From: Isurus oxyrinchus
Lineage: Eukaryota
Reading direction: 5' to 3'
DNA: 64,000 nucleotides
NCBI GenBank assembly: GCA_026770705.1
Contig: JANJGN010000036.1
Coordinates: 3,534,001 to 3,598,000, forward strand
Position numbers and translations under genes: made by a program
The notes under the pieces: model-generated
Databases searched by the model: none
What the model saw: only the letters and a program-made list of their open reading frames with translations
What the model was told of the DNA's origin: nothing
In this document: positions 1 to 64,000 of the stretch, one piece after another
How the letters are laid out: each line of letters begins with the position of its first letter
How positions within the stretch are numbered: the stretch's first letter is position 1

Positions 1-177
1 GCGGACAAGTGAGGACAGCAAAACTGCTCTTGCAGAGAGTCGACAGTAGCTCGAAGGGCTGAATGGCCTCCTCCTGCTGTAACCGTTTTGTGATACACAC
101 ACATATTATGTTTTCATTCCCAAATAAGCTTTAATCCTTCCTCCATTGTAGGTTCCAGCACTTACACGTCACATGTG

Positions 178-680
178 GGGAAAGGGATCTCCCTCCTCTT
201 TAAGGATGGAGCAGGGACCCCCCTCTATTTTAAAGATGGAGAAGGGATCTCCCTCCATTTAAAAGAGGGATAAGGGATTTCCCTCCATTATAAAGATGCA
301 GAAGGAATCTCCCTCCGTTTTAGAGGTGGAGAAGGGATCACCCTCCATTTTAAAGGTGGAAAAGCGATCTACCTTCATTCTAAATATGGAGAAGGAATCC
401 CCTCCATTTTAAAGGGGGATGAGGGATCCCCTCAATTTTATAGAGGGTGAAAGTGTCTCCCTTCATTTTAAAGATGGAGAAGGGATCTCCTTCCATTTCT
501 GGATGGAGGAGGGATCTCCCTCCATTTTTAGGATGGAGGAGGGATCTCCCTCCATTTTAAAGATAGAGAAGGGATTCCCCCTCCATTTTAAAGAGGGAAA
601 GGGGATTCCCTCTACATTTTAAAGAGGGTGAGGGGATCTCCCTCCATTTTAAAGATGGGAATTGATCTCCTCCCATTTCC
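178..680. repeat. 30-bp minisatellite, ~16-17 units, consensus GGAGAAGGGATCTCCCTCCATTTTAAAGAT
   Basis: The GGGATCTCCC core recurs every 30 bp (units near 181, 211, 241 ... 661). ORF 419..622 is a translation of the repeat. Confidence 0.95.
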
Positions 681-699
681 TATCTTGCTCTGCTTCCCT

Positions 700-1310
700 A
701 TCTCTTTCTCTCTCTCTCCCTATTTTCTTTGCACACACACAGTCGCAATCACACAGATGCATTCTCACACGCACACACCTTCTCTCTCTTACAGACACCA
801 ATTCCCTCTTTTTCTCTCTAACACACACACCAACACCTTCACCCAGACACACAGTCACACACATACACACACACTCTCTCTCACTCACACACACGCACTC
901 ACACAGCCACATTCTTCCTCACACGCACACAGATTCTCTTACAGACACCAATTCTCTCTTTCTCACACTATCACTCTCTCTCTCTCACACACACGGTCAC
1001 ACACATACACACACACACATTCTCTCTCTCTCCCACACAGACACACACAAACACCTTCACACATGCACACACAGTCTCACACACACATTCTCTCTCTCTC
1101 TCATTCACACACACACATAGACACACACACTCTCTCTCTCTCCCTCTCTCATACACACACTCTCACACACATGAGCACCTTCACGCACACACACAATCTC
1201 ACACAAATATTCTCTCTCTCACTCCTCCACACACATTCTCCTTTCTCTCACACACACAGTCACACTCACACAAATATATTTTCTCTCTCTCACACACAAA
1301 CACAAACAAA
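700..1310. repeat. Compound (CA)n/(CT)n low-complexity tract
   Basis: Visible dinucleotide repeats that generate the H/T/S/L-rich spurious ORFs. Confidence 0.95.
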
Positions 1311-2124
1311 GGAGAGATGGCAGCTAACCACTGAATTGAAGGTGTGAGTCGTGTTCACAATGTGTTCAAATCTGGAAAACAGGGCTGACCCTGAAAGCAC
1401 AAAGTTATCAATAGCTGCATTGGGCTGCTGTGAATTAAAATACTGTTTTCTCTAAGACTGAATGTGTTATAAAAGAAAATGTCCTGGATGGAGTGATTCA
1501 CTACCGTCTGCTACTGCATACAGCATTTGGCCATTTTAAGTTGGTTCGTGGTGGCAATTTTTACACCAAATTCCTGTTTCATCACAGCAAGACTTCCTTA
1601 ATATTGTAGACCAATTGATGGGACAGTGTAGATGGAGCTTGACCCTCTGTATAACCCTGTGTTGTTCTTCTACATTATCAATATTATAACATCTTCTTGT
1701 AACATTAAGTTTCCCTGAGTACTGAGTGTAACAACATTTGCAGCAGGCCAAAATATATTATTCCTGGTGTTTCTATTATCTGAATCCAGCTGTCAATTCT
1801 CTCCTAATGTTGCTAATTTTGCCCTGACAGGCAGGGGAATAGAGTTCAGCCTCTCAGTGATTTTCCAGATTTAACAATTAAAGATTTTAAATGGGGGTTT
1901 TATGGGGGAATGTTGCAGTGATGAGGGGTGAACCTACCAAATCTAGAGCCCCTTTGATGTCAAGGAGCATACAGGACAGGAGAAGGCAACATAGGAACGT
2001 TTATATCAGATACTGAGAGCTCAAACACACAGGCAAAAACAGACACAAAGCAACACTCACACACACGCACTCACACAAACAGACACACACACTCACTCAC
2101 TCACTCTCACTCACACACACAGAC

Positions 2125-2312
2125 NNNNNNNNNNNNNNNNNNNNNNNNNNNNNNNNNNNNNNNNNNNNNNNNNNNNNNNNNNNNNNNNNNNNNNNNNNNN
2201 NNNNNNNNNNNNNNNNNNNNNNNNNNNNNNNNNNNNNNNNNNNNNNNNNNNNNNNNNNNNNNNNNNNNNNNNNNNNNNNNNNNNNNNNNNNNNNNNNNNN
2301 NNNNNNNNNNNN
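2125..2312. other. Assembly gap (other gaps: 3459-3647, 7881-8076, 30364-30531, 44684-44822)
   Basis: Runs of N, mostly next to micro- or minisatellites. Confidence 0.99.
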
Positions 2313-2409
2313 GCAGCCAACCATTAGGAAGGCGAATGGACTGAGTGACTTTATTGTTAAAGAATTGGAAAACATGAGCAAGGAAAAGTTTGATGTGGAC
2401 TACTTATAG

Positions 2410-2895
2410 GGAGCTTCACTCTGCAGGTACCCCATTCTCTACATGCCCTGGGATTGTTAGATGGGGACAATATAGAGGGAGATTTACTCTTTATCTAACC
2501 CCATGCTGTACAAGTCCTGGGAGTGTTTGATTGGGACAGTGTAGAGGGAGCTTTACTCTGTATATAACCCCATGCTGTACCAGTCCTGGGAATGTTTGAC
2601 GGGGACAGTATAGAGGGAGATTTACTCTTTATCTAACCCCATGCTGTACCAGTCCTGGGAGTGTTTGATCAGGACAGTGTAGAGGGAGATTTACTCTGTA
2701 TCTAACCTCATGCTCTACCAGTCCTGGCAGTGTTTGATGGGGACAGTGTAGTGGGAGCCATACTCTGTATATAACCCCATGCTGTACCGGTCCTGGGAAT
2801 GTTTGATGGGGACAGTATAGAGGGAAATTTACTCTTTATCTAACCCCATGCTGTACCCGTCCTGGGAGTGTTTGATTGGGACAGTGTAGAGGGAA
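2410..2895. repeat. 69-bp tandem satellite (CTGTATCTAACCCCGTGCTGTACCTGTCCTGGGAGTGTTTGATGGGGACAGTGTAGAGGGAGCTTTACT)
   Basis: About 7 tandem units with a 69-bp period. Confidence 0.93.
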
Positions 2896-2960
2896 AACTC
2901 CTACACGCAAAGGGTTGTGGAAGTTTGGAAAAGTCCTAACCAATTATAATTGATGCTCAG

Positions 2961-3360
2961 CTTAGAAGAATGAGGGGGAATCTGATTGAAACTTACAGAA
3001 TACAGAGAGGCCTGGATAAAGTGGACGTGGGGAAGATGTTTCCATTAGTGGGAGAGAATAGGACTCGAGGGCACAACCTCAGAGTAAAGGGAAGACCTTT
3101 TAGAACAGAGATGAGGAGAAACTTCTTTAGCCAGAGAGTGGTGAATCTATGGAATTCATTGTCACAGAAGGCTGTGGAGGCCAGGTCATTGAGTCTATTT
3201 AAGACCAAGATCGATGGGTTCTGGATTGGTGAGGGGATCACAGGTTACGGGGAGAAAGCGGGAGAATGGGGTTGAGAAAATTATCAGCCATGATTGAATG
3301 GCGGAGCAGTCTCGATGGGCCAAATGGCCTAATTTCTGCTCCTATGTCTTATGGCTTATA
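2961..3360 (+). mobile_element. 5'-truncated CR1-clade LINE 3' end (relatively young insertion)
   Basis: ORF 2970..3275 (RGNLIETYRI...TRGHNLRV...FFSQRVVNLWNSL) is the CR1 ORF2 C-terminus, followed by the tail AATGGCCTAATTTCTGCTCCTATGTCTTATGG. The paralogous site near 30220 lacks the insert. Confidence 0.88.
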
Positions 3361-4327
3361 AGTCATTTTTTCATTTCAAATCTACAATAAACCTGATCTG
3401 ATGCCTTTCATAAATCCAAATATTCCTCTATTCCTCTCTGTCCCTTGCTCAGTTTGTGNNNNNNNNNNNNNNNNNNNNNNNNNNNNNNNNNNNNNNNNNN
3501 NNNNNNNNNNNNNNNNNNNNNNNNNNNNNNNNNNNNNNNNNNNNNNNNNNNNNNNNNNNNNNNNNNNNNNNNNNNNNNNNNNNNNNNNNNNNNNNNNNNN
3601 NNNNNNNNNNNNNNNNNNNNNNNNNNNNNNNNNNNNNNNNNNNNNNNGTGAGCGTGTGTCTGTGCACCTCTTTCTGTCTGTATCTGTTTCAATGTGTTTC
3701 TGCCTGTGCGTGTTTGCCTGTGTGTGTGTGTGTGTGTGTGTGTGTGCCTGTGTGTGTGTGTTTGTGTATGTCTTTCTGTCTGCATATGTTTCAGTGTGTA
3801 TGCGTGTCTGTTTATGTGTGTGTGTGTATGTCTGCGTGTGTGTGTGTCCCTTTTCCTCTCTCCGACACACTGGAAGCCTTCACATACATCATTTGGCCAT
3901 TTTACGTTTATTCATGGTGGTCATTTTCAAACTAAAATTCTGTTTTATCACAGCAAATCTTCCTTAATATTGTACACAAATTGATGGAACATTGTAAAGG
4001 GAGCCTGCCCCTCTGTATAACCCTGTAGTGTACCTGTTTTGCAGGTGTCTGTTGGAAAGTGAAGAGGAAGCTTTACTCTGTTTATTACATGTGCTGCATC
4101 TATCGTGAGTGTGTCTGATGGGGACAGTGCAAAGAGAGATTTACTCTGTCTCTAACCCTGTGCTGTATCTGCCCTGGGAATGTTTGATGGGTCAGTACAG
4201 AGGTTTGCTTTACTCTGTGTCTAACCCCGTGTTGTGCATTTCCTGGGAGTGTTTGAAGGGACAATGTAGACAGAGATTTTCTCTATTATTAACCCCTTGC
4301 TGCACCATCTCTGGGGGTATTTGATGG

Positions 4328-4720
4328 CAACATTCTCACCCAACACGAAAGCATTCCACCAAGCAGGACTCACAAATTGAAAATGAGTTTCCTTGTTTGA
4401 TTCTCCTGGGTCTGTTCTGATTCTCTGATAGATTCCTGGTGCTTATCCTCCACATGAGCAGTTGTCCTAATCCCGTGTACCTGTCCTGCTCCCAAACACA
4501 GCATCCGACTCCAATAAGGCAAGTGATACAGGAGCGTCTCAGTGAGTGAGACAGGTTTGTCTTGAGGCTGACCTGGTTGTATGTGAGTGACCCAGGTTAA
4601 TCCGACACTCCAGGGACAGTTTAGACAGTTTGAGTGCAATGCAGCTTTGCCAGAATGAGACCTGGATTCCCAGGGGTAAATAACAAAGTGAGATTGCACA
4701 AACTCGGGTTGTATTCCCTG
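4328..4720. repeat. Dispersed ~400-bp duplicated module, copy 1 (other copies 8769-9160, 31810-32200, 55128-55390)
   Basis: Near-identical sequence beginning CAACATTCTCACC. All four copies give the same minus-strand ORF (…AHVEDKHQESIRESEQTQENQTRKL…). Confidence 0.9.
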
Positions 4721-5099
4721 AAATTTAGCAGCATCAGTGGTGATTTGATCAAGTTGTCACAGTATGAGCCCTTTTCCTGTGCAACAAGCTTTCATCAGAC
4801 ACCTTATGGATTCATTCTTGAAAATCCAAGTATCCTTCGGTCACCAGCTCTCTGTCTCTCGCTCACCCTCTCGGGCTGTATCTCTCTCACCGTCCCTCTG
4901 TCTGATGTTTAAAATTTTAAACTTCTTCATAGCTGCATTCACACAATACAGACAACAATGTGTGGTAGATGTTGGAAACGCTGCAAATGTTGACAAACTC
5001 AACACGCAGGGAAATATCTTAAAGATGGAAAAGGGATCTCACTTCATTTTAATGATTGGGAAGGGATCTCACTTCATTTTAAAGATTGAAGGTGCTTCT

Positions 5100-5900
5100 T
5101 ATTCCATTCCGTCCCCTCTCCCTCTCTCTCTTTCTCCCTCTCTCACTATATTGTTTACCTTCTCTAGACGCACTTTCCTGACTCTCTCTCTCACCACACA
5201 CACCTCTTTTTGTTCTCTCACCCCTTCTCTCCCTCTCTCTCTCATGCCATCCTTCTTCTCTCTTTCCGCTGCCTGTGTCTTTCTCTCTCTCTCTCTCATT
5301 CGAACTCATTATCTCTCTATTGCCCTGCCTCTGTCTTTCTCTCTCTCTCTCTATTTCTCTCTCTTGCCCTGTCTCTGTGTCTCTCTCTTTCCCTTTTGCC
5401 CAATCTTTCTCTCTCATCCTAACTCTTTTTCTCTCTTGCATGTCTCTCTGTCTCTCCCTACCTCTTGCCCCTTCCCCCTCTCTCACCCCTGCTCCGTCTC
5501 TCTCTCTCACCCTGTCTCATTCCTTAACTCTATCTCCCGCCCCAACTCTCTGCCTCTCTCACCCCTTAGTTCTGTGTCTCTCTCCCTCAGCTCACTTCTT
5601 TAGCTATCAATCGTTCCCCTCTCTCTGTCTCTCTCTCAATCTACATCTCTTCTTCCTTCACATAATCACCTCTCTTTATCTCTCTCCTTCACCCTGCCTC
5701 TTTGTCTCCCTTTCCCACTCATCCCGTCTCTCCGTCTCTCTCTCTCACCACATCTCTTCTTCCTTCACAGAATCACCTCTCTTTATCTCTCTTCTTCACC
5801 CTGTCTCTTTGTCTCCGTTTCCCACTCACCCCGTCTCTCTGTCTCCCTTTCCCTCTCACTCCATCTCTATGTCTTTCTCTCTCTTTCTCTTTCCCTGTCC
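5100..5900. repeat. CT-rich low-complexity tract preceded by 2-3 units of the 30-bp minisatellite (5020-5100)
   Basis: Pyrimidine-rich (CT)n-like sequence. Confidence 0.9.
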
Positions 5901-6254
5901 CTTTTTGATCCAAAATTGGACATGAAGCTGACGGGAAAACATTTTCAGGGTGACGGAGAAAGGGCAGAGGGGTGCATTGTACCGTATGTGTGACTGTGTC
6001 TCTGTTAATATGTATGTGTGAATGTCAGTGTGTGTCTGTTTATGTACGTCTGCATGTGCCTCCGTGTCTGCCTCTGTATGTGGGTGTGTGTGTGTCTGTC
6101 TGTTTGTTTGTGCCTGTCTGTGTGTGTGTCAGTCTGTCTGTGTCTTTCATGTCTTCTGAAGTATCTCTCACTCTCCTGACAATTCCTGCCCTGCCTGGTG
6201 AAGACATGTAAAGAACTCAAATTAAACACAACCTCATTTCTCCCCATCAACTCT

Positions 6255-6990
6255 GTACTCTGTAGCTAACCCCGTGCTGTACCTGTCTTGGGTGTGTTTG
6301 ATGGGGACAGTGTAGAGGGAGCTTTACTCTGTATCTAACCCCGTGATATACCTGTCCTGGGAGTGTTTGATGGGGACAGTGTAGAGGGAGCTTTACTCTG
6401 TATCTAACCTCGTGCTGTACCTGTCCTGGGAGTGTTTGATGGGGACAGTGTAGAGGGGGCTTTACTCTGTATCTAACCCCGTGCTGTAACTGTCCTGGGA
6501 GTGTTTGATGGGGACAGTGTAGAGGGAAATTTACTTTGTATCTAACCCTGTGCTGAACACGCCCTGGGAGGGTTGGATGGGGAATTCAGAGGGCTATTTA
6601 AGCTGCTTCTAACCCTTTGCTGCACCTGCCCTGAGAGTGTTTCATTTGTACAGGGTAGTGGCGATTTACCTGTATGTAATCCCATGCTGTAATAGCCCCG
6701 GGAATCTTTAAGGGGACAGTGTAGATGGAGATTCATTTTGTATCTAGTGCTGTGCTGCACATGCCCTGTGAGTGTTTTATCCAGAGTGGTTCACTCTGTA
6801 TCTAACTCCGTGCTGTAGCTGTCCTGAGAGTGTTGGATGGGGACAGTTTAGAAGGAGCTTTACACTGTATCTCACCCTGTACTGTACCTGTCCTGGGACA
6901 GTTTCACAGGATAGTTTGGACAGACAGAGCTTTCCTGTATATTGAAACTCTGCTTTCCCTGTCCTGGGAATTTAGATGGGACAGTGGAAA
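6255..6990. repeat. 69-bp satellite array
   Basis: GTATCTAACC at 6331, 6400 and 6469; the array degenerates to the right. Confidence 0.93.
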
Positions 6991-7049
6991 TAGAGAGGCC
7001 TGGGATATCTTCATGTGGAGGAGATAATGTCTCATATTTGAATAATGAT

Positions 7050-7440
7050 TGAAGGGGCAGTAGCAGAATATATGTGACATAGGCTCAGAGACAGATCACA
7101 GTGTAGTCAATAACGGTTGTTTCAGATTGGAGGGACGTACAGAGTCATATTCCCCAGTGGATCATATTAGGGGCCCTGCTTTTTCTGTTATATAAGAATA
7201 AACTGGACCTGAGTTCAGAGGGCATCACTTCGCAGTTTGCAGATGTCTCCCAAAGTGACAATGTAGTGAACAGGAAAAAGAATAGTAGCAGACTTCAGGA
7301 GAATATGGTCAGTCTGGTGCAATGGACAGACAGGATAATTTCAATAAGGTGATATGTGTCGTGATACATTTTGAATATTAGACTGAAGAGGGTCAATATG
7401 AATTAAATTGTCTGATGTTAAAGTGGGTGCATAGAACAGA
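7050..7440 (+). mobile_element. Degenerate CR1 reverse-transcriptase fragment
   Basis: Remnants of the PQGSxLGP (CCCCAGTGGATCATATTAGGGGCC) and FAD (TTTGCAGAT) coding motifs. Confidence 0.65.
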
Positions 7441-7694
7441 GAAAGCTGCAGTTTCATTTCTGTGTTGCTTTCTATCTCTTTCTATCTCAATTTTGGGCTG
7501 TAGGCCTGAAAATTTCATCCTGAAAGCTGTTAGCAATTGCATTCGGGAAATTTGTCAAAAACATTTTTCCTTCAGAATTCCTGCATTGTGGAAATGTGAG
7601 TTATCTTTGTAGAAAGGGAAGATGGGGGGTTTGAATGGATATGCCGGTTTTTGGTTGATTTAACAGCAAATTCAATGATGTCCCTTTGAGATAA

Positions 7695-7825
7695 AAACAA
7701 AGAAAACTGCGGATGCTGGAAATCCAAAACAAAAACAGAACTACCCGGAAAAACTCAGCAGGTCCGGCAGCATCGGCGGAGAAGCCGGACCTGCTGAGTT
7801 TTTCCGGGTAGTTCTGTTTTTGTTT
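7695..7825. mobile_element. Short fold-back (inverted) Penelope-like insertion, copy A
   Basis: Perfect inverted arms of ~43 bp. 16-bp direct repeat TGTCCCTTTGAGATAA at 7679-7694 and 7826-7841. Paralogous sites near 11190 and 28800 are empty. Confidence 0.75.
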
Positions 7826-8149
7826 TGTCCCTTTGAGATAAGCTGGTTACAGTAAGTGCCCCAAGACAATTAAAAGCTTCNNNNNNNNNNNNNNNNNNNN
7901 NNNNNNNNNNNNNNNNNNNNNNNNNNNNNNNNNNNNNNNNNNNNNNNNNNNNNNNNNNNNNNNNNNNNNNNNNNNNNNNNNNNNNNNNNNNNNNNNNNNN
8001 NNNNNNNNNNNNNNNNNNNNNNNNNNNNNNNNNNNNNNNNNNNNNNNNNNNNNNNNNNNNNNNNNNNNNNNNNNNNTAGGAAGGCAAATGGATTGAGTGT
8101 CTTTATTGCCAAAGAATTAGAGTACATGAGCAAGGAAATGTTTCATGTG

Positions 8150-8770
8150 GACAATTAGAGTTAGCTTTGCTCTGTATCTAACTCTGTGCTTCTCCTGCCC
8201 TGAGAATGTTTGATGGGAACATTTTACAGGGAGTTTTACCCTGAATCTAACCCCGTGCTGTACCTGTCCTAGGAGTGTTTGATGGGGACAGTGTAGAGGG
8301 AGCTTTACTCTGTATCTAACCCCATGCTGTACCTATCCTGGGAGTGTTTGATGGGGGACAGTGTAGAAGGAGCTTTACTCTGTATCTAACCCCGTGCTGT
8401 ACCTGTCCTGGGAGTGTTGGATGGGGACAGTGTAGAGGGACATTTACTCTGTATCTAAACCCATGCTGTACCTGTCCTGGGAGTGATTGATGGGCACAGT
8501 GTAGAGGGAGCTTTACCCTGTATCTAACCCTGTGCTGTACCTGTCCTGGGAGCGTTTGATGGGGACTGTGTTGAAGGAGCTTTTCTCTGTATCTCACCCC
8601 ATGCTATACCTGACTTGGGTATGCTTGATGACGACTGTGTAGAGGGATATCTACTCTGTATCTAACCCCGTACTGTACCTGTCCTAGGAGTGTTTGATGG
8701 GGACAGCGTAGAGGGATCGTAACTCTGAATCTAACCCTGTACTGTACCTGTCCTGAGAGTGCTTGATTGC
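8150..8770. repeat. 69-bp satellite array
   Basis: About 9 tandem units. Confidence 0.93.
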
Positions 8771-10509
8771 AACATTCTTACCCAGCACAAAAACATTCCA
8801 CAAAACAGGGCTCACAAATTGAACATGAGTTTCCTTGTTTGATTCTCCCTGGTCTGTTCTGATTTGCTGATAGATTCCAGGTGCTTATCCTCCACATGAG
8901 CAGTCATCCTAATCCCGTGTACCTGTCCTTCTCCCAAACATGGCATCCGACTCCAATAAGGCAAGTGATACAGGAACATCTCAGTGAGTGAGTCAGCTGA
9001 GTCATAAGCCTGACCTGGGTATATGTGAGTGACCTGGGTTAATCCGACACTCCAGGGACTGTTTAGACAGTTTGAGTGCATTGCAGCTTTGCCAGAATGA
9101 GGCCTGGATTCCAAGGTTTAAATGGTAAAGTGAGATTGCACAATCTCGGGTTGTATTCCCTGAAATTTAGTAGCATCAGGGGTGAGTTAATCAAGTTGTC
9201 AAATCCTGAGAGGAATGAGGGGGGAGATTAGGGGAATGTATGAGCTCTTGTCCTGAGTAACAAGCGTTGTGGAGCATCTTATCGAATCCCTTTTAATCAG
9301 ACAAGTATCCTTCTGTCACTTGCTCTCTGTCTCTCTCTCACCACCTCCATCTGTATCTCTCTCACTGTCTCTTTGCCTGTTATTCTTGTGACTAAAACTT
9401 TAAACCTCTGTACTGCTGGATCCACAGATTGCCAACAGCAATGTATATGATATTTTATAAATGCTGCAAATCTTGTTATCTCAGTGTACAGGGCACCTAA
9501 ATGTTGCAATGTTATCCTGCTAATTTTCATCCCACTGAGTCAAAATTTCTGCGATTCTGTGACTGAGTCAGAACTTCAAATAGTTCAGTTTCACTGTTTA
9601 AAATATGCAGTCACTTTTCTGTGGTAGTTTTAGAGATTGAGTTTGGAGCTCAGAATCTGTCGGTGGAATTGAGCTTCTGCCGTCATTTTCAGGCATTCCT
9701 GTATTTTGGAAATGTGTGTGATCCATTCAGAGATAGGAAATGGGATTGATGAATAAAGTTGCAGCCTTTTTGTTCATTGCATTAGATTGTGTCTGTTGCA
9801 GTTTCACAGGAGTTTACATTTTCATGGGAAAAGAATGATTAACCAATGCCTAGAATTCAATTTCCTCAGACAACTGAAAATGCAAAAGAAAGAGAGAATA
9901 TACAAACCCTGAAACAGACAGGCAACTGTATGAGGAATGTTATAATTCTCTGCATGTTTTAATGTCCTGAGCTCACGATTGAAATAAACAAGTGTTTAAA
10001 TCTCACACTGTGATGCTGTGTAATTTGAGTTCTGTTTCGCCTAAAATTTGAAATCACAATCAATAATTAAAAATTCCTTGCACAGAGCAGAGGGAATTTG
10101 ACTTGGTATCGAACCCATACTGTAAATGGGTTGGGAGTGTTTGATGAACAGTGTAGTCAAAACTTCACTCTGAAACATTGGAATTTAGGTTAAGGGGTGA
10201 TTTGATCAAATGCTTCAAGATAATAATGGAAATGGAGAGAGTCATTAAAGACCAACTATTTCTGCTGCTTGCAGAGTCTAGCACGAAACAACATTGGATT
10301 GCAGACTATGTTTCGAATTTTAGAGCTTTTGGAGTGAAATTCAGAAACACTTTGCCACACCAGATGGCATTCTTCTGCAAACGGCAATTGATGCAAAGTA
10401 CCTGTTAATGTTAAAATGTGAGGTTGATAGATTTTTGTTAGCCAAAGGTGTAATGAGATATAGATTTAGATCAGAGATCAGCCATGATCTCATTGAATGT
10501 CAGAAACAG

Positions 10510-10860
10510 GGGACAGTGTAGCGGGAGATTTACTCTGCATCTAACCTGTGCTGTACATGTCTTGGGAATGTTTGATGGTGACAGTGTAGATGGAGCTTTA
10601 CTCTGCATCTAACCCCATGCTGCACCTGTCCTCGGAGTGTTAGATGGAGATAGTGTAGACGGTTCTTTACTCTCTATCTAAACCTGTGCTGTACCTGTCC
10701 TGGGAGTGTTTGATGGGGACAGGGTAGATGGAGCTTTACTCTGTATCTAAACCTGTGCTGTACCTGTCATGTGAGTGTTTGTTGGACGCAGTGTCAATTG
10801 AGCTTTAGTCTGGATCTAACCCCGTGCTGCACCTGTCCTGGGATTGTTTGATGGGGACAA
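10510..10860. repeat. 69-bp satellite array
   Basis: About 5 tandem units. Confidence 0.9.
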
Positions 10861-12049
10861 TTTATTAACATCTTTAATTCCAATCTTACTCCGCGCTGTC
10901 CAATAATGGATGCAGAAAGAGAGAAATCTGTGGTTTCATTTCTGTGTCACTTTCTGTATCTTGAAGCTTCCATTTGGAGCTGAAATTCTGTCAGTTGATG
11001 AATGTTGTCCTGGAAATTTCACCCTGAATAATGTGAGCCTTAGTATTGTGGAAACATGTGAAGAAAGTTGTTTGCATTCACACAGTCCTACATTGTGAAA
11101 GGTGAGTTATCTTTGAAGCAATAGGACGTCGGTCCAGGTAGTCTATGTACAAACAGGTTTTGGTTGATTAAAGAGCGAATTTTAATGATGTCCTTTCCAG
11201 GAGCCGTTTACTGTAAATGCCCCGAGACAATGAAATGCTTCAGAGCTGTTTATAGGAAATGTCTTGAGAGAATGAAATGGGTCCTCAATATCTGATTCAC
11301 TATCCAAGTCTGAAGAGACATGATGGGGCCAGAGATATTGTAAGATACAGATCATGAGATGCCAGAGAATCACAGAATTGAAGTTGTGGGGCCCTCTCCA
11401 GTTCAGAATGTCAGTTTTGATGTTTTAATCTGTGAACCTGGGCGATTGATTCAGAAAGCAGAAGGTTCCAATCCCACACTTTGCTGTTGTGAATTTCAAT
11501 TCTGAATTTTTTAAAATTGAACCTGGAATTAATAACCTCTGGGATGGAATGATTCTCATTCTGTCTGCTGCTGCAAAGCCCGTGTGTGTGTCTCAGTGTC
11601 TCTGTTTTTATTAACGATTTAAGATAATGGGGTAGAATGCCACAAGTTTGCTAATAGGCACAAAAAGCAGCAGCATTGTCAACATTGTAGCTGGAAGCTT
11701 CAAATTCCATATGAATGCCTTAAATGAAATAGTGAAATAGTGAAAGATGGATTTCATTGTAGGCAAATGTGTGGCCACTCACTTAAAAAAAGATGGAACA
11801 GCTTACATTATAAATGGTGAAAATCTGCAAACAGTGAGGGTCCAAAGAGACTTTGGAGTCCCTGTCCATTTGTGTCAAGACTAAATATTTCCAATGAGAA
11901 ATTAAATTTGATCTTTGAGATAAAACTGTTTTAGCAACTCACACGGCACATTACATGAATCAGCCTCTGTAACCTGCACTTCAGCACATCACAAGAAAAA
12001 TGATATTTTCAAGTGTTAATGATTTCAACCAATCATTCAATGTAAAAAT

Positions 12050-15000
12050 CTCCACCGAACCCCTCGAATAGATTCCAATCTGTAACTCACAACCGGGTAT
12101 CTGTTATTCTATATATAAACCAGCAAGAACCCCTCAATTAGATTCCAGCCTGTATCTCACTCCCGGGTATCTGTTATCTGATATATAAACCAAACCAAAC
12201 CCCTCGATTAGATTCCAGTCTGTAACTCACACCCCGGCAAATGTTATTCTTTATATATTATATACATATGATTTATATATAAATCACCCTGAACCGCTCA
12301 ATTAAATACCAGCCTGCAACTCACTCCTGAATATCAGTTATTCTGTATAAAAGCCATCCCAAAGCCCTCGGTTAGATTCCACTCTGTATCTCACTGCCGC
12401 GTATCAGTTATCCTATATATAAAGCACCCCGAAACTCTTGATTAGTTTCCGGCCTGTAACTTACATCTGGAAATCTGTTATCCCATATATAAAGCACCCC
12501 AAAACCCTTGATTAGATTCCAGTCTGTAACACACTGCCGGGTATCTGTTATCCTAAATATAAACCACCCCAAAAACCTTGATTAGATTCCAGTCTGTAAC
12601 TCACTCCCGGGTATCTGTTATCCTATATGTACCCCACCCCGAGCCCCTCGAATAGATTCAAGTCTGTAATTGCCTCCCTCGATTAGATACCACTCTGTAA
12701 TTTACACCTGGGTATCGGTTATTTTATGTATAAACCACCATGAACACCTCGATTAGATTCCAGTCTGTACCTTAATCTCGGGAGTCTGTCATTCTATATA
12801 TACGCCCCCCGAAGCACTAGATTAGATTGCAGTCTGTAACTCACTCCCGGGCATCAGTTGTTCTTTATATATTATATACATATGATGTGTATATAAACCA
12901 CACCGAACACCTCAATTAAATGCCAGCCTGTAACTCACTTCCGGGTATCTGTTAATCTGTAGCTGAACTATCCTGAACACCTCGAATAGATTCCGGAGTG
13001 TAACTCAGTCTCGGGTATCTGTTAATCAAAATGTAAACTAACATGAGCCCCTTGATTAGATTCCAGTCTGTTATTCTTTATATAAAGCACCCCGCACCCT
13101 TCAATTATACTCTAGCCAAAACTCACTCCCAGATAACAGTTATCCTACATATAAGCCACCCAGAGCCCCTCAATTAGATTCCATTCTATGACTCACATCT
13201 GGGCAAATGTTATTGTTTATATATTATATACTGATGATGTATACATAAACCACCCTTAACAGCTCAATTAAATTCCAGTCTGTAGCTCACTCCCGGGTAT
13301 CTGTTATTGGATATAAAAACCACTCCAAACCCCTCAATTTGCTTCCAGCCTGTAACTCACTCCAGGATATCTGTTATCCTATATATAAACCACCCCAAAC
13401 CACTCGATTATTTTGCAGTCTCTAACTCACTCACACGTATCTGTTATTCTCTATATAAAACACCCCAGACCCCTTGATTAGATTCCAGTCTGTAACACAA
13501 TCCAGTGCATCTGTTATTCTATATATAAAACAACCCGAACATCTTGATTACATCCCGGTCTGTAACTCACTCCCAGGTATCTTTTATCCTATTTATAAGC
13601 CCCCCTGAACCCCTTGATTTGATTCCAGTCTGTAACTTACTCCGGGTATCTGTTATCCTATACATAAACCACCATGAACTCCTCGATTAGATTCTAGTCT
13701 GTACCTCACTCCCGGGTATCTGTTATTCTATATATAAACCACACTACAACCCTCGATTAGATTCCAGTCTGTAACTCCCACCAGGTGCCAGTTATCCTAT
13801 ATATAAACAACCACGAACACTTCAGTTAGACTTCAGTCTGTAACTCACTCCCGGGAATCTGTCATTCTCTATATAAACCACCCTGAACATCTCAATTATA
13901 TTCCAAGCTGTAACTCACTCCCGGGTATCTGTTATCACACATATAAACCACCACAATCCCCATGATTAGGTTCTGGTCTGTAACTCACTCCAGCGTGCCT
14001 GTTATCCCATATATAAACCACACTGAACCCTTCGATTAGATTCCAGTCCATAACTCACATCCGGGTATTGGTTATTCTTTGGATAAATGACCACGAACCC
14101 TTCGATTAGATTCCAGCCTGTACCTCACTCCCGGGAATCTGTCATTCCATATATAAATCCCCCGAGCCAATCGATTAGATTCCAGTCTGCAACGCACTCC
14201 CGGGCAACTCTTATTCTTTATAAATTATATACATAGGATGTTTATATAAACCACCCGGACACCTCAATTAAATTCCAGCCTGTAACTCACTCCTGGGTAT
14301 CTCTTATTCTGTATAACACTATCCTGAACAACTGGACTAGATTCCAGTCTGAAACTCAGTCCTATGTATCTGTTATTTGAAGTAAGAACAACTCCAAACC
14401 CCTCGATCAGAACCCAGTCTGCAACTCACTCCTGGGTACCTTATTCTGTATGTAAACCACCCCAAAGCACTCGATTAGATTGCAGTCTGTAACTCACTCC
14501 CGTGTATCTGTTATTCGATAAAAAACCACTCCAAATCCCTCGATTAGATTGCAGTCTGTAACACACTCCCGGGTACCTGTTATTCTATACATAAACCCCC
14601 TCAAACCCCTCAATTAGATTCTAGTCTGTAACTCACTGCCGAGTATCTGTTATTCTCAATATAAATCCCCGAGCCCCTCAATTAGATTCCAGTCTGTAAC
14701 TCACATCCAGATATCTGTTATTCTTTACATAAACCACCTCGAAACCCTCAATTAGATTCCAGCCTGTAACTCACACCCGGGTATCTGCTTTAAAATATAT
14801 ATAAACCACCACAAACGCCTTGAATAGATTCTGGTCTGTAACTCACTCCAGGGTATCTGTTCACAATATATAAACCAACCTAATCCCATCGATTATATTC
14901 CAGTCTGTAACTCACTCCCGCCTATCTGTTATCCTGTATATAAACCACCCTGAAACTCTCAATTATATTCCAGCCTGTAACGCACTCCCGGGTATTTGTT

Positions 15001-18000
15001 ATCATATACCTAAACCACCACAAACCTCTTGATTAGATTCCAGTCTGTAACTCCATCCCGGGTATCTGTTATCATTTATATCAACCACCCTAAACCCCTC
15101 GATTAGATTCTAGTCTGTAAGTCACTCCCGGTTATCTGTTATCATATATATATAAACCACCCCAAGCCCTTCGATTAGATTCTAGTCTATAACTCACTCC
15201 CGAGTGCCTATTATCCTATATATAAAACACTACAAACACCTCGATTAGATTCCAGTCTGTACCTCACTTCCGGTAATCTGTCATCTTTATGTAAGCCACC
15301 CCGAGCCCGTTGATTAGATTTCAGCCTGTAACACACTCGCGGGTATCTGCTTTACTAAATATAAACCACCACAAACTCCTTGATTAGATTCTGGTCTCTA
15401 ACTCTCTCTCGGGTATCTGTTAACCTATGTATAAACCACACTGTTCCCCTTGATTATATTCAAGATTGTAACTCACTCCCAGGTATCTGTTATCATATAT
15501 ATAAACCACTCTGAGGCCCTCGATTCGATTCCAGTCTGTAACTCAATCCCGCGAGCCTGTTATCCTTTTTATAAACAACACCGAAGCCCTCGATTAGATT
15601 CCAGTCTGTAACTCACTCCCAGGTATCAATTATTCCAAGTATAAATGACGACGAACCCCTCAATTAGCGTCCAGCCTGTAATTCACTCCCGGGTATTTGT
15701 TATCCTATATAAACTGCCCTGAACCCCACGGTTATATTCCAGCCTGTAACTCACTCCTGGGTATCTGTTATTCGATACAAAAACCAATCTAAACCATTCA
15801 ATTAGATTCTAGTCTGTAACTCACTCCCGGGAATCTGGTATTCGACAAAAACACCACTCCAAATCCCTCGATTAGATTGCATTCTGTAACACACTCCTGG
15901 GTAATTGTTATTCTGTATATAACCGCCCCCCCCCCCCACCCCGCCCCCCCCCCCCCCCAAACCCCTGAATTAGATTCCAGTCTGTAGCTCACTGCCGGGT
16001 ATTTGTGATTCCAAATATAAACCACAGAACCCTACAATTAGATTCCAGTCTGTAACTCACATCCAGATATCTGTTATTCTTTATATAAACCACTTCGAAA
16101 CCCTCAATTAGATTCCAGCCTGTAACTCACTCCCGGGTATCTGCTTTAAAATATATATAAACTACCATAAACCCCTTGAATAGATTCCGGTCTGTAGCTC
16201 ACTCCAGGGTATCTGTTCACCTATATATAAACCAATCTGATCCCCTCGATTATATTCCAGCCTGTAACTCACTCCCGTGTATCTGTTATCATATACGTAA
16301 ACCACCACAAACCTATAGATTAGATTCCGGTCTGTAACTCCATCCCGGGTATCTGTTATCATATGTATATAAACCACCCTAAACCCCTCGATTAGATTCT
16401 AGTCTGTAAGTCACTCCCGGTTATCTGTTATCCTATATATATATACCAGTACGAGCCTCTCGATTAGATTCCAGTCTGTAACTCACTCCCAGGTGCCTAT
16501 TATCCTCCATATAAAACATTACAAACACGTCGATTAGATTCCAGTCTGTACCCCACTTCCAGGAATCTGTCATCCATATATAAGCCACCCCGAGCACCAT
16601 GATTAGATTTCAGCCTGTAACCCACTCGCGGGTATCTGCTTTACTATATATAAACCACCACAAACTCCTTGATTAGATTCTGGTCTCTAACTCACTCCCA
16701 GGTATCTGTTAACCTATATATAAACCACACTGATCCCCTCGATTATATTCAAGACTGTAACTCACTCCCAGGTATCTGTTATCCTATATATAAACCACCC
16801 CGAGCCCCTCGATTCGATTCCAGTCTGTAACTCACTCCCAGGTATCGATTATTCCAAGTATAAACGATGACGAACCCCTCAATTAGCGTCCAGCCTGTAA
16901 TTCACTCCCGGGTATTTGTTATCCTATATATAAACCGCCCTGAACCCCATGATTAAATTCCAGCCTGTAACTCACTCCCAGTATCTGTTATCATATGTAT
17001 AAACCACTACAAAACCCAATATTAGATTCTGGTCAGTAACTCCCTCCTGGGTGCCTGTTATCCTGGACATAAACCACACTGATCCACTCAATTAGATTCC
17101 AGTCTGTACCTCACTCCTGGGAATCTGTCATTCCATATATGAGCCCCCCGAACCCCTCGATTAGATTCCAGTCTGTAACTCACTCCCTGGTATCTGTGGT
17201 TCGACATATAAACCCCCAAACCCCTCGATTAGATTCCATTCTATAACTCACTGCCGAGTATCTGTGATTCTAAATATAAACTCCCAAAGCCCTCAATTAG
17301 TTTCCAGTCTGTTACTCAAATCCAGATATCTGTTATTCTTTATATAAAACACCCCAAACCCCTCAATTGGATTCCAACCTGTATCTCACTCCCGGGTACT
17401 GTTATCCCCCATATAAACCAAACCAAACCCCGCGATTAGACTCCAGTCTGTAACTCACACCCGGGCAACTGTTAATCTTTATATATTATATACATATGAT
17501 TTATATATAAACCACCCTGAACCACTCAGTTAAACACCAGCCTGAAACTCACTACCGGATATCTGTTATCCTATATATAAACCACCCCAAAACATTTGAT
17601 TAGATTCCGGTCTGTAACTCACTCCCGCTTTATCTGTTATCCCATATATAAACCACCACGGACCCCTCGATTAGATTCCAGTCTGTACCTCACCCTTGGA
17701 AGTCTGTCATTCTATATATAAGCCCCCCCCCCCCCCCCCCCCCCCCCCCGAGCCACTTGATTAGATTGCACTCTATAACTCACTCCCAGGAATCTATTAT
17801 TCTTTATATATTGTATACATTTGATGTATATATAAACCACACAGAACACCTCAATTAAATTCCATCCTGTAAATCACTCCCGGTATCTGTTAATCTGTAG
17901 CTAAACTATCCTGAACACCTCGAATAGATACTGGTCTGTAACTCACACCTGGGTATCTGTTATCCTATATATAAACTACCCCAAACACACAATTAGATTC

Positions 18001-21000
18001 CAGTCTGTAACTCAATCCCAGGTATCTGTTATTCTATATATAAAACAACTCGAACCTCTTGATTACGTCCCGGTCTGTAACTCACTCCCAGGTATCTGTT
18101 ATCCTATATATAAGCCCCCTGAATCCCTCGAATTGATTCCAGTCTGTAAATCACTCCCGGGTGCCTGTTTTCCTATAAAAATCCCACCACGAATATTTCA
18201 ATTAGATTCCCATCTGTACCTCACTCCCGGGTATCTGTTATCCTAAGTATAAACCACCCCGAAACCCTTGATTAGATTCCAGTCTGTAACTCAGTCCCAG
18301 GTTTCTGTTAATCTGTATAAAAACTATCCTGAACACCTGGATGAGATTCCAGTCTGTAACTCACTCCCGGGTATCTGTTATTCTATATTTAAACCACCCT
18401 GAAGCCCTCGATTAGATTCCAGACTTTAATTCACTCCCGGGTATCTGTTATTCGATAAAAAAAAAACACTCTAAACCCCTCAATTTGATTCCAGGCTGTA
18501 ACTCACTCCTGGGTGCCTGTTATCCTAAATATAAACCACCCCGAAACCCTTGATTAGATTCCAGTCTGTAACTCAGTCCCGGGTATCTGTTATCCTATAT
18601 ATAAACCACCACGAACACCTCGATTAGAGTCCAGTCTGTACCTCTCTCCCGGGTATCTCTTATTCTACATATAAAACAACCCGAACCTCTTGATTGCATC
18701 CCGGTCTGTAACTCACTCCCGGGTATCTGTTATCGTATATATAAGCCCTCTGAATCCCTCGAACTGATTCCAGTCTGTAACTCACTCCCGGGTGCCTGTT
18801 ATCCTAAATATAAACCACCCCGAAACCCTTGATTAGATTCCAGTCTGCAACTCAGTCCCGGGTCTCTGTTAATCTGTATAAAAACTTTTCTGAACACCTG
18901 GACGAAATTCCAGTCTGTAACTCACTCCTGGGTATCTGTTATTCGATATAAAAACCACTCTAAACCCCTTGATTTGATTCCAGTCTGTAGCTCACTCCTG
19001 GATATCTGTTATCCTATATATAAACCACCCCAAACACACAATTAGATTCCAGTCTTCAACTCACTCCCGGGTATCTGTTAATCTGTATATAAACTATCCT
19101 GAACACCTGGACGAGAATCCAGTCTATAACTCACTGCAGGGTATCTCTTATGCTATATATAAAACAACCCGAACCTCTTGATTACATCCTGGTCTTTTAC
19201 TCACTCCTGGGTATCTGTTATCCTATATATAAGCCCTCTGAACCCCTGTCTGTACCTCACTCTCTGGAATATGTCATTCCATATATAAGACCCCAGAGAC
19301 ACTCGATTAGATTCCAGTCTGTAACTCACTCCCGGGCAACTGTTAATCTTCATATATTATATGATGTGTATATAAACATATATACATATAGATGTATATG
19401 ATGCATATAAACATATATATGTATATAACTCACTCCAGGGTATCTGTAAATCTTTATATAATCTATCCCGAACAACTGGAATAGATTCAAGTCTGTAACT
19501 CACTCCCGCGTATCTGTAATTCTATATATAAACCACGCCAAACCCCTTGATAAGATTGCAGTCTGTAACTCACTCCTCGGTATCTGTTATTCTATATATA
19601 ACCCCCCCTCCAACCCCCAAACCCCTTGATTAGATTCCAGTCTGTAACTCACTTCCAGGCATCTGTTTTACTATACATAAATCACCACAAACCCCTTGAT
19701 TAGATTCCAGTCTGTAACTCACTGCCGGGTATCTGTGATCCAAAATATAAACCACAGAACCCCTGTATTAGATTCAATTTCGTAACTCACATTCAGATAT
19801 CTGTTATTCTATATATAAACCACCTCGAAACCCTCAAATATATTCCTGCCTGTAATTCACTCCCAGGTATCTGTTATCCTGTATTTAAATCATCCTGAAC
19901 CCCTTGATTAGATTCCAGCCTGTAACTCATTTCCGGGTCTCTGTTTTACTATGTATAAACCACCACAAACTCCTTGATTAGATTCCATTCTGTAACTCAG
20001 TCCAGGGTATCTGTTAACCTATATACAGAACCACCTTGATCCCCTCGATTAGATTGCAGTCTGTAACTCTCAGGTATTCTATGTTTAAATTACCATGAAC
20101 CCCTCCATTGGATTCCAGCCTGTACCTCACTCCCACGTACCTCTTATCCTATACATAAGCTACCCTGAACCCCTCGATTAGATTCCAGGCTGTAATTCAC
20201 TCTCGGGTATTTGTTATCTTATATATAAATCACCCTGAACCCCTCAATTAGATTCCAGCCTGTAACTCACTCCCGGGTATCTGTTATTCTATATATAATC
20301 CACCACAAACCCCTTGATTAGATTCCTTTCTGTAACTCAGTCCCGGGTATCTGTTAACTGATATATAAACCACCCTGATCCCCTCAATTAGATTCAAGTC
20401 TGTAACTCATTCCCTGGTATCCGTTATTCTAAATATAACCACCTCAAACCCCTTGATTAGATTCTGGTCTGTAATTCACTCCCGGGTATCGGTTATTCTA
20501 TATATAAACCACTCCGAACCCTTCTATTAGATTCTAGTCTGTAACTCACTCTTGGGTATCTGTTATTCTATATATCAACCCCCGCACCCCTCGATTAGAT
20601 TCCAGTTTAAACTCACTCCCTGGTATCGGTTATTCTATATATAAGCCCACCGAGCCACTCGATTAGATTCCAGTCTGTATCTCACTCCCAGGTGTCTGCT
20701 ATCCTAAATATAACCTGCCCCGAACCCCTCGATTAGATTCTATGCAGTAATTCACTCCTGAGTATCTGTTATTCTATATAAAAACCACTCCAAACCATTC
20801 GATTAGATTCCAGTCTGTAACTCACTCCCTCGTATCTGTTATTCTATACATTAACCACCCCAAACCCCTCAATTAGATTCCAGTCTGTAACTCACTCCCG
20901 GGTATCTGTTATCCTATATATAAAACACAACAATCCTCTTGATTACACTCTGGTCTGTAACTCACTCCCTGCTTTCTGTTATCCTATATATAAACCACCC

Positions 21001-22033
21001 AGAACCCCTTGAATAGATTCCGGTCTGTAACCCTGGGTATCGGATATTCTATGTATAAACAACCATGAACCCCTCCATTAGATTCCAGCCTCTAACTAAC
21101 TCCCGGGTATCTGTAATTCGATATATAAGCCACCCCAAAACCCTCCATTAGATTCCAGTCTATAACTCACTCCCAGCTAACTGTTCTTGCATATATAAAA
21201 CACACCAAACTCCTCGATTAGATTCCAGTCTGTAACTTTCACCTAGACATCTGTTATTCTGTATATTTGATGTACATATGATTCACATATAAACCACCCC
21301 GAAACCCTCTATTAGATTCCAGTCTGTAACTCACTCCCGGGTATCGGTTATTCTATATATAAACCACTCCGAACCCCTTGATTAGATTCCAGTTTGTAAC
21401 TCACTACCAGGCATCTGTTATTCTTTATATATTATATACATATGATGTAAATATAAACCACCTTGAATACATCAATTAAATTCCAGCCTGTAACTCAATC
21501 TAGGGTATCTGTTAATCTGTATATAAACTATTCTGAACACCTGGACTAGATGCCGGTCTGTAACTCACTCCTGGGTATCTATTATTCTATATATAAATCA
21601 CCCTGAACCCCTCGATTAGATTCCAGTCTGTAACTCACTCCTGGTTATCTGTTATTCTATATATAAACCACCCCGAAGCCCTCGATTAGATTCTAGTCTG
21701 TAACTCACTCCTGGGTATTTGTTATTCTATATATAAACCACACCGAAGCCCTCGATTAGATTCTAGTCTGTAACTTAATCCTGGGTATCTGTTATTCGAT
21801 ACAAAAACCACTCCAAGCCCTTTGATTAGCTTCCAATTTGTAACTCACTCCTGGGTATCTGTTATCTTATATATAAAACTTCCCAAACCATTCAATTAGA
21901 TTGTAGTCTGTAACTCACTTACGTGTTTATGTTATTCTTTATATAAACTATCCCTAACTCCTCAATTTGATTCCAGTCTGTAACGCACTCCCGGGTATCT
22001 GTTATCCTATATATAAACCACCCCGAACCCCTT
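12050..22033. repeat. 70-bp tandem satellite, ~140 units (CCCCTCGATTAGATTCCAGTCTGTAACTCACTCCCGGGTATCTGTTATTCTATATATAAACCACCCCGAA)
   Basis: Continuous tandem array. The 70-bp period is confirmed on the clean copies at 48721, 48791 and 48861. Confidence 0.97.
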
Positions 22034-22167
22034 TGTGGAAGAATAAAATACATCTACAGGACAACTAAATGTTAAACGGTTAAAATCATAGTGGAATACT
22101 ACAGCACAGTTCCCTATTTTTTTCTCGCAGGCACAGGAAAGGAGGAAAGGAGTATCATAAACAAACT

Positions 22168-22399
22168 AAAAACAAAAAACTACAGATGCTGGAAATCCAG
22201 AACAAAAACAGAATTACCTGGAAAAACTCAGCAGGTCTGGCAGCATTGACGGAGTAGAAAATAGTTGGCGTTTTGAGTCCTCATGACCCTTCAACAGACT
22301 CTGTTGAAGGGTCATGAGGACTCAAAACGTCAACTCTTTTCTTCTCCGCCGATGCTGCCAGACCTGCTGAGTTTTTCCAGGTAATTCTGGTTTTGTTTT
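22168..22399. mobile_element. Fold-back Penelope-like insertion, copy B (nested in the LTR)
   Basis: Inverted arms of ~100 bp meeting near 22299. Direct repeat GTATCATAAACAA at 22152-22164 and 22400-22412. Confidence 0.75.
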
Positions 22400-22550
22400 G
22401 TATCATAAACAAGCTGCCTGGAATCCTTGATGCAAGGGTGGGATGTCTGCCCCAACACAAAGGGACAGGATCAAGCAATTGTCATTTGTGCTTTAACATT
22501 TTCACCCCCTAGCACTATAGATAAGGTCAAGCAGGGTTATCTATTCTCTG

Positions 22551-22761
22551 CAACAAAAACAGAATTACCTGGAAAAACTCAGCAGGTCTGGCAGCATCGG
22601 CGGAGAAGAAAAGAGTTGACGTTTCGAGTCCTCATGACCCTTCGACAGAACTTGCTGAGTTCCTGCTGTGTTTTTCCAGGTAATTCTGTTTTTGTTTTGG
22701 ATTTCCAGCATCCGCAGTTTTTTTTTTTTTTTTTGTTTTTTTTTTTGTTTTTTTTTTGTTT
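22551..22761. mobile_element. Fold-back Penelope-like insertion, copy C (nested in the LTR)
   Basis: Inverted arms with an expanded T-rich end. Direct repeat TTATCTATTCTCTG at 22537-22550 and 22762-22775. Confidence 0.75.
22614..22652 (-). ncRNA. Variant minimal type I hammerhead-ribozyme-like motif
   Basis: Minus strand reads AGTT-CTGTCGA-A-GGGTC-ATGAG-GACTC-GAAA-C-GTC-AACT: helix I AGTT/AACT, CUGAnGA core with A6->U, helix II GGGUC/GACUC, GAAA, palindromic ACGU helix III, GUC site. An identical motif lies at 26941-26979 (-). Confidence 0.55.
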
Positions 22762-23090
22762 TTATCTATTCTCTGTCTCACTTCTTATCGCCAGATGGGC
22801 TCCTCCTAAGATCCTGGGTAGTTGTATGCTAGAATAGATCAATTGTATACTGCATGCCGTAAACAACGATTCTCAATGTAATTACTTATTGAAGGTTAGA
22901 TGGTTTTATCACATTCAGGCTCTTGGATATGTACAACGTTTACTATAACTATGTGTGCACTCTGATGCTTCTTCAGAGTGTCAGCTAGCTCCACTGTAAG
23001 CTGCTGGGCTGTCCGTGATATCACGGTTTTAATAAAAGGCTTCCGAGACAAATCTCCTGGGTCTGAGTGTTCACTCTGATTTCCACGACA

Positions 23091-24732
23091 CCCTTGATTA
23101 GATGCCGGTCTGTAGCTCACTCTCCGGCATCTGTTATCCTATATAGAAGCCTCCTTCAACCCCTCGATTAGATTCCAGCCTGTACCTCAAACCCGGGTAT
23201 CTGTTATCCTATATATAAAACACGATGATCCCCTTGATTACACTCTGGTCTGTAACTCACTCCCTGCTTTCTGTTATCCTATACATAAACCACCCAGAAC
23301 CCCTTGAATAGATTCCGGCCTGTAACTCTGGGTATCGGATATTCTATATATAAACAACCATGAACCCCTCCATTAGATTCCAGCCTCTAACTAACCCCCG
23401 GGTATCTGTAATTTGATATATAAGCCACCCCGAAACCCTCCATTACATTCCAGTCTATAACTCAATACCGGGCATCTGTTATTCTTTATATATTATATAC
23501 ATATGATGTATATATAAACCACCTTGAATACATTAATTAAATTCCAGCCTGTAACTCACTCCAGGGCATCTGTTAATCTGTATATAAACTATTCTAAACA
23601 CCTGGTCTAGATACCAGTCTGTAACCCACTCCTGGGTATCTGTTATTCTATATATAAATCACCCCGAAGCCCTCGATTAGATTCTAGTTTATAACTTAAT
23701 CACGGGTATCTGTTATTCTATATATAAACCACCCCGAACCCCTTGTTTAGAGTCCAGTCTGTAACTCACTCCTGGGTATCTGTTATTCTTTAGATAAACT
23801 ATCCCAAACTCCTCAATTTGATTCCAATCTGTAACTCACTCCCGGCTATCTGTTATCCTATATATAAACCCCCCCGATCCCCTTGATTAGATGCCAGTCT
23901 GTAGCTCACTCTCGGGCATCTATTATCCTATATATAATTGTCATTCAACCCCTCGATCAGATTCCAGTCTGTACCTCAATCCCGGGTGCCTGTTATCCTA
24001 TTCTTAAACCACCACGAATGCCTCGATTAGATTCCAGTCTGTAACTCACTCCTGGGCAACTGTTATTCTTTATATATTGTATACACATAATGTTTATATA
24101 AACCACCATGAACACCTCAATTAAATTCCAGCCTGTAACTCACTCCCAGATCCCTGTTAACCTGCATATAAACCATCCTGAACACCTCGACTAGAATCCA
24201 GTCTGTAACTCACCCCCGGGTATCTGTTATTCGATATAAAAACCACTTCAATCCCCTCGATTAGATTGCAGTCTGCAACTCACTCCCGGGTATCTGTTAC
24301 CCTACACGATTAGATTGCAGTCTGTAACTCACTCCCTCGTATCTGTTATTCTATACATAAACCATCACGAACCCCTCACTTAGATTCCAGGCCGTAACTC
24401 CTGGGTATCTGTTATCCTATATATAAACCACCCAGAAACCCTTGAATAGAGTCTGGTCTGTAACTCTGGGTATCGGATATTCTATGTATAAACAACGATG
24501 AACCCTTCCATTAGATTCCAACCTCTAACTCACTCCCGGGCATCTGTTATCGTATATATAAACCACCACAAACCCTTTGATTAGATACCAGTCTGTCACC
24601 CCCTCCTGGATATCTGTTATTATATATATAAACTACCCTGAAACCCTCGATTAGGTTCCAATCTGTTCCTCACTCCCCGAAATCTGTTATTCTATAAATA
24701 AAACACCCCTAAAACCTCGATTAGATTCCAGC
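23091..24732. repeat. 70-bp satellite, continuation (~23 units)
   Basis: Same consensus as 12050-22033. Confidence 0.96.
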
Positions 24733-24754
24733 TTTTCCACATCACATGTTGAGG

Positions 24755-24875
24755 AAGGGGTCTCCCTCCATTTTAATGATGGGAAGGGATCTCCCTCTAA
24801 TTTTAAAGATGGGGAAGGATCTCCCTCCATTTTAAAGATGGGGACAGATCTCGCTCCAATTTAAAGATGGAGAAG
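24755..24875. repeat. 30-bp minisatellite (~4 units)
   Basis: Same unit as 178-680, with the same upstream flank (TTCCAGC...CACATCACATGT). Confidence 0.9.
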
Positions 24876-25449
24876 TGATATGTCGCACAATATTGCTTTT
24901 TATACTCAATGTTTACAACTTTTTGAACATTTTCAGTTTTCCCCTGCACTGTCTCTTTCTCTCACCCCGTCTCGTTCATTCACTCACTTTCTCCTGCCCC
25001 ATCAGTCTGTCACTCTCACCACGTCTCTCTGTTTCTCACTCTCACCCCATCTCTTTACCTGACACTCGACCCCCTCTCTTCATCTCTCTCTTTCACCCCA
25101 TCCCTTTCTTTTGCTCGCTCTGCTCTCTCTACCTCACTCGCTCACCCCATCTCTCTCTCTCTCTGTCTCCCTCATCCTGTCTCTCCGCCGCTATGTCCCT
25201 CCACCTCTCGTTCCATCTATCTCTCTCTCCCTCTCACTCCTTACCTCCGTTGCTCTGTTGCTCTTCCTGTCCCCCCATCTCTCTCCCGCTCGCCTTGTCT
25301 CTCTGTCGCTCTCTTTCTATCTCTGTCCCTCTCTCGTCCCATCTATCTCTCCTACTCTCTCACTCTCTCTCTCTCTCTCTCTATCTGTCTCCCAGCTGAA
25401 GCTGAATGGAAAATATTTTCCGGGTCCCGGGAAAAGGCAGTCGACTGAG

Positions 25450-26055
25450 TTCAGTGATACATGGATACAAAATTGGCGGAGGGAGAGGAAACAGAGATTA
25501 ATGGTTCATGAGTATTTTTCAGGCTGGAAGAACGTTTGTAGTGGAGTTCCCCAGGGGTCAGTATTGGGATATTTGATTTTCCTGATGTACATCAATGTTT
25601 TAGATCTTGGTGTGCAGGGGACCAGTTCAGAGTTTGTGGACGGCACAAAACTTGGGAGAATTGTAAACATTGATGCGAACAGTGTAGAGCTTCACATGGA
25701 CATTGACAAGTTGGTAGAGTGAGCAGATAGTTGGCCAATGATCTTCAATGTGGAGAAGTGCGAGGTGATGCATTATGGTAGGAGGAACATGACAGACAAA
25801 ATCAAATTAGGGGTGAAATTTTGAAGGGGGTGCAGGAGCAGAAAGACCTGGGTGTATATGTGCATTGATCATTGAAGGTGGCAGGAGAGGGTGAGAGAGT
25901 GGTTCATAAAGCATATCGTATCTTGGAATTTATTAATAGGGGCAGAGAGAACAAGTGCAGGGAGGTTATGCTGAATTTATATAAGACACGAGTTAGACCT
26001 CAGCTGGAGTATTGTGTACGGTCCTAGGAGCCACACTATAGGAAGGATGTGATTC
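25450..26055 (+). mobile_element. CR1 LINE RT fragment (paralog at 49890-50460)
   Basis: Translation WIQNW...SGVPQGSVLG...YINVLDLGV...FVDGTKLG; contains stops. Confidence 0.85.
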
Positions 26056-26842
26056 CTGGGGCAGTGTGATTACGTGGGATGCAATTGAATTTTACACCCC
26101 TTCTGTGTTTGATATTGGAATCATCTTCATTTAGGGTGTGCTGTGTTTTCGAGACATTTTTAGATCTTTTTAAATAATTCCCTTTTTGGATAGACTGCAT
26201 CAGGTTCAGCATGAATTGGAGCTTTGCGTCCATTTTTAAAATTGTTTCGGAATGATTTTAACTTTTGTCCCTTGTTCCAGTCTCTCCCACAAGGGGAAAC
26301 ATCCTCTCTGCATTCACCCTGTCAAGTCCCCTCAGGATTTTATATGCTTCACTAAGATCACCTCTCCAAATTCAAAACTCCAATGGATACAGGCCCAGCC
26401 TGACCAACCTTTCCTTATTAGAAAATCAGAATTCTTTCCACATAAGATCAGAGATGATGAGAAATGCCTCACACAGTTGGCCTCGTCCTTGTCATCATTG
26501 GTTTCTGAGCAACAATCTGTTTCTGTTCTGACTGCCCTCGACCAGGCCTCTGTTTCTATTACACTGGACCCTGCCTCAGTTATTACTGCACTAGACAATC
26601 TCTCAGTCGATAAAACATGCTGCAATGTCTCTGCGAATGCTACACTTCACCCGCTCTCTGTTTGGACTGTGCGGGACCATTTCTCTGTTTATCACACAAT
26701 AGGCCTTGTCTTCACTTGGTATCTAACCCCATGCTGCCCCTTCCAGATCAGCCAGGATCTCATTGAATAGCAGAACAGGGTTGAAGGGTTAATTGGCCTC
26801 CTTCTCTTTCCATGCACTATGACCAATACTCTTTATTCACTG

Positions 26843-27091
26843 ATAAAAACAAAAAAATTGTGGATGCTCGAAATTCAAAACAAAAACAGAATTATCTGGA
26901 AAAACTCAGCAGGTCTGGCAGCATCGGCGGAGAAGAAAAGAGTTGACGTTTCGAGTCCTCATGACCCTTCGACAGAACTTGATTTTGAGTCCAATTTCAA
27001 CTCTTTCTTGGACTCGAACTCAAGTTCTGTTGAAGGGTCATGAGGACTCGAAACATCAACTCTTTTCTTCTCCGCCAATGCTGCCAGACTG
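26843..27091. mobile_element. Fold-back Penelope-like insertion, copy D
   Basis: Inverted arms, each with the hammerhead-like motif. Direct repeat TTTATTCACT at 26832-26841 and 27092-27101. Empty paralogous site near 51661-51670. Confidence 0.78.
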
Positions 27092-29679
27092 TTTATTCAC
27101 TCTCTGGCTCTCAGTCACTCACTCGGTCTGAGAGTCTCTATTTTGCATTCACTTGATCTGTGTCTTCTCTCCCTGCCTCTCTTTCTCTGAGAATCTAGTC
27201 TACAGACACCAGTCCGCCATTTTAGGTTTGTTCACAGTGGTCATTTTATGTTCCCACAGCACTGGGACGTTAATGACAGAGTGACCCCTCACTCATATAA
27301 GATTAATATTTTAGGTGTGGCAGAGAGACAGCTATGGAGACTTAAATTCACTGGCATATTGAAAGATCTGGGTATTCAGTCCCACATGTTGCTGTTGTGA
27401 ATTTGAATCCTGAATTATCTAAAATTGAATCTGGAATTAAAAACCTCTGGGATGGAATGATTCACATTCTGTCTGCTGCTGAAAAGCCCCTGTGTATGTC
27501 TCAGTTTCTCTGTTTTTATAATGGTTTAAGATAACTAGATAGAATGCCACAAGTTGCCATCAATCAACTCAGTCATAAATGTCCCAGTGCTATGATCAAT
27601 ATCATTCTTTCATCATCTGCCTCTTCATCCCCTTTCGCTCTGTGTCTCTCTCTTTAACATTCCCTCGTTCTGTGTCTTCTCTTTCCCCTCTCTCTCTCTC
27701 TCTCTCTCTCAGACTCTGTAAGAAAAATCCACAAACATCAGGCAGCCATTTTAGGTTTGTTCACAATGGCCATTTTATGTTCCTACAGCCCTGGGACATT
27801 TATGATAGAGTTGACTCCTCACGAATGTGACATTAGTACTTTCGTTGTGACAAAGACACAGCTATGGAGACACTGAGACACCGATCAAACACTCATCCCT
27901 GAAACACCGCATTGTCCACGGGTTACAGGTCATTAACACTCGCTGATTTAAAAAGGTGCTCACTGCATCCCAACCTTCATCCCTTTCCCAAATCCTTCAA
28001 CCTGTATCTCCCCCGTCATCCTTGAACCACATTTGTTGAATTTGAGTTTGTATTGAACCCCATAGTGTAATTGGATTAGTAGTGTTTGATGAACAGTGTA
28101 GTCAAAGCTTCACTCTGGAACACTGGAATTGAGGTTAAGGGATGATTTGATCAAACACTTCAAGATAATAATGGAAATGAAGAGGGTGGATAACAGTGGT
28201 AAAGTTGAAGAAGGGACCTCCCTCTATTTTAAAGATGGGGAAAGGATATGTCACAGGATAATGTTTTTTATACCGAGGCATGTAGAAAAATATTTAGAGC
28301 TTTAGCCTTTTCTCCAGCTGATGAACTTTTAATTGAACACTGTTTATAATTTGTACTCTAATTCAAAAGAGAATGATGCCTTTTAATCTCATAACTCCAA
28401 GTGTTGAGGGAGCTTTACTCTGTATCTAACCCCATGCTGTACCTGTCCTGGGAGTGTTTGAACTGGACTGTGTAGAGGGAGATATACTCTGTATCTAAAC
28501 CCACGCTGTCCAATATCAGATGCAGAAACAGATAAATCGGAGGTTTCATTTCTGTGTCACTTTCTGTATCTTGAAGCTTCCAATTGGAGATGTAAATATG
28601 TCAGCTGATGAATTTTGTCTTGAAAATTTCATCCTGAATAGTGTGAGCCTTAGTATTGTGGAAACGTGTGAAGAGAGTGTTTGCATTTACACAGTCCTAC
28701 ATGGTGAAATGTGAGTTATCTTTGAAGCAATAGGATGTAGGTCCAAGGAGTCTGAATGGACTATCAGGTTTTGGTTGATTAAAGAATGAATTTTAATGAT
28801 GTCCTTTGCAGGAGCCGTTTACTGTAAATGCCCCGAGATAGTGAAATGCTTCAGAAGCTGTTCCCAGGAAATTTTCCTGAGAAAATAATGGTTTCCCAAT
28901 GTCTGAATAACTTTCCAATTCTTCAGACACATGAAGGGGGCAGAGATATTGTAAGATACAGATCATGAGATGTCAGAGAATCACAGAATTGAAGTTGTGG
29001 GGCCCTCTCGTGTTTCAGAATGTCAGTTTTGATGTTTTAGTCTGTGAACCTGGGCAAATGATTCAGAAAGCAGAAGGTTCCAATCCCGCTCTTTGCTGTT
29101 GTGAATTTGAATTCTGAATTTTCTAAAATTGAATCTGGAATTAAAAACCTCCGGGATGGAATGATTCTCATTTTGTCTGCTGCTGCAAAGCCCGTGTGTG
29201 TGTCTCAGTTTCTCTGTTTTTATTTATGATTTAAGATATTGGGATAGAATGCTACAAGTTTACTAAAGGGCACAAAAAGAGGCAGCAATGTCAGCATTGT
29301 AGCTGGAAGCTTCAAATTCCACAGAGATATGAACGCCTTAAGTGATTGGGTGAAATAGTGAAAGATGGATTTGATTGTAGGTAAATGTGTGGCCGCTCAC
29401 TTTAAAAAGGACGGAACAGTTACATTATAAATGATGAAAGGCTGGAAATAGTGGGGATCTAGAGAGACTTGAGAGCCCCTGTCCATTTGTGTCATGACAA
29501 AGGAAACTTCAAACCATTACAATGAGAAATTAAATGTGAACATTGGGGTAAAGCTGGTTAACAACTCACACTACGCATTCCGTGAATCAGCCTCTGTAAC
29601 CTGCACTTCAGCACATCACAAGAAAAATGATATTTTCAATGGTTCGTGATTTGAATCAATCATTCTGTGTTAAAACCCC

Positions 29680-30155
29680 ACTGAATCCCTCGATTAGTAT
29701 CCAGTCCGTAACTCACTCCCGGGTATCTTCTATTCTTTATTTAAACCACCAGCAAAACCTTTGATTAGATTCCAGGCTGTAACTCACTCCCGGGTATCCG
29801 TTATTCTATATATAAACCACCCCGAGCCCCTCGATTAGATTCCAGTCTGTAACTCACTTCTGGGTATCTGTTATTCTATGTATACACCAGCCAGAACCCA
29901 TCTAGCTGCACCTGTTCTGGTAGTGTTTGATGTGGACAGTGTAGAGGGAGATTTACTCTGTATCTAACCCCGTGCTGCACCTGTCCTGGAGTGTTTGATG
30001 GGGACAGTGTAGAGGGAGCTTTACTCAGTATCTAACCCCGTACTGCACCTGTCCTGGGGTGTTTGATGGAGACAGTGTAGAGGGAGCTTTACTCTGTATC
30101 TATACCCATGCTGTAACTGTCCTGGGAGTGTTTGATGGGGACAGTGTAGAAGGAA
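29680..30155. repeat. Three units of the 70-bp satellite abutting ~4 units of the 69-bp satellite
   Basis: The consensus switches near 29900. Confidence 0.9.
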
Positions 30156-30659
30156 AAACTTCTAAACACAAAGGGTTGTGGATGTTTGGAACTGTCCTCA
30201 CCAATTGTAGTTAATGCTGAGTCAATTTTTAATTTTCAAATCTATGATAGACCTGATCTGAAGCCTTTCATAAATCCAAATATGCCTCTATTCCTCTGTC
30301 CTTGCTCAATTTGTAGATGAGTGTCTGTGTATGTGTGTGCCTCTTTCTGTGTGTTTCTGTATCNNNNNNNNNNNNNNNNNNNNNNNNNNNNNNNNNNNNN
30401 NNNNNNNNNNNNNNNNNNNNNNNNNNNNNNNNNNNNNNNNNNNNNNNNNNNNNNNNNNNNNNNNNNNNNNNNNNNNNNNNNNNNNNNNNNNNNNNNNNNN
30501 NNNNNNNNNNNNNNNNNNNNNNNNNNNNNNNTCTCTCCCGCACTCTGGAAATCTTCACATACATCATTTGGCCATTTTAAGTTGGCTCATGGTGGCCATT
30601 TTTACACCAAAATTCTGTTTTACCACAGCAAGTCTTCCTTAATATTGTAGATCAATTGG

Positions 30660-31810
30660 ACAATGTAAAGGGAGCTTGAGGCTCTGTGTAACCCTGTATT
30701 GTACCTGTTCTCCAAGTGTCTGATGGAAAGTGAAGAGGAAGGTTTACTCCGCCTCTTACATGTGCTGCACCTGTCATGGGCATCTTTGAAAGGGAGATTG
30801 TAGAGGGAGCTTTACTCTGTACTGTACCTGTCCTGTGAGTGTTTGATAGGGACAGTGTAGAAGGAGCCTTACTCTGTATTGTCCCTGCCCTGCAAGTGTT
30901 TGAGAGGAGATTGTGAAGAGGAATTTACTCTGTATTTGAAGGGACAGTGCAGAGGGAGCTTCATCTTCTATATTACCTTGTGTTGTTTCTGTACTGCAAG
31001 TGTCTGATGGGAGAGTGGAAAGGAAGATTTACCCAGTTTCTCACGTGTCCTGGGTATGTATGAATGGGAGATTGTAGAGGAAGCTTTATTCTGTACTGTA
31101 CCTGTCCTGGGAGTGTTTGAAAGGAGATTATACAGGGAATTTACTTTGTTACTAACCATGTGCTGTTCCTGCCCTGGGAGTGATTGTTGGGACGTTATAG
31201 AGGGAGATTTACTCTGTACATAACCATGTGCTGTAACTCTCCAGGGACTGATTATGTGTGACCTTCTAAAGGGAACTTTAACCAGTACCTAACCCCGTAC
31301 TATATCAGCCTGGGGAGCATTTGAGGATACAGTATAGAGAGAATTTTACTCCGTATCCAACAGCGTGCTGTGCCTGACATGTCCTGGGAGTGTTTGATAT
31401 GACTGTTTAGAAGGAGTTAACTCTGTATTTAACCCCATGCTGTAACTGTGCTGGGAGTGTTTTATGGGGTTGGTGTAGAGGGAGCTCTACTCTGTATCAA
31501 ACCCTGTGCTGTACCTGTCCTGGGAGTGTTTGATGGGTCAGCGCGGAGGTAGTTTTGTTCAGTATCTAACCCTGTGCAGTGCCAGTCCTGGGAGTTCTTG
31601 ATGGGAACAGTGTAGAGAGAGGTTACTCTGTATCCAGCCCCATGCTGTACCTGTCCTGGGAGTGTTTGATGGGGACGGTGTAGAGGGATATTAACTCTGT
31701 ATCTAACCCTGTGCTGTACCTGTCTTTGGAGTGTTTGATGGAGACAGCGAAAGGGAGCTTTAAATTGTATTTAACCCCGTGCTGTATCATCTCTGGGGGT
31801 ATTTGATGGC
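30660..31810. repeat. Degenerate 69-bp satellite array
   Basis: Recurring GGGAGTGTTTGATGGG / TGTAGAGGGAG / TTTACTCTGTA motifs. Confidence 0.85.
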
Positions 31811-33445
31811 AACATTCTCATCCAACACGAAAGCATTCCACAGAGCAGGGCCAGAAATTGAACATGAGTTTCCTTGTTTGATTCTCCTGGGTCTGTTCTG
31901 ATTCTCTGATAGATTCCTGGTGCTTATACTCCACATGAGCAGTTGTCCTAATCCTGTGTACTTGTCCTGCTCCCAAACACGGTATCTGACTCCAATAAGG
32001 CAAGCAATACAGGAGCGTCTCAGTGAGTGAGACAGGTGAGTCTTGAGCCTGACCCGGGTGTATGTGAGTGACCCAGGTTAATCCGACACTCCAGGGACAG
32101 TTTAGACAGTTTGAGTGCAATGCAGCTTTGCCAGAATGAGACCTGGATTCCAAGGGTTAAATGACAAAGTGAGATTGCACATACTCGGGTTGTATTCCCT
32201 GAAATTTAGCAGCATCAGTGGGGATTTGATCAAGTTGTCACAGTATGAGCCCTTTTCCTGTGTAACAACCTTTCGTCAGACACCTTATGGAATCATTCTT
32301 GAAAATCCAAGTATCCTTCCATCACCAGCTCTCTGTCTCTCGCTCACCCTCTCGGGCAGTATCTCTCTCACCGTCTCTCTGTCTGATGTTTAAAAATGTT
32401 CTCTCACCTCATTTTGGATGTGTGGGAATAACAATTGTGAAACAATGTTCTAAATCTGCTTTAATTGTATTTTCTGCGCTTGTTCGCAACTTGTCAGAGA
32501 GAGAGAGAAAAAGAGTGAGAGAGATAGAGAAGGGGAGAGGAAGACAGAGAGGGAAGGAGAGATTGAGTTAGAAATGGAGAGGGAGAGAGAAGGGGATGAA
32601 TGTGAGGCGTGGGGTGAGGGGGGAGAGAAAGAGAGAAGTATCGAGAGAGAGAGAAGGAAATATAGACGGACGGAGAGTGCGGAGAAACTTCCATGGAAAT
32701 CCCATAGTCTGATCAGTGATCTCCTTCAGAATTACAATCACATCAGTCAAACAGGATTTCCCTTTAACAAAGCTGTACTGGGGTCCACTGCTCAGTTCAC
32801 ATTGCTGAAGACTCCATCCACCCTATCCTGAATGACAGATTCTAAAAACTCCCCCACAACTGGCAATACACTGAGAGGTCCGTGGTTACCCGGTTGTCCT
32901 TTCCCCCGCCCCTCTTAAACCTTTCAGGATAGGAAAGAATGTGTATAGTTCCCGACAACTCATTACAAAAAGCATCGATTGGAAGGGGCGCAGCACAGAT
33001 TAACCATCGTGTTACTGGGAGTCCATGGTTAAAATTACGAGGGGGAGTTACATAGTTTGGCTTCCCTGAACTGGGGATTATTAAGGGAGGATATGATAGG
33101 GATTTTGAGCATTTGGGAAAAGTAAAGGGGTAAATAGAGAGAAAATACTCTCTTGATAAGGGGGACGTCCAAAACCAGGAGACATGTCTTTAAAATGAAT
33201 AAATCCAATGGGGAATTCAGGAGAAACTTATTAAACCAGGGAGTCATTACAATGTGGAATTCGCTCCCCAGGGAGCGGTTGAGGCCGATCGCACACTCAC
33301 ATATTTTTCGATTTCTCTTTTATGTAATTCTATGTATTATTGCCCCATTCTACAAGCAGAGAGAATTTACACATAGGATACTGGGGAAAATTCGACAGAA
33401 TATTTTGAATCACAAAGTCGGACACTCATTTAACTCGCTTCCGAT

Positions 33446-33451
33446 TTTATT
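33446..33451 (-). terminator. PolyA signal AATAAA of the Ig light-chain transcript
   Basis: TTTATT on the + strand, ~145 nt downstream of the C stop codon. Confidence 0.75.
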
Positions 33452-33595
33452 CAACATTCAGGTTGTTCGCCAAAACCTGACATTGCCACAGCCACTACAT
33501 TGCAGTTAAAAAGAGGCACATTTTGCACACATGGAATCTTCTGCGGAATTACATGAAAGATGAATAAATGAAACTCTAACTCCAACAAAAGTCTC

Positions 33596-33924
33596 TCAGA
33601 GTGAGCAATCGCTGAAGCTGATGGTGTTGAGAAGGGGTGAGTTCAGGGAGCCGTGGCTGACACTGCAGGAATATCTGGAGCCCTTCTTCCAGTCAGTGGC
33701 TGGGACTCTCAGGTAACTGCTCAGGCTGTAGGTTTGATCGCTGTCCGGGGACACAACGCTTGTCCTCACTCCGCTGTCTGTCTCTTTGCCATCCACACTC
33801 CAGAGGACCCGCAAAAAACCCGGCTTAAAGCCACTCACCAGGCAGGACAGAGTGGCCGAGCCCGAGTCTATCTCTTTTGAGGAAGGGGGGAGAAGAAGGA
33901 CGGATGGCGTTCGATCCTCAGTAC
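33596..33924 (-). CDS. Ig light-chain constant exon (type I / NS5 / sigma-cart-like)
   Basis: Acceptor ...CACACAG|GT, phase 1. (S)TEDRTPSVLLLPPSSKEIDSGSATLSCLVSGFKPGFLRVLWSVDGKETDSGVRTSVVSPDSDQTYSLSSYLRVPATDWKKGSRYSCSVSHGSLNSPLLNTISFSDCSL*. C1-set Cys/Trp, YSCxVxH motif and near-terminal interchain Cys are present. Confidence 0.96.
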
Positions 33925-34349
33925 CTGTGTGTGTGAGAGAAAGTACAGAAAATATATTAATATAAAGAACACATTGACCTGTGTGTTTGTGAGAGAGAGA
34001 GAGAGGGGGGGGGGGGCGGAGAATGCCCCTTAACGTATAGAAAACACTGACGTGTGTGCGAGAAAGAGAGGGAGAAATTCATTACTATATAGGAGGCTTT
34101 AACCTGTGTGTTTTTGAAAGAAAATTCATTCAGACACATAACAGTCGTATCTATGTGTGCATATGTGTGTGTGTGAGAGAGAGAAAAATAAATAAATCAT
34201 TAATATATAGAACACTCTGACCTGTGTGTTTGTGTGTGTGTGAGAGAGAGAGAGACGGAGAGGGGAGAGAGTGAGAGAGAGAGAAAGAAAGAGAGAAAGA
34301 GAAAGAGAGTTCTGTAAAATGCATTCATATATAGAACACTCTGATCCCG

Positions 34350-34389
<40 letters not shown>

Positions 34390-34630
34390 CAGAGAGAGAG
34401 ACGGAGGGGTGTGAGTGTGAGAGAGAAAGAGAGGGTTCTGCAATATATAGAACACTGTGAACTGTGCGTATGTGAGAGAGGGAGGAGAGAAAATGTATTC
34501 ATATATAGAACACTCTGATCCCTGTGTGTGTGTGTACATTTCTGTGTGAGAGGGAAATAGTTCATTAATATAAGGCAAACTCTGACCTGTGCATGTGTGT
34601 GTGAGAAAAAATCTCATGATACATAGATCT
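33925..34630. repeat. Tandem repeat in the J-C intron (~9-10 variable units: ATATAGAACACTCTGACCTG(TG)n(AG)n)
   Basis: Recurring TATAGAACAC...GACCTGTGTG motifs with variable microsatellite spacers. Confidence 0.85.
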
Positions 34631-35266
34631 CGCTGATCTGAAATCGGACTGGACGCCAAAAGTCAATCACGAATCATTTTAACTTTAACTTAAATTATTG
34701 ATTAAAACACGTGTTCCAACAACTTCTTATTCCCATAATTCCCTGCCCAATCTTAAAATCCCTTTGCTGACATTGTAACAGTGACTAGGTGAAAAATAGT
34801 TCGTTGCTTATTAATCTTTTGGGCGCCTTCTCTGGAAGAAACTCAAAGAATCAGAGGCTGACCCAGCAAAATAAGAGGTCATGCGGCTCCTCACGCCTCT
34901 GCTAGCTCTTGTAAGAGCTTTCCAAGTAGTCCCACTCACCGCCTCTGCTTGCAAAGCGCTGCAAATTTTCCCTTTCAAGTATTTGTCGACTGTACACTTT
35001 TGAAAGTATCTATAGAATCTACGTCCACCTGCCTTTCTGGAAGCCTGTTCTTTCATAATTTAATTTATAATTTGACCCTGATTCTCTCGTTATTTTCTCC
35101 CGGTGCAGTTCAATTCCAAGTCTGACTCAGTTAACAATTCTGGATATAAATTGATCAGATCAAAATTTACGAAATGGGGATTTGACATCCGCTGGAGAAT
35201 GATGTCGCCTCTAAATTAATAATAATTGAAACAATGTGACTTAGAGAGAGAGGGGGAATCACTTAC

Positions 35267-35303
35267 TCCGAACATTCAAGGTGGTCCCACCTCCGAAGAT
35301 CCA
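35267..35303 (-). CDS. Ig light-chain J segment, WIFGGGTTLNVR(S)
   Basis: FGxG motif; phase-1 donor A|GTAAGT at 35266, in frame with the C exon. Confidence 0.95.
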
Positions 35304-35342
35304 CACAGAGCGGCGGTGCAATCGGACGGGTCACATAAAACT
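35304..35342 (+). promoter_or_regulatory. J recombination signal sequence (23-class)
   Basis: Heptamer CACAGAG (35304-35310), then either 22-bp spacer + ACATAAAAC or 23-bp spacer + CATAAAACT. Confidence 0.8.
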
Positions 35343-35528
35343 CAGGCTGCGGGGAAAAGTACAGGATGAAATATTAATAACCTCTCTTTTATCACATTCC
35401 CTGTCACATTCTGCCTTTCACATGGGCTCGAACACATAGAACAAGAGAGATATTTCAAAAATAGCGTGAAACCCTGATAATAGTCATCGTTACTGACCAG
35501 GGTAATATTGAGAACCGCTATTGAGAAA

Positions 35529-35538
35529 ATGCAAATTA
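35529..35538 (-). promoter_or_regulatory. Second octamer/decamer (TAATTTGCAT) in the V-J spacer
   Basis: ATGCAAAT at 35529-35536, same orientation as the V promoter octamer. Confidence 0.5.
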
Positions 35539-35661
35539 ACCCTTGGAATCTCAGTTAAATTTCTCAAGAACTTACACAAGGAACACTTTGGAAGTTGATG
35601 ACATATTCTCGGCCAGGAACACTCCAGCTGCTGTTATAATTCTGAGCGGTTTTCTACATAC

Positions 35662-35689
35662 AGTTTTTGTATGGCTCTGTCTCACTGTG
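35662..35689 (-). promoter_or_regulatory. V recombination signal sequence (12-RSS)
   Basis: CACAGTG (35689-35683), 12-bp spacer, ACAAAAACT (35670-35662). Confidence 0.97.
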
Positions 35690-36015
35690 CACGCCTGCTG
35701 AGCTATCCCAGACCTGACAGTAATAGACGGCGGAGTCACCGGACTCCAGGCTTCCAATGGTCAGAATGAAATTGTTCCTGGAGGTGTCTCTCGAAGGTTG
35801 AAAACGGTCGGTGAAGCCGGTGCCTCGAGAGACGCTGCCATCTTTGCTGTGCTTTAGCACCCAGACGGGAGCTTCACCGGGTCGCTGCCGGTACCAGTAC
35901 ACATAAGCGCTTCCCACATTCCCGTTCTGCATCCCGCACTGTAATCGGGCGGTCTGACCAGCGGAGACTGGGTCGGAAATTGGGACTTGATTGAGGACGA
36001 GAACCGCCAGGACTC
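35690..36015 (-). CDS. Ig light-chain V exon, unrearranged (type I / NS5 / sigma-cart-like)
   Basis: Acceptor TTGAAG|GA. (G)VLAVLVLNQVPISDPVSAGQTARLQCGMQNGNVGSAYVYWYRQRPGEAPVWVL...DRFQPSRD...DSAVYYCQVWDSSAGV has the V-set Cys, WYRQ and DxAxYYC motifs and abuts a 12-RSS. Isotype is assigned from recalled similarity to shark type I chains. Confidence 0.96.
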
Positions 36016-36161
36016 CTTCAATTAAAAAGAGACAAAAGAAAACATTCAATAACCTGCAGCAAATGTGTCGTTAATGCATCAATAAACATGGGTCTTTACC
36101 GGACCGTTCTCGGTGTTTAACGGATTCTCTGTAATCAAAACCCGCTCCTCCAATATCTGAC

Positions 36162-36210
36162 CTGTTAAATGGAGCAGCAGAGCCCACACGAGATGCAGCA
36201 CTGGAGCCAT
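36162..36210 (-). CDS. Ig light-chain leader exon, MAPVLHLVWALLLHLT(G)
   Basis: ATG at 36210, hydrophobic signal peptide, phase-1 donor AG|GTCAGA, 146-bp intron in frame with V. Confidence 0.92.
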
Positions 36211-36292
36211 TTCCTCTGGATAAGCGCCTGCCCAAATTTCCCACTGTAGCGGTTGCTGTCAACTCCGAGAGCGGCTCCGGTTCCAGTGCCAG

Positions 36293-36338
36293 TTATACCC
36301 GACACTCCAGCTCCATTTATTAAGCAGAATGCAAATGA
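36293..36338 (-). promoter_or_regulatory. VL promoter: decamer/octamer TCATTTGCAT plus TATA-like elements
   Basis: ATTTGCAT (light-chain orientation) at 36336-36329, TTAATAAAT at 36323-36315, TATAA at 36297-36293; the octamer lies ~120 bp upstream of the ATG. Confidence 0.88.
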
Positions 36339-37539
36339 GTGGGAGCGGCCAGGGAAACGGTGCCGGCAAATTTACATTTCGAGTTGTTTTTTTGGCTGGT
36401 AAAGTTATTGCCAAAATCTTAACCTTTGATTTACAAATATTTAATCTGCAATTGGAATTTTTGTTTTGGGAAGATTCCAATATTTCTAAGATCATTGCAT
36501 ATATACATAAATATTATATATATTTATATATTTCTGCCTCCCCTGAAGATTATCTCACTTCACTGTTACAAAATTATTTAACAAATATGCATGTGCTTTC
36601 AAATTAATATCTCCCACCAACCCATCCATCAAGAATTTAATGCATTTCCCTTTGGTCCTCAAGCAATTGATACAAATTAGATTGAATCTCACTTTTAGAA
36701 AGACGAATCAAAACTCAACGTGGAGACATTGAGATATACACCAGGCAGATTTGGAGTCATGACAGAGCCTTATTGAAACATATAATATTCTAGGGGCGGT
36801 GGGATTTAACAGGGCAGGTGCAGCGAGAATGCTTCCCTTTGTGGGGTCACAATTTCAAATTAAGGGGGAAACAATTTGGAAATTAGATGGGGTTTCAACT
36901 GCCAACAGTGGAGCCTGGGTCATTGGCTATGTTCAAAGCTGAGTTAGATATACGCTTGATTTACAAGGGAGTCAAGGGTTATGGGGGCAGGCAGGTAAGT
37001 AGAGGTGAAACAACAACCAGATCAGCCATCATTTTATTGCCTGGTGGAGTGGGCTTGAGGGGCTGAATAGCCGGCTCCTGCATGTGTTCTTATGTCCCAG
37101 AAACTTCTGAACCTGCCGTCATTTAAATCACACAGGGTTTGCATGGAGAACTACACACATTAATATGAAGCAATGGAAAGGCAAAATGTCATTTAAAAAT
37201 ATTGTGCCAACTTTTAAAGGCCGTCTAGTGCTTTAGAATGAGCGACTCAGGCTATGCTGTATCAAATTCCCTCTGCTCAGTATCAGGATCTATCATGTCA
37301 TTTTCCCCATCCCTATGCAGAGTTATTCAATCTCTCTGGGAGTTTCAGCTACTTAATTAAGAATCTGGTTTTCAGAAGATTGAATTAGTTGCTTTTCATG
37401 GAGCGTTATAAAGACGCCTTCCTCAGTACTGTTTTACTCTGCATTGAGAGCTGGTGAATGAGAGAGCTATAAGTATTAATTTCTATCCAAATGGAGATTG
37501 TTTCCCTTTTTTTCCCCTTTAATTTAGCATTTAAGTAAC

Positions 37540-39830
37540 ATTACTCCATAAGTTAGAAGTTAAGTTTTATTCCGGCCTTAAAACAGGGGTATGCAAGCTT
37601 TCTGGGAGAGCTGCAGCTATTTAATTAAGTAGCAATATTAAGCTGGATTTCAGATAACCGAATTAGTTGTTTTCCAGGGTGCATAAAATGAGGACTTCCT
37701 CAGTGCTGCCCTGTTGCACTGAGTGCTGCCTTGTGTGCACAGTGTGTGAAGTGAGAGTTGGTTGAGAGAGGGAATTCAGTGAAGAGGGTCAGGAGATGAT
37801 CCTTTCTTTTCTACCTTTTTTGAGCCTCCAGTAGCCGGCTCTTACTGTGGTTCAGGAAGGAAAAAAGCTGACCAACGAGTTACTGGTAAAGTATTCTGTT
37901 CTACTTATTCTAACTGTAATGAATAGGTTTTGTTAAAGATATGGTTTGGAAGGTCAGGTGTTCCGAGAGGAATGTACGTCCTGTCATGTGGGAAGTCAGG
38001 AACATACCATATGTCCTTGACAAACACATCTGCAGGAAGTTTCACCAGCTGCAGACGCTTGGGTGCTGTGTTTCAGAAGGCCAGTGCTGACTGGAGCCAC
38101 TGCTGTGCAGAGGAGTGCGTGGGTAGCAGGTTTAGTGGCTTTATCAGGCCGCAGGTTCGGAGTGAACAAGCAGGGAGGGAATGGGTGAGCGCCAAGCAGT
38201 CTAAGAGAGTCTAAGAGAGCCAGGCAGGCAGTTCAGGAGTTCCCTGAACCTACCTTGCTTCGTATCCTTTTTTTTAAAAAATGGATGCTGTGAGGGAAAT
38301 GGTTTGTCAGAGGAATGTGATGAGACCCAAATCTATGGCAGCACAGGTGGCTGATCTACACCAGACGGGAGGAAGGAGAGTGGAAGAGCAATGCTTACAG
38401 AGGATTCTACAGCCAGGGGATCAGACAAGCCTTTCTGCAGCAGTTAACGTTACTGCAGGGAGGCGTGATGCCTCCCTGGTGCTGGGATCAAGGATGTCAG
38501 GAGCAGCGGTAGGGCATCCCCTTCTGGGGGAAGATGAACAGCCAGGGATCGTCATCCACATTAGTACCAATGATATAGGAAGGAAAAGTGAAGAGGTCCT
38601 GAAAGCAGATTTTAGTGATTTAGGAAGGACTTATAAACAGGACCTTAAGAGCAGTAATCTTAGGATTGCTCCCAGTGCCATGTGGTCGTGAGCTCGGGGA
38701 TAGGAGGACAGATCGATTGAATGCGTGGCTGTAGAATTGGTGTAGGAGACAGGGAATCAGACTCCTGAGGCGTTGGGACTGGTTCTGGGGCAGGTAGGAC
38801 CTGTATAAACTGGACGCATTACAGCTTAACAGGATTTGCACTAATATCCTGGCAGGGAGATTTGCTCGGCTGTTGGGGAGGTTTGAAACTAGCTTGTCAG
38901 GGAGATGGGGACCTGAGGGGTAAGTCAAGTTGGAAGGACATTAAACTCGTAATGGGAAGTTGAAAATTGGCAAGTGAAATTAGAAGGCAGGTGAACGAAG
39001 GGAAGCATCAATTCAGCTTAGAATGTGGAATAATGTCAAAGGCACAAACTTAATGGCTCTCTACCTGAATACACCCAACATTCATAAGAAGGTGGATAGT
39101 TTAAAGACTCAAATAGAGGTAAATTGGTATGATCTGATTGTCAATGCATGGCTGCAGTGTGTGTAAATTCTGGGGCCGGATTTAATATTTTCAAGTTCAC
39201 AAAGCTAATTGGAAAGTTTGTTGCGAGGAAGAGGCAAAGTGGCTTCATGATGATTGGTTAGACTTGGTGAGTGGGCAAGGACACAGCAGGTGGAACAGCA
39301 TTTGGAAAAATATCAAGTCATCTAATTTGCTTAGAGGAACAGATGTGCTTAGTATTTCTTAAATGGTAAGAGATTTGAGAGTGTAGATGTACAAAGGGCC
39401 CTGGGTCTCCCATCCAATATGTCCCTGAAGGCTCACATGCAGGAGCAGCAGGCAATTAGGAAGGGTAATGTAATTTTAGCCTTTATAGCAAGATGATTTG
39501 AGTGCAGGGGTCGTGAAGTCCTGCTTCAATTATATAGAAGCTTAGTTATATCTCACCTGGAGTAGTGTGTGCAGTTTTGGTCCTCTTACCTTGGGAAGGA
39601 TGTTACTGCCATAAAAATAATGCAAACAACGTTCACCAGGCTTGTTCGCGGGATAACAGGATGATTCTATGAGCAGATATTGGTGAAACTTGGCTTGTGT
39701 TCTCTGGAGTTTAGAATAATGAGAGGTGTGCTCAGTGCATCATATAAAATAGTTAAATGGGTAAGACAGGGCAGATGGAGGAAAGATGTTTCCCCGATTT
39801 GGGGAATCTGGAAATAAACAGTGGGCTTCC
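37540..39830 (+). mobile_element. Degenerate, internally deleted CR1 LINE (5' UTR, ORF1 esterase, ORF2 remnants)
   Basis: ORF 38281..38691 contains IVIHISTNDIGR (SGNH-esterase block of CR1 ORF1). An endonuclease start (ALYLN..) lies near 39055, then the sequence jumps to the RT C-terminal region. Confidence 0.78.
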
Positions 39831-40811
39831 CCCGGGGACAGTATTTTATGCATAATAATGATCTGGAATTTGTCACATAGGCATAATTGTAATGTTTTTA
39901 AAAGATACACTTGTGAGTGCAGTACATGATGAGACAGTAAGCAATGGATTTCAAGAGGGCAGAGGCAGACACATAGCAAATCACTTTTAAAACAGAAGAA
40001 TTAAGTGATACATTTTATTATAAAGCGTTGGAAAGGCAATGAAAATAAATGCTGCAGCTTTAAAAGAAGATGCAGGAATAAACACAAACGACAATCTGAC
40101 AGGAGAAATTCCTCCTCATTTCTAATAGACACCGAGTGCGGCAGCTTTGAATGTGGCCGGATAAATTAAGACGATTTTTTCAAAAACAAAAAAAGATCCC
40201 TTGTCTTTAAATAACAGAGGAATTGAATACAAAAAAAAAGCACAAAAGTTACGTTAAACCTTTGTAAAACACTGGCTAGGCCACAAATGTAGCATTGTGT
40301 ACAAATATGTCCCCACACTCTGGGGACTAGTCAAGGCCTTGGAGATGGTTTAGATGTGATTTGCCTGCTTGGCTCCATGAATGCGGAACATCAGTAGTGT
40401 GGAAAGACTTGAAAAATTGTGTTTTTCTCCTGAAAGCACAGAAAATTCAGAGGAGATTTGATAGAGCCTTTCACCTGCTGCAGACTCTGTTACTGTGAAC
40501 AGTCACCTACTTTAGAGGGACTGACTGTGAACAGTCACCTAATTTAGAGGAAGTGATTGTGAACCGAGGTGCCTATGATAAAGTGGCTAACTGTGAATTG
40601 AGACACCTGCGATAGAGAGACTGACTGAACAGAGACACATACTGTGGGGGGCGAGAGGATGAACAAGGAACCAAATGATATGGAGATTAAACAGGAAAGT
40701 GGAGTCGAGGTAGTAAGGACAAGTCTAGCGAGTACAGAGATCTCCAGAGGGGCCCAGAGTATCACATGTGTTAAAGGGGTCGATCCCTCAACCCAACATC
40801 AATTGTGTGCT

Positions 40812-40942
40812 GAAAACAAAGAAAACTGCGGATGCTGGAAATCTAAAACAAAAACAGAATTACCTGGAAAAACTCAGTAGGTCTGGCAGCATCGGCGGAG
40901 AAGAAAAGAGTTGACGTTTCGAGTCCTCATGACCCTTCGACA
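40812..40942. mobile_element. Penelope-like short insertion, copy E (single arm)
   Basis: Same sequence as copies A-D, ending inside the hammerhead-like core. Possible 6-bp flanking repeat GTGTGC. Confidence 0.7.
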
Positions 40943-41359
40943 GTGTGCGTTGTCTTCAGAGAAAATGTTTCTTCCCATAACGAAGAGAATAATTAGAGGT
41001 CATCAATATAAGACAGTAACTAATAAATGCAATAGAAAATTCAGGAGAAACTTCTTTACCCAGAAAGTGGTGAGAATGTGGATGTCACTACCAGAGGGCG
41101 TGGCTGGGGTGAATAGTAGAAGAGTTTTCTAGGAAATTAGACAACCATTTGAGGAAAAGGATTGTTGTTATTTTAAGATTTAAATGGGAAAAAATGGGGC
41201 AGGCTTGAGTGGAGACTGAACACCAGCTTGGTCTGGTCGGGCAGAATGGCCTGTTTCTCTGTTGTACACCCTTTCTAATCCTGTGTAACAATTAATCATG
41301 CAATGGAAAGAAGGGAAAAGCAGATTTTTTTTAAGTTTAGGGGCCAGTCAATGTTGGCA

Positions 41360-43675
41360 TTCAGAGGCTATTATGAGTGTCCATGTGCACAAATCACAGG
41401 CAGTTAACATTCAGTTCAGCAAGACTTTGGCAAATACTATGTCAGTCTTTATTTGCAAGGGCATTGGAATGTAAAAGTAAGGAAGTATTACTGCAATTGT
41501 ACAGGGCTGTGTTCAGATCATATCTGGGCACTTTCAAGGTGGAAGGTGTGTCAAGTGGAGTACAAAAAGGAACAGTGCAAAGGCCTCAACTAATTACAAA
41601 CTCTATTCATGACTTAGATGAAGAGACCGAGAATAATATATCTAAGTTTGATGACAATGTAAAGCTTTGTCGGAATGCAAACTGTGAGAAGGACACAATG
41701 AGGCTGCAAAGAGCTATAATCAGTTTAAGTAAGTAGTCAACAAGGTGGCTGAAGGGACATAATATGGGGAAGTGTGACGTTATTCACATTGGTTGCAAAT
41801 ATAGACAAAAAGGCACATTCCTTTGCTTCTCCTCGTCCAAGGGACTGAGATCAATCTATTTTTGGACTCTAGGGGAATCAAGGGATCTGGGGACAGTGCG
41901 GGAAAGTGGAGCTGAGGTAGGAGATCAGAAGAGAACTTACTGAATGGTAGACTAGGCTATAAAGGCTGAAAGGCCTCCTCCTGTTCCTGTTCCTTCTGTG
42001 GAGACAGAACCTAACATGTCAAATGGTTTTGGAAAAATTGGATGTCAGGCAGGGGTGGAGTTAAGTCAGAGCAATACATTTTATTCATGTTTGGATCACG
42101 CTGCTGGTTTAATTTATGTGTGAGTTGTGCTCGGTTTGCAGTGAGCTGTTTGGCTGGTGTGTGCTACATGTTATCAGATCGATGTTAATGGAGGGCCAAT
42201 CACTCATGCTGCATCTTGCAACCCTCTTTTCCAGAGATCAGACACCAGCAACAATTGGGGTCTCTCTTCCTTGGACAGGATTTCCACACTAACTCAGTGG
42301 CTTTTGATGGGATGTTGTACGGTGATCAGTTGTTCTGAGGGTGGATGTGGCATTATCTACGCAACCTGCAGGTGATGACGGCCTGAGCCATTCAGCCCCT
42401 TGATCTGTGTTATCCCTCTGAAGTAGCTCCCCCCACCCCACAGCCTTTAGTCTAAACTCCCCTCAGCTCTTAACCTGTTCTTTTCGAAATACTGATCAAT
42501 TTCCTTTTAAGAACTATTCCCAATTCTGTTCCTAGAGAGCAAGTCCCTGACCAATAACCAGTTGCCTAAAAGAAATTATAATCTCCTCTGCCTCGATTAT
42601 TTTTGGCAATGATTTTAACTCAATAGTGGCCGATGTAACCATCTCTGAAGAGAGCTTGGATGGAGGGGGGCGGTGATGATAAAAAGCTCTGACTGAAAGT
42701 AGGCAGTAATGAGGAGATAAAGAGTCTGCAAAGGGAGCTAAACTGCTCAGTTAATTGGGTGAGAAAGTGGCAGATTGAGTGTAATGTTATGAAATTTGAC
42801 GTCTTGCTTGGGGGTGGGAAGAATAGATACACAGGGTCTTTGTAAAAGTTGAGGGACTTGAAAATTCTGGTACTCAGAGGGATTGGATGCCCTTGTAAAC
42901 TTAACGCAGGAAACGAACAATCAGGGACAGCAAGCAGATTAGGGAGGTAAATAGTTTGTTCAGGCTCATTGCAAGGAGGGTTGGAGTTTAAGGGGAAGGG
43001 GAATCTTAGTGTAATTGTAGAATGTGTTACTGAGACAGTACCTGGAATAATGTGTGCAGTTTTGCTCTACTTACCTTAGAAAGGATGCACTTGCCTGAGA
43101 GGGAGTGCAATGCGTGTTCACTGGATTGATTCCGTGGATGAGAGGATTGTCATATGATGAGATAGAATAGAATGGTTCTAAATCCTCAGGAGTTTAGAAG
43201 AAATATTGGTGATCTCATTGAAATGTGTAAAATTCTCGAAGAGTTTGACTGGGCAGATGTTGAGAGGCTGTTCCAGCCCCATTATCCCCAGCCCCACAAA
43301 CCGGTCTCCCTGCCTTGGCTGGTGTGTTCAGGACACAGGATCACAGTCTCAGAATTATGAGTCAGCTACATAGGGCTGGGTTATGGAGAAAATTCTTCAC
43401 TCAGTGTTGTGAAGCTTTGGAATTCTCCATCTCTGGGAGCTGTGAGTGCTCAGTCACTGAGTATATCCAATGTAGAGATACGAGAATATAGAGTTGAGTG
43501 ACTGCGTATATTCAAAGCTGAGATCAATCGATTAATGCACACTAAGGGAGTTAAGGGATGTGGAGATAAGGCAGGGAGGTGGCGTTGAATTAGACGATCG
43601 CCCATAATCTTATTGAATGGTGGAGCAGGCGCAAAGGGCCAAAAAGCCTCCTCCTGCTCTAGTTCCTGATGTTCT
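41360..43675 (+). mobile_element. Cluster of degenerate CR1 fragments (about 41360-41995 and 42620-43675)
   Basis: SKFDDNVKL / GVQKG remnants and CR1-type 3' tails (GGCCTCCTCCTG...). Confidence 0.7.
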
Positions 43676-43879
43676 TTTGTGTGAATGGTAGTGTGGGGTA
43701 TACAATAAGTATTGATGATTTAAAGACTGCTTTAGGCCATCAAACATTTATCAGTCCAGTTGAACCCACGTCAATGATGATTCACATTTTCCAACAACCA
43801 GGCCCCAGTCTGTAGCTGAAAGCGGCACTGAAAGCACCTCAGCCCCTCTCCATCCACTCACACACAACGTGGCTAGTGC

Positions 43880-44140
43880 TTCAAATGTCTTATTTTAGCT
43901 CCCGATACCGAACGGTTGTTGTTTTTGGCCTGTTTGTGAAGTAGTGCAGGTGTTGTGGTCATTCACCTCAGGGCAAAGGGGGAGAGCGTCACAGGAGGAG
44001 GAACTGAAACCTTTCTGTTCACTGGGCGATTAGCAGCCAAGGGTGACAGCATCTGTCCCCAGCTTCCACTCTCTGAAATTTCACAGAAGCGGCTGTGGTT
44101 TCACACAGGAAAAGGACAGAAATCTCAGAGGCACATTTGA
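43880..44140. promoter_or_regulatory. Candidate B-cell Ig enhancer
   Basis: MEF2-like CTTATTTTAG 43889; E2A site TGCAGGTGT 43945; RUNX TGTGGT 43954 and TGTGGTTT 44094; half-CRE CGTCA 43987; ETS-IRF composite GAGGAACTGAAA 43998-44009; E-boxes CATCTG 44050, CAAATG 43882 and CATTTG 44134. Confidence 0.6.
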
Positions 44141-44429
44141 ACCCGATATTCTTGCACACCTTGCACTTTACAGAAACTGACAACCCAACGTGTGCCGGGC
44201 CGCACAGAAAACAACCAGCAAAACTCCTATTATTTATCCCCTGGACTGTCTCACTCTTCACTTCTCGACTCTGTTTCCAAACAAACCTGCCTCATAACCT
44301 AACTCGCACCAAGTATCATTCACTCATCAAACCACCCCAGCCTGTGGTCCCTGCTCTGCTTTGGCTCGCAGTTATGCCATGCCTTGATTTTAAACTGTTC
44401 ATCTTGCCGCTTTGAAATCCCACTAGTCC

Positions 44430-45390
44430 CTCTCCCCTCACTCTCTCTGTAAAAGTGTTCCAGCCCCTACACACCACCCTGATCCTGTAACCTCCTCATG
44501 CCCCCATACACCTCCCTATCTCTGTGACCTGATCAAGCACTGCAGCCCTTCCTATCTCTGTAACTTTATTCAGCCTCTCGCACACCCCCTATCTCTGTAA
44601 CATCCTCCAGACCTACATCACTCCCTATCTCTGTGAAATATTCAAACCACTACAACCCTCACTATCTCTGTAACTTTATCCAGNNNNNNNNNNNNNNNNN
44701 NNNNNNNNNNNNNNNNNNNNNNNNNNNNNNNNNNNNNNNNNNNNNNNNNNNNNNNNNNNNNNNNNNNNNNNNNNNNNNNNNNNNNNNNNNNNNNNNNNNN
44801 NNNNNNNNNNNNNNNNNNNNNNCGTTCTCCCAAACCTATATCACTCCCTATCTCTTTGGGCTTCCTCCATTTCCTAAAATACTCCCTCTCCTTGTAACCA
44901 CCTCAGAGCAGTACACTCCTCAGAATCTCTGGAATCCTCAAGACACCAACTGTTTCTGTAAACACCTTCAGTCCTTACAACCCTCCATATACCTGTAAAT
45001 TCCAATAGCCCCTACACCACTCCCTATCTCTGTAATGCACTCCAGTGCCAAAAACCCTCCCTATCTCTATAAACTGATGCAGCAGCTACAATGCTCCCTA
45101 TCTCTGTGACTTGATTCAGCCACTGCAGCCCTCTTTATCTCTGTAACTTTCTTCAGACCCTACATCACTCCCTAACTCTGTGAATTCCTCCATCCCCCAC
45201 AATCCTGCCTGCTAATTCTTTAACTTTCTCCAGCCCACACCCCCCAAACACCCCGGTCTCAGTATCCCTGCTCCAGCCCCTACACACCTCCATCTCTGTC
45301 TAACCTACTCGAACCCCTCTAATGCTCCTTATTCCAGTACCCTCTGCAACCAACACAACTTTCCCTCTGCATGTAACCTTCTCCAGCCAC
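44430..45390. repeat. ~37-bp minisatellite (CCCTCCCTATCTCTGTAACCTCCTCCAGCCCTACAAC-like); resumes at 47355-47530 after the LINE
   Basis: Recurring CCCTATCTCTGTAAC motif. Confidence 0.85.
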
Positions 45391-45394
45391 TGAA

Positions 45395-47350
45395 ACAATA
45401 CATATTGGCCAGAAAAAAGCAACAGACCTGAGGATTGGGAGCAGTTTAGAATTCAGCAATGGAGGACCAAATGATTGATTAAGAAGGGGAAAATACATTA
45501 CAAGAGTAAGCTTGCAGGGAACATAAAATCTGCCTGTAAAAGTTTCTAGAGGTATGTGTAGAGAAAAAGATTGGTGAAGACAAATGTAGGTCCCTTACAG
45601 TCAGAAACAGGGGAATTCATAATGGGGAACAAAGAAATGGCTGACCAACTAAATACATACTTTGGTTCTGTCTTCACAAAGGAGGGCACTAATAACATAT
45701 CAGAAATGGTGGGGAACACAGGGTTTAGTGAGAGGGAGGAACTGAAAGAAATCAGTATTAGTAGGGAAATGTTGTTGGGGAAATTGATGGGATTGAAGGC
45801 CGATAAATCCCCGGCACCTGATAATCTACATCCCGGAGTAATTAAGGAAGTGTCCCAAGAAATAGTGGCTACATTGATGGATGGTCATCTTATGAGATTC
45901 TATAGACTCTGGAACAGTTCCTACAGGTTGGAGGGTAGTTAATGTAACTCCACTATTTAAAAAGGGAGGCAGAGAGAAAACAGGAATTATAGACGAGTCC
46001 GCCTGACGTCGGTAGTGGGGAAAATTCTAGAGTCCATTATAAAAGATTTAATAGCTGAACACGTGGAAAGCAGTGGCAGAATCGGACAGGGTCAGCATGG
46101 ATTTATGAAAGGGAAATCATGCTTGACAAATCTACTGGAATTTTTCAAGGATGTAACTAGTGGAGTTGATGAGGGGGAGCCAGTGGATGTGGTTTATTTG
46201 GACTTTCATAAGGCTTTCGACAAAGTCCCACATAAGAGATTAGTGTGTAAAATTAAAGCACATGGAATTCGGGTAGTGTATTGAGATGGATAGAAAAATG
46301 TTTGGCAGACAGGAAACAAAGAGTGGGAATAAACGGGTAATTTTCCGAATGGCAGGCAGTGACTAGTGGGGTACCGCAGGGATCGGTGCTGGGACCCCAG
46401 TTATTCACAATATATATTAATGAGTTAGATGAGGGAATTCAATGCAATATTTCCCAATTTGCAGATGACACAAAGCTGGGTGGGAAGGTGAGCTGTGAGG
46501 AGGATGCAGAGATGTTTCAGTGTGATTTGGACAAGCTGAGTGAGTGGGCAAATGTATGACAGATGCAGTGTAATGTGGATAAATGTGAGATTATCCATTT
46601 TGGTAGCAAAAACATGAAGGCAGATAATTATCTGAATACCGAGAAATTCGGAGCGGAGAATGTGCATCGAGACCTGGGTGTCCTTGTACTCCAGTCGCTG
46701 AAGGTAAGCATGCAGGTGTAGCAGGCGCTAAAGAAGGCAAATGGTATGTTGGCTTTCACAGCCAGAGGATTCGAGTACAGGAACAGGGATGTCTTGCTGC
46801 AATTGCACAAGACCTTGGTGAGACCACACCTGGAATATTGTGGGCAGTTTTGGCCTCCTTATCTGAAAAGGATGTACTTCCAATAGAGGGAGTGCAGCAA
46901 ATGTTTACCCAACTGATTCCTGGAATGGCGGGTCTGCCAGGAGAGATTGATTTAATTAATTAATTTATTTGCTGGAGTTCAGGAGAATGAAGGAGGATTT
47001 CATAGAAACCTATAAAATTCTAACAGGACTAGAAAGCGGCAATGTCCAGAATCAGGAGTCACAGTCTGAGGACATGGGGTAGACCATTTAGGCTGAGATG
47101 AGGACAAATGCCTTCACCTAGAGAGTGGTGATCCTGTGGAGTTCGTTACCACAGAAAATAGATGAGACGAAAAAATTATATATTTTCAAGAAAAATGTAG
47201 ATATTGCTCTTGGGGTGAAAGGGATCAAAGGATATGGGGAGAAAGCGGGAGCAGGCTATTGAGTTGAATGATCAGTTATGAATAGTGGAGCAGGCTTGAA
47301 GGGCAGAATGGCCTACTGCTGCTCCTAGCTTTTATGTTTCTATGATTATA
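45395..47350 (+). mobile_element. 5'-truncated CR1 LINE, RT domain to 3' tail, disrupted
   Basis: ORFs 45571, 46015 and 46359 give KSPAPD, QHGFMKGKSCLTNL, VYLDFHKAFDKVPH, GVPQGSVLGP and FADDTK, with stops and frameshifts. Tail GAATGGCCTACTGCTGCTCC...TATGTTTCTATG. Confidence 0.93.
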
Positions 47351-48039
47351 TGAACCCCTCCCTATCTCCATAATCACCTCCAGCCCCACCGTGACCTTCT
47401 CTGTGACCTTCTCCAGCAACTGTAAACCTCCATATCTCTGTCAGTTTTTTGCATCCTTACAACAATCTCTGCAACATTCTCCAGCCACCACAACACTCAC
47501 CTATCTCTGTAATCTCCTCCAGCCCCTGAAATTCTTATCCGTTTGCGTGGCCGAGTGGCCCACTCCTGCTCCTATTTTGTATATTTGTGTGTTCGTATCC
47601 GCTGCAGGAAATCACCAAAGCTCCTTCATGAGCACCTTCCAAACCCATGACCACTGCCACCTAGAAGGGCAAGGGCAGCAGATGCATGGGAACATCATTG
47701 CAGAGAAAGAGAGAGAGAGAGAGAGAGCGAAATAGGCAAAGAGAGGCCAATAGCCATGGAGCACCGATTATTAAAAGGGGCATAGAGCTCAAGAGCAAGG
47801 AGGTTATGTTGATTATTTATTAGGCACAAGTTAGGCATCAGCTCAAGTATTGTGCCCTGTTCTGGGTGCCATACTTTAGGAAGGGTATGAAGCCACAGGG
47901 CAGAGTGCAGGAAATTTTTACGAGAATGGTTCCATGGGTGAGGAACTTCAGTTATGGTGATGGATTGGGGAAGTTGGGACTGTTTCCCTTGCAGAAAAAA
48001 ATGAATGAGGGCAGAATCTATAGAGGTACACAAGATCCT

Positions 48040-48330
48040 GTTGGGGTGTTTGTGACACACTGGTTAGTGCCCCTACCTCTGAGCCAGTCGCTGCAAATTC
48101 GGGTCCTACTTCAGGACTTGATGGCCATGGAAGGTGTGTCCATAACGTGGCCAAACTGGTTTATTATGAGCCAGGAAATCCTTCCAATGTGTCAGATGGC
48201 AGGTGGTAAGAGTGGGAGAGACTCCTGGTCAGCCAGAACCTGCAGAAGGCAATGGGAAAGCACTGCAGCACCTTGTCAAGCATAACCATGGAGCAAGACA
48301 TGGAAGGGAAAGACCGTCTTAGGACAGGGT
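48040..48330 (+). mobile_element. Probable degenerate tRNA-derived SINE with an RTE-like segment
   Basis: A-box-like TGGTTAGTG and B-box-like ATTCGGGTCC head. GAAGGCAATGGGAAAGCACTGCAG at ~48245 resembles the RTE/BovB motif GAAGGCAATGGCAACCCACTCCAG. Confidence 0.4.
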
Positions 48331-48719
48331 ACCTGAAGAAAGAGAGATTTAAGATCATGAGGATTCTGGACACTCAGAGACGGTGAGAAACTATTTGTAT
48401 GTTTTGAGTATAACAACATTTATAGCATCTGATCAGTCAATATAGGCTGCAAAATATATTCTATGAATCCGGGCTTGTAATATCCAGACAAGCAGACACA
48501 CACAAACTCAGGTATACAAATACAGACAGACAGACACAGAAACATGAGAGAATAATTCCCATATGTCACATATCTGTTATCCGTCCTTAGGTCTGGAGAT
48601 GAAAACTCTCCTCAGTAATCCAGGTGTTCTCACAGCAAAACACTTGCAGCAAGATTTCCTTACTCTTAAACTCCAACCCCTTTGCAATGAAGGCCAATCA
48701 TTTACCTTTCTCTTGGTTA

Positions 48720-49240
48720 CCCCTCGATTAGATTCCAGTCTGTAACTCACTTCCGGGTACCTGTTATTCTATATATTAACCATCCCGAACCCCTTGATTA
48801 GATTCCAGTCTGTAACTCACTCCCGGGTACCTGTTATTCTATATATTAACCATCCCGAACCCCTTGATTAGATTCCAGTCTGTAACTCACTCCTGGGTAT
48901 CTGTTATTCTATATGTAAACCACCTGGATGAGATTCCAGCACTTCCACATCACAAGTTGAGGAAGGGATCTCCCTCCATTTTAATGATGGAGAAGGGATC
49001 TCGCTCTAATTTTAAGGTTGAGAAAGGATCTCCTTGCATTTTAAAGATGGGGATGGGATCTCCCACAATTTTCAAAATGGAGGTGGGACCTCTCTTCAAT
49101 TTTAAAGATGGAGAAGGGACCTCCATCCATTTTAAAGATGGAGATGGGATTTCCCTCCATTTTAAAGATGTAAGACCGATCTCGCTCCATTTTAATGATG
49201 GAGAAGGGATCTCCCTGCAGTTTAAAGATGGGAATGGATA
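48720..49240. repeat. Three units of the 70-bp satellite followed by ~9 units of the 30-bp minisatellite
   Basis: Same junction as 24650-24875. Confidence 0.93.
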
Positions 49241-49889
49241 TGTCACAGGATGTGCTTTTTTATACCCAGTAATGTTTACAAATTTTTGAACATTTCCACT
49301 TTTCCCCTGCTCTGCCTCTTTCCTTAACCCTGTCTTGTTCCTTCTCTTGCTTTCCTGCCCCATCTGCCAGTCACTCTCACCACATTTCTCTGTTTCCCTG
49401 TCTAACCCCATCTCTTTATCCCACACTCATTCCCCTCTTTTCAGATCTCTTACTCTCTCACCCCATCCATGTTTTTTGGCGTGATCCCCACTCTCTATCT
49501 CACATTCACGTCCCATCTCTCTTTCTCTCTCACTCTGTCTTTCTGCCACTCTGTCCCTCTATCTCTTGTTCTGTCTATCATTCTCTGTCACTCCCTTCCT
49601 CTGTTGCTCTACTCCTCTCTCCGTCGCCCCCATCTCGCTCCCTCTCCCCTGTCTCTCTTTCGCTCTCTTTCTATCTCTGTCTCTCTCTCGTCCCATCCCA
49701 CTCCCCCCCCCCCCCCCCCCCCCCGCCTCTCTCTCTCTCTCGCCCTGTTTCTCCCTTTCTCTGACTCGCCCTGTCTCTCTCTCTCTCTCTCTCTCTACCT
49801 CTCTCCCAGTCTCCTTTGAGCCAAAATTGGATGTGAAGCTGAACGGAAAATATTTTCAGTGTCACGGCGAAAAGGGAGATGAGTGAGAC

Positions 49890-50460
49890 CAGTGAAACGT
49901 GGATACAAAATTGGCTGAGGGATAGCTTGGGTATTTATCAGGCTGGAAGTAGGATTGCAGTGGAGTTCCACAGGGGTTGATATTGGGAGCTTTGATTTTC
50001 CTGATTTAGATCTTGGTGTGCAGGGGACCAATTCAGAGTTTGTGGATGGCACAAAACTTGGGAGAATTGTAAACACTGAGGGGGACAGTGTAGAGCTTCA
50101 AAATAATATTGACAAGTTGGTGGAGTGAGCAGATAGTTGGCCAATAATGTTCAATGTGGAGAAGTGTGAGGTGATGCATTATGGTAGGAGGAACATGGAC
50201 AGACAAAATAAAATTAGGGGTGAAATTTTGAAGGCGGTGCAGGAGCAGAAAGACCTTGGTGTATATGTGCAAAGATCAGTGAAGGCAGCAAGACAGGTTG
50301 AGACAGTGGTTTATAAAGCATATCATATTTGGGGCTTTATTAATAGGGGCATTGAGTACAAGAGCAGGGAGGGTCTGCTGAATTTGTATAAGACACTAAT
50401 TAGACCTCAGCTGGAGTATTGAGTACGGTCCTCGGAGCCAGACTACAGGAAGGATGTGAT
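49890..50460 (+). mobile_element. CR1 RT fragment (segmental duplicate of 25450-26055)
   Basis: FNVEKCEVMHYGRRN...YKTLIRPQLEY. Confidence 0.85.
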
Positions 50461-52409
50461 TCCTGGGGCAGTGTGATTATGTGGGATGGAATTGAATTTT
50501 ACACCTCTTCTGTGTTTGATATTGGAGTCAACTTCATTTGGGGTGTGTTGTGTTTTGTAGACATTTTCAGATATTTTTAAAATAATTCCCTTTTTTCATA
50601 GGGTGCATCAGGTTCAGTGTGAACTGGAGCTTTGCATCTATTTTAAAAATTGTTTGAAAATATTTTTAAACTTTGGCCCCTAGTTCCAATCTCTCCCACA
50701 AGGAGAAACATCCTCTCCACATCCACCCTGTCAAGTCCCCTCAGGGTCTCATTCTTTCACTAAGATCACCTCTCCAAATTCTAAACACCAGTCAATCCAG
50801 GACCAGCCTGTCCAACCATTCCTCATAAGAAAATAAGAATCATTTCCTCATAAGATCAGGGATGATGAGAAATGCCTCACACAATTGGCCTTGTCCTTAT
50901 CTTCATTGTTTTCTGAGCAACAATCATTTTCTATTCTGACTGCACTAAACCAGGTCTCTGTTTCTATTACACGAGACCCTGCCTCAGTTATCACTGCACG
51001 AGACATTCTCTAAGTCGATATAACATGCGGCCATGTTTCTGCAAATGTTACATTTCACCCGGTCTCTGCTTGGACTGCACATTTCCCTGCATATCACACA
51101 ATAGGCCCTGTCTATACTTGGTATCTAACCCCATGCTGCCGCTTCCCTGGACCTGGTTGACAGGACAGAGCAGAGGGAATTTTTGTCTCTATTGAACCCC
51201 ATACTCTATTTGGGTTGGTTGCGTTTGTTGAACAGTGTGGATGAAGCTTTACACTGGAATTTAGGTGAGGGGATGATTTGATGAAATATTTCAGGTTAAA
51301 AATGGAAATAGAGGTGGTTGATAAAGAGTAACTATTTCTGCCGGTTTGGGGAGTCAAAGCCTTGGGTCCATGGTTTTTAGACGATGTTTAGAAGTTTAGA
51401 ATTTCAGGAGAGAAAGTAAGAAACACTTTAAAACATCAAGAGTAGTATTAGTTTGGAACTCTCTCACGTGAATAGAAATTGACGGTCAGCCACAAGTCCA
51501 TGTTTAAAACTGAGGTTGATAGATTTCTGAAACCTAAAGGGTACAGAGATATGAGACAAAGCGGTTCGATCACAGATCAGGCAGGATCTCATTGAATGCC
51601 AAAACAGGGTTGAAGGGTTAATTGGCCTCTCTCCCTTTCCATGTGCTATGAATAATATCCGTTATTCACTCTCTGGCTCTCAGTCACCCACTCAGTCTGA
51701 CAGTCTCTATTTCTCATTCACTGGATCTGTGTCTTCTCTCCCTCCCTCTCTTATCCTGAGAATCGAGTCTACAAACACCAGTCAGCCAGTTTAGGTTAGT
51801 TCACAGTGACCAATTTATGTTCCCACAGCACTGGAACTAGGCCAGAGTGACCCCTCACTCATCTAACTACCTTAAACGTGACAGAGTCACAAGTATGGAG
51901 ACATAAATTCCACAAGTATTCCTTGGAATATACTTGGGCGTTCAGTCCCACACTTTGCTGTTGTGAATTTGAATCCTGAATTATCTAAAATTGAATCTGG
52001 AATTAAAGCCCCCAGGATGGAATGATTCACATTCTGTCTGCTGCTGCAAAGCCTGTGTGTGTCTCAGTTTCTCGGTATATATTAATAGTTTAAGATAACT
52101 GGATAGAATGCCATAAATCAACTCAGTCATAAGTGTCCCAATACTCTGACCAATATCATTCTTTCATTGTCTGCCTCTTCATCCCCTCTCACTCTGTGTC
52201 TCCCTCTTTAACATTCCCTCGTTCTGCATCTTCTATGCTTCTCTCTCTCTCTCTCTCTCTCAGATTCTGTAAGATAAATCCCCAAACACCAGTCAGCTAT
52301 TTCAGGTCTGTTCACATTGGCCATTTTATGTTCCCACAGCACTGGGACATTTATGACAGAGTTGATTTCTCACGAATGTGCAATTAGCACTCTCAATGTG
52401 ACAGAGACA

Positions 52410-52580
52410 CAGGGATCTCCCTCCATTTTGAAGATGGGGAAGGGATCTCCCTCCATTTAAAAGATGGGGAAGGGATCTCCCTCCATTTAAAAGATGGGGA
52501 AGGGATCTTCTCCATTTTAAAGATGGAAAATGGATCTCCCTCCGTTTTAAAGATGGAGAAGGTATCTGCCTCCATTTGAA
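52410..52580. repeat. 30-bp minisatellite (~5-6 units) followed by a CT/CA tract to ~53420
   Basis: AGGGATCTCC at 52411, 52441 and 52471. Confidence 0.92.
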
Positions 52581-52934
52581 ATATTGAGGGTCGTTTTCGC
52601 TCCATTTCATCAGTTTTCTCTCTCCCTGCCACTTTTGCCTTTCCCCGACTGTCTCTCTGATTCTCTCTCGCTCTCCATGTCTATTTCGGACACTCACTCC
52701 TCTCTCTCTGTCTCTCTCCCTCACCACATCCATTTTTCTTTCACTCAATTGCCTCTCTCTATCTCTTTCTTTTGCCCTCTCTCTCTTTCTCTCACATCCC
52801 ATTTCCCTGTCACTAAATCCCACTCTCTCTCTTGCCCCATTTCTCTGCCTCTCATCCTCTCTCTGTCACTGCCTCTCACTCTATCTCTCTGTCACTCTCT
52901 GACCGTCTGTCTATTCTGCCCCTGAGACACCAAT

Positions 52935-52971
<37 letters not shown>

Positions 52972-55900
52972 AACACCCTCACATACACACACGCACACAG
53001 ACTCACAAAGATATTTTCTTCCTCTCGAACACATACACACACATTCTCTCTTTCACACACCCACACAGGTATGTTCTCTCTCATGCATAGGCACACACAC
53101 ACACAGAGACAGGTATATTCTCTCTCACACACACAAACACACCAACACAGGTATTTTCTCTCTCATGCATAGAAACAGGCACACACACAAGTTTATATTC
53201 TCGCTCTGACATAGACGTTTTCTCTCTCTCCCAAGCACACATGCACTCACAAACTCGCACAGATATATTCTCTAAAACAAGCAGACAGACATACATTCAC
53301 ATACCCTCACACACACATTCTCACTCAACACACACATATAAGCTCGCACAGATATATTCTCTCATACACACAGACACATAAACAAACATACCCTCACACA
53401 TGCACAGTCACACTCACAAATATATTCAGAAATAGTGATCAGAAAAGGGTCATAGTTACAGTCCTAGAATAGTCCAGCACAGGAAGAGGCTATTCGGCTC
53501 ATCCAGATGTGGTGGCTCTTTGGAAGAGGAATCCAGTTAGTCTCACTGCCACACTCCTTCCCCCATAATACTGCATGTTATTCTCATTCAATGATTTATC
53601 CGATTCTCCTTTTGAAGGATCCTATTGAATCATTAGCAACCTCCCCAGCAGACAATGCATTATATATTTGTGTTCTGAGGTATTTTGGTGCCTGTGTACA
53701 GAAATCAGATAGAAAGTTAACAAACAGGAACAGCTAACCAGGAAGAAGGCAAATGTAGTGTTGGCCTTTTTGCAAAGGGATTGGAGTACAAGAGTAAGGA
53801 AGTCTTACTGCAAGTGTTTTGCTGAGACCACACCTGGAATATTGAGGAGGGTTAACAGATAATTGACATATGTGAATTATTTTCTTATACACGTGTGTCT
53901 GTCTGCATGGATATTTCAATGTTGGATTCATACAGCATAATTTGCAGTCAAGATTGTCTGATCTGATGCTGCAAGTTTTGTTATACACAATAATCGATGC
54001 TCCCTGGTTATTGACCTCTCTTTGTCTCTCTCTCTCTCTCTCTGTGCATCTGTAAAAAGGAAAATTCACAAACATCAGTCAGCCATTTTAAGTTTCTTCA
54101 TCATGGCTATTTTCTCCTCAAATCCAAGTCTCATCGGAGCAAGATTTGCTCCTGTGCACCGAATATTTGACAATGTAAACCAAATGCAATTGATATAAAG
54201 TAAGATCACAGATAACCAGTGATCTCATTCAGTGCCAGAACAGGATTGAGTGATTAAATGGAATCCTCCTCTTCCCTTGTGCTCTGACCAATATCCTTCT
54301 TTCACTCTCTGTCTCTCGGCCCCCCTCTCTTTTTTACACTTGCACAGCCTGTGACTTCCCTAAGTCTCTCCCCTTCCCTCTGACACACTAATGACAGATT
54401 TGTCTCCTCACTAAGGTATCATTAGTACTTTAAAAATGACAGAGACAAAGCTATGCAGACATAAACGCTGATTGTATTCCCTGGCATATTGAATGATTAG
54501 GTGCAACTTGAGCAAAGTTTACAGGAAAATAATGGAAACTGATAGGTAGATAGAGAGAAATGCTTTCTGGTTGTGGAGCTTAAGACGAGGATCATAATCT
54601 AAAAATTTAACAATAGTCTGAAACCCTTTCAAGAGTGAATTGAAGAAACACTTCTTCACACAATGGGATGTAGAAATTCAGTAAATTCTGTAAATGGCCA
54701 CTCCCTATCTCCTGTCCCACCATCCTCCAATATCAGTTTTCCATTAATTCCTGCTCTCTGATTTCTCAGACTAGAAAATTAGCTGGAACCTTTCCTGAAA
54801 CCTGTGTTTGCTGTTTGTTTCCGCTCTGCCCCTTCTCTCTTTCTAGGCCTCTAAGTCCTTCTGTCTCTCCCTGCCATAAGAATGTAAGAATCTAGAAATG
54901 AGGGCAGGAGGAGCCCATCCGACCCTTCCCCCTCCCTCCGTCATTCCTTATTGAGCCTTTGGTTTGCTGCCTCTGGGTAGATTCATACAACACACACGGC
55001 AAAGTATTTTATACGATGGGAAGCAGCCAACACTGTTTCACTCAGTGCACATGCTACATTCATGATGCAATGTTATAATATAATTTCAGACAACTGTCAT
55101 CACACAGGGGCTAAATTTCACTGGGTCAACATTCTCACCAAACACTAAAGCTTCCCACAAAGCAGGGCTCACAAATCCAACATGATTTTCCTTGTTTGAT
55201 TCTGCCTGGACTTTTCTGATTCTCTGATGGATTCCTGGTGAATATCCTCCACATGAGCATTCGCCCTAATCCCATGTACCTGTCCTGCTCCCAAACACGG
55301 CATCCGACTACAATAAAGCAAGTGATAGTGGACCGTCTGATTGACTAAGACAGGTGAGTATCCATCCTGACCCAGGTGTGTACGTGACAAGGATTAATTC
55401 CAGAGACAAAAGAAACTGGGCTTCACTCTGCACATAAACCGTGCTGTATCTTCACTCAGAATTGGATGGGATGGTGCAGATGTGGAGAAGTTAATCCTTC
55501 AAAATCATATCAAAGTGTGTTTGAAATGTGCTGAGGGTTTTTGCCTATCCCATCCATTCAGAGAGTGAGTCGCTGATCCCCATCAGCTGATGGGTGAAAA
55601 TATTACTCCTCTGTTCCAATTAAACCATTCAATCAATGCTCCCTAGTTATTGACCTCTCCGCTCAGGAAGGAAGGATCCTCCCTATCCACACTCTGTAGG
55701 CCCCTCATCATTTTATATCATCAATTCTTTGGTAGTCGGGTTTCAGCAGGACTGGAGTTGGGAGAGAATCCTGACCTGAGCATCACAACCTGTCCTAACC
55801 TTATACACCTTCGAGCAAACCGCCCCTCAATGGGATCAAACCCAGTTTCTCCAAACTCAGCATAGAGCTAAAATCCCTCATTTCTGCTGATTTATCCACT

Positions 55901-57439
55901 CTCAAATATTCTAAGGATCTCGATACTTCCCCTCTCAGTCTTTGTTTTCCACACAGTATTCCTCACTCCTGCTCCTTATCCAAAATGTCTGCATCGCTCC
56001 ACTGCCCTTTGCAAACACAGACACAGGGGAATTGGATTTTAGAGCTTTAAACTTTTATGAGCGAAATTTTGAAACATTTCTAAACACAAAAGATGGTAGA
56101 AGTTTGGAAGTGACTTCCCCAAATGCTGCTTCCTGATCAGTCCCAAGTTGTTAAGGGAACAATGGACAAAGTTGTCCAAGTGTTAAGGGGAACTGATGGG
56201 GTATTATTTCGGAAGTGTCTTCCCCAGGCAGCAATTGATGCTGAGTCACTGGCTGATTTTTATATCTAAAGTTGACCTTATCTTCACATACCTGTCACCA
56301 AATCAATACTAAAATACAAATATTTCACAGCTGGACTCACACAACACAGACAGCAGTGAATGTTACATTTTGGAAATGCTGTTAATGTTGTTAAACATCA
56401 CTGCCTTTTCTGTAAGAACCATTTTGAAATGTCTATAACGTTTCTTTTATTGTATTGAAGCACCTCAGAGTGCTACATGATTTAAGTAGAAAAACTGAAT
56501 ATCATTGCACTTTCTGAAATGTTTTGTAATCTTGCAAATATTTTATGAATAAAGAATAATTTTGCAAAAAAAAGTTTCTATGTGAGTGTTTCTGAGATTC
56601 AATGTATCTATTCATGATTTAAGATGATATGATAGAATGCATGCTGAAATACCATAAAGCTACAAACAGCGGACAGTGGATGTTGAAAGAGAGTTGAGGG
56701 TCCATACATTTTAGCGCCGGGCAGCTTTACTCAAATGATACCAGGAAGGGGTAAATTACAAAGTGGGATTACACAAGGTCGGAATATATTCCCTGGAATT
56801 TAGAAAGATCAGAGGTGATTTCATCCTGCACTTCAACACGCTTGGGTCGGAGAAGTTTAGTACTGTATTCCACAAGTGTTGATTGATGCTCAGACAATTG
56901 TTAATTTTTAAATATAATATTGAACTAAATTTATTCTGTCACTCTCTGTCCTCTGGTGTGTGTGTGTGTGTGTGTGTGTGTTTCACTCCCCATTCTCTGA
57001 ATCTCTGTAAATCTCCTCATACATCGATCAGACATTTTGTGTTTGTTTATGGTGGCCATTTTCTCCCTAAAGCTCTGTATATTCACAGCAAATCAGAAAG
57101 TTTCGAACCCAGGGTTAGAACAGTAAAGGTGTGCATGTAGGTGATTATGAGAGTGTCGAGCAGAGGGTAGATTGGTAAAGGTGTGTGTGTGATTCTGATA
57201 TTATCCAGCAGGGGTATGGAACAGTGCAGGTGAGTGGGGTAAACCAGCGCTCCACTGTAGGTTGATATAAACTGTGTTTTAAACATTTTTTGCCTGGGGA
57301 AATTTGCACCAGTGCCCCCATTGTTGTGTCCGGTCCTTGTTAACCTGATTAATATTGAAAATGATGTGTCAACCTGTACCACACTCCCCCTGCAGGCGGC
57401 AATCCAGTGACTTAGTTGTTGGGGAAGCAATGTGGGCTC

Positions 57440-57860
57440 TTTTCCCACAATCCCCCGCGGGGGGGGGGGAACGTCATCTATCAGTTACACGGGCCGCGCT
57501 GCACTCTGGGAGGGAGAGACCAGCGCACAAGCGCAGCTCCGCTCCCCATTGCACGTACTGCTTTTTATTTATTATTAATAATCATTATTTATTGTTAACA
57601 ATAATAATCACATACCGGCCGGCTCAGAATCCCAGTTCCCGGCTCATCGTGAAGAGTCGCTTTTTCCTTTTCGCTTTACTATTTAAAGGGGAGGAGCCGT
57701 CGGTGACGTCAGGCCAACATGGCGGAGAAAGCACCGCTCCCTCAGCAGTTGGAAAGAGCAGCAGCCGGGCCGGGGCGTGGTTTAGAGATGTCCAAGGGAT
57801 GAGCAGCCGGTGGAGCAATAGGTCTTGAGGAGAGTGAGACCGGCCCCTAGCGGACAGGAG
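57440..57860 (+). promoter_or_regulatory. CpG-rich, housekeeping-type promoter
   Basis: Locally high CpG. ZNF143/Staf-like TCCCAGAGTGCA (minus, 57500-57511), TATTTAAA 57680, full CRE TGACGTCA 57704-57711, YY1/Kozak-like CAACATGGCGG 57715-57725, GC box GGGGCGTGG 57772. Confidence 0.7.
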
Positions 57861-58289
57861 TGGAAACAGCAGCAGAAACTCTCTCTTCGCAAAGGCTCCA
57901 GTTCAGTTGTTAGAGGCTCTGGGAACCTCTTCAAATATAAATTTCAGCTTCTAAATCCATCACCAACAAGAACCATTCCCTCTGCAGAGCAGCTTTACTC
58001 TCCATTCCCAGCCTGTATTCCACCTTGTTCGCAACAACTGTGCTTCCAGATACTTTACACCCTGAGATATTTACAGCAAAAACTAGTCCTGGATCACATT
58101 TAATAATTGTTTTGGGGTCAGAATTCAGTCATATCATCAATTACATTCCCAACTTGGGCTATGGGGATATATTTGTATTGTCTCATTTCACAAGAAAAAA
58201 CAACGAGATTTTCAACTCTGCTTATGTTATTCTTTTAATAACTTACCTGGGTTGACTCGACTGAGATTGACATTAACCCTCCCTGCTCT

Positions 58290-58755
58290 CTGTTTGTGTG
58301 TGTGTTTGTGTGTGTGTGTGTGTGAAGGTGTGCGGGTGTGTATGTGTGAATGTGCCTATAGGTGTGAGGGTATGCGTTTGTATGAGTGTATGCCTGAATG
58401 TGTTTATGACTGTGTGTACCAGTGAGTGTCTGTGTATCTGATTGTGGATGAGTGTGTCTGTGTATGCGACTGTAAGTGTGCAAGTGAGTGTGTGTCTGTG
58501 TGAGAAAGTATGTGTTTCTTTATACATGTGGGTGACTGTGTTTTGTGTGTGTGTGTCTTTGTATGCAAGTGCATGTGTGCTTGTCTGTGTGTGTCTGCAA
58601 GACTGAGTGTGTGTGTGTATGAACATGGCTGAGTGTGTGTGAGGTTGTCTGTGTATGCGAGTGTATGTGTGCGAATGTGTACTTATGATGTGGGTGAGAG
58701 TGTATATGTGCTCGGCTATGCGAGTGTGTGCGTGATTGAGTGTGTCTGTGTGAGA
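58290..58755. repeat. Imperfect (GT)n tract
   Basis: Visible dinucleotide repeat. Confidence 0.95.
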
Positions 58756-60305
58756 TTGATATTATAAAGCAGCAGCACATGCCACCTTTGGAACAGAATC
58801 ACTTTACCCACCCTGTGCCCAGTTTCTGTTTACAGTATACAGAAATAACTAAGATATCATTCGGCCTCTGTGTGGTTATTGTGGTTTGGGGAAGGGTCAC
58901 CAGTTTCACCAGAGTCAACACTGCTTTATGAAAGTTAAAGTTTCTTCGTTGGAGCTTTTTTGATGTTTGTGGCTGGCAGGGAAAATAAGGGGCAAGAGTG
59001 GAGTTATTGCATTTGGATTGCAAATCAGCTGGCCTCTCTCTGTGTCACCGAAACCTACAGGGGTTCAGATCAAGAGATGAAAAATGGGAAAAGATTGCAG
59101 AGCTCTTCACTTCAGGGGCAGCACGGACACAATGTGAATAAAGGCTGCAAGGAAGTGAACATAAATTCTCTCACACATTTTCTTTGTGTTTTCAATTAGT
59201 TTTTTTTTTCCTAGGGCAAAGAATCTGTGTGATAAATTGAGAAAACTATCTTGGAAAAATAATTAACAAAAACCTTTAGCAAAATCCAACGTGTCGTCTG
59301 GTTAAAGATTGACAATGTATTGTAGAGGAGTTACAGAGTACAGCAAAGTTTATCTCTCCCATTCTGAATGAGATTACAGTCTGATAACTGAACCAAACGT
59401 GCACATTGCAGTCTGAAATAATTCCCAACTACCATCGCAAGACAATATTTCCAATGGGGAATGAGCAGAGAGCTCATGCAAAGGTCAGGTAGTAAAAAAG
59501 GCGAATACACCACCCGAGCGAACTGTGCACCCGGATTGAAACTTCAATCCCTTACACTATTGGTCAATATTCACTCTTCATCAGTCTGTTTCCAGATGCA
59601 GCCACGCAGCAGCTGAACTTCTCTTAGACTGCCAAAGCGCAGCACCTGTAGTGGGGGTGAGCAGCCAGCAGAGGGTGGGCTTGTATCACTTTAATCACAA
59701 GACAGTGAAACTGGTTTGAGAAGAGGCCTTTTAAAATTCATTCCTTCATCAAACGATAACAAGAGACAAAACACTGACAAACGATGCGAGTCCAGGCTGC
59801 ATCACTGCCTGTGCAGAGGAAGACAGAAATCGCAATCAAAACACCTGGTACCCTGTAGAATGCACAATGAACACCGTGCATAAGGAGATGAAACTGTTCA
59901 GAAATCTCTCATGTGTCACAATCCGAGGCCTCGTTTCAGTTTGACATCCTGATTGCCATAAATGTGTGAGCAAACGTTCCAGGGTAAAACAATTAATAAA
60001 TCTATCAGTGAACCGCTGGCTCCAGCGCTCTGAACCACATCCCAACTCTTCCTATTTTGGGTTCTAATTGGGGCATCTTGGTGAAAGTGACACCGAGCTC
60101 ACTGCGCGCAGTGGGAGCATTGACCAAATAAAAATAACTGAACAGAATCTCAACACAATGACATCCCTGCAGCTGGGAAACAATTGTAGAATTATCCAAA
60201 CAAACTAGCTGACAAGAGTCTAAAGATTTATTCTCCATTTATATTGCATGTCTGTTATATTGCATAGTGTGACATGGAAAAGGTCGGTTTTCTTCTTTAC
60301 GGAGC

Positions 60306-62840
60306 TCAATTGTTTTTATTCTTAACAAATTTAACAATCACCAGAATCGGATATATCAACACGCTCTTGAACTGTTCCCTGAACCTGCTCTGGATCACTC
60401 CATAAATAAAGGTGTTTGTGCAGGAACTTAAATTCAGCAGCATAAACCTGATATGCTCAAAAGAGTAATCTAAGAGAGTTGTTCCTTCAATGTTATAATA
60501 TAAGAATTCTGCAACAAATGGCAGCCACATGAGAAAGAAGCTGCCTAAAATTGTGAAGAGTAAAATAACGGACTTCCTTCTGCTCTTCATTTCTGGGTCA
60601 CTGCGGCTCTCTCCATTGTTCTGACCCCTCAGAGCCTTACAGACTCTGCTGGCTACTAATATGTGTCTGACTGTAAGAATATTAAGCAGTAATATTAGAA
60701 CACATGGGAGAAATGGTGCTAACATTATATCAAACCAGTCCAAAGCCATCCAACCAAGCTCAATAAAAAGTTTGGCTTAACAGAACAAAACCAGGGCGTA
60801 TTCTCAATTATCTCCACAGGTTCATATATAAAGTACCAAGCAGCGCTTTTTAAACTCATCAGAATGCACGTCATTGCTATAATTATAGACACAGTTTCCT
60901 TTGTGCAATATTTTGTTCTCTGCTTTTGGCAAAAGATGGCGATGAAACGATCAAACGAGAAACTAATGGTTAACCAAACTGAGCTCGATGCATGAGTCAG
61001 AACAGCGATAGCACTGCACACATGGGTAAGGGAGAGTAAAGACCCAGGTATAGTTAATAACCCACCGAAATAATATGATTTCATTCATACTAACCAGTAG
61101 ATCCGTCACCACCTTTGCCAGCATGTAGCTAGTGATACATTTGGAAAGACCACACTTTCCCCGGGTCAGTGTCACCATTGCAATGAAGTTAACTGTAAAA
61201 GAGAATGAGAGAGAAGTTGGGGGGAGGAGAGAGAAATGATACAGGAAGTTAATGATACATCTCAACAGCGAATTCTAAAAACCTGATTCTAAAAATATTG
61301 CGTTTGACTTTGGGGGGATTTCAGTCTTTCCATCCAAGTTTATAAAAGCACACTGAGGTAGATCATTCAGAAAGATTAGAAACAAAACTCTGAGTCTCTC
61401 AGATTCCTGTTTCATTCTCAATTACTGGCTGGTCTCTTCAACCTAAGACCACGCCTCAAACTAATTCTTCAAACTAATGAACATGGAGATGGTTCAGATA
61501 ATTTCAGAATGTAGTGAAATTTAAATGTATTATGTTGCATTTTAGTAAGAAACCGTTGAAGTAATATTATTAGTATCATGGAGAACAAAAGTGGTCCTTG
61601 ATCACTTTAGAAAAAAATCACTAAATTTGGAGGTCCATGTTCATAAATACATTACACGTATAAAGAGCAGCATCTGGAATGATATATCTGGAAAGATACA
61701 ATTGAAAAGAGGGAAATATATGTTAAAGCTGCTGACGAATCTTGGTTAGATGACATGCGGAGTGTTGCTTGCATATGGGCGCTTTGGAGAAACAGCAAAA
61801 ATGATTTATAAGGAAATGAATGATTATTTCTATCGTGAAGGAATTAACCGACTGTTTTCCTTTCTCGAATATAAGCGGCTAGAGATGACCTAACCAAAGA
61901 ATTCTGTTGGAGAAACTATGATTGTTTCAGTGAAGAAAGTCTATTGTGGAAAGCTTTCTTGGAGATTGACAAAATTGTGTTAGGAATAGACACGTGAGGC
62001 AATGGGAATTCAGCCCCTATTGACAGAGGTACAAAGACTACTTCATGCTGTGATTGGTAATGACCTGGAACTCACATTCCAAGGATGGTGGCAGCGGAGA
62101 GAATGAATTATTACAAAAAGACATTCACTGAGGCAAATAATCTGACAGGCAAACACCGGAGTCAGGGTTTTACATGCGTTACTCTAATATAACGGGTATG
62201 CTCTCCATGGTCGAATGACCTTCTTCCGTGTTTTAATAATTCTATGGGTCTATGACTCTGGGAGACACCTGGACCTGTGTCAGATACGCATATAATAAAA
62301 TAAGATTTCATCCGGGGTATAAACCCTAAACACACTGAATACCCCATTAAACTGAATACCATGATTTGGGAGAGATTCCTGATCTCGGCTTCGTAACACT
62401 GAGACCGTGTGATTTTCAATTAACTATCGCTGGAAGCATATTTGTGAAGAAATTTTTCAGAACTGCTGCGTTGCTCAATATGAAACCGCATTAGCCCCTG
62501 ATAATTGTCAGATAATTGTTCCTCTGCCAGGATTTTGTTCCCAGTGCATTTAATATCGAGGCTAATCCAGTTGCATCATCAGAGTTGGAAATACACAGAT
62601 AATTTCAAATCTTATGGGGAGATTAAAAGAGCGAAGAAGAGCGTTAATTCCTTTCATCTTGCACCAACTGAACAGAGCAAAGAGCTGAGAGGGGAAAAAT
62701 GAGGCGACAGAAATATTGCCACTTGCATCAGCACAATTATACATCATTAACAGATGAAATAAAAACTCACCAGGAACTCCAACTGCTGCGAGACAAGGAT
62801 AGTAAATGTGCTCTATCGGAAGAATGGATGCATATCCTAT
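60306..62840 (-). pseudogene. GPR139/GPR142-like class A GPCR pseudogene, two exons (62840-62771 and 61192-60306)
   Basis: Exon 1 IGYASILPIEHIYYPCLAAVGVP ends G|GTGAGT. Exon 2 follows TTTTACAG| and gives VNFIAMVTLTRGKCGLSKCIT..., SFDRF and SCTNTFIY. The start codon reads ACCATAG instead of ACCATGG, with an in-frame TGA upstream. Two frameshifts near 61050 and 60760. Confidence 0.88.
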
Positions 62841-63419
62841 GGTTGAGAAACACTGAAGCCGGTTGTGCTGAATCCACAGCTCCAATGGGCGCGCCGAGAT
62901 TCAGCATTTGAAGAAGCCTTGATTTAAAGACATCTTAAACCTGCTCTGGTCCGGCTAATCCCCAGATCATTGCTATTAGATACACTCACATAAACAAACA
63001 ATTTGCATCAGAAGCTTTGATTGCAATGCGAATAACAATGTCGTGCAAAACACAAACATCTCCAGCTGCAGGTTGTTATTTTTAGAAACCATTTAGTTGG
63101 AATCGCGCTAAAAAACTAAGCCTGCAGAGTCGATCCAACAATAATTAACCAATCGCATTGGGCTTTCATTCTGTGAAGCCCCTTCTCTCCTGCGGGCACA
63201 TTGTTAAATGTTAATGATCACTTCGCAAATTGTACATTGTGCCCAGGGATCTGTTCCACTGCTTCCACGTCAAGATGCAACGTCTCAGATCCTGACCCGA
63301 GGTCCATTGAAGGCCTGGTCCATGAGCGTAGCCTAGAAATTACTGCGATTGATGCCAGGAGGAGAACAATGAACACATTCTGTTGACATTCCTCTCTCCG
63401 TCACATCCCTGCTGCTTCC

Positions 63420-64000
63420 ACATTAGCTCAAATTTCCGGGACGATTGGGACTGTGATACCACATGACTGCATTCCTCGGGTTCAATCATTGTCGAACGCT
63501 TTTCACCCTTCCTCCTGCTCTCTTTGTGGCATCAGCAAATTTACCAACCATACCTTCAGCCCCTCCATTAAAGTCATTTATATAAACTGGAAAATGTTGA
63601 GTCCCGGGTACTGATCGCTGTAGCAAACAGCTCGCTAGAACCTTCCAACCAGCAAATAAATACCCATTTATGGTTACCCTCTGTTTCCGGTTAGCCTGAT
63701 AATCCGCTAGCCATGTCCATATGTCACATCCTCCGCCATGAGCTTTTAACTATCGCAATAACCTGTGATGTGGCAGCTTATCAAATGCCTTCTGCCAATC
63801 CTAGTTCAGTATATTTACCAGTTCCCTTTGATCCACAGCACATGCAACTCCTTCAAAGAACTCCATTAAATTGGTTAGACATCATTTCCCTCTCACAAAC
63901 CCATGTTGACTGTGTGGAATTGCAATGAAGTTTCCTCAGCGTCCTGCCATCACATATTCAATAATATATACCCACATTTTCCCACTGACAAATGTTAAGC
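63420..64000 (-). mobile_element. Degenerate CR1 RT fragment
   Basis: The minus strand shows AAATTTGCTGATG (KFAD) and QHGF-like (CAACATGGGTTT) remnants. Confidence 0.6.

Follow-up and report, generated by a model that had tools for sequence, protein, structure and literature searches.

A candidate B-lineage enhancer with a PU.1-IRF composite site and flanking E-boxes upstream of a shark immunoglobulin light-chain cluster

A 260-bp island of low-copy DNA carries a predicted PU.1-IRF composite site framed by two E2A-type E-boxes and lies 5' of an apparently intact V-J-C light-chain cluster. We regard this island as a testable candidate enhancer on the basis of the composite site and its flanking E-boxes, which recall the light-chain enhancers of mammals. 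Our favoured reading, to which we assign a probability of roughly 0.42, is that the island may act as a lymphoid (B-lineage) enhancer module and form part of the unit repeated in this family of light-chain clusters. It is only slightly ahead of the view that the motifs have come together by chance. The sites, their order, the low copy number of the island and the neighbouring V-J-C gene can be read directly from the DNA. All positions refer to the window, i.e. the whole 64-kb stretch of DNA that was analysed, and the features are collected in Table 1.

Table 1. Positions of the candidate enhancer island, its motifs, its flanks and the neighbouring light-chain gene in the window
Feature	Position	Strand	Remarks
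C exon with stop codon	33596..33913	-	Pfam C1-set E = 3.6e-16
J segment (WIFGGGTTLNV)	35271..35303	-	spacer of preceding signal about 23 nt
V recombination signal CACAGTG, 12-nt spacer, nonamer ACAAAAACT	35662..35689	-	read off sequence
V exon	35693..36013	-	Pfam V-set E = 2.8e-16; 5' boundary approximate
Leader exon (MAPVLHLVWALLLHLTG)	36160..36210	-	ATG at 36210
Octamer ATTTGCAT of V promoter	36329..36336	-	gene-strand reading
CR1-type LINE 3' end, left flank	43000..43683	+	LINE C-terminal motif in translation around 43400-43660
Low-copy, non-repetitive stretch around island	43684..44253	.	from contig depth and lack of another copy in the window
Candidate enhancer island	43880..44140	+	all nine reported strings found
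CTTATTTTAG, reported as MEF2-like	43889..43898	+	present; does not fit YTAWWWWTAR
TGCAGGTGT	starts 43945	+	contains E-box CAGGTG
E2A-type E-box CAGGTG	43947..43952	+	start 51 bp 5' of PU.1 half-site start
RUNX core TGTGGT, copy 1	43954..43959	+	
CCTCAGGG, reported as EBF-like	43966..43973	+	present; does not fit EBF consensus CCCNNGGGA
Half-CRE CGTCA, extended CGTCACA	43987..43993	+	equals mouse/human kappa 3' enhancer string
Predicted PU.1-IRF composite GAGGAACTGAAAC (Ets-IRF composite element, GGAANNGAAA)	43998..44010	+	predicted from sequence
E-box CATCTG, extended CATCTGT	44050..44056	+	start 52 bp 3' of PU.1 site start; equals kappa 3' E-box string
Palindrome TGAAATTTCA	44074..44083	+	
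RUNX site TGTGGTTT, copy 2	44094..44101	+	
Minisatellite, 36/37-bp and 110-bp units, right flank	44435..45181	.	N run inside at 44684-44822

Results

The island is a low-copy stretch between repeats

A preliminary description of this DNA had placed a non-repetitive island between CR1 debris and a minisatellite. Both flanks agree with this picture, and the low-copy stretch extends beyond the island on either side to a total of about 570 bp. Copy number was judged from Logan contigs of four runs of two related organisms, here called A and B, which were placed on 43000-44683 with a threshold of 80% likeness. Contig depth over the low-copy stretch was in the tens to hundreds (about 80-275 for X2 and 33-82 for X6), whereas the flanks reached 10^4-10^5, with maxima of 337,000 in the CR1 tail and 220,000 in the minisatellite. 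The CR1 tail shows loose contig ends, where other copies run on into the tail repeat. Thus, the island is not a high-copy repeat. The possibility of such a repeat, raised in the preliminary description, does not hold against an island depth of 33-510 at the same threshold, compared with up to 337,000 in the flanks. With no second copy found within the 64-kb window, an origin as a high-copy interspersed repeat (CR1 LINE, SINE or satellite) was rejected. The k-mer depths suggest that each genome has a few copies, with an estimate of roughly four haploid units for organism B and a higher one for organism A.

Other functional classes were considered for the island itself. Its GC content is 0.487, and because the observed/expected ratio of CpG is only 0.39, it was dismissed as a CpG island. 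Two reading frames run across the island, and since Pfam returned no match for either, a coding exon was likewise rejected. In 42500-45500, the only Rfam and tRNA hits were miRNA-like, below threshold and inside the LINE.

Directly to the left of the island, a segment of 133 bp (43716-43848) recurs at 82% identity midway through otherwise unrelated contigs of 863-963 nt in both organisms, and may be part of an old repeat of low copy number. It is conceivable that the island, too, is what remains of an old low-copy transposon after decay, or some other element that has escaped annotation, for instance the place where a non-coding transcript begins. This adjoining copy and the repeat-dense character of the whole region fit such an origin. 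Against it, the 82% copy stops short of the island, no extra copy covers 43880-44140 at a likeness of at least 80%, and the Rfam, tRNA and Pfam searches yielded nothing credible in or on it. We therefore consider this origin very improbable.

Several tandem arrays were observed elsewhere in the window. A 70-bp satellite, whose consensus includes GATTAGATTCCAGTCTGTAACTCACTCCCGGGTATCTG, forms an array of roughly 12 kb at 12274-24731 with a GC skew that is strongly negative and higher-order periods of 140-349 bp; the unit recurs in a short array at 48719-48922. Arrays of a 68/69-bp unit (GACAGTGTAGAGGGAG...CTGTCCTGGGAGTGTTTGATGG) occur at 2388-2894, 6256-6898, 8139-8767, 10512-10859 and 30003-31814. 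A 30-bp minisatellite is present on both sides of the light-chain cluster (182-678, 24757-24795, 48962-49239 and 52411-52581). The NF-kB consensus is matched within its unit by GGGATCTCCC or GGGATTTCCC, and these arrays inflate the NF-kB background in motif scans.

Motif content of the island

All nine motif strings named in the preliminary description were recovered on the plus strand between 43889 and 44101, each at the place assigned to it. Two of the labels had to be withdrawn: CTTATTTTAG, proposed as MEF2-like, does not conform to YTAWWWWTAR, and CCTCAGGG, proposed as EBF-like, does not conform to the EBF consensus. Neither an NF-kB (GGGRNWYYCC) nor a MEF2 (YTAWWWWTAR) consensus was found in 43880-44140. 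The 12-mer GAGGAACTGAAA at 43998 matches GGAANNGAAA with a GAGGAA half of the PU.1 type. Three GGAANNGAAA sites are present in the 64-kb window, namely that of the island, one in a LINE reading frame and a third at 48302. The LINE site, at 45735 and thus 1.7 kb away, repeats the exact 12-mer, and we take this recurrence to be accidental.

The neighbouring light-chain gene

On the minus strand, the window contains what looks like an intact V-J-C light-chain cluster with an octamer-bearing promoter. Pfam was run on the exons singly. With the leader ATG on the minus strand at 36210, the island lies 7,670 bp 5' of the leader, in line with the distance of about 7.6 kb from V given in the preliminary description. 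Thus, it is located neither 3' of the C exon nor in the J-C intron, and the intervening 7.6 kb include LINE-derived fragments. No other V or C exon was found within the window, including the part upstream of the island. A homology search with the V reading frame, under a length filter that excludes light chains of full length, gave no protein at E <= 1e-10, and metagenome collections, which contain no shark DNA, had no match to the V protein or to a 26-nt pattern from the island.

The order of recombination signals, with a spacer of 12 nt at V and about 23 nt at J, suggests that the cluster is probably not of the lambda type. This order does not separate kappa, sigma and sigma-cart, the type I class to which the preliminary description had referred, and the domain assignment extends to V-set and C1-set only. 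Two further groups of motifs were observed near the gene. Besides the promoter octamer, the gene strand has a second copy of ATTTGCAT at 35529-35536, where it falls within the V-J spacer and is flanked by the two recombination signals. The other group, about 300 bp beyond the 3' end of the C exon, comprises an EBF consensus in perfect palindromic form (TCCCCAGGGA, 33265-33275) and an ISRE-like GAAATCGAAA (33306-33315). Both are probably transposon-derived because they lie inside a CR1 fragment, as recognized by a frame with the WNSLP motif.

Likeness to known light-chain enhancers

In Figure S5B of PMC3972084 (machine-read), the core of the mouse and human kappa 3' enhancer consists of CCGTCACAC, about 27 nt of intervening sequence, the composite site, a further stretch of about 14 nt and CACATCTGTG. 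The composite site reads GAGGAACTGAAAC in mouse and GGGGAACTGAAAC in human in the same figure. As far as this figure goes, its element order thus bears out the order of CRE, composite and CATCTG box given in the preliminary description. The island was compared with these rows by short motif strings rather than by a computed alignment. On this scale, CGTCACA, the composite and CATCTGT follow one another in the same order on one strand, sharing 7, 13 and 7 nt with the strings of the figure. The mouse composite as printed there is identical to that of the island over 13 nt. In contrast, the spacings deviate. The CRE and the composite are separated by 6 nt in the island compared with about 27 in the mouse row, and the composite and the E-box by 40 compared with about 14. 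The sequence between the motifs is without visible similarity to the kappa 3' core. Moreover, the kappa 3' enhancer is positioned 3' of C, whereas the island is 5' of V, and the half-CRE of the kappa 3'-like trio is absent in the related organism B.

A second point of comparison is provided by the lambda enhancers. According to the account in PMC3972084, those of human, mouse and chicken have an upstream E-box and sites for NF-kB, MEF2 and PU.1-IRF4 in common, and the mammalian ones bear an extra E-box about 50 bp downstream of the PU.1 site. The same source assigns E-box, CBF and PU.1 sites to the chicken 3'Core, a hypermutation-targeting element. Measured against this outline, the island has the upstream E-box, the PU.1-IRF composite and a downstream E-box at 52 bp, close to the mammalian offset. 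It also possesses RUNX/CBF, E-box and PU.1 sites, as does the 3'Core. Unlike the lambda enhancers as outlined, the island has neither an NF-kB nor a MEF2 consensus between E-box and composite, and its position upstream of V differs as well.

The resemblance to the kappa 3' and lambda cores is real for motif identity, motif order and the E-box offsets of roughly 50 bp. Outside birds and mammals, the IgL enhancer of Atlantic cod and the catfish IgH 3' enhancer belong to cluster-type or compact loci, are rich in E-boxes and lie outside the J-C intron. An E-box-rich element outside the J-C intron, in a cluster-type or compact locus, would be the feature that the island shares with these teleost enhancers; this likeness concerns general layout rather than sequence.

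Excess over chance

Whether the motif content exceeds chance depends on the question asked. In a generic test, every 260-bp window was scored with a fixed vocabulary of 13-14 textbook B-lineage motifs. The island contains 6 of 14 motif types, a value equalled by 0.35% of such windows, and three regions tie. When motifs were weighted by rarity, the island ranked fifth among regions, with four others scoring as high or higher. The generic score of the island was reached by 73.5% of 200 first-order Markov sequences of 64 kb. Thus, the generic density of B-cell motif types at the island is ordinary.

The specific arrangement gave a different answer. A GGAANNGAAA site flanked on either side by an E2A-type box no more than about 60 bp away occurred in 24 of 600 random 64-kb sequences (4%). 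When a half-CRE within 45 bp was added to the same flanked composite, none of the 600 sequences qualified, and the analytic value is 1.8e-3 per 64 kb. For the three exact strings of the preliminary description in order, a first-order Markov model predicts 2.3e-6 occurrences per 20 kb or 0.46 per 4 Gb. Hence there is no excess over chance in the generic count and a moderate one in the specific arrangement. The small probabilities are optimistic because the grammar was chosen after the sequence had been seen and because many candidate enhancers were flagged in the scan.

These results bear directly on the closest rival of the enhancer reading. The island might be an ordinary low-copy spacer that was duplicated together with the light-chain cluster and has no regulatory role, its likeness to the kappa 3' core being a post hoc impression. 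We hold this to be nearly as probable as the enhancer reading itself. A generic score within chance, the failure of two of the nine motifs to fit their consensus and the occurrence of the same 12-mer in a LINE reading frame 1.7 kb away are all expected of a chance cluster. The spacings unlike those of the mouse core point the same way, and passive duplication would account for a depth of a few units. What speaks against chance is the rarity of the specific arrangement in random sequence, at 4% and at 0 of 600 with the half-CRE, together with the low expectation for the ordered triple (2.3e-6 per 20 kb). The island also stands beside a gene of the type that, as described in PMC3972084, uses this grammar in birds and mammals.

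Variation in related organisms

None of the runs contained the exact sequence of the window, the best share of sampled words being 0.63, and none of the runs containing the stretch is recorded as RNA. In organism A, the differences listed for the island are at 43913, 43919 and 44026, with a 1-nt deletion at 43971 in the reported EBF-like string. In organism B they are at 43904, 43913, 43919, 43965, 43981 and 43989. The last of these, a T to A exchange, converts the half-CRE from CGTCA to CGACA in all depth seen. From 44001 on, organism B has two versions, one equal to the window up to 44140 and another about 90% alike. In the more distant version, the palindrome is broken by T to A at 44080, the second RUNX site is destroyed by GG to TA at 44097-44098, and 6 nt are deleted at 44063-44069.

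In the contigs of both organisms, CAGGTG, the first TGTGGT and CATCTG are untouched by the differences listed. Within the composite 12-mer, nine of the twelve bases (44001-44009) are unchanged, and 44001-44030 is identical in all organism B contigs. The first three bases (43998-44000) are without a listed difference; they are not strictly proven unchanged because two differences of the contig 43857-44030 are unlisted. These statements on motif retention cover the listed differences, outside of which stand 196 less well supported ones.

The share of positions listed as variable is about 5% for the island, compared with about 10% to its right (44141-44280) and about 3% to its left (43684-43879). 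Conservation of the island does not clearly exceed that of its flanks, and no clear signal of constraint emerges at so small a divergence. In organism B, the two versions appear to share 43857-44030 exactly before they part, a pattern that looks like a recombinant or converted mosaic rather than the outcome of selection. A chance cluster is again compatible with these data, since close relatives or paralogues vary at the half-CRE, at the palindrome and at the second RUNX site, without an excess of conservation in the island relative to the flanks.

A separate observation concerns the relationship of the copies. At 43700, 44147, 44155, 44189, 44193 and 44207, all contigs of A and B concur on a reading other than that of the window. 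Positions 43913 and 43919 show the same split in those runs whose contigs cover them. Either the window carries a paralogue of the copies in these contigs, or its species is an outgroup to A and B.

Discussion

Factor binding, the target gene and all activity of the island are predictions from its motifs, and the following model is to be read in this sense. On the enhancer reading, a Spi-family Ets factor (PU.1 or SpiB) on GAGGAA would recruit IRF4 or IRF8 to the adjoining GAAA within 43998-44009. The two E-boxes, CAGGTG on the upstream side at 51 bp and CATCTG on the downstream side at 52 bp, would be occupied by E2A-type proteins, and RUNX/CBF would bind to TGTGGT. Once assembled, the complex would reach the V promoter and its octamer, 7.7 kb distant, by looping. 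It would raise transcription there and open the V-J region to recombination, and it might also help to target hypermutation.

Several lines of evidence were counted in favour of the enhancer reading. The ordered core is similar to those of kappa and lambda enhancers and is rare in random sequence (4% and 0/600). In addition, copy number is low, the two E-boxes and the first RUNX site are free of listed differences, and an apparently intact V-J-C gene adjoins. Counted against it were the ordinary motif density and the 12-mer in the LINE frame at 45735, as well as the loss of half-CRE, palindrome and second RUNX site combined with the lack of clear constraint. The spacings that differ from the mouse core, the missing NF-kB and MEF2 sites, the position 5' of V and the fact that no run with the stretch is on record as RNA were placed on the same side. 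If real, the island would belong to the already known type of light-chain enhancer built on PU.1-IRF sites and E-boxes, in an unusual placement.

The island might instead be a genuine haematopoietic enhancer that serves another target or another lineage. Myeloid and dendritic cells, too, typically rely on PU.1-IRF8 and RUNX sites, so the motif set does not point to B cells alone, and 7.6 kb with LINE-derived fragments separate the island from V. On the other hand, no gene was found within the window nearer to the island than the light-chain cluster, and the E2A-type boxes suggest lymphoid use. An assignment to a different gene or cell type therefore seems to us quite unlikely.

A more far-reaching version of the enhancer reading would make the core homologous to that of the mammalian kappa 3' (or lambda) enhancer. 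It would have been kept since the ancestor of jawed vertebrates and copied with every shark light-chain cluster, possibly with a function in targeting hypermutation. Such common descent is unlikely in our judgement.

A search of the literature found no characterised enhancer of a cluster-type shark immunoglobulin locus, which is not proof that there is none. A defined element of 260 bp with a mammalian-type core would make the activation, exclusion and hypermutation of hundreds of small independent clusters directly testable. Should the island turn out to be a chance cluster, the loss would amount to one candidate. If it proves to be conserved, this enhancer logic would date to the origin of jawed vertebrates.
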